Shown here: one piece after another, positions 1 through 32,000 of the stretch
Layout: each line of letters opens with the position of its first letter
Numbering within the stretch: the stretch's first letter is position 1
Source: Planctopirus limnophila DSM 3776
Lineage (GTDB): Bacteria; Planctomycetota; Planctomycetia; Planctomycetales; Planctomycetaceae
Direction of reading: 5' to 3'
Length of the DNA stretch: 32,000 nucleotides
NCBI RefSeq assembly: GCF_000092105.1
Contig: NC_014148.1
Location: forward strand, 2,370,001-2,402,000
Program-made: the position numbers and the translations under genes
The notes under the pieces: generated by a model
What the model was told of the DNA's origin: nothing
Database searches by the model: none
Seen by the model: the letters and a program-made list of their open reading frames with translations, nothing else

Positions 1-3000
1 GCCCGCAGTGGCCGGCATGAACTCGAACTCGAGGCCATTGTTCCCCTTCGAAAGCAATCGGCCACAACCAGGCTGCTGTTGACTTTACCCCCCTCCGCAG
101 TGAGCCATGCTTCCCTGACAATTCCTCAAGTCGATCTGACGATCAAGATGGCTGAGAGTTTCACTCAGTTACCGGCAAATACATCGACTCCCGGTACGAT
201 TGTCGATGCTTTCGGATTCGGCCCAAAAATGGATGTTTCTTGGCAACCTGCGATAGTGCAGGCTGCCGATGCCAGCCTTGAGTCGTCGACCATTCTGACA
301 GCGCGAGTGAACTCGGAATCATGTGTGATGGATGCAGTCCAACGACTGAGAGTTCCTACGGGGAATCCCGTCCAGTTTGCCATGCGCATTCCGCAAGGTT
401 TTGAACTCGTCACGATTGAGAGCCGGGATTATCGAGAGCATACCCTGGATCCGAACGTTCCGAATCGAGTTCTGATCTCACTTTCGGCCTCAACGACGGG
501 TCTGGTGACCTTGAATTGGACTGTTCGTAAAAGTATCGAACTTGGCGAAGCTATGACCATCCAGGGCTTTCAAGTCGAGAAGGCACGCCGTCAGAATGGT
601 GAGATTGGTTTAATCGCCAGTGACGGTATTCAACTGAAAACCGATGATCTTCGCACACCCCAAATGGTGCGGATGGCTGTCGCCGACTGGCAGGCTCAGA
701 ATTCCGGCGCGCAGGTCTTTCGAGCTTACCGGTTTTTCGGCTCAGGGTTCCAATTGGGTATTACCCCTCAACCTGTGTCTCCGTATGTTGTCTGTGAACC
801 GCAGATCTTTCTGACAGCTTCCGAAAATGAATGGAAGCTGGAAGCCGTTTATCCGGTGGAAGTTTACCGTGGACGAATCACCTCAATGGAATTTCATTGG
901 CCCAGCTGGCAGCGGCAGAATTGGGTGATGGAGGCGATCGAGCCTCGAGGCCCGGTGGTTGAATCATTCATTATTGGTGGAGAGAGAAAAGCCCTTGGTG
1001 GACTCGATTCGTCTCCCCGCAATCGAACCAACGCTGAAGTCGACTCCGGGGGCTCAAACTCGAATCTTACAATTGTCCTGTCATCTCCACGCAGTGAAAG
1101 GTTTACGATTCGCTTGCGTGCACGCCGGATGTTCGATGCCGGGAGTGCGTCACAGTTTATCACGGTCCCTATGCCACTGGATTCGGCACAGGTGCCGGCA
1201 ACGCTGGTGATTGCTAACAGTGAAAATATTGAAAGCACCATTCAAACCAGCAGTGGTGTGCCATTGCGATCTCCTGCGGCCACGACAACCCAGGATCTGC
1301 TCTGGCCCGCAGGACTGAATTCATTGCGTCACACGGTCTATCGACTTCCTGCAGAACTCAATGACCTGCATGCCACGATTCGGCCCCAACCTCGCAAAAT
1401 CAGCGGAACCTCACAGACATCGATTGTTCTGCAAGATCGACAACTCCGCATCGATCAATCTTTACAGCTGAAAGTTCAATACGAACCACTCGAATCGTTG
1501 TTATTGAAAGTTCCAGAAGAGATTGTTGACCGTTGTGAGTTTCGCAGTGAGAAGGGTGAATTGTTGCCAAGTGTCTGGGGGCCACTGTTGCCCAGCGGAC
1601 ACCGACAGGTGCAACTGAATTTTCGTACTCCCGTCCTGGGGAATTCGATCGTGAAGGCGACTTATTCGTTTCCGCTTTCCGATCAAGCCACAAAAATCGA
1701 GCCTGTCAAAGTACGACTGATTACTCCCGTTGATTTTTCAATCTCGTCCTCGACTGTCGAATATCCCAAAGGCCAGGCACTGGCACCCACCAGCCCGATT
1801 GCCGGTTGGAGATCAAACTCATCTCCATCGTCACCGCATCAGTGGATCAGTAATGAGGGCGTGGATTCCATCACGTTGCGTCTGGAACCTGGCAGTGAAC
1901 TGGACGGGGATCGACCAGATGTTGATGAGTGTGTGAACACTGTCATCTGCGATGAGTCGGGTAAAGATTTGTGGACCACAAGCATACTGCTTTCGTCTTC
2001 AGTACCGAACCTGATTGTCGAACTGCCCGGGAATCCACAATCTCCCCGATTTTTCTGGAATGGGCAGGAAGTCCCTCCCGTTTCCACAACCATCACAACA
2101 CCCGAGGTCAAGACTTACACGCTACTCAGACCCAATACCGCTCGATCTGAAACTCAATCCAGCCAACGTGTCTTTCCAAATCCGAATACAGGCTCTCAAC
2201 TCATAGTGGGAAGTAGCAATCCTCTCCTGTTGCAAGTCACATGGTTGAGCGAGATACCCGTATCCAGTCGCTGGTCGAGTGAAATCCGACTCCAGGGGGC
2301 ACAACTTCCATTCGTGAACTGGTCAGGTCAAAGTTACTGGGACGTTAGGCTCTCGGGAAATCAGTACTTACTGAATTATTCCCGTAAGCTCTCCCCATTG
2401 TTTCGTTGGCAGAGACAAGGTTTATTCTGGAGACGAAATTCTCCAGCCACTCCGATTTCAGAAGGGTTTCAGAAGTACGCCCAACAGCTTCAGACCACGT
2501 TAACGCCCTCTGTGCAGAGAGCAGCAAATCCCGACTCGCTTCCAGTCGATTTGAATCGATATCTGTTCACGGAGTTTGGCCGTCCGGATGCCCATCAGAT
2601 TGCCACCATCAGCATGCCACTGATCGTCTTTTTAGGTGCCGGGTTTGCATTGGCCACAGGTTTTTTATTGCTGCGGATCCCCAGATTACGTCAACCAATC
2701 CCTCTTTTAATGTTCGTCTTTGCGATCTCACTGGTGGGACTCTTTCAAATGCCAGTCCTGCAACTCCTGGCTCAACCCATCATCATCGGCTTGATCTTTC
2801 CGATCCTCGCAATTCTTCTTGAGCGATGGACAGCTTATCGTCATGGACAATCGATACTGACACTTTCTCATGATTCGACGGGCAGCTATCGAGCAGCAAG
2901 TGCAGAACCATCAATGACGGCCCTGTTCTCGAATGATGGTTCGACACAGTATCGACGCCCTCAATTGACACCAGCCTCAGAAGGTGAGCGAGGGTTGTCA

Positions 3001-3003
3001 TGA
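1..3003 (+). CDS. Large envelope/membrane protein of unknown function, probably 5'-truncated by the window edge (module 1 of a giant-protein array)
   Basis: The track ORF 79..3003 starts at a TTG. Reading frame 1 from nt 1 to 78 shows no stop codon, so the frame is open to the left edge and the gene probably begins upstream. The TGA stop (3001-3003) overlaps the ATG (3000-3002) of the next gene as ATGA. A C-terminal cluster of about 3 hydrophobic helices is encoded at ~2608-2820 (MPLIVFLGAGFALATGFLLL, IPLLMFVFAISLVGLF, IIIGLIFPILAILL). It contains a recurrent strand-P-x-G-[FWY]-x-[LI] motif (MRIPQGFELV) that is shared with the next gene. No catalytic motif recognised. Confidence 0.8.
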   Translation, partial: ARSGRHELELEAIVPLRKQSATTRLLLTLPPSAVSHASLTIPQVDLTIKMAESFTQLPANTSTPGTIVDAFGFGPKMDVSWQPAIVQAADASLESSTILTARVNSESCVMDAVQRLRVPTGNPVQFAMRIPQGFELVTIESRDYREHTLDPNVPNRVLISLSASTTGLVTLNWTVRKSIELGEAMTIQGFQVEKARRQNGEIGLIASDGIQLKTDDLRTPQMVRMAVADWQAQNSGAQVFRAYRFFGSGFQLGITPQPVSPYVVCEPQIFLTASENEWKLEAVYPVEVYRGRITSMEFHWPSWQRQNWVMEAIEPRGPVVESFIIGGERKALGGLDSSPRNRTNAEVDSGGSNSNLTIVLSSPRSERFTIRLRARRMFDAGSASQFITVPMPLDSAQVPATLVIANSENIESTIQTSSGVPLRSPAATTTQDLLWPAGLNSLRHTVYRLPAELNDLHATIRPQPRKISGTSQTSIVLQDRQLRIDQSLQLKVQYEPLESLLLKVPEEIVDRCEFRSEKGELLPSVWGPLLPSGHRQVQLNFRTPVLGNSIVKATYSFPLSDQATKIEPVKVRLITPVDFSISSSTVEYPKGQALAPTSPIAGWRSNSSPSSPHQWISNEGVDSITLRLEPGSELDGDRPDVDECVNTVICDESGKDLWTTSILLSSSVPNLIVELPGNPQSPRFFWNGQEVPPVSTTITTPEVKTYTLLRPNTARSETQSSQRVFPNPNTGSQLIVGSSNPLLLQVTWLSEIPVSSRWSSEIRLQGAQLPFVNWSGQSYWDVRLSGNQYLLNYSRKLSPLFRWQRQGLFWRRNSPATPISEGFQKYAQQLQTTLTPSVQRAANPDSLPVDLNRYLFTEFGRPDAHQIATISMPLIVFLGAGFALATGFLLLRIPRLRQPIPLLMFVFAISLVGLFQMPVLQLLAQPIIIGLIFPILAILLERWTAYRHGQSILTLSHDSTGSYRAASAEPSMTALFSNDGSTQYRRPQLTPASEGERGLS

Positions 3004-6000
3004 GAAGACGGGGCCTGTGTGTCTGGGTGCTGGTTTCAATCTTTGTGTTTTCTGGCCTCATCGAGGGAGTGGCGGCAGACGATCTGGGTTTACAGCGGAT
3101 TAATGTCCCTGCCAATCAGCCTGAACAGTGGCCGAAGGGCAACTGGAGTGCCATTCCCAGAGAAGAGTTTGCCGAGTGGCTCAAGAAGATTGAAGAAAAA
3201 AAGTCACGCCCGACTCGCAGTCGGCTTCATAAAGCAATCTATCACCTGAAAGTTGTTGATCAGCGACTGGAGGGGACATTTGAACTGAATCTGGCAGGTA
3301 CATCGTTGCCGGCAGGCGAACTTCTCGATTTAACTCCGGTGAATCTCGCTGTCAAAAACACCAGTTGGAAAAGTGGCCAACCAGCAGTTTTGGGACTGGC
3401 TGGCAACGATAGGCAATACCTCTGGATTGATGGCAAGGGGAATGTCAGCAACGATCCACTCACGGGTGAGTGTCTTGTCTCGGGAACACGGCTCCCTCAA
3501 AGCCTGTTCTTTCGCTTAGGTCTCTTCCCGGCTGACTTGACTCAGGTCCATCTGGAAGTTCCTCAGGGCTATGAACTCGCCTCATCCGCAGGGGTTTTAA
3601 CTCGTGATAAGCCTCAAGACGAGAAATCATCTCAATCCATGCTGCTCAGCATGGCTGGCCTGGCTGAATGTGAGCTGACATTCACGCGTAAGCCGGATCA
3701 GAACGTCCTGGCAAGTCATCTCATCTACGAAGAAGATGTCACTGCTCTCATTCGTGAAGACGAACTGCGTTTTCTAACCACATTGAGCATCGAGACACCA
3801 GATCGAGTGTCCATTCGCGAACTGAAAATCAAGCTTCCTGACAACTTTGAAATCATTTCGGCAACCCTCGGGGCAGATACCGTTCTTCCCTGGAAACGTT
3901 CTGCCAACCCGGCCACTGATTCCTCGATTGTACTGACATTACCTGCCCAGACATCCGGGCGCTTGCGTGCCATTCGCCTGGAGGGGACGTTGCCCGGGAA
4001 TGTCCTGCCTATGGTTTCGATCCCGCAGGTCGAGTTGGCCCATGCGACGCTTCTTCGGGGAAGGGCGACTGTTTCCGTCATTTCACCTCTACAGGTTCGA
4101 AATGTGGAAATGGAAGGCTATCGCGAATCGGGCCCGGTGACCGTGACCGCTGATGGTGAAGTTTTCACCTATGATCGGCAAGCGCTTAACTCCTCACTCA
4201 AACTCGAAGTTCGGCGCCCCATTCCCCGGTTTACAGCCACTTCGTCGACCATTCTTTACGGTGCGCTGGATCACTGGAGGATTCAGAGCCATGTCGACTG
4301 GCAGGTCTCAAGTGGAGCATTGCAACAGGCCGTGGTTTCCGTGCCTCCGGGTTGGGATATCACCGAAGTGACAGGCGAAGACGAATCCTCACGCCTTGCC
4401 GATTGGGAAATCCAACGGGATTCGACGAGATCTTCGCTCATCATGTTGGAATTCGCACTCCCTGCTTCCCCCGGACAACCCAGGCGAATCCGTATTTCGG
4501 CTCGCCGTTCATTTCCCTCCACACCGGGAAAAATTCCTATACCGGCTATTAAACCATCGAATGCCGAATCGACGGACTATCTTCTCGCAGTGAAGGTAGA
4601 ATCGGCCGGAAAAGCAGTTCCAGGTGCCAACTCACGCTATGAATCAACAGCTTTACCGACATCCATTGACCCCAGGTATGTACGAGACATCCAGAGCTTT
4701 TCTACGTCACTGAAACCTGAAGATTTCTCCTGGTATCGGGCAACAGACCCGCAGGTGACGGGAGATCTGGAATTCAGCAGTCAACTGACACCACTCAAAA
4801 CGACTGCTCAGGTGCTGGTTACAGCCCATGAGGCTTTGATTCACGAACTTTTTGTGCTGAATATCACTTCCGAAGGGCCACCACCTCAAGAAGTGCTGAT
4901 CTTCATTTCTGAACCTGGAGAAGATATCAACTGGCTGGCGTTCCAAGGTGAAGAGGCCACCCGTCTCGAATCCCGGAGAGCAAATAACCGCACATATGCC
5001 GAATGGGGTTATCCAGAAACTGGTGAGCTATGGCTGCTGACCCCCAAAGAGTGGTCTCGAGGCCAATTGACAATCGTCGGCTCACGTCAGCGTCCTCAGG
5101 AAGCGGCGACCATTGGACTGGCATTCATGCCTCAGGCCACTCAATTCGAGGGCCATGTCTTTCTGGAGACAAGTTCTCTCCAGGGGGACGAGATTGTCAC
5201 CACATTGCTCGGTTCCGAAACACGGCCCGATGTGAATGTACTGAAATTCCTGCCTCAGTGGGAAAAACTCCCCGACCATGAAACCAACGGGAGTCCCATT
5301 CCGAATGAGCCATTGCCTGCTGCTCAGAAGGAAAAATCTCAAGAACTCAGCTGGAAACGTTTTGAGTATCGCCTGCTCGATTCACAGCTGAAACTGCAGA
5401 GCCCCCTCACGACTGCCGAACTGAATGGCCCGATTCCGGCTGAAATTTTCCTAACGGCCCAGTTACCGGCAACACTGGGGGGAATCGGTCAAGTCCAACT
5501 GGAGTATCGACTTCCTGAGAACCGCCAATCCCGACTCTTCAATGTGAATCTCCCAGAGGGTTGGCGACTCAAATCCATTCGTTGTGATGGCACAGATCTG
5601 CCGTTGGAAATCGTGAACCAGGCACTGCCAAATACGGAGACGATTCGCTGGAATCGACTCGAACTGGAAATCGAAGGTGTCGTTGCACAGCAATGGCTCA
5701 GACAGCAGATGGAATTGCCCCTTCCCAGGACACCTCTGGTGATCCTGAGCGGAACACTGACACTTCAGGTTCCACCTCAGGTCGATGTTTCCGCGATTTC
5801 AGGAGGCTGGTTTCCTCATCAATCCACAGGACCTGCCTGGACCGAGCGGTGGTTTGGTCCTCTGGGCAGGAAAAGTTCCGAGACCATCTTCGACCCGCTC
5901 AGTCGCCCTGTTTCAAAACTGATTGCCGGTAAAGAAGCCACCCGGCAGGCAACTGCCGGGATGTCAGATCAACACCCAGAAGATCTGGCGGTGAACCAGA

Positions 6001-9000
6001 CACAATGGAAAACGTTCTGCTTTTCACTTCCTGAGATTGCCCCCACGGGAACTTCGTGGAATACAGCGATTGGCACTTCGACAGTTCCACAGAATGATCG
6101 CTTAGAAAAGCCTGACACAGCCTCGATCATATCCAGCAGTTCGTTCCCCCCAACACAATTGACGTTTTTTAATCGAAATGATGTTCAACAAGCGAACTGG
6201 GCCATCCTCCTGGGGACAATTCTTGTTGGAGTCGTGGTGATTGCCTGGTTTCCTCGAAAAGGGGTCATGTCGCTTTTTCTTCTGGGAGTGACCACTGCAG
6301 CCATCCATCCCTGGTGGGGAGTCTTTGAACAATCACTCGCTGGATCCTTTCTGACAGGGATCCTTTTACTATTGGTGATTCCACCTCGACTGTGGACATA
6401 TCAACTCGCTGCTCCATCTGCGAGCACAGTCCCTGCTGGCAGTACATTGAGCTATCGCCTGCCCATACAATCCATGGCCATGTTGCTGGGAACCGCAATC
6501 TGGTGGAGAGTCTTGACTCTCGGGTGGATTGCCAGCCTGCTAGTTCTACCTGCTGTCGCCAATCAACTCGCGCTGCCTTTCCAGAATTTGGCTGGTATCG
6601 AAGCCGAAACAGCACAGGAAAGCACAGTAACATCCGAAAACAGCACGGAAAATCTTCGCCCACTTCCGACGACCATCGATCCCGATGATCCCGCGGGGCC
6701 ACTTCGAAGTGAAGAAACTCAGTTACGGGAACTGCTGGTTCCAGTCGATGCTCAGGGAAATCCAGCGGCGGAACTTCCACTGGTTTATCTGCATCCCGAA
6801 ACTGCAAGACGCCTCAAAGCCTTGGCTGTCGATATCCCTGCACGACTCGACACTTTACTGGGAAATGCCAGCTATGTGGGGAAATGGGGGCCGGGAAAGC
6901 AGGTGATCTTTGAAGTGACCTGCGGCCTTTGGGTGCTCCCCGGTGCCAACGAGGCAGAAATCAAAATCCCTGTTCCCAACAGATTCCTGGGTGGGAGAAA
7001 CTCGGTTCTTCTGGATGGCTCACCGGCCAGTGTGCAGCGTTCTCGGGAGAACGGCGAGATACTGCTGCTCAAATTGCCTGCTGATACAACAGTTAAGTCA
7101 CCGGTCTATCACGAGATGAAACTCCAACTTCGTCCAGCACGCACAGACAATCATTCAGGATTTTCGCAAGTGGTTCCTCTATTAGGAACATTGCAGACAG
7201 CGTTATCGTGGCCAGATTTCAAGCCAGATGAGATCCGCTTTTCAACAGGCACGTCGATGGCATCCTCTGCGGAATCATCAGACTTCCGACAGTGGCTGGG
7301 ACCATTACGACAGATTTTTCTGCGAACTGCCGTTGATGCCAAGGCTGATAACGCCGCTCAGGTCAGCAATCATCTCTTGGAGCAGACCCACCGTGAACTT
7401 GTGAATGCCATCGCGACAATTCATCCGGATTCAATTCAGATCACCCATCAGAGCCGAATCTGGTTAAAGCATGAGACGATGCAATCCTTAAAATTACCGA
7501 TTCCTAAATCGTTGGTTGTTCGCTCATTGCGATCTGATCGATTGTTGCACTGGTATCGGGAAATCGGATTGGAGACGGATTTCCTGAATCTCGAACTGCG
7601 CTCCGTGGCAGAGCCGACACTATTTACAGAGACAATCGAAACGGGTGCATGGGTCAGTGTTGAGTTGCTGGCGATATTGCCTAAACAACCATCTCAGCAG
7701 GCCATCATTCAACTCGATCAATGGAGCGCTGCTCAAGGTGATTCAACGATCGAATGCGACTATCAACTGACGACGGACTGCAATCCTGAGTTCAGATTGA
7801 GTACTCCTGCCAACCCTTCAGTCGCTACTAAGGCAGCAGGAGTCAGTGGACATGAAGGAACTGGAAATGGGGTGCAGTCGTTGGCTGTTTCTGCATCGAA
7901 AATCGTCTCGAGAAGCAGCAAACCATTTCAGATCGAGTTTGCTCTCAGCCCCGCAACTCCTGTCATTAAGACCATCGAGTGGCGACAATTCTGCACAGTC
8001 ATCAACCAAAGGATCGAAGTTGATTACATCGCAACTATTGAAACTGATGATTACCCCATGTTCTCTCATCGCTGGTCGATTGACCGCAGACTGCAGATCG
8101 AGAATGTCTCGATCACTCAAGGTGGTGCTGAACGACTGGTACGGGTTTCCGACGAACGACGTCGTGACCAAGGCCGAACGTTGACCATGCTCCTTTCAAG
8201 TCCCTTGAAAGGAATTCATACGGTTCATATTCACGGTTCGATTTCACTGAGAAATCAACGAACAGTTCCTCTGCCAAAGTTTGAACTGGCTGGTGCTCCT
8301 CCTGTTCCGGGAACGTTACTCGTTCGCAGTTTGCCACAGGTGGCAGTCACCGTTGACGGTATGCTGGAAAAACTAAGTAGTACAGAACTTCAGTTTCCCG
8401 AAGTCAAAGGGATCAGCAGCACAGAGCGAGGTACATTCAAAAACCTTGCTTATCGGTGGAATCTGAATCAGACGCCAACATTGACAGTCACTCCCATCCT
8501 GACATCCTTCCCGGCCACCTCCATCACGTTAGTCGATCTCCAGGATGCCCAGAGAATCGGATTAAAGACCTGGATTCATCTGGATATCGCAACTCACGGC
8601 ATCAACGAGAATCGTTTCGAAATTGAACTGCCATCCGCTTTAAGGGACTCAAATCACACACGTCTGACATCTGAATGGGGCAATATCCGTGAACTGGACG
8701 CGCAAAGCGGTCGATTTGAGCTGATTCGTCACGGCATGACGCAAATTGAAAAACCAATCTCGAAAGAAGTTCCCCGGGCAACATCAACAGAGTTGGTCAT
8801 TCAATGCGAATCAGATCTTGTCCTTCCGCGGGAACAGAATTGGACAATACCTCTGCCTGCGATTGATCAAGTGAGTTATCAGGAACATCTGGTGATGGTG
8901 GTTCCTATTGATGCTGATGTGAAACTTTTGAAATCGATTCCAGGTCGATCTTCGACTCCATTCCCCGCCTGGGTAGAAAAGTTTGTTGGCAACAGCCTGA

Positions 9001-10070
9001 CTAACGAAACCAGTCCCATCATCAGCACAGGGCCGGAACCACCCATCCTGTCATGGGGGATGGCCACAAACACAATCCCTCAGGCACAGGCTCAGCATGT
9101 GATCTGGTTTGGCCAGCAGGGGGGAACTCCGGGAATCTCGTACTTTCAAATCGACCCGCGCGAAATCAATCTTCAAAACCAGCAGTCGATCCAGCTCAAG
9201 ATCGCTGCAGAAATCACCCCAGATGCAGTCATTGTTAATCAAAGATTCCGACCGATCACGAATATGCAAAGTGGGCAGATCTCTCTCGAACTCGACTCAT
9301 CAAAGCCAAATGTTATTAGGCTCTTTTGGCATCGGCGCGGGAAACCACCGACGTTTCAGAATTTATGGGGATTACTGGATCCTCAAACTGCGTTCGGCTA
9401 CCAGGAAATGACCGTGCCTTACCTGGTCGGTGTCGCACCGCAAGAACATCGAGTGCTGCTGGTCTCTTCGCCAGCGCAGCAGGTCGTTACAAATTCCAGA
9501 GATTTCTCCCGAGCGAATAGCTCTGCTCCCATCAAAGTTCTACATTTCTTACCTCCACTCAGTAAAAATCCATCTCCCTTTCGTCGAGCAGAGGCCACTG
9601 ATCAGCTACCGGAAGATCAGCAGGCGTTGACGCTTCAGAGCCTGTTGACCCAGGAAGAGACTTTGCCTCAATATCTGAAGGACGATCAATCGCCAGAAGA
9701 GATGGCTATGACTGGTGCGCAACCGCTGAAACCTTCGAGTGGGCATCGTCGTGCCACGTGGATGCTGATCGATTTCTTAGCTAAGCAGACTTTTGAATAC
9801 CGGCTATCGAGCGGCATCTGGTACTGGATCAGTTGGAGTACAGGGCTGTTGTTGTTGGGCGGATACCTGTTTTCGCGGTTGAGTCCCGTCGGTCTCAGAG
9901 ATTGGTTAATCGAGCACCCTCATGCCGCCTATGCACTGTTAGGGTTGGTGTGGTGGCTGGCATTTGCAGCGAGTGCTGCTGGATTTGCAGTCTGCATTGG
10001 GGCTTTGGCCAGCAGTCTCTGGAGTCGCTTCAAGCGATGGAAAACTCGACCACAACATGTTGCTGCATGA
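3000..10070 (+). CDS. Giant (2356 aa) secreted/polytopic membrane protein of unknown function; looks like two fused modules
   Basis: Uninterrupted 7 kb ORF with an ATG at 3000 preceded by GAGGG about 5 nt upstream. The N-terminus resembles a signal peptide (MRRRGLCVWVLVSIFVFSGLIEGVAADD). There is an internal hydrophobic cluster at aa ~1066-1187 (nt 6195-6560) and a C-terminal cluster at aa ~2273-2341 (nt 9816-10022). Repeated P-x-G-[FWY] strand motifs occur (LEVPQGYEL, KLPDNFEI, VPPGWDI, LPEGWRL). No enzymatic motif recognised. Confidence 0.85.
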   Translation: MRRRGLCVWVLVSIFVFSGLIEGVAADDLGLQRINVPANQPEQWPKGNWSAIPREEFAEWLKKIEEKKSRPTRSRLHKAIYHLKVVDQRLEGTFELNLAGTSLPAGELLDLTPVNLAVKNTSWKSGQPAVLGLAGNDRQYLWIDGKGNVSNDPLTGECLVSGTRLPQSLFFRLGLFPADLTQVHLEVPQGYELASSAGVLTRDKPQDEKSSQSMLLSMAGLAECELTFTRKPDQNVLASHLIYEEDVTALIREDELRFLTTLSIETPDRVSIRELKIKLPDNFEIISATLGADTVLPWKRSANPATDSSIVLTLPAQTSGRLRAIRLEGTLPGNVLPMVSIPQVELAHATLLRGRATVSVISPLQVRNVEMEGYRESGPVTVTADGEVFTYDRQALNSSLKLEVRRPIPRFTATSSTILYGALDHWRIQSHVDWQVSSGALQQAVVSVPPGWDITEVTGEDESSRLADWEIQRDSTRSSLIMLEFALPASPGQPRRIRISARRSFPSTPGKIPIPAIKPSNAESTDYLLAVKVESAGKAVPGANSRYESTALPTSIDPRYVRDIQSFSTSLKPEDFSWYRATDPQVTGDLEFSSQLTPLKTTAQVLVTAHEALIHELFVLNITSEGPPPQEVLIFISEPGEDINWLAFQGEEATRLESRRANNRTYAEWGYPETGELWLLTPKEWSRGQLTIVGSRQRPQEAATIGLAFMPQATQFEGHVFLETSSLQGDEIVTTLLGSETRPDVNVLKFLPQWEKLPDHETNGSPIPNEPLPAAQKEKSQELSWKRFEYRLLDSQLKLQSPLTTAELNGPIPAEIFLTAQLPATLGGIGQVQLEYRLPENRQSRLFNVNLPEGWRLKSIRCDGTDLPLEIVNQALPNTETIRWNRLELEIEGVVAQQWLRQQMELPLPRTPLVILSGTLTLQVPPQVDVSAISGGWFPHQSTGPAWTERWFGPLGRKSSETIFDPLSRPVSKLIAGKEATRQATAGMSDQHPEDLAVNQTQWKTFCFSLPEIAPTGTSWNTAIGTSTVPQNDRLEKPDTASIISSSSFPPTQLTFFNRNDVQQANWAILLGTILVGVVVIAWFPRKGVMSLFLLGVTTAAIHPWWGVFEQSLAGSFLTGILLLLVIPPRLWTYQLAAPSASTVPAGSTLSYRLPIQSMAMLLGTAIWWRVLTLGWIASLLVLPAVANQLALPFQNLAGIEAETAQESTVTSENSTENLRPLPTTIDPDDPAGPLRSEETQLRELLVPVDAQGNPAAELPLVYLHPETARRLKALAVDIPARLDTLLGNASYVGKWGPGKQVIFEVTCGLWVLPGANEAEIKIPVPNRFLGGRNSVLLDGSPASVQRSRENGEILLLKLPADTTVKSPVYHEMKLQLRPARTDNHSGFSQVVPLLGTLQTALSWPDFKPDEIRFSTGTSMASSAESSDFRQWLGPLRQIFLRTAVDAKADNAAQVSNHLLEQTHRELVNAIATIHPDSIQITHQSRIWLKHETMQSLKLPIPKSLVVRSLRSDRLLHWYREIGLETDFLNLELRSVAEPTLFTETIETGAWVSVELLAILPKQPSQQAIIQLDQWSAAQGDSTIECDYQLTTDCNPEFRLSTPANPSVATKAAGVSGHEGTGNGVQSLAVSASKIVSRSSKPFQIEFALSPATPVIKTIEWRQFCTVINQRIEVDYIATIETDDYPMFSHRWSIDRRLQIENVSITQGGAERLVRVSDERRRDQGRTLTMLLSSPLKGIHTVHIHGSISLRNQRTVPLPKFELAGAPPVPGTLLVRSLPQVAVTVDGMLEKLSSTELQFPEVKGISSTERGTFKNLAYRWNLNQTPTLTVTPILTSFPATSITLVDLQDAQRIGLKTWIHLDIATHGINENRFEIELPSALRDSNHTRLTSEWGNIRELDAQSGRFELIRHGMTQIEKPISKEVPRATSTELVIQCESDLVLPREQNWTIPLPAIDQVSYQEHLVMVVPIDADVKLLKSIPGRSSTPFPAWVEKFVGNSLTNETSPIISTGPEPPILSWGMATNTIPQAQAQHVIWFGQQGGTPGISYFQIDPREINLQNQQSIQLKIAAEITPDAVIVNQRFRPITNMQSGQISLELDSSKPNVIRLFWHRRGKPPTFQNLWGLLDPQTAFGYQEMTVPYLVGVAPQEHRVLLVSSPAQQVVTNSRDFSRANSSAPIKVLHFLPPLSKNPSPFRRAEATDQLPEDQQALTLQSLLTQEETLPQYLKDDQSPEEMAMTGAQPLKPSSGHRRATWMLIDFLAKQTFEYRLSSGIWYWISWSTGLLLLGGYLFSRLSPVGLRDWLIEHPHAAYALLGLVWWLAFAASAAGFAVCIGALASSLWSRFKRWKTRPQHVAA

Positions 10071-10096
10071 AACTTGAATGAACATGCAGAACGTTT

Positions 10097-10894
10097 TTAT
10101 GGTGAGATCATTTGCCAGAGGATGGCCGTCATCCCCATGAGCGCACAATAGATGGCGAAGTATCCGAGGCGATTGGCCTGAATCATTCGGAGCAGGAATT
10201 CGAGTGAAAGCACACCGACAAGAAAGCTGACGACTATCCCGGTGGTTAACAGATCCCAGCGAACGGGAACGTTGCTATCGAGGAGAACTTCTTTCAATTT
10301 TAAAGTCCCCGCACCGCCAATAGCAATGATGGCCAGCAGAAACGAAAAGCGAGCCGCCGAAGTTCGATCCATCCCCGCAATCAGCCCGCCGCAGATCGTG
10401 CTCCCGGCACGAGAGATTCCTGGGAAAATGGCAGCAAAGCCTTGAAACAAGCCCACAATCAGCGCGACCGGAAAAGGGAGATTCGACAGATCAAACCGGC
10501 AGCGTTCAACCTGCTGAGCGACCAGCAAAAGGATTGAAGTCATAATCAGACAAAATCCGACGGTCATTCGATTCGAGAAGTATTCCGTACGAAAATCGCC
10601 CAGAAAAACTCCCGCCAGACCAGCAGGTATTGACCCGATGAATAGTAATGCCAGTAGTCTCGGCTGAAACAGCATACGAAGCAGGTCGTGGCGGTAAACC
10701 ACGACAATCGAGCCCAGCGTCCCCACATGCAGTGCGATATCCAGCGTGATGTCATCCCAGGCAAAGGCCGGGGTGATTCCCATTTGAGCAATGGCATGCT
10801 TGGCCAGAACGAGATGCCCCGAGGAACTGACTGGTAGAAATTCGGCAATCCCCTGCAGGACTGCCAGAAGTATCACTTGAATATACTCCGACAC
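10097..10894 (-). CDS. uppP: Undecaprenyl-diphosphate phosphatase (UppP/BacA)
   Basis: 265-aa polytopic membrane protein. It has the hallmark N-terminal UppP motif LQGIAEFLPVSSSGHLVL and the PGISRAGSTI(C)GG motif. GTG start at 10894. It is convergent with the giant gene across a 26-nt gap. Confidence 0.93.
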   Translation of the reverse strand: MSEYIQVILLAVLQGIAEFLPVSSSGHLVLAKHAIAQMGITPAFAWDDITLDIALHVGTLGSIVVVYRHDLLRMLFQPRLLALLFIGSIPAGLAGVFLGDFRTEYFSNRMTVGFCLIMTSILLLVAQQVERCRFDLSNLPFPVALIVGLFQGFAAIFPGISRAGSTICGGLIAGMDRTSAARFSFLLAIIAIGGAGTLKLKEVLLDSNVPVRWDLLTTGIVVSFLVGVLSLEFLLRMIQANRLGYFAIYCALMGMTAILWQMISP

Positions 10895-11125
10895 TCTTGG
10901 CTCCCGTTGACCTGAAGAACTCTGAACGCTATGACGCTTTCAGTAAAGATCCGTCGTTAAGTGGTTCCTGTAGAACTGGTACAGAAACCTTGCAGAATCA
11001 CTAACAGTGCGAGATCATGCCGCAGGAGAGACTTATCCGGGATTGCTGATCACAGGTCGAGAGCAAAAAGAATTCTGAAGAGTGTGAATCCGTGCGGCAA
11101 TTCCATTGGCAGGGAGGCTGAAACA

Positions 11126-11440
11126 GTGAGCGATCAACCCTCAGAATTGCGCGGTTCACCAACTGCACAGACGATGGCCCACTGGCTCGCGCCGCTTCTC
11201 AAAAAGTGGCTCCCTCATCTGGTAGCGGCACAACTGATTCTGCTGCTCTTCACCAAAATTGCAGGGATCGTGGCAGTTGTCTGCTGGTTATGCGAACTCA
11301 TGCCTGTGGTATGGGGATTGGCTGGACTGCTGATCGTGCTGGTCATCAGTACGGGAAGCCTGTTCTTTGCGATTGTATTGAGCCTGGCGATGCTGGAGAT
11401 TCTGCGGAGTGATTCTGCAGGCCGAGGCACATCTGCCTGA
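11126..11440 (+). CDS. Small hypothetical membrane protein (~104 aa)
   Basis: The track ORF starts at GTG 10961, but its first ~55 codons are Arg/Cys-rich and unconvincing. GTG at 11126 is preceded by AGGGAGG about 8 nt upstream (11111-11117). An alternative ATG lies at 11174. The C-terminal two thirds is hydrophobic (LVAAQLILLLFTKIAGIVAVVCWL, VVWGLAGLLIVLVISTGSLFFAIVLSLAML). No homology recognised. Confidence 0.4.
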   Translation: MSDQPSELRGSPTAQTMAHWLAPLLKKWLPHLVAAQLILLLFTKIAGIVAVVCWLCELMPVVWGLAGLLIVLVISTGSLFFAIVLSLAMLEILRSDSAGRGTSA

Positions 11441-11499
11441 GAAGGCCAGCATCCTGACACGCGAGTTTTGACAGTCACCTGACAAACTCTCAGAGCTGG

Positions 11500-12795
11500 C
11501 TAAAGCGGGACAGGAAGCATGAGCAGCGGGTGTTCAAAGAGCACCTGACGACCATTCACACCAATCGCAGGTGCAAAGAAGAGCAGAAACACATAAACAC
11601 TGAGGGCAGCCAGCAGCAGGAGTGACCAGAGCCAGCGCCATAAAATGAAGGCCGGCTTTTCGAGCCGCATTGATCGTGAGTAAGCGAGCCCCAGGAGAAT
11701 TCTCGCTGGATAAACAGTGACGATAAAGATCAGCGAGAACATCCACAGCAGATCACCCGGGGGGGCAAACGTTTTGAAAAGATAGAGCGGTAAGGAAAGT
11801 GCATAACCGAGAACCATGGCTAATGACCAGCACATGGGTGTACGAGCAAAGAGCCTGCGGGCAGCCTGGAGTTGAAACATGGAGCGCCAGTGACGTTCCA
11901 CTGCAAGTCGGCACTGCAGTAAAGGGAGCCAAGACAAAACGATCACGAGAAGCACACCACCGATCAGTGTCAGCAAGACCTGACCTGGCTGCTGACGATC
12001 ATTGAGCGCAGCGAACATCACTGTGGGTATCAACAGCCAGAGACCCGTTCCGAGGAGTGCCGTAAATCCAGTGCGCCACTGTTGGCCCAGTTGCATGGCA
12101 GAGAAAAATTCTCGAATGGCTGAGGATGATCGCGCCCAGTGATCCCGCGAAAAGGCCCGAGTGATCAACCATACAAAATTCTTGACTGGTCGAAAAAAAG
12201 TGACGATATGCCCGCCCCGAGCAATGGCCAGGAGAGCGTGGATGGTGAGGGTGACGGTCAGTACGCGCAACGCGAATGAGAAGACTCGATCTTTCTGACC
12301 ACCAGGTGCGATCAGATGGGCATCTGCAGCGACATCGGAAAGAATGACCAGTGGCAGAAGACAGAGCGAAAGGCCCAGAACAATCATGCCAAACCGCGGA
12401 GCGATGGCCATGAGTGGAAGCGCATAGCGGAGCTTTCCAGTCCGTGCGACACGACCTTCAGCTTCCAGGAGATACCCCAGCGCAAAGACATTCACAATTG
12501 GAATCGCGGCGAGGATCGAGAGCATTAGCAGCAGGCTGGTCAGTCCAAACATCAGCCGCATCAACCACATCAGGCAACGAATCGGGTGCCGCCATGGGAC
12601 AGGAAATGGTTCCCAATCGTGAAAACTAAAGATTTCTTGCTGAGGCGAGAAATCCTGAATGACAAGCGAAGCGTGGCTAACTGTCTCTAAGTCTGCTGGA
12701 TCGGGAGTATCTTTGTTCTGGACGGAACATTCGTCGTCGGGACGGAGTGCTCTGTTGGCAGCCTTTATCGTTGTGGTGGCTCCAGAAGTGGCCAT
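11500..12795 (-). CDS. Polytopic integral membrane protein, unknown function (possibly DUF4013-like; not verified)
   Basis: 431-aa ORF with an ATG at 12795. Many hydrophobic helices follow a ~70-aa polar N-terminus. The segment IPIVNVFALGYLLEAEGRVARTG resembles DUF4013-type proteins from memory only. No catalytic motif. Confidence 0.7.
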   Translation of the reverse strand: MATSGATTTIKAANRALRPDDECSVQNKDTPDPADLETVSHASLVIQDFSPQQEIFSFHDWEPFPVPWRHPIRCLMWLMRLMFGLTSLLLMLSILAAIPIVNVFALGYLLEAEGRVARTGKLRYALPLMAIAPRFGMIVLGLSLCLLPLVILSDVAADAHLIAPGGQKDRVFSFALRVLTVTLTIHALLAIARGGHIVTFFRPVKNFVWLITRAFSRDHWARSSSAIREFFSAMQLGQQWRTGFTALLGTGLWLLIPTVMFAALNDRQQPGQVLLTLIGGVLLVIVLSWLPLLQCRLAVERHWRSMFQLQAARRLFARTPMCWSLAMVLGYALSLPLYLFKTFAPPGDLLWMFSLIFIVTVYPARILLGLAYSRSMRLEKPAFILWRWLWSLLLLAALSVYVFLLFFAPAIGVNGRQVLFEHPLLMLPVPL

Positions 12796-12797
12796 AG

Positions 12798-12818
12798 TTC
12801 TCGGGCTTTTCTCGGGCT
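12798..12818. repeat. Tandem 10-mer TTCTCGGGCT x2 (11-nt period) abutting a start codon
   Basis: Copies at 12798-12807 and 12809-12818. On the minus strand this reads AGCCCGAGAA-A-AGCCCGAGAA-CT-ATG, directly upstream of the 431-aa membrane protein gene. Confidence 0.5.
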
Positions 12819-13045
12819 GAATTCATGCAGGTTCAGATCGTAAAATTCTCGCCAGTCCATCAACCATGAAAAGAACGGTAAATCTCTAGAAGATACCAGA
12901 TTCGAGGACGGTTGGTTTCGCAGATCGAAACTATTTCTGCCGATCTCAGGTATGCTGATCAGTGTTGAAACATGGTTTAATCGACTCAACCGATTGTCCT
13001 TAGATCACCAGGCAACAATTTGACGCGTGTTCGAGAACTGTCGGC

Positions 13046-14734
13046 ATGTCGGGAAAAGTGAGCATGAACACTTCAACCATCGGCACTTCGACAAAGAGGG
13101 CAGAACCATTGCCACGGATCGGAGCACTGAAACTCGTCCTTCCTCTATTCCTGACGACGGCCGGTGTGATCAGTCTCTTCGCCCTGTTGGCACAGATGGG
13201 ACTGGAAGCAGACGGGCAGATGTCGGCGAAGCTCCCGCCAGATTTGCAGAGCTGGAAGGTGAGCGCTGCTGCCGTCGACCAGATTTGGGGCACCTCCAAA
13301 ACTTTGAGTCAAGCGGAACGGGCCGACGATTTGACGATTCTCCGCCGTCTGCATCTGGCACTGGTGGGGACTGTTCCTTCACTGGAAGAGATTCGAGCTT
13401 TTGAGGCCATGGAAAGCCAGGATCGAATCGCCCAATGGACGAATCATCTGCTGATGGATCCGCGTGTAGGTGATTATCTGGCCCAGCGACTCAGCAAAGT
13501 GTTTGTTGGCATCGAAGACGGGCAGTTCATCGTCTTTCGTCGAGATCGATTGAACCAGTGGCTGGCGAATGAGATTCTCGACGATCGACCCTACGACAAA
13601 ATTGTGCAGCAGATGGTCTCCGAGAAAGGGTTGTGGACAGGTCGGCCCGCCGGGAACTTTATCACAGCCGCAGTGACGGGTGAGGAAGTCGATGAAAACA
13701 AACTGGCAGGACGCTCCGCCCGGGCTTTTCTCGGGCAAAGGATGGATTGTGCTCAATGCCACGATCATTTTTTTGCCCAATGGAAACAACACGACTTTGA
13801 GGGACTGGCGGCGTTTTATGCTCCCGTACGGATCTCAGCAGTCGGCCTTGAAGATCAAAAAGACTTTCAATATCAGGTAGATGACTCCAAAGCCGAAGGT
13901 GGCAAACGAACTGTCGATCTCCGGGTTCCCTTTGGTGAGGAGTGGCTGCCTGCACAAGGAACCGAACGTCAGAAACTGGCTTATTGGATCACCCATGAGG
14001 AGAACCGCAGGTTCGACCGGGCGATTGTGAATCGCATGTGGGGCTTGATGTTTGGTAAGCCACTTGTTGAGCCAGTGGATGATCTGCCTGATCCACCCGT
14101 TGAGAGACAAAGTGATCCGCTCGATGTCCTGGCCGATGAATTTCGAACTCATGGCCGATCGTTGCACTGGCTCATTCAAGTCATCGTGCAAACGAAAGCT
14201 TTCCAGCAGGAATCGAAGCATCCCAGTGCCGAAAATGGTGAGAAATTCGACGTAGCGTCGGAGAACTGGGCGATGTATCCACTCACCAGGCTTCGCCCGG
14301 AGCAGATTATTGGCAACATGCTGCAGGCCTGGTCACTCCAGACCATTGATCAGAACTCACATGTCTTCGTGAGGCTGTTCCGCCTGTTTCGGGAGAGAGA
14401 CTTTCTCAAAGAATATGGTGACACGGGCGAAGAGGAACTGGCACTCTTTACGGGGACGATTCCGCAGGCCTTGCTCAGAATGAATGGCGAGTTTTCCCGC
14501 CAGCTCAGCGAGGCCACACCTCTGAGTGCTGCTGGCAGGCTGGCGAGTCTTTCGAATGATCGTGAGGAACTGGTTACCGGGGTTTTTCTGGCATGTCTGA
14601 CAAGGCGGCCCACAGCCGAAGAACTTCAACTGATTGAAGCGATGTGCCAGGCTCACCCGGTTTCAAATGCAACGCTTGCCGAAGATCTGTACTGGACGCT
14701 GTTCAATTCTCCTGAGTTTTCCTGGAATCACTGA
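13046..14734 (+). CDS. DUF1549/DUF1553 (PSD1-type) domain protein, N-terminally membrane-anchored
   Basis: DUF1549-like region DDLTILRRLHLALVGTVPSLEEIRAFEA...LLMDPRVGDYLAQRLSKVF. DUF1553-type Cys/His motif RAFLGQRMDCAQCHDHFFAQWKQHDFEGLAAFY. Typical C-terminal ending LYWTLFNSPEFSWNH. N-terminal hydrophobic anchor LKLVLPLFLTTAGVISLFALLA. ATG at 13046, with an alternative at 13064. Confidence 0.9.
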   Translation: MSGKVSMNTSTIGTSTKRAEPLPRIGALKLVLPLFLTTAGVISLFALLAQMGLEADGQMSAKLPPDLQSWKVSAAAVDQIWGTSKTLSQAERADDLTILRRLHLALVGTVPSLEEIRAFEAMESQDRIAQWTNHLLMDPRVGDYLAQRLSKVFVGIEDGQFIVFRRDRLNQWLANEILDDRPYDKIVQQMVSEKGLWTGRPAGNFITAAVTGEEVDENKLAGRSARAFLGQRMDCAQCHDHFFAQWKQHDFEGLAAFYAPVRISAVGLEDQKDFQYQVDDSKAEGGKRTVDLRVPFGEEWLPAQGTERQKLAYWITHEENRRFDRAIVNRMWGLMFGKPLVEPVDDLPDPPVERQSDPLDVLADEFRTHGRSLHWLIQVIVQTKAFQQESKHPSAENGEKFDVASENWAMYPLTRLRPEQIIGNMLQAWSLQTIDQNSHVFVRLFRLFRERDFLKEYGDTGEEELALFTGTIPQALLRMNGEFSRQLSEATPLSAAGRLASLSNDREELVTGVFLACLTRRPTAEELQLIEAMCQAHPVSNATLAEDLYWTLFNSPEFSWNH

Positions 14735-14814
14735 TCATTTGCCACCTGCGAAAAGATTCCTCGTGCTGGTAACAAATCCCGGCCTTGAACGACGAATCTC
14801 AAAAGGGCTTGAAG

Positions 14815-16083
14815 ATGTCTGATTCACTCATCAACTGCTGCTGGAATCGACGGGAACTGCTCCAACTACTGACAACGGGAGTCGTTGCGTTCTCAACCAG
14901 CCAGCTCTCTGCACGTGCGGCAGAAGAGCGAGGGCCCCAGCGCAGCAAATCATTGATCACCCTCTGGCTCGCGGGTGGCCCCAGCCAGTTAGAAACCTGG
15001 GATCCTCATCCTGGGACCAGGATCGGTGGCCCGACCAAAGCCATCGACACATCAATTCAAGGGACACAGATCTGTGAGTGGTATCCGCAGACGGCCGAGA
15101 TCTTGAATTCGTTTTGCGTCATCCGATCTGTTGTTTCGAAGGAAGGTGATCACGAGCGAGGTACGTATGTCGTTCGCACTGGCTATCGACCGGAACCGAC
15201 TGTGGTGCATCCTTCACTCGGAAGTATCGTCTATCACGAACTCCCGCGGGGAGGCCTGGAAATCCCCGGGCATGTGAGCCTGGGTGATGGGCAGTTTGCG
15301 ACCAGAGGCGGCTATCTAGGGGAAGAAAGCACGGCTTTTCGCGTTTTCGAGCCTGGGCGAAATCTGACGAACCTTGAAGCTCCTGTCGATCCTGAGCGTC
15401 ATCAGCGGCGACTGGAAACGCTCGGGCAACTTTCAGAGGGATTTCTCAACGGACGGCGCTATCCGATTGCCAATTCGCTGCATCAGAAGACCATCGATTC
15501 TGCTCTCAAAATGATGACTTCGGAACAGCTCAAGGCCTTTTCGATCTCCGATGAACCCGCCGCTGTGTTGGCGGCCTACGGGGATCATCCTTTTGGGCGA
15601 GGTTGTCTTGTGGCCCGGAGATTGATTGAGATGGGCGTTCGCGCGGTCGATGTGACCTTGAACGGCTTTGACACTCACGCGAACAACTTTGGCTTGTCCA
15701 AAGGGAGAGCGGAAATTCTCGATCCGGCACTATCGACTCTGGTGACAGACCTCAAGTCGCGCGATCTGTGGGATTCGACAGTTGTCCTTGTCTGTGGAGA
15801 GTTCGGGCGGACTCCTCAAATCAATCCTTTGGATGGCCGCGACCATTGGCCCCATGGATTTTCTATTCTGCTGGGTGGCGGCGGACTGGCGTCTGGACGG
15901 GTCATCGGCGCGACCGATCCACAAGGGGTCAAATCACCAGAAAATCCCATCGAAATTCCGCAGATTATGGCCAGTATTCTGCAAGTGTTAGGAATCGACT
16001 TCCAAAAGGAGATTTTCACTCCCATTGGACGGCCGATCCGGCTCACCAGCGGCCAGCCACTGGCGGCACTTTTCAAGGCATAA
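14815..16083 (+). CDS. DUF1501 domain protein (sulfatase-like fold), Tat-type signal
   Basis: The track ORF starts at TTG 14785, but the ATG at 14815 (MSDSLINCCWNRRELLQLLTTG...) gives a twin-Arg-like leader. DUF1501 hallmarks are present: WLAGGPSQLETWDPHPG and GEFGRTPQINPLDGRDHWPHGFSILLGGGGLASGRVIGATD. It sits immediately downstream of its usual DUF1549/1553 partner. Confidence 0.9.
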   Translation: MSDSLINCCWNRRELLQLLTTGVVAFSTSQLSARAAEERGPQRSKSLITLWLAGGPSQLETWDPHPGTRIGGPTKAIDTSIQGTQICEWYPQTAEILNSFCVIRSVVSKEGDHERGTYVVRTGYRPEPTVVHPSLGSIVYHELPRGGLEIPGHVSLGDGQFATRGGYLGEESTAFRVFEPGRNLTNLEAPVDPERHQRRLETLGQLSEGFLNGRRYPIANSLHQKTIDSALKMMTSEQLKAFSISDEPAAVLAAYGDHPFGRGCLVARRLIEMGVRAVDVTLNGFDTHANNFGLSKGRAEILDPALSTLVTDLKSRDLWDSTVVLVCGEFGRTPQINPLDGRDHWPHGFSILLGGGGLASGRVIGATDPQGVKSPENPIEIPQIMASILQVLGIDFQKEIFTPIGRPIRLTSGQPLAALFKA

Positions 16084-16151
16084 ACGATCAGAAATCAGTA
16101 AAGCGTGGGACTCACTTTTGAGCGTGAGCAGACTCCGCTACACTTCAGGTT

Positions 16152-17045
16152 ATGAAGAGCGATCTCCCCACTTTATCTGCACCTGCCACGCCACTCTTTG
16201 ACACTCTGGTCGTCTATGGAGTGGGGCTTTTGGGTGGATCGGTCGCTTTGGCAGCAAAATCCCGCCATGTCGCCCGGCACATTGTTGGCATGGGGCGTCA
16301 TGTCGAACGCCTGGCGGCCGCACAGCAAGCCGGCGTGATTGACTCGTATTGTATAGACCCTGCGCAGATCCCACCCCAGACAGATCTGTTTGTGGCAGCG
16401 GCCCCAGTGGATCGAATTGCCGGAGTGATTCGAGAAGTGATTCCAGCACTCCCTGCGAATTGCCTCGTGACAGATGTCGGCAGCACAAAAGTCGAACTCG
16501 CCACCAGCCTGGCCGATCTGACTGGAGAGCAGGGAACGATTCCCTTTGTGGGTTCACATCCCATTGCCGGAGGCGATAAAGCAGGATTCGAGCATGCCTC
16601 CAGTGATCTCTTTATGGGCCGCACTTGCGTGATCTGTCCGGATCACGTCGTTGAATCGGCTGTTTTGAAAACCGAACGATTCTGGCAAGCCTTAGGGATG
16701 CAGACGGTCCGGATGTCGGCACAAGAACACGATGAAGCCCTGGCCACAACAAGTCATTTGCCACATGTGGCTGCTGCAGCACTGGCGGGAATTTTGCCGG
16801 ATGAGTGGCAAATTGTGACAGGGACTGGTTTTCGCGATACTTCCCGAGTAGCCATGGGCCCCTCGGAACTTTGGGTCTCAATTCTGGAGTCGAACCGCGA
16901 ACCGGTGGTGCAAAGCCTGGAAAGACTCAAAGATCAACTGGGGGCCTTCGTCGAGGCACTGAAGACAAACGATTCAAAAAATCTGCTTGAACTTCTGCAG
17001 GCTGGGGAAATCAGACGCAAGCAGCTCGATATTGATGAAAGCTGA
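16152..17045 (+). CDS. tyrA: Prephenate (arogenate) dehydrogenase
   Basis: Rossmann motif VVYGVGLLGGSVALA near the N-terminus. Catalytic-core motif GSHPIAGGDKAGFEHASSDLFMG...C(V)ICP and the SHLPHVAAAAL helix are typical of TyrA-family enzymes. ATG at 16152. Confidence 0.88.
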   Translation: MKSDLPTLSAPATPLFDTLVVYGVGLLGGSVALAAKSRHVARHIVGMGRHVERLAAAQQAGVIDSYCIDPAQIPPQTDLFVAAAPVDRIAGVIREVIPALPANCLVTDVGSTKVELATSLADLTGEQGTIPFVGSHPIAGGDKAGFEHASSDLFMGRTCVICPDHVVESAVLKTERFWQALGMQTVRMSAQEHDEALATTSHLPHVAAAALAGILPDEWQIVTGTGFRDTSRVAMGPSELWVSILESNREPVVQSLERLKDQLGAFVEALKTNDSKNLLELLQAGEIRRKQLDIDES

Positions 17046-17092
17046 ATAAACACAGGCATTTCCCCATCATCAAACGGGAAATGATGGAATAG

Positions 17093-17104
17093 AAACCATG
17101 GTTT
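17093..17104. promoter_or_regulatory. 12-bp perfect palindrome AAACCATGGTTT in the purL leader (candidate operator)
   Basis: Read directly from the sequence, 52 nt upstream of the purL ATG. Its AAAC/GTTT half-sites are loosely reminiscent of LacI/PurR-type boxes, but the spacing differs. Confidence 0.2.
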
Positions 17105-17110
17105 TCGTGA

Positions 17111-17125
17111 GGCCAGCCTCTGGCC
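17111..17125 (+). other. Short GC hairpin GGCCAG-CCT-CTGGCC in the tyrA-purL intergenic region
   Basis: 6-bp stem with a 3-nt loop and no U-tract. An alternative hairpin lies upstream at 17058-17082 (ATTTCCC...GGGAAAT). Confidence 0.2.
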
Positions 17126-17155
17126 CGCGAGTGACAACGATAAGGGTGACGGAAC

Positions 17156-20056
17156 ATGCTTTGGGAAGTTGAGATTCTCTCCCGTCCGGAACAGATTGAC
17201 CGGGAAGGCCAGCGAATTCTGGGGGAGGCTCGCTTACTGGGCCTCAACTCGGTTCAAACGGTACGAGCGGGTCGCTCGTTTTTGCTGGAAGGTCAGATTG
17301 ACGAAGCCGTCATCCTGAAAGCCATGCAGTTCTTGCTGGTCGATGAAGTTGTGGAAATCGCACGTGTGCGAAAGCCCGCCGAAGTCGATGCCAATGACGA
17401 TTCAACGGCCACTGGGCAGCTTTTCAACGTGCTCTACAAACCTGGTGTGACGGACAATACAGCACTCAGCACCCGGCGGGCACTTCAGCAGGCCGGGATT
17501 GCGATTGAGGAAGTGGCTACCTGCCGCAAATACTGGTTTGATCGTCAAGCTCAGTCGAATCAGATCAACGTATTGGCACAGCGGGTGTTGGGGAATGACG
17601 CCATCGAGCGGATTGTGCGGGGCCCGCTGCAGATGACGACATTAAGCTTCGGGCATACCTATCAACTGGAGCTCAAACATGTGCCCATTCGCGAACTGGA
17701 TGATCAGGCACTGATGAAGCTCAGCAAGGAAGGCCAGTTATATCTGAGCCTCGCCGAGATGCAGACGATCCAGAAGCACTTTCGGGATCTGCAGCGCGAC
17801 CCGACCGATATCGAGCTGGAAACGGTCGCTCAGACATGGAGCGAGCACTGTTCTCATAAGACGCTCGGCGGACGGATTCGTTACTCCGATGAACACGGCA
17901 CTCGTCAATTTGGCAACATGCTGAAGGAAACGATTTTCGCTGCCACCCAGCAACTGCGCAAAGAATGGGGCAAAGATGACTGGTGCGTGAGTGTCTTCAA
18001 GGATAACGCGGGGATTGTCACCTTCGAAGAAGGTGAAAACGTCTGTATCAAAGTGGAAACGCATAACCACCCCTCCGCCATTGAGCCTTACGGCGGTGCC
18101 AATACCGGCATTGGTGGTGTGGTGCGTGATCCGCTGGGGACGGGCCTGGGTGCGAAGCCTGTCTGCAATACAAACGTCTTCTGCTTTGCGCCGCCGGATA
18201 CTCCGCACGAAACGCTTCCTCCCGGCGTGCTGCATCCGCGGCAAGTCGCCTTGGGTGTTGTGGCTGGGGTGCGCGATTACGGCAACCGCATGGGGATCCC
18301 GACGGTCAACGGAGCCGTCTTCTTCGATGAACGGTATCTGGGCAACCCGCTGGTTTATTGCGGCACGGTCGCCATGATCCCTGCCAACCGGTGCGAAAAG
18401 AAAGTTTCGCCCGGTGAATTGATTGTCGCACTGGGTGGACGCACTGGGCGCGATGGAATTCATGGGGCGACGTTCTCTTCTGCCGAGTTAACGCAGGAGA
18501 GCGAAACGATCTCGGGCGGTGCGGTGCAGATTGGGAATGCTGTCACAGAGAAAATGTTGATGGATGTACTGCTGGTGGCTCGCGATCGCGGGCTGTACTC
18601 AGCCGTTACCGATTGCGGGGCTGGCGGATTCAGCAGTGCAGTCGGCGAAATGGGCGAAGAGACCGGCGCTGTGGTGTGGTTGGAAAAAGCACCGCTGAAG
18701 TACGCTGGTCTCACCTACACAGAGATCTGGATTTCGGAAGCTCAGGAACGCATGGTGCTGGCCGTACCTCCTGAGAACTGGGATGAATTCCACGCTTTGT
18801 GTGCTTCGGAAGGTGTCGAAGCGACGGCGATTGGGCAATTCACGGATGATCATAAGCTGACGCTGACTTACGATGGAAAGCCTGTGGGAGAGCTTTCGAT
18901 GGAGTTCCTCCACGATGGCCGCCCGCCTGTGATTCGGGAAGCGACCTATTCGCCCAAGACAGACGGCTCGAAGGCCACGTTTGCTCCTAAAACAGACTAC
19001 ACCGACGATGTCCACAAGATCCTCTCCTCGCTGAATGTTTGCAGCAAAGAATGGATCATCCGGCAATACGACCACGAAGTGCAGGCCGGAAGTGTCGTTA
19101 AGCCACTGGTGGGTGTGATGTGCGATGGACCTTCGGACGCCGCCGTCATCCAGCCCATTCTCTCTTCGAAACGCGGGCTCGTCATTTCGAATGGAATGAA
19201 TCCGCATTACGGCGATCATGATCCCTACTGGATGGCATTTGCGGCTATCGATGAAGCCTTGAGAAATTGTGTGGCCTGCGGTGCTGATCCGTCGAAGATT
19301 GCCATTCTCGACAACTTCTGCTGGGGAAATACCGAACGGCCGGAAACGCTCGGTTCGCTCGTGCGGGCAGCTCTGGGTTGCCACGATGCGGCTCTGGTTT
19401 ACAAAACGCCATTTATCAGTGGAAAAGACAGCTTGAATAATGAGTTCAGCTACGTTGACGAGCAGGGCGTGAAACAAACCGTGGCAATTCCTTCATCACT
19501 ATTGATCTCGGCACTTGGGCAGATTACTGATGTTCGCAGGGCGATCACGATGGATCTCAAGAGTGTCGGCCATGTGCTGTATCTGATTGGTGAAACTCGT
19601 AACGAGTTTGGTGGCAGCCATTATGCACTGGTCAACGATTTGTCTGGTGGCAGTGTGCCGAGAGTCAACAGGGAACTGGCGCCACGAGTGCTGGCACGGA
19701 CTCATCAATTGATTGCCCAAGGACTCGTGCGAAGCTGTCACGACTTGAGTGAAGGGGGCCTGGCGGTGGCACTGGCAGAGATGGCGTTTGCCGGCGAACT
19801 GGGGATTGATATCGATCTTGGTGATGCCGATGCGACGACAATACTCTTCTCGGAATCGACGACGCGCTTTGTGGTCGAAGTGAAGCCAGATGATGAGGCA
19901 CGCCTTCGAGAAGTGCTGGCCGGTGTGCCGCATCAGAAACTGGGTGTGGTGACAGAGACCGGCCGTGTGGAGATCAGTGGTCAGGGGAAAAAGCTTGTCA
20001 GTGCCGCGAACGAAGAGTTCAAACAAAGCTGGCAGGCCCCATTGGCCTGGAGCTAA
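17156..20056 (+). CDS. purL: Phosphoribosylformylglycinamidine (FGAM) synthase, PurL with an N-terminal PurS-like domain
   Basis: PurL signature [19 protein letters not shown], followed by [26 protein letters not shown] and a duplicated AIR-synthase-like core ([16 protein letters not shown]; [10 protein letters not shown]). The first ~80 aa ([44 protein letters not shown]...LLVDEVVE) read like PurS. No glutaminase domain. ATG at 17156 follows AAGGGTGA. Confidence 0.95.
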
Positions 20057-20192
20057 GCTAAAACACGCGGTGCACTCTCTATACCGGGAGTTTGTGAAGA
20101 AGAAAGCAGAAATGACGGGGGATGAAGCTTTGCTAACTTGGTGACGAATCGATGTCTTTGTCGTTATGTCATGTGAAATCGGGCACCCGAAT

Positions 20193-20840
20193 ATGACTCT
20201 CCGTACTCTCACGACATTTGTGCTCTCACTAGCTGTCTCAACAATTGCAAATGCACAGACGTGGACTTCTCCAGATGGACTTCTAACCATCAATCCACCC
20301 GATGCCGGTCAATTCCAATTCATTCCTGAGCCCCCTCCTCCCTTGATTGGACTCTGGGTTTCCCACGACGAATCCATGAAATTTGGCGTCGTGAAAATCG
20401 ATATCCCGCCAAAAATCAAGCTCATTCAATCGTCAGTTGAAGAGGGGCTCGCGAAAGAGATTGATGGGAAGGTGACTCGATTGCCGACCAGAAGCGTATT
20501 GGGACATGAAGTCTGGAAGATGGTCGGCAAAGGTACCTCGGTCGAAATCACGCAGGCAGTCATTCGACATGATGGTGCGCTCTACAAATTGATGGCAGCA
20601 ACAGTTGGAAAGAACCCCGATCCAGCTACCGTGAATCGTTTTGTTGATTCGTTGTCCATCGTGCCACCGTCTCCAACGAATGCAGAAACAGCACCACAGC
20701 CAGACACTCTGCCCGTTGGAAATCTCGGCGGTGGTGTTGATCTCCACAAAGTATCGACGACTGTCGGTGGCGCAGGTGCTCTCCTGGCCATCGGACTGGT
20801 GATTTACTTTTTGACACGTGGCAACAAAACCCGCCAATAG
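20193..20840 (+). CDS. Hypothetical exported protein with a C-terminal membrane anchor
   Basis: The track ORF starts at ATG 20166. The ATG at 20193 yields a clean signal peptide (MTLRTLTTFVLSLAVSTIANAQ). A Pro-rich linker and a C-terminal TM helix (GGAGALLAIGLVIYFL) are followed by basic residues. No family recognised. Confidence 0.6.
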   Translation: MTLRTLTTFVLSLAVSTIANAQTWTSPDGLLTINPPDAGQFQFIPEPPPPLIGLWVSHDESMKFGVVKIDIPPKIKLIQSSVEEGLAKEIDGKVTRLPTRSVLGHEVWKMVGKGTSVEITQAVIRHDGALYKLMAATVGKNPDPATVNRFVDSLSIVPPSPTNAETAPQPDTLPVGNLGGGVDLHKVSTTVGGAGALLAIGLVIYFLTRGNKTRQ

Positions 20841-21022
20841 TAAAAAATCTGCGATAGACCTCAGTCGCAAATTGAGCAACAAGTGAAAAAGTTATGAGGT
20901 CGTTGAGGACGCCTAGCAGCATTCAACATGGAAAATTAAGACTTTTGAATTCTGCCACCCTTCCACTTCGTCAGATTCGGCGGCACTCATTATTCAGGGT
21001 CAATCCAAACGAACATGCAACA

Positions 21023-21040
21023 GGCAGGCCGGAGCCTGCC
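21023..21040 (-). terminator. GC-rich hairpin (GGCAGGC-NNNN-GCCTGCC) between convergent genes; possible intrinsic terminator for the glycerate kinase gene
   Basis: 7-bp perfect stem with a 4-nt loop. On the minus strand it is followed by TGTTGCATGTTCGTTTGGATT, which is T-rich but not a clean U-tract. Confidence 0.35.
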
Positions 21041-21050
21041 CTACCAAGTT

Positions 21051-21076
21051 GGTGCATTCCGAAGACTCCATGCACC
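21051..21076 (-). terminator. Second hairpin (GGTGCAT-12 nt-ATGCACC) immediately after the glycerate kinase stop codon
   Basis: 7-bp perfect stem with a 12-nt loop, abutting the stop codon at 21077-21079. No U-tract, so it may be a stabilising 3' structure rather than a terminator. Confidence 0.25.
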
Positions 21077-22447
21077 CTACGGGAGAGGTAAGCGTAGGCC
21101 CACTCTGAGGTCCATGACGTTGGTGTGGGTGGGCCCGGTGATCAGGAGGCCGCCGGTGGATTCGAAGAATGGCCAGGCGTTTTGAACTTCGAGGAATTCG
21201 CACGGATCCAGCCCAATTTCCCGGGCTTTGCGCAAGATGGCACCACTCGCGATCGCACCGGCACAGGTAGTAGGGCCGTCTTCGCCATCGGTGCCGCCGC
21301 TGAGCAGAAGCATGCGCTCTGCCTGATCAGCATCCCAGTGTTGCCATTCACAAACTGCAGCCAAGGCCACCTGCTGATTGCGGCCCCCTTTTCTTGGCCC
21401 GTCGTAAGGAACAAGTTTCACTGTGGGCTCACCGCCAGAGATCCAGCAAAGCGGTTCACGACAGGGTTCATCGGCAATCGCATGAGCGAGGTCTGTCCCG
21501 ACCTCATTGGCTGTCCGACCCACATCACTCACGGCAATCCGAATGGTATAGCCTCTTGCCTGGGCCTCCTGGACAGCCGCCTGAACGGCCTGATGATTGC
21601 TTGCCAGCAGATGGTGCGAAATCTCCGCACGAACTGGCGGCAGCGTCAATTGAGCAGTTCCCGCAAGCGCATTCCAGACTTCGGGAGCCACTTCATGATG
21701 TTCAGCAAATGCAGCCAGAGTCTCCAGGGCGGCTTGTTGTTGGATCGACACAAATTCATCGGGTGTCGGCAGGAGCGGGCCAGAAGCAATGAGATCCAGT
21801 GGATTGCCGATGACATCGGAAATAACGAGCACATGAGTGCGCGAGGGGCCCAGCGCGCGGGCCAGGCCACCACCTTTGACATTCGATATGTTTCTTCGAA
21901 CCAGATTGAGCTGTTCAATCGATGCACCGCGAGTCGACAACAGACGGATCACGCGCTGCTTCTGCTCTAAGGTGATTGGTGGCCTGGGCAAGGGGAGCAA
22001 GGCACTGCCTCCGCCGGAAAGGAGCACCAGCACCAGATCATCTGCGGTCGTTGTCGCAGCCAGTTCAAGGATTTCTCGCGTGGAAGCGACGCCTATTTCT
22101 GTCGGTTCGTTGACACCAGCAGGGCGGGCTCCCACCAGATGAATGCGGCGTGTGGGCACCACGCAATCTTCGGGGACATTCACTTGACCAACAACCAGTC
22201 GATCTGTGATTTCTTCACCCAGAGTTGCTTCCAAGGCCAACGCCATCGCAGCGCCCGCTTTGCCAGCCCCCAGAACCACAATGCGGCGCAGGCTTGCCAA
22301 TGGTCGAACTTCGCCACCAACGATGATGCTCTCATTCTCAATATGAACGAAACGCGGAAGAAGTTCGCCTGGCATGGCTGCCTGCACACCAGCCCACCAG
22401 ATGGCCTGAGCATCCTCGGTGAGTCTGTGAATCGCGGCTTCGTCCAT
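21077..22447 (-). CDS. Glycerate 2-kinase / hydroxypyruvate reductase-like protein (DUF4147 + MOFRL family)
   Basis: Family motifs: VVLGAGKAGAAMA, LVLLSGGGSALLPLP, WISGGEPTVKL...GGRNQQVALAA and LLSGGTDGEDGPT, ending in TGPTHTNVMDLRV. ATG at 22447 preceded by AGGTGA. Confidence 0.88.
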   Translation of the reverse strand: MDEAAIHRLTEDAQAIWWAGVQAAMPGELLPRFVHIENESIIVGGEVRPLASLRRIVVLGAGKAGAAMALALEATLGEEITDRLVVGQVNVPEDCVVPTRRIHLVGARPAGVNEPTEIGVASTREILELAATTTADDLVLVLLSGGGSALLPLPRPPITLEQKQRVIRLLSTRGASIEQLNLVRRNISNVKGGGLARALGPSRTHVLVISDVIGNPLDLIASGPLLPTPDEFVSIQQQAALETLAAFAEHHEVAPEVWNALAGTAQLTLPPVRAEISHHLLASNHQAVQAAVQEAQARGYTIRIAVSDVGRTANEVGTDLAHAIADEPCREPLCWISGGEPTVKLVPYDGPRKGGRNQQVALAAVCEWQHWDADQAERMLLLSGGTDGEDGPTTCAGAIASGAILRKAREIGLDPCEFLEVQNAWPFFESTGGLLITGPTHTNVMDLRVGLRLPLP

Positions 22448-22668
22448 GGATCACCTGAAAGGAATGAATTGATGCTGGAGAGGAGGTGGCAGCTTCTCAA
22501 ATTGGACGGGGTCTGACAACTTGGGGCTGATACGCATCTCGGAAATCAATAGCGAATTGAACGTCTGCAAGGGATGCTTGCTCCGAGCCGCAAGTATGGC
22601 ACACAGATATACGTTAAATGTGAAGTTAGCAGGCGAAAAGACCACGCCCTTACGCAAAGCCTTCAGGG

Positions 22669-22696
22669 TCGTGCCACCCAGATTTCGTGCCACCCA
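22669..22696. repeat. Direct repeat of the 12-mer TCGTGCCACCCA (two copies, 16-nt period)
   Basis: Copies at 22669-22680 and 22685-22696. They lie in the 314-nt gap between the last gene of the MotA-like operon and the glycerate kinase gene. Confidence 0.5.
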
Positions 22697-22761
22697 ATAG
22701 CGATCTGAGGCCAATGAGAGGGTTCAGCAAACGAACTTAACAAACAAACTCGGAAAGAGCG

Positions 22762-23961
22762 TCATTGAGCCGATGATCGCGTGCCGTGGGGAGAGCCGGC
22801 AATCGGCACGCCTTTGGGAAGCGGGCGAGCGGCCACGAGAAATCCCTGCTCATGGACGAACTTTCGAATCCGCTGGAACTCACTGAAACTGTCGGGGTAG
22901 ACCCAGAACGTGAGTGTGGCATCTTCGGGAGTCGTCAGTAAAGAACGGTAGAACCGGGAACCGGTCTGCATGGCTTCTTCGACCGATTCTGTCTGCAGAT
23001 CGCGCGCAGGTTGAATCAGCCACTGAGTCACACTGATACTCACCAGGCCGGGCCCCATCTCCAGTTCACTGAGAACTCCACCATTCTCACGCTGCACGGT
23101 GTAACGCATGAGAAAGCCACCGACCGGCCCCACTTCTCCTTGAGCTTTTGGCGTTTTAATCAACCAGTCTTTGCGACTTTCAATCTGCCGCTTGACCTGT
23201 TCGACCAGCGCATCAATCGGAACCTCGGCTACTCTGCCTCGTTCAAAACGAAAGTGTCGCTCGCTCCCTTTAACCACACGCCCGACGGGAGTCACGCGAT
23301 GTTCAATCTTCTCGACATTTGGAGGAGCGAAATCGGTCTCAATCACCCTGGCTCTCAAAGTGGCCAGTTTCTGTCGCGCTGCCAGAAGCTGTTCATGCGC
23401 CTGAGTCAGTCGATCCTGTTTGGCGCGGAGCAGTTCGCGTCCCGCCTGGAGTTCCGAAGCCATCACTCTGGCCTGTGATTGAGCACGCAGCAGCGACTGT
23501 TCCTGCTCGGCAACCTGTGCTGTCAGGCTCTCGATTTCCGTTTCCAGCCCAGTTGTACTGAGAGCTGCCTGCTCGGCTTCTTCGCGCAAAGCTTGATTGG
23601 GACTGAGCGAAATGATTTTGACGGGGCGAGCGGCTTCGACAACGAGCTTTTCCGCCGGAATTTCTTTGGGTGGAATTTCGACAGGTGGAGCATCTGGCTT
23701 CAAATCAACAGAAACAGGTTCATCAGTGGGGAGTTCGCCCAGTGGCTGTATGGGTTCACTGACGGTGAGGGCAGGGGCTGTATGGTCGGTAGCTGTCGCC
23801 ATAACGGGATTATCAGAAGATTTGGTAACAACCGGCATGCGTGAGACTTTGAGTCCCGCCAGGACAATCAGGATTACGAGAATCCCGACGATGTTGGCAA
23901 TCACATCGAGAAATGAATCGGAACCAAACTCGGCTTCTTTCGGGGCGGGACGCTGGCTCAT
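22762..23961 (-). CDS. ExbD/TolR-like single-pass protein with Pro-rich spacer and coiled coil (B2 subunit candidate; retains the membrane Asp)
   Basis: 399 aa. The ATG (23961-23959) overlaps the upstream gene's TGA by 4 nt (ATGA). The N-terminal anchor SFLDVIANIVGILVILIVLAG carries Asp19 (GAT, nt 23905-23907) at the position of the ExbD/TolR/MotB proton-relay Asp. Pro-rich region at aa ~65-105. Heptad-rich helix at aa ~122-207. The C-terminal segment ATLTFWVYPDSFSEFQRIRKFVHEQGFLVAARPL resembles the end of the ExbD periplasmic domain. Confidence 0.75.
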   Translation of the reverse strand: MSQRPAPKEAEFGSDSFLDVIANIVGILVILIVLAGLKVSRMPVVTKSSDNPVMATATDHTAPALTVSEPIQPLGELPTDEPVSVDLKPDAPPVEIPPKEIPAEKLVVEAARPVKIISLSPNQALREEAEQAALSTTGLETEIESLTAQVAEQEQSLLRAQSQARVMASELQAGRELLRAKQDRLTQAHEQLLAARQKLATLRARVIETDFAPPNVEKIEHRVTPVGRVVKGSERHFRFERGRVAEVPIDALVEQVKRQIESRKDWLIKTPKAQGEVGPVGGFLMRYTVQRENGGVLSELEMGPGLVSISVTQWLIQPARDLQTESVEEAMQTGSRFYRSLLTTPEDATLTFWVYPDSFSEFQRIRKFVHEQGFLVAARPLPKGVPIAGSPHGTRSSAQ

Positions 23962-26162
23962 GGAGTCCCTTTGGCTGATGGAGGCGTACTAAGAATGAAC
24001 TCACGACTGGTCTTCAGACCGGCGCGATTGATGGAGGGATTGAGTCGTTCGTAATGCTGGATGCCCCCCGGGCCCACCTGGAACTGAATTTTTGGAACCC
24101 AGTAAAAGCCCTTGGGTGGACGCCCCCAGTCGCGAGCGAGTTCATCGACGGCGAGCAGCAGCATTCGCAGAGTGTCGGTCTTGCTTTCACCTGCTCCCAC
24201 TCGAATGAGAAATTTGTCATCCACCACGAGACGATCAGCAGACACCACGACGTTGAGAGGACGCTCCATGCCAATTGTGGCGGAAAGATCCGAGACTCCC
24301 CAGCGGCGACGCTGCAAATTTTCGACTGGCATTCCGCGTGCCCGTCGCCTGTTATCTTCTGATTCTCCAAACTGCTGGAGTGGCGAGCTGACATCTTCGG
24401 GTCGGATTTCCTGCGGGCCATCCTTCTTCTTCGAACCTTCAGTACTGTTCAACAGCCTGGCAAAATCTTCATCAGCCTCTTCAATCGCTTTTTCCCGTTG
24501 AGTGATTTCTTCGTCAAGACTGGCAACTGATGAACCACCCTGTTTCTGTGTGCGGAATTGTTGCCCGCCAAACTTCTCGACTTTCTGCCAGCTTTCTTCA
24601 CCAACAGGAACATCGGTAAAGCCTTCAGACCTTTTGGCTGTGCTCGACTGAGCCCCGGGCTTTGCAGGAATTGCACGACTGTCATGACCTGGTTTCGCTG
24701 GCGTATTTGCAGGGTGCTGCGCTGCTGCCGATGAAGATGCTTCCGTGAGTTTTTCTGCCTCTGCAAATTCTCCGGGAGATGTGCCGTTCATCGGTTCACC
24801 CGGACGACCTGGAGAGCCTGCTGGAACATTCGTGGTGACCGCGTTGTTACCAGAGTTTGGCCCTCGTGAGAATTGATGAGAACCCGTCGTTCCCAGTGAT
24901 GGATCGAGGTGCGCGCCCGAGCCACCACGTCCCGGGCGTGGATCAATGCTGCCAATGGCACGACCAGTCGCTGCGGCTGAATGCTGACGCGATGCACCTG
25001 CGGGGACTTCTCGACCGCTCCCTGCGAACTCATCATCGGGAGCCACTGCGAACTCTCCACCGCTTTTTCCCATCGCCAATCCACCGGCGGCAGCCACCGC
25101 CTCTCGCTCCTTAATGAGCCCACGGACAGCCGCTTCACAAAGGCGTTTTGCTTCTTCATCGACAGTCGGCATGTGAAGTTCGGTTTCTTCACCAATCAGT
25201 TCGTAACCAAACGGTTGCCTCATGGTCGAAAGCATTTGCGATGCAGCGTAGTAAGCGACGGTTCCACTGGGCCGAATCAGGAGTAAGACATAAGGCTCGC
25301 CTAAGGGCTCATTCGGGAAGCGTTGCCGGTGTGGACTGGCCCAATAGCGGGTCAGAGCAGTTGCCCCAGCGAGAAGAGGATTGAACTTTTCATTGAAGCC
25401 CACCAGATCTCCTGCGGTGATCGTGACATCTTCGGGAACAAAACGCAGGCCTTGTGCATGACATTCGATAATGATGGGTCGCCTCGTCGTGCCGGTCTGG
25501 GCATCGAAGGGGACAATCATAAACTTGCTGCCGCCGGTGCCTGGTTGTGTGCTGAGACCTGCCAGACGACTCTCAAGAGTTCGAATCTGTTTGTTGACCA
25601 GTTCGATTTCAGCTTCGTCCGGTGTCTGTTGGAGGAGTTTCGCCTGCGAAAAGAGGTCATTCTGTTCTGCTTTCAGCCGAGCCAGTTCTGCTTCTGTTCG
25701 CTGACGGGCATTGAGAAGGTGCTCCAGTTGTTCCTGCCGGTTGGTTGCAGTTCTGGAGAGCTGCTGCTCCTGAGACCGCAGCTCTTGAATTCGACTCTGA
25801 AGCTGATCGATGCGTGTGCGATCAATCACCACTTCCGGCTCAGGGGGAACAGGATCGACTGGTTTCAGCTCAATGGATTGACTTGCCAACAGGGGAACTG
25901 GAGCAGTGGCGGGTTCCGTTGAAACGGGAGGTGGCACTTGCTGCTGTGGTGGCGCAATCGATTCCGCTGGAAGACTCAAGACTGGCTTATGTTCGGGAGG
26001 ATGGACTTGCTCGATGGCTGCAGCCGCGGCAATTGTTTTCTGGCGAATCATCCGCGTGGTCACGAGCAGCAGGAAAATGAGTGCGCCCATGGCGCAGACA
26101 AGAACCGCAAGGAACGGAAAGAGCTGTACTCCTTCGCCGGTTCTGGTTTGCCTTTTTGCCAT
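23958..26162 (-). CDS. Elongated ExbD/TolR-like single-pass protein with two ExbD-like domains, coiled coil and a long disordered region (B1 subunit candidate; Asp replaced by Ala)
   Basis: 734 aa. ATG at 26162 is preceded by GAGGTGAGG. The anchor PFLAVLVCAMGALIFLLLV aligns without gaps to the next gene's anchor but has Ala19 (GCG, nt 26106-26108). Pro-rich region at aa ~54-112. Coiled coil at aa ~113-203. ExbD-like segment 1 at aa ~212-323 (RPIIIECHAQGLRFVPEDVTI...PYVLLLIRPSGTVAYYAASQMLSTMRQPFGYELIGEE). Gly/Ser/Pro/Ala-rich low-complexity region at aa ~355-610. ExbD-like segment 2 at aa ~630-725 (PLNVVVSADRLVVDDKFLI...VPKIQFQVGPGGIQHYERLNPSINRAGL). Confidence 0.75.
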   Translation of the reverse strand: MAKRQTRTGEGVQLFPFLAVLVCAMGALIFLLLVTTRMIRQKTIAAAAAIEQVHPPEHKPVLSLPAESIAPPQQQVPPPVSTEPATAPVPLLASQSIELKPVDPVPPEPEVVIDRTRIDQLQSRIQELRSQEQQLSRTATNRQEQLEHLLNARQRTEAELARLKAEQNDLFSQAKLLQQTPDEAEIELVNKQIRTLESRLAGLSTQPGTGGSKFMIVPFDAQTGTTRRPIIIECHAQGLRFVPEDVTITAGDLVGFNEKFNPLLAGATALTRYWASPHRQRFPNEPLGEPYVLLLIRPSGTVAYYAASQMLSTMRQPFGYELIGEETELHMPTVDEEAKRLCEAAVRGLIKEREAVAAAGGLAMGKSGGEFAVAPDDEFAGSGREVPAGASRQHSAAATGRAIGSIDPRPGRGGSGAHLDPSLGTTGSHQFSRGPNSGNNAVTTNVPAGSPGRPGEPMNGTSPGEFAEAEKLTEASSSAAAQHPANTPAKPGHDSRAIPAKPGAQSSTAKRSEGFTDVPVGEESWQKVEKFGGQQFRTQKQGGSSVASLDEEITQREKAIEEADEDFARLLNSTEGSKKKDGPQEIRPEDVSSPLQQFGESEDNRRRARGMPVENLQRRRWGVSDLSATIGMERPLNVVVSADRLVVDDKFLIRVGAGESKTDTLRMLLLAVDELARDWGRPPKGFYWVPKIQFQVGPGGIQHYERLNPSINRAGLKTSREFILSTPPSAKGTP

Positions 26163-26221
26163 GCCTCACCTCATGAATCCACGGAATCAGTACTCTCTCG
26201 ATACCAGCAATCTCCCTTGCT

Positions 26222-27673
26222 TCACGCAGCGCGGTGATGTGCCCTTGCTGAGAGCAGGTGAACTGCCGCATTCAGATTGAGTAACGTTTCCTCAAGCGTT
26301 TGCGTCTGCCTCAGCGTGGCCAGATTCTCAGCGAGCAGACTTTCCGCCTGAATCAATTGCTGGCTGCTACCAACAAGACTGCTGATCTGAATTGTCTGTC
26401 GCTCGAGCGCTTCAGCCTGCGCTAATGAGTGAGTGCTGACATCCTGAAGAGATCCAGCCAAAGTACTGACATTCTGTTGGACGGCATCGATCGCTCCGGC
26501 CAGCGCGGAGGTAAATTGATGTTGGATGCTCGATTGAGCCTCGCTGGCCGACTTCCAGGACTGATGCATCAACTCCAATTGGCTGCGGACCGATTCTGCC
26601 AGTTGCTGCTGCATCAGGCATAGGTTTTCTGCAAATGAAGCCTGTAGGGCCTCGACTTCACGCCGGGATTCGGCCTGAGTCTGCTGCAGGAGTTGCTGCT
26701 GAGTCGAAAGAGCTTCATGCATGGCAGCACTTAAAGCACCAGCCAGACTGTGCCCCTGTTCGGTAGCCAGCAAGGCCCACTGTTCACGACATGTCGCGAC
26801 AGTATTGTTCCAGGCTTCCAGATGCTGACGGGTCAAGACATCGGCCTGATCCAGGAAGCGGCGGGCCACATCGTGTTCAGCAGCCAGCAGAGGTGAGACT
26901 TCGGAAGACTTTTCGGCTGGGAAGAATCCGAGCAGGCGATGGACGGTAAAGTCCTCAATCTGATCAAGGACATTCGATTCACCCCGCTCGATCGCAAACG
27001 TGGCAAAGACCAGAATCATCGACAGAGCCAGAGAGAGAGCGGTCGTATCAAAAGCAACTGCCAGACCTGAAGTGACTTCGTTGAGTGAACTCTCCAGTTG
27101 CTCGGGGGTCACGTTGGCAATGGCCATTGTGATCCCAATAACTGTCCCCAGAAAGCCCAGAATCGGAATTGCCCAGGTAATTGTGCGTAGTGCGGCGTAA
27201 CTGCTATGCAGTCGAGCGATCGCCGTATCTGCCAGATAACTCAGGTGTGATTCGAGATCAGCGGCAGTGTGCCTGGAAATCACATAGCCGCAAACAGTCT
27301 CAATGCGGCGAAAAAGTTCGGTCGACTGATATCGTCGGCCGGTCAGTTGGATGTGTTCTCGCAGGAGCTGAGCCACCACAGATGAATCTGATTGAGGGTC
27401 AAATTTAATCCCATCCAGAATATTTTCTGACAAGACTCCCCGTTCGGAGGGCCAGTTGAGTAATTTTCGCCCGAGAATCGCCAGGCCAATAAAAAATAGC
27501 GCTACAGTACAATGTTCAATCCAGTGAGAATTGAAGTAGCGATACTTAAAATTCTCATCGAGGGGGATCGATGGTAAAACAAGGTAAAAGGCAACTGCTG
27601 CCAAACCACCGATCACCCAGGAAAAATCGAGCTTTGATTTGTGCGCAACTATTTTTGCAGATTGATTTTGCAT
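26222..27673 (-). CDS. MotA/TolQ/ExbB-family proton-channel protein with ~255-aa C-terminal helical tail (A subunit candidate)
   Basis: 483 aa with an ATG at 27673. Four hydrophobic helices, with a ~90-aa loop between TM2 and TM3. TM3/TM4 carry the PF01618-type signature (WAIPILGFLGTVIGITMAI ... GLAVAFDTTALSLALSMILVF, nt ~26990-27187), including the conserved Thr positions. Residues ~229-483 are Q/L/A/S/E-rich with heptad-like spacing. Confidence 0.85.
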   Translation of the reverse strand: MQNQSAKIVAHKSKLDFSWVIGGLAAVAFYLVLPSIPLDENFKYRYFNSHWIEHCTVALFFIGLAILGRKLLNWPSERGVLSENILDGIKFDPQSDSSVVAQLLREHIQLTGRRYQSTELFRRIETVCGYVISRHTAADLESHLSYLADTAIARLHSSYAALRTITWAIPILGFLGTVIGITMAIANVTPEQLESSLNEVTSGLAVAFDTTALSLALSMILVFATFAIERGESNVLDQIEDFTVHRLLGFFPAEKSSEVSPLLAAEHDVARRFLDQADVLTRQHLEAWNNTVATCREQWALLATEQGHSLAGALSAAMHEALSTQQQLLQQTQAESRREVEALQASFAENLCLMQQQLAESVRSQLELMHQSWKSASEAQSSIQHQFTSALAGAIDAVQQNVSTLAGSLQDVSTHSLAQAEALERQTIQISSLVGSSQQLIQAESLLAENLATLRQTQTLEETLLNLNAAVHLLSARAHHRAA

Positions 27674-27740
27674 CTAATTTTTCATCCTGCAGTTTTGACC
27701 GGGAGTGACGTGAGTAAAATCGACTCACTCATCAAGTCGT

Positions 27741-27759
27741 ATTTGATCGAGAATCAAAT
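27741..27759. promoter_or_regulatory. Perfect 7-5-7 inverted repeat ATTTGAT-CGAGA-ATCAAAT in a divergent intergenic region (candidate operator)
   Basis: Read directly from the sequence. It lies 68-86 nt upstream of the MotA-like ATG (27673) and ~250 nt upstream of the 1327-aa ORF. It sits in an AT-richer stretch of the 336-nt intergenic region. Confidence 0.3.
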
Positions 27760-28009
27760 CTTCCATCGTAAGGTGCCAACGTAGCGTCAGCGCTGTGCAA
27801 TCACTCCTCATGACAATCGTTAAAATCGTCAAACTCGGCCAGACAAGTTGAATCGAAGAGAGGGGGATGATTGAAGATTCCGACTTCCGTTCAATTGCCT
27901 CGACCGAGTGGAATTGTCTATTCTCTCAAATAGAAGTCGTGAACAGGCATGACCTTGCATTCACAGATGGCAGTGGACTGACGCACTCCGCCCGTCAGGG
28001 ATCGACGCA

Positions 28010-31000
28010 TTGAAATCATCTCCGGACAATCGATCTTTGGAAGTTTCTGCACTGACCCGCGAGATCGCAGGCTATCTCAACTTGTCGGGAGGTCGTCGTG
28101 ATACGCAGTTTCTGATGAGATTGAACCAGTTGGCACGACTGGCTCCTCAGTGGAAACTCCAGCAGAAACTGCTCAACGAAACTCTTGAAGCCTGCCATCG
28201 GGAAAATGTCACAGGCTTTGAGAATATTGAACAAGGCCAGAGTGCCATCAGCCTGGCATTCGACCACGTCTTCCCAGCTTATGTGAATCACCACCAGGAT
28301 TTGCTGGGACATCTGGAACCTGAAACTCTCCAACTGCCATTTTTTCTTGGCAGAATCTTTGAATCGATTCTGGAGCAGGGGGGGCCCTGGAACGAAGAAC
28401 CAAGGATTGTCGATGGCTCACTGCGCATCCTGAATGACTTCCTCGGCTATCGGCCAATTGCCTTACTCGAAAATCAGCGCAAGCTCGAACCCTATGCCAA
28501 CGAGCGATTCTGCCCGCTGCCACTTTACATCAAAGGGGCAGGTGTCGGTGAATCTCCCTACCGGGAGATCATCGAGAAGTCGCTCGAACTCCTTTCGAAC
28601 ACGACTCCCGAAATTCTGACAGATGCCTGGTTTTATCTCCAGAATCTCGACGAACTCTCTCTCGATCCACGGGCACACGATCATCTTCATCCAGCCAACA
28701 AGCGAACAAATTACCTGTTCGGCGAGTGGGATCCCCATCTGATCGACCTGCACGGCATGTACCGCCGGTTCGTCGTGAGAAAAGTCATTCTGGACGCTCT
28801 ACTTAAGTGGATGGGCGAGCAGAAAAAAGTTCCTCATGATGAACTTGTTTATGATGCAGCCGCCGTCCTGGCTGGAACCATTCTTATGGCTTCGGCCATC
28901 AGTGGTGCAGGGCCGGAAACACATGATTCGACGATTACGTTAACATCTCTGCTGCCACGTGTGGCCAGACAGCGAGACCGCTTCTATGCGACGCTTCTGG
29001 AAAACGCCGAAGGAGCCAGAGCCAAGCGGCTTCAAAAACAGGCCAAGGTCACGCAACAGCCTTTTGGGCACGTGCGACAGCATCTCAATATGTATCTGGC
29101 CGAATATGGAGCCCAGCAGGTTCAAAGACGGCATCTGGCTTATCTGTTTGCACGCATGGGCTATGCGGATGAAGCCCGGCGACAGGCAGGTATCATCCCT
29201 GCGGCTGCAGCTCGCTTTGATTGTGAAATCCAGTGGCGGTTTACGTTTTTCCGCAAAGAAATCGAAAAGGGGGATCTCGATCAGGCTTGCCGATTGATCG
29301 ATGAGATTGAAGGTTTCCTGCATCGCGGCATCCGCTGTGGAGCCATTGTTGATCCGTGGAATATCCTGGGCTTTCAGGGGCACTTCCCGCTGTTTTCTTC
29401 CCGAGAAGACAGTGTGCCTGATCAACGTGTTGAACAACTGTTAAATCTGGTCGAATTAATTTTGGAAGCCTATGCCATTGCCCTGCAGGATGCAGCAGTC
29501 CGCGGCAGGACAGATCGCTACAACGAACTGAAGCGAAAATTCTCACGCTTTGCCGAATGGTGGGATCGATTCGGGACACCGACTGTCGCTGATCTTCCCC
29601 TGGTTCAAGGGCAGGAATCTTACGATTCGGCACTGCATGTCGCCGAAACACTTTCCGAATGGCGATCGGCCGGTGAGGCTGCCGGCGATGTGCAATTCTG
29701 GCGGCAGCATGTCGATCGATTTGAATCATCCAAAGCGTATGCCCAAGTCGTTGAATCTCTCCTGGATCGTAAAGACACAGTCGCCTCGCTGGGCCTATTG
29801 ATTCAATGGCTGAGTCAGGTGGAAGAAGTGGGACTCGAGTCGGGTCCCCATTCACTGTTCGGATTGATGGTCGACTGGCTCGAATTAGCACTCGATTCCA
29901 ATTCACAACCGCCAGTACCACAGTGGAAGAACATTTTACGCATGTTCGATTCTGTGGAAGCCAATGCGGGTGAATTATGGACAATTCCCCGACTCTCGAC
30001 AGTGCTTCAAGGTGGGATTCAGCAGGAACATGAAACCACCTCTGGCGAAGACGACGCGAATGATGGCGACAGCACATTATTCGGTGCGGCATACGATGGC
30101 ATGGTCTTTCGCGATACTGCAAACGACGGCCTGGAAAGCGACACGGCAGACAGTGGTGGCAGTGCCGAACCGGGTGAATTCGAAGTGATCGAGACCTTGC
30201 TGGAACCGAGGCTCAAATTTGCCCGCATGATGACGCAAATGTGGCAGATCGCTGCCAGCGAATGCACCATGGCGGAGGCCACACAGAAGACTGCTTCGTC
30301 TGAAGAAACCAGTCGTCCCGCAGCATTTTTCCCGGCAGATCACGTGGAAGAATGGCTTAAACAATGCGTCGAACTCCAGCAGCAACTCAAGCTGCTGATG
30401 GAAGATCTTGAAAAGCATGGCGTGATCGAATCGAGCGGCGATCATGAAGCGAACATCGAGTTCGACATGCAGATCCAGACCAAGTTCTATCTGCTGCAAT
30501 CGATTATCTACATCCAGATCAGCGCTCAGGTCGCACGCTGGTGTCTCGAAGCCTTGCTGGCCGAAACCACAGGAAAAATCGTCGCCAGCGACCACGAAGA
30601 ACAAATGATCGTGGAGTCGATTTTAGGAATCTTGAGACGCGATCCTGCGGAAGTTCGCAAGCTTTTGCCTGCACTATTGAAGGAATTGCAGAAACGCCCA
30701 CTCCTTTATATTCCATTGGAGCACGATGGCGATCCCGGCGAGATGCTCAATGCACGAATCGCGCAGGCGATTATCCGCTTCATGTTGTGCCATTTGCCAA
30801 GGCTCGGTCTGCTCAAGGAAACCTGGCATCTGCTGCAGGCTGCTCATGAAATGGAACGCTCATCCCGGCCTGCCGGTATGGCTGTGACAGAGTTCGACCG
30901 ATTGTTCCGCATCGCCCTCCGGAATTCGCTTGAAAGTATTATCCATGCCTCCCGTCAGTGGCAGAGAGGCAAATTCGCGGATGAAGATCTGATCGAAATT

Positions 31001-31993
31001 GTCGGCTCGACTGTCGAGCATTATCTCGATCAATGGCTCGATCACAGTTCCACCATGCGGCTCTCGACTGTTGAATCGCTCAAGATGGATGGTGTCTGGG
31101 ATCAGACTCGAGAGTTCATCAAGAAGTATGGCAATGAGTTTTTGAATGCTCGCGTGCTGACACTTGGGAACCTCCGCACAATTCTGCACCAGGGGATCGA
31201 AAAATATCTCGCTTATCTGGAGGAATCTGAAGACCCACTCCATCCCATCCCGCTTTTGGAAGATATCCGCGGAGGGAAGATCAGTACGCGAGAAGCTTCT
31301 GAAACGTTGCGGCTGATCTATCAGGTGATTGTTGATCGCTTTGATCGATTTCTGGAATACAACTCCACCACAACTCAATCCGACTATGGGCAACTGTTTT
31401 TCTCGCTGCTCGACTTCTTAAGGTTAGAAACTTCCTACGAACGAGATGCCTGGAATCTCCTCCCTGTCGCGATTGCTCACGAAGTCTTGACCAGGCAGGG
31501 TAGGCAGGAAGCTGCAGAGATCTGGGAGGAAGTCTTTACAGTCAAAACCGAAGATATGTCCGAGCGACATCTGGCCGAACTGAAAAAACTCGAACGGCAA
31601 TATGGCATGCGTTTGCCATCGGTTACGAGTCATCTCCAGGAGCGATTCGTTAAACCACTGGCTGTTAACAACATGCTGGCACTGATCCCAAGGGCTGTTG
31701 AAGAAGCTAAAAAGACGCCGATGGAAACCATTGCCATCCGATCGCTGGTGGCGCAGATCGAAGAGTATCTCAAGAGTTCGCTGGGCTCAGGGCTCGATGT
31801 GCCCCATTGGCTCAGGGCACTGGAAGAAGAACTCAATGAGGGGATCAGCCATTCAGGATGGACGGGTGCCGATGCAGAGCCGGAACTCAATCTCCTGGGA
31901 CTGAACTTTACTCTTCGAGAAATGCGTCAGCAGCTGAAAACATGGAAAGCGCCGCCGGGTGGCCGCAAGAAAAATGATTCAGGAAATGCCTGA
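28010..31993 (+). CDS. Large (about 1290-1327 aa) cytoplasmic, predicted all-alpha protein of unknown function
   Basis: Uninterrupted 4 kb ORF ending in TGA at 31991-31993. The track start at 28010 is a TTG, and the first in-frame ATG is at 28115, so the start is uncertain. I saw no TM helix, signal peptide, Walker A or nuclease/helicase motif on reading. There is an acidic low-complexity linker at about nt 30000-30170. It is divergently oriented to the MotA-like operon. Confidence 0.8.
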   Translation: MKSSPDNRSLEVSALTREIAGYLNLSGGRRDTQFLMRLNQLARLAPQWKLQQKLLNETLEACHRENVTGFENIEQGQSAISLAFDHVFPAYVNHHQDLLGHLEPETLQLPFFLGRIFESILEQGGPWNEEPRIVDGSLRILNDFLGYRPIALLENQRKLEPYANERFCPLPLYIKGAGVGESPYREIIEKSLELLSNTTPEILTDAWFYLQNLDELSLDPRAHDHLHPANKRTNYLFGEWDPHLIDLHGMYRRFVVRKVILDALLKWMGEQKKVPHDELVYDAAAVLAGTILMASAISGAGPETHDSTITLTSLLPRVARQRDRFYATLLENAEGARAKRLQKQAKVTQQPFGHVRQHLNMYLAEYGAQQVQRRHLAYLFARMGYADEARRQAGIIPAAAARFDCEIQWRFTFFRKEIEKGDLDQACRLIDEIEGFLHRGIRCGAIVDPWNILGFQGHFPLFSSREDSVPDQRVEQLLNLVELILEAYAIALQDAAVRGRTDRYNELKRKFSRFAEWWDRFGTPTVADLPLVQGQESYDSALHVAETLSEWRSAGEAAGDVQFWRQHVDRFESSKAYAQVVESLLDRKDTVASLGLLIQWLSQVEEVGLESGPHSLFGLMVDWLELALDSNSQPPVPQWKNILRMFDSVEANAGELWTIPRLSTVLQGGIQQEHETTSGEDDANDGDSTLFGAAYDGMVFRDTANDGLESDTADSGGSAEPGEFEVIETLLEPRLKFARMMTQMWQIAASECTMAEATQKTASSEETSRPAAFFPADHVEEWLKQCVELQQQLKLLMEDLEKHGVIESSGDHEANIEFDMQIQTKFYLLQSIIYIQISAQVARWCLEALLAETTGKIVASDHEEQMIVESILGILRRDPAEVRKLLPALLKELQKRPLLYIPLEHDGDPGEMLNARIAQAIIRFMLCHLPRLGLLKETWHLLQAAHEMERSSRPAGMAVTEFDRLFRIALRNSLESIIHASRQWQRGKFADEDLIEIVGSTVEHYLDQWLDHSSTMRLSTVESLKMDGVWDQTREFIKKYGNEFLNARVLTLGNLRTILHQGIEKYLAYLEESEDPLHPIPLLEDIRGGKISTREASETLRLIYQVIVDRFDRFLEYNSTTTQSDYGQLFFSLLDFLRLETSYERDAWNLLPVAIAHEVLTRQGRQEAAEIWEEVFTVKTEDMSERHLAELKKLERQYGMRLPSVTSHLQERFVKPLAVNNMLALIPRAVEEAKKTPMETIAIRSLVAQIEEYLKSSLGSGLDVPHWLRALEEELNEGISHSGWTGADAEPELNLLGLNFTLREMRQQLKTWKAPPGGRKKNDSGNA

Positions 31994-32000
31994 TTGATGA

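What the first reader, a model, noticed from the sequence alone, without database searches (positions are those of the whole stretch)
22762..27673. Atypical MotA/ExbB + two elongated ExbD-like genes: candidate undescribed ion-driven (5:2-type) envelope machine
Three co-directional minus-strand genes encode proteins of 483, 734 and 399 aa. They are separated by a 59-nt gap and then a 4-nt ATGA overlap, so they are probably one transcript. Gene 1 has the MotA/TolQ/ExbB channel signature in its last two TM helices (PILGFLGTVIGITMAI; GLAVAFDTTALSLALSMILVF) and a MotA-like 4-TM topology. Genes 2 and 3 each start with a single TM helix that reads like the ExbD/TolR anchor. E. coli ExbD as I recall it has TPFIDVMLVLLIIF; here the anchors are SFLDVIANIVGILVILIV and PFLAVLVCAMGALIFLLLV. 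Both genes also contain segments following the ExbD periplasmic-domain pattern. For example, PYVLLLIRPSGTVAYYAASQMLSTMRQPFGYELIGEE compares with ExbD TTIFFRGDKTVDYETLMKVMDTLHQAGYLKIGLVGEE. Several features are non-canonical. Both B-type proteins insert a TonB-like Pro-rich spacer plus an ~85-90-aa coiled coil between the anchor and the globular domain. The A-type protein carries a long helical tail. The window contains no TonB, TonB-dependent receptor, TolA/TolB/Pal, OmpA-like peptidoglycan-binding domain, flagellar or gliding genes, or Zorya effector genes. The trio therefore does not fit the Mot, Exb, Tol, Agl, Gld or Zor systems as described. It would extend structure into both the periplasm and the cytoplasm.
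Basis: partly seen in the sequence, partly recalled or inferred. Interest (0 to 1): 0.85.

Follow-up and report, generated by a model that had tools for sequence, protein, structure and literature searches.

The report
Undescribed planctomycete ZorA-like membrane motor
Three adjacent genes of Planctopirus limnophila (Plim_1834, Plim_1833, Plim_1832) most likely encode an undescribed, Planctomycetaceae-restricted member of the ion-driven "5:2" membrane-motor class, with a Zorya-like cytoplasmic tail and two long, unlike partner proteins carrying unknown domains; its function is unknown and it is dispensable in the laboratory.

Summary
Three co-directional minus-strand genes (483, 734 and 399 aa; a 59-nt gap, then an ATGA overlap) are Plim_1834, Plim_1833 and Plim_1832 of Planctopirus limnophila DSM 3776.

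Gene 1 is a true MotA/TolQ/ExbB protein (PF01618, E = 6e-13). Its nearest solved relative is ZorA. Its 220-aa tail has a 3.66-residue repeat, the right-handed geometry reported for ZorA tails.

Genes 2 and 3 are not ExbD-family members by any test. There is no Pfam hit and no Foldseek match to ExbD or TolR. Their anchors do not score above background. Their three globular domains are uncharacterised.

They still most likely act as the B-type axle:
- Their anchors are paralogous.
- Gene 3's TM Asp is invariant (201/201).
- Spacer lengths co-vary (rho = 0.72).
- Across 49 loci, gene 2 Ala pairs with Asp in the channel's last TM helix (42 loci), and gene 2 Asp pairs with Asn there (7 loci).
- One Asp-type gene 2 ortholog has Pfam ExbD as its top, sub-threshold hit.

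The set occurs in at least 479 species genomes, apparently only Planctomycetaceae. It is non-essential in published TraDIS data and is not described in the searchable literature. Verdict: a new variant of a known kind, moderately to highly interesting.

The parts
26222..27673 (-). Gene 1 = Plim_1834, 483 aa, A-type (MotA/TolQ/ExbB family) channel subunit with a ZorA-like tail
   Evidence: PF01618 E=5.9e-13, 49.1 bits against a cutoff of 22.9. PADLOC ZorA2 models 1.5e-8 and 2e-7. Best PDB sequence match is 8vvn_C, Shewanella type I ZorA, E=2.1e-5. Identity.
26960..27280 (-). MotA_ExbB core of gene 1 (residues 132-238), including TM3 (168-186) and TM4 (203-228)
   Evidence: Pfam match region. 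The motif TITWAVPILGFLGTVIGITMAIAN...GLAVAFDTTALSLALS is nearly invariant in 25 orthologs.
27047..27049 (-). Codon of Asp209 in TM4 of gene 1 (AFDTT); it is Asn in the subtype whose gene 2 keeps its Asp
   Evidence: Invariant in A6. AFD pairs with gene 2 Ala in 42 loci and AFN with gene 2 Asp in 7 loci, with no exception.
26225..26890 (-). Cytoplasmic helical tail of gene 1 (residues 262-483), about 33 nm if fully helical, ending in a conserved ~45-residue motif
   Evidence: Hydrophobic periodicity 3.66 residues, power 72 against a shuffle 95th percentile of 49. The middle is variable with indels of 11, 18, 4+7 and 58 residues. The tip LAENLE.VR.VESLE.TLLNLNAAVNLL..KAA is conserved. The ZorA tail is reported as a right-handed pentameric coiled coil (PMC11946911).
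23958..26162 (-). Gene 2 = Plim_1833, 734 aa, B-like subunit without the TM Asp
   Evidence: More than 370 homologs, none with a curated family hit; source names are 'hypothetical protein' or, for two Planctopirus orthologs, UniRef 'IncA protein'. Always immediately upstream of gene 3. AF2 model.
26055..26123 (-). Single TM anchor of gene 2 (residues 14-36; LFPFLAVLVCAMGALIFLLLV). Ala19 (26106-26108) sits where 11 other loci have Asp
   Evidence: Invariant motif. Paralogous to the gene 3 anchor, hhalign probability 90%, E=1.6e-6. Asp-bearing orthologs FPFLDVL, FPFIDVL and FAFLDIL. The L026 ortholog has PF02472 ExbD as top Pfam hit, E=0.026, residues 6-36 against model positions 3-33.
25551..26003 (-). 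Gene 2 spacer: Pro-rich segment (54-112) plus long helices (115-177, 183-204)
   Evidence: 29% Pro. AF2 helices with pLDDT about 90. Spacer length co-varies with that of gene 3.
25089..25478 (-). Gene 2 globular domain D1 (residues 229-358), secondary-structure order bbb-a-b-a-b-a
   Evidence: pLDDT above 90. No Pfam or PDB sequence match. Foldseek best matches are non-significant S11 and RNase H-like folds. hhalign against ExbD/TolR E=0.12.
24525..25073 (-). Gene 2 disordered, Gly/Ala/Ser-rich, length-variable linker (residues 364-546)
   Evidence: pLDDT 30-46. Composition. Unalignable and of variable length among orthologs.
23997..24275 (-). Gene 2 globular domain D2 (residues 630-722), secondary-structure order bbb-a-b-a-b
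   Evidence: pLDDT above 90. No Pfam or PDB sequence match. Colinear but non-significant alignment to the whole ExbD periplasmic domain, E=0.15.
22762..23961 (-). Gene 3 = Plim_1832, 399 aa, B-like subunit carrying the invariant TM Asp
   Evidence: More than 840 homologs, all hypothetical. AF2 model. At least 479 species genomes.
23842..23922 (-). Single TM anchor of gene 3 (helix 14-40; SFLDVIANIVGILVILIV). Asp19 codon at 23905-23907
   Evidence: F17, L18, D19, N23 and G26 are invariant. The FLD/FMD motif is present in 201 of 201 readable family members.
23329..23841 (-). Gene 3 spacer: Pro-rich disordered segment (41-120) plus an 89-residue heptad coiled-coil helix (123-211)
   Evidence: AF2 model. 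Periodicity 3.50, power 69 against a shuffle 95th percentile of 33.
22825..23262 (-). Gene 3 C-terminal alpha/beta domain (residues 234-379), followed by a conserved RPLP.G.PIAGSP.GS.S..Q tail
   Evidence: pLDDT above 90. No Foldseek hit at E<=1e-3. No Pfam hit. 1108 clusters at 50% identity, and the best 150 all have this same architecture.
28010..31993 (+). g0 = Plim_1836, 1327 aa, divergently transcribed conserved protein of unknown function; frequent neighbour and possible but unproven partner
   Evidence: Divergent neighbour in 26 of 46 loci at 46-56% identity. No Pfam, NCBIfam, PADLOC or PDB match. Found in 31 of 45 Planctomycetes against 19-20 for genes 1 and 3, so it is not restricted to trio-bearing genomes.

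Best explanation
Plim_1834, Plim_1833 and Plim_1832 encode an undescribed, Planctomycetaceae-restricted motor of the MotA/ExbB/TolQ/ZorA (5:2) class, embedded in the inner membrane and driven by ion flow. Shown: Plim_1834 is a MotA/TolQ/ExbB-family channel subunit, and its closest solved relative is ZorA. Inferred: five copies form the outer ring, and their C-terminal helices bundle into a right-handed coiled-coil tail of about 33 nm in the cytoplasm, ending in a conserved tip. Shown: Plim_1833 and Plim_1832 have paralogous single N-terminal TM helices. Inferred: one copy of each sits inside the ring as a heterodimeric B-type axle. In this lineage only Plim_1832 keeps the protonatable Asp (D19). 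Plim_1833 has Ala there, and the ring subunit carries an extra Asp (D209) next to its Thr-Thr pair. Inferred: beyond the membrane, the two B-like proteins run side by side through equally long spacers (a Pro-rich segment plus a ~90-residue coiled coil, about 215 residues each) into the wide planctomycetal periplasm. There they present three globular domains of unknown type. Plim_1833 carries its second domain on a further ~250-residue flexible tether. Inferred: ion flow past D19 turns the ring and tail relative to the anchored stalk. This would couple membrane energy, or a periplasmic signal, to something in the envelope and possibly in the cytoplasm. The biological output is unknown. The system is dispensable for growth in the laboratory.
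For: (1) A subunit: PF01618 E=5.9e-13, above the curated cutoff. It has four TM segments and a nearly invariant LGFLGTV...AFDTTAL core. The best PDB sequence match is type I ZorA 8vvn_C at E=2.1e-5, with the alignment running into the tail. PADLOC ZorA2 models score 1.5e-8 and 2e-7. The tail periodicity is 3.66 residues and is significant against shuffles, which matches the right-handed ZorA tail (PMC11946911).

(2) Linkage: gene 2 is always directly upstream of gene 3. Gene 1 is adjacent in 36 of 46 loci, in two different gene orders (g1-g2-g3 and g2-g3-g1). Genes 1 and 3 have near-identical phyletic counts, 19 and 20 of 45 Planctomycetes.

(3) B-like nature: the anchors of genes 2 and 3 are homologous to each other (hhalign probability 90%). 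The gene 3 Asp lies near the N-terminal end of the TM helix and is present in 201 of 201 members. Eleven loci have gene 2 orthologs with PF(L/I)DV-type anchors. With that anchor profile, ExbD ranks 4th and 5th and TolR 12th of about 3975 sequences, with Asp aligned on Asp. hhalign against ExbD/TolR gives E=7.7e-4. The L026 ortholog has Pfam ExbD as its top hit at E=0.026, covering the TM part of the model.

(4) Physical coupling of A and B: a charge swap with no exception. AFDTT in the ring pairs with gene 2 Ala in 42 loci. AFNTT pairs with gene 2 Asp in 7 loci.

(5) Heterodimer: the spacer lengths of genes 2 and 3 co-vary (Spearman 0.72, p=2e-7, 40 loci). In the window they are about 214 and 217 residues. 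The gene 3 helix is a heptad coiled coil.

(6) Precedent: TolQ-like genes paired with heterologous pairs of 'transpore-helix' proteins carrying non-ExbD periplasmic domains have been described (PMC12204202).
Against: No test places gene 2 or gene 3 in the ExbD/TolR/MotB/ZorB families. There is no Pfam hit for the window proteins or for cropped domains. Anchor and domain profiles find no PDB sequence hit. The window-type anchors are not above background. There is no Foldseek match to any B-subunit domain. All positive ExbD signals are sub-threshold and come from orthologs. The 5:1:1 stoichiometry, the membrane topology (C-termini in the periplasm) and the pentameric tail were not modelled or measured. 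Ten of 46 loci have genes 2 and 3 without gene 1 within 10 kb. The charge swap and the gene-order change may each reflect a single evolutionary event, so 49 loci are not 49 independent observations. The spacer correlation is not corrected for phylogeny. The conserved Cys pair in D1 is not obligatory, so it does not settle the location.
Confidence: 0.6

Rival explanations
1. Genes 2 and 3 form a membrane-anchored coiled-coil scaffold that works independently of the MotA-like protein (comparable in architecture to PilN/PilO or GspL/GspM). Gene 1 is then only a frequent neighbour, and its own B subunit is encoded elsewhere or is not needed.
For: Ten of 46 loci keep genes 2 and 3, often next to g0, with no gene 1 within 10 kb. 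No significant homology to any B-subunit family was found. A TM helix followed by a coiled coil and an alpha/beta domain is a common scaffold design (general knowledge).
Against: Adjacency to gene 1 is kept through a gene-order rearrangement. The phyletic counts of genes 1 and 3 match. The reciprocal Asp/Ala against Asn/Asp swap between the gene 2 anchor and the ring's TM4 has no exception. The TM Asp of gene 3 is invariant. No other single-pass gene lies in the operon. Every characterised MotA/ExbB-family ring needs a B partner encoded next to it (established knowledge).
Confidence: 0.13
2. Genes 2 and 3 are TolA/TonB-type force transducers that dock on the outside of the ring, and the true B subunit is encoded elsewhere in the genome.
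For: A TM helix, a Pro-rich and helical spacer and a globular C-terminal domain is the TolA/TonB architecture (established knowledge; PMC12204202).
Against: Neither anchor has the SHLS/His motif that defines TolA/TonB docking (PMC12204202); the alignments show no conserved His. Gene 3 instead has the B-type Asp. Asp-type gene 2 anchors resemble ExbD/TolR, not TonB. Foldseek found no TonB or TolA C-terminal domain. No ExbD-like ORF was found in about 1.3 Mb of flanking DNA from 82 loci.
Confidence: 0.1
3. The locus is a new type of Zorya-like anti-phage defence system, in which a ZorA-like sensor with a tail signals to a cytoplasmic effector (for instance g0).
For: The nearest solved relative is ZorA. 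PADLOC ZorA models are the best defence-library hits. The long right-handed tail has a conserved tip. A large unannotated protein lies next door. The genes are non-essential.
Against: There is no ZorB-type OmpA-like peptidoglycan-binding domain and no ZorC, ZorD or ZorE, and no nuclease or helicase domain. g0 has no PADLOC or Pfam hit at all. The genes are present in at least 479 species genomes of one family, with a conserved position and identities that suggest vertical descent. Base composition equals that of the flanks. g0 occurs in more Planctomycetes (31 of 45) than the trio (19-20). This is unlike the patchy, mobile distribution of defence systems (established knowledge).
Confidence: 0.07

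Closest known systems
ZorAB core of Zorya anti-phage systems (5:2 motor with a cytoplasmic ZorA tail; PDB 8VVN, 8VVI)
   Same: The A subunit belongs to the same Pfam family, and ZorA is its best solved sequence match. The long C-terminal helical tail has right-handed (about 3.67-residue) periodicity and a conserved tip. An Asp lies near the N-terminal end of the partner's TM helix (ZorB D24/D21 against gene 3 D19).
   Different: The tail is shorter, about 220 residues against about 460-500. There are two unlike partners instead of a ZorB homodimer. There is no peptidoglycan-binding OmpA-like domain and no ZorC, ZorD or ZorE. The genes are conserved along one bacterial family rather than patchy. 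One partner lacks the Asp, and the ring carries an extra Asp.
TolQ-like motors with heterologous pairs of transpore-helix (TPH) vWA proteins (PMC12204202, 2025, predicted only)
   Same: A TolQ/ExbB-family gene sits next to two different single-pass proteins. Their N-terminal helices are proposed to sit inside the pentamer, and they carry linkers and non-ExbD globular periplasmic domains. There is no canonical tolR or exbD gene.
   Different: Here the globular domains are not vWA (no Pfam hit). A long coiled coil is inserted. One partner has lost the Asp. The A subunit has a ZorA-like tail. The taxonomic range is Planctomycetaceae only.
ExbB-ExbD-TonB and TolQ-TolR-TolA
   Same: The A subunit family is the same; weak NCBIfam TolQ and ExbB hits are far below their cutoffs. 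The P-F-(L/I)-D-V anchor motif of Asp-type gene 2 orthologs resembles ExbD/TolR. Pro-rich and helical periplasmic spacers recall TonB and TolA.
   Different: Genes 2 and 3 fail the ExbD Pfam model and the fold comparison. No TonB- or TolA-type SHLS anchor is present. No TonB-dependent receptor, TolB or Pal is in the locus. In this system the spacer and head are fused to the B-like anchor itself.
AglR-AglQ-AglS (Myxococcus gliding motor) and GldL-GldM (type 9 secretion and gliding)
   Same: AglQ/AglS is a heteromeric pair of B-type subunits. GldM is a B-type subunit with a long periplasm-spanning extension (established knowledge; PMC9389320 review).
   Different: No sequence or fold match to AglQ/S or GldM was found. 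There are no gliding or T9SS genes nearby. AglQ and AglS are short. GldL is not a PF01618 protein.

Membership tests
MotA/TolQ/ExbB proton channel family (PF01618), gene 1 | Match to the family profile above the curated gathering score | tested here: met
   49.1 bits against a cutoff of 22.9, E=5.9e-13, residues 132-238. The rearranged-subtype orthologs score 36.5 and 42.3 bits.
MotA/TolQ/ExbB proton channel family (PF01618), gene 1 | Two C-terminal TM helices carrying conserved Thr/Ser residues that face the partner's Asp | tested here: met
   T177 (LGFLGTV) and T210/T211 (AFDTTAL) are invariant in 25 orthologs. That they face the axle is inferred from solved homologs (PMC11890865).
MotA/TolQ/ExbB proton channel family (PF01618), gene 1 | Pentamer enclosing two partner helices (5:2) | not testable with these tools
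   No multimer prediction was available. Indirect support comes from the ring/axle charge swap.
ExbD/TolR family (PF02472), genes 2 and 3 | Match to the family profile above the curated gathering score (25.4 bits) | tested here: not met
   No hit at E<=1 for the window proteins. ExbD is not among the families reported for 46 gene 2 orthologs. No hit for 47 cropped domains at E<=10. The only hit is the L026 gene 2 ortholog at 15.0 bits, E=0.026, TM region only.
ExbD/TolR family (PF02472), genes 2 and 3 | Single N-terminal TM helix with a conserved Asp near its cytoplasmic end | tested here: inconclusive
   Gene 3: met, D19 in 201 of 201 members. Gene 2: not met in the window (Ala19, present in 101 members) but met in 11 other loci. 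Sequence similarity of the window anchors to ExbD/TolR is not above background. Asp-type gene 2 anchors rank ExbD 4th-5th and TolR 12th of about 3975.
ExbD/TolR family (PF02472), genes 2 and 3 | ExbD/TolR-type periplasmic alpha/beta domain | tested here: not met
   Foldseek of both models against PDB gave 0 hits at E<=1e-3 and no ExbD or TolR in the top 50, although 2pfu, 8vgc, 8p9r, 8pek, 5by4 and 2jwk are in PDB. hhalign E=0.12, 0.15 and 0.35. D1 and D2 share the generic bbb-a-b-a-b element order only.
Zorya defence system | ZorA: MotA-like core plus a long C-terminal coiled-coil tail | tested here: inconclusive
   ZorA is the best PDB match, E=2.1e-5. PADLOC ZorA2 scores 1.5e-8. NCBIfam ZorA_2 gives 21.8 bits against a cutoff of 100, so it is not a member by that model. 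The tail is present with right-handed periodicity.
Zorya defence system | ZorB with a C-terminal OmpA-like peptidoglycan-binding domain | tested here: not met
   No OmpA or ZorB hit in Pfam, NCBIfam or PADLOC for genes 2 and 3. No such fold appears in the Foldseek lists.
Zorya defence system | Type-specific soluble effectors (ZorC/ZorD, ZorE, ZorF/G) in the operon | tested here: not met
   No PADLOC, Pfam or NCBIfam hit for g0 or the other neighbours.
Ton and Tol-Pal systems | TonB/TolA-type transducer with an SHLS (His) TM motif | tested here: not met
   No conserved His in either anchor. The motif definition is taken from PMC12204202.
Ton and Tol-Pal systems | Partner genes (TonB-dependent receptor, or TolB and Pal) in the locus | tested here: not met
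   None in the window or in the neighbourhoods of L001-L003. The rest of the genome was not examined.

The most novel reading that the evidence does not exclude
This is a housekeeping, two-sided rotary transducer with an intrinsically asymmetric axle. One protonatable Asp sits on Plim_1832. A 'dead' partner helix comes from Plim_1833. A compensating ring of five Asp209 residues sits in the stator. Under this reading, 5:2 motors can run, or be gated, with a single axle carboxylate. The ZorA-type rotating tail would be an ancient signalling or mechanical device used outside phage defence, perhaps for a planctomycete-specific envelope process across the enlarged periplasm such as stalk or fibre assembly, macromolecule uptake or budding.
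Probability: 0.25. Interest if true: 0.85.

Novelty: new variant of a known kind. Interest (0 to 1): 0.66.

Why it matters
Ion-driven 5:2 motors power flagella, TonB-dependent uptake, outer-membrane maintenance, gliding, type 9 secretion and Zorya immunity. Each newly recognised member has revealed a new way of using membrane energy outside the membrane.

This set would add three things:
- A ZorA-like tailed motor that is conserved along a bacterial family instead of being a mobile defence island.
- A heterodimeric axle in which one chain has lost the essential Asp while the ring gained one. That is a natural experiment on how many carboxylates the rotary mechanism needs.
- Three uncharacterised periplasmic domain families on very long spacers, in bacteria known for an enlarged periplasm and FtsZ-independent budding.

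The host is genetically tractable and the genes are non-essential (PMC10632474). Deletion and point mutants can therefore be made, which makes the question directly testable.

Tried and rejected
1. Pfam, NCBIfam and PADLOC on full-length genes 2 and 3 returned only coiled-coil noise.
2. Profile searches of PDB with full-length gene 3 returned coiled-coil proteins only.
3. Anchor-only profiles against PDB returned influenza M2 and ASIC channels by chance, with no B subunits.
4. Foldseek of both full-length models returned nothing significant. RNase H-like and ribosomal S11 matches at E=0.016-0.3 are generic bbb-a-b-a folds and were rejected as homology.
5. I looked for canonical ExbD genes in the 82 fetched loci to use as an internal control, and none is present. 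The three ORFs that outrank ExbD are chance hits.
6. The conserved Cys234/Cys342 pair in D1 was considered as a marker of periplasmic location. Cys342 is replaced in 6 of 46 orthologs while Cys234 stays, so it is not an obligatory disulfide.
7. Homology among the three globular domains (an internal duplication) is not detectable, E=0.02-0.15.
8. A single-sequence PDB search with the rearranged-subtype A subunit, meant to fix residue equivalences with ExbB/TolQ, gave only spurious hits. I therefore make no claim about which ExbB/TolQ residue D209 corresponds to.
9. g0 as a dedicated partner is not established. It is the neighbour in only 57% of loci and is phyletically broader than the trio.
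10. Literature searches by system, organism and locus tag found no description of this trio.

Full report
**1. What is there**

The window comes from Planctopirus limnophila DSM 3776. The three proteins are identical to ADG67664.1 (Plim_1834, "MotA/TolQ/ExbB proton channel"), ADG67663.1 (Plim_1833, hypothetical) and ADG67662.1 (Plim_1832, hypothetical).

The ORFs lie at 26222-27673, 23958-26162 and 22762-23961 on the minus strand and encode 483, 734 and 399 aa. Genes 2 and 3 overlap by ATGA. Genes 1 and 2 are separated by 59 nt that contain a GAGGTGAGG ribosome-binding site and no terminator-like site. Base composition matches the flanks.

**2. Gene 1**

Gene 1 passes Pfam's curated threshold for MotA_ExbB: PF01618, 49.1 bits against a cutoff of 22.9, E=5.9e-13, residues 132-238. 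It has four hydrophobic segments. Among 25 orthologs the TM3-TM4 core (TITWAVPILGFLGTVIGITMAIAN...GLAVAFDTTALSLALS) is almost invariant.

A profile of the family finds type I ZorA from Shewanella (8vvn_C) as its best solved relative. The E-value is 2.1e-5 and the alignment runs from TM3 into the tail. PADLOC ZorA2 models score 1.5e-8 and 2e-7. The NCBIfam TolQ, ExbB, MotA and ZorA models all fall far below their cutoffs.

The C-terminal 220 residues have a hydrophobic repeat of 3.66 residues, with power 72 against a shuffle 95th percentile of 49. That repeat implies a right-handed bundle, which is the geometry reported for the pentameric ZorA tail (PMC11946911). The middle of the tail is variable and tolerates indels of 11, 18, 4+7 and 58 residues. 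The last ~45 residues are strongly conserved. This pattern suggests a spacer of loosely constrained length ending in a binding tip.

**3. Genes 2 and 3: architecture**

AlphaFold2 with 46-sequence alignments gives the following for gene 3:
- a TM helix at 14-40;
- a disordered Pro-rich segment at 41-120;
- one 89-residue helix at 123-211;
- a confident alpha/beta domain at 234-379.

For gene 2 it gives:
- a TM helix at 15-53;
- a Pro-rich segment;
- helices at 115-177 and 183-204;
- a domain D1 at 229-358;
- a ~180-residue disordered Gly/Ala/Ser-rich linker;
- a second domain D2 at 630-722.

The gene 3 helix is a classical heptad coiled coil (period 3.50, power 69 against 33).

**4. Are genes 2 and 3 ExbD-like?**

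By the standard tests, no.
- No ExbD (PF02472) hit was found for the window proteins, for 46 gene 2 orthologs or for 47 cropped D1, D2 and CTD sequences.
- Profiles of the anchors and of the domains find no ExbD, TolR, MotB or ZorB chain in PDB at E<=10.
- Foldseek of both models against PDB gives no hit at E<=1e-3 and no ExbD or TolR in the top 50. PDB does hold those domains.
- In the same comparison, D2 aligns colinearly with the whole ExbD domain at E=0.15.
- In a controlled ranking against about 3975 planctomycete ORFs, the window-type anchor profiles place ExbD at ranks 49, 55 and about 396, and TolR at ranks 274 and 27. That is no better than background.

The three globular domains are therefore uncharacterised families at sequence level. 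The gene 3 domain defines 1108 clusters at 50% identity, and the best 150 all have this same architecture.

**5. Why they are nevertheless most likely the B-type partners**

(a) The two anchors are paralogous: hhalign probability 90%, E=1.6e-6.

(b) Gene 3 has an Asp four to five residues into the helix (SFLDV). It is present in all 201 family members with a readable N-terminus.

(c) Gene 2 has Ala at the aligned position in the window and in 101 relatives. In 11 loci it has Asp, in a P-F-(L/I)-D-V context. Those anchors behave like ExbD/TolR anchors at sub-threshold level:
- ExbD ranks 4th and 5th and TolR 12th of about 3975, with Asp aligned on Asp. The three ORFs above them are chance hits.
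- hhalign gives E=7.7e-4.
- The L026 ortholog has PF02472 as its top Pfam hit among 24,736 models (E=0.026, residues 6-36 against model positions 3-33).

(d) The A subunit changes in step. All 42 loci with gene 2 Ala have AFDTT in the ring's last TM helix and the order g1-g2-g3. All 7 loci with both genes readable and gene 2 Asp have AFNTT and the order g2-g3-g1. A reciprocal exchange of a carboxylate between the gene 2 helix and the pore-lining helix of gene 1 is what one expects if the two are in contact inside the membrane.

(e) The distance from the anchor to the first globular domain co-varies between genes 2 and 3 across 40 loci (Spearman 0.72, p=2e-7). In the window it is nearly the same in both, about 214 and 217 residues. 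That fits a parallel heterodimeric stalk.

Two caveats apply. Points (d) and (e) are not corrected for shared ancestry. Point (d) may reflect only one or two evolutionary events.

**6. Conservation and context**

The best 80 are all Planctomycetaceae or unclassified Planctomycetota MAGs.

In 46 loci with adequate flanks:
- gene 2 always precedes gene 3;
- gene 1 is upstream in 33, downstream in 3 and absent within range in 10;
- the divergent 1327-aa gene Plim_1836 (g0) is the neighbour in 26, at 46-56% identity.

g0 has no match in any library. Published data give homologs of Plim_1832, Plim_1834 and Plim_1836 in 20, 19 and 31 of 45 Planctomycetes, and in 0, 2 and 0 of 4655 other prokaryotes. 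All of Plim_1832 to Plim_1836 are non-essential by TraDIS, with insertion indices of 0.08-0.16 (PMC10632474, Supplementary Data 2 and 6).

Genes 1 and 3 therefore share a phyletic pattern. g0 is broader than the trio, so it is at most a facultative partner.

**7. Mechanism proposed**

Shown: a MotA/ExbB-family channel protein with a ZorA-like tail. It is encoded with two paralogously anchored single-pass proteins, one of which carries an invariant TM Asp. All three are conserved as a unit in one bacterial family.

Inferred: the complex is A5:B:B', with the helices of genes 2 and 3 as the axle. Protonation and deprotonation of D19, assisted or gated by the ring of D209 residues, turns the ring and its ~33-nm cytoplasmic tail relative to the stalk. 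The stalk consists of Pro-rich segments plus a ~13-nm coiled coil, and gene 2 adds a further flexible tether. It reaches into the enlarged planctomycetal periplasm, where the three unknown domains bind an unknown envelope partner.

Not known: the ion, the direction of information or force flow, the partners and the phenotype.

**8. Rivals**

- An independent scaffold role for genes 2 and 3: 0.13.
- TolA/TonB-like peripheral transducers with a B subunit encoded elsewhere: 0.10. The anchors lack the SHLS/His motif described in PMC12204202.
- A new Zorya-like defence system: 0.07. There is no peptidoglycan-binding ZorB and no effector, and conservation is family-wide and looks vertical.

**9. Comparison with what is known**

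The system works like a 5:2 motor. Its A subunit is a family member by a curated test. Its B-like subunits are not members of ExbD/TolR, MotB or ZorB by any test run here.

The closest described analogues are ZorAB (tail) and the predicted TolQ-like plus heterologous TPH-vWA pairs (PMC12204202). Reviews and surveys of the class do not list it (PMC9389320; PMC12505986). Searches by locus tag find no text about it.

I rate it a new variant of a known kind.

Noticed in passing
window 79-3003 (+) and 3000-10070 (+): Two very large co-directional ORFs (974 and 2356 aa) overlap by 4 nt. Neither has any Pfam hit. They look like an operon of giant unknown proteins.
   Followed up: partly
window 28010-31993 (+): g0 (Plim_1836) is more conserved than the trio (46-56% identity against 33-45%) and has no match in Pfam, NCBIfam, PADLOC or PDB. 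GenBank annotates it as 1318 aa, while RefSeq and the ORF list give 1327 aa with a TTG start.
   Followed up: partly
window 27674-28009: The genome annotation has a Plim_1835 between gene 1 and g0, but this 336-nt divergent intergenic region holds only 35-57-aa ORFs. It is probably the shared promoter region rather than a gene.
   Followed up: partly
window 10001-12000: There is a strong positive AT skew (+0.20) over about 2 kb, spanning the BacA/UppP gene (10097-10894, minus strand) and two unannotated ORFs. The rest of the window stays within about +/-0.13.
   Followed up: no
L049 6108-7823 and L082 6299-7909: The gene 1 ortholog is split into three or four overlapping ORFs in these two MAG contigs. 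These are either frameshifted pseudogenes or assembly errors.
   Followed up: no
P0514 and P0516 (gene 2 orthologs of P. ephydatiae and P. hydrillae): UniRef names these proteins 'IncA protein'. This is most likely an annotation driven by the coiled coil, not a real relationship to chlamydial inclusion proteins.
   Followed up: no
L008, L010, L012, L015, L016, L020, L023, L069 (about 3000-11200 in each): In these loci g0 sits directly and divergently next to genes 2 and 3, with no MotA-like gene within 10 kb. Whether gene 1 has moved elsewhere in those genomes or been lost is unknown.
   Followed up: partly
window 13046-16083 (+): A PSCyt2/PSD1 (DUF1549/DUF1553) protein is followed by a DUF1501 protein. 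This is the recurrent planctomycetal gene pair of unknown function.
   Followed up: no
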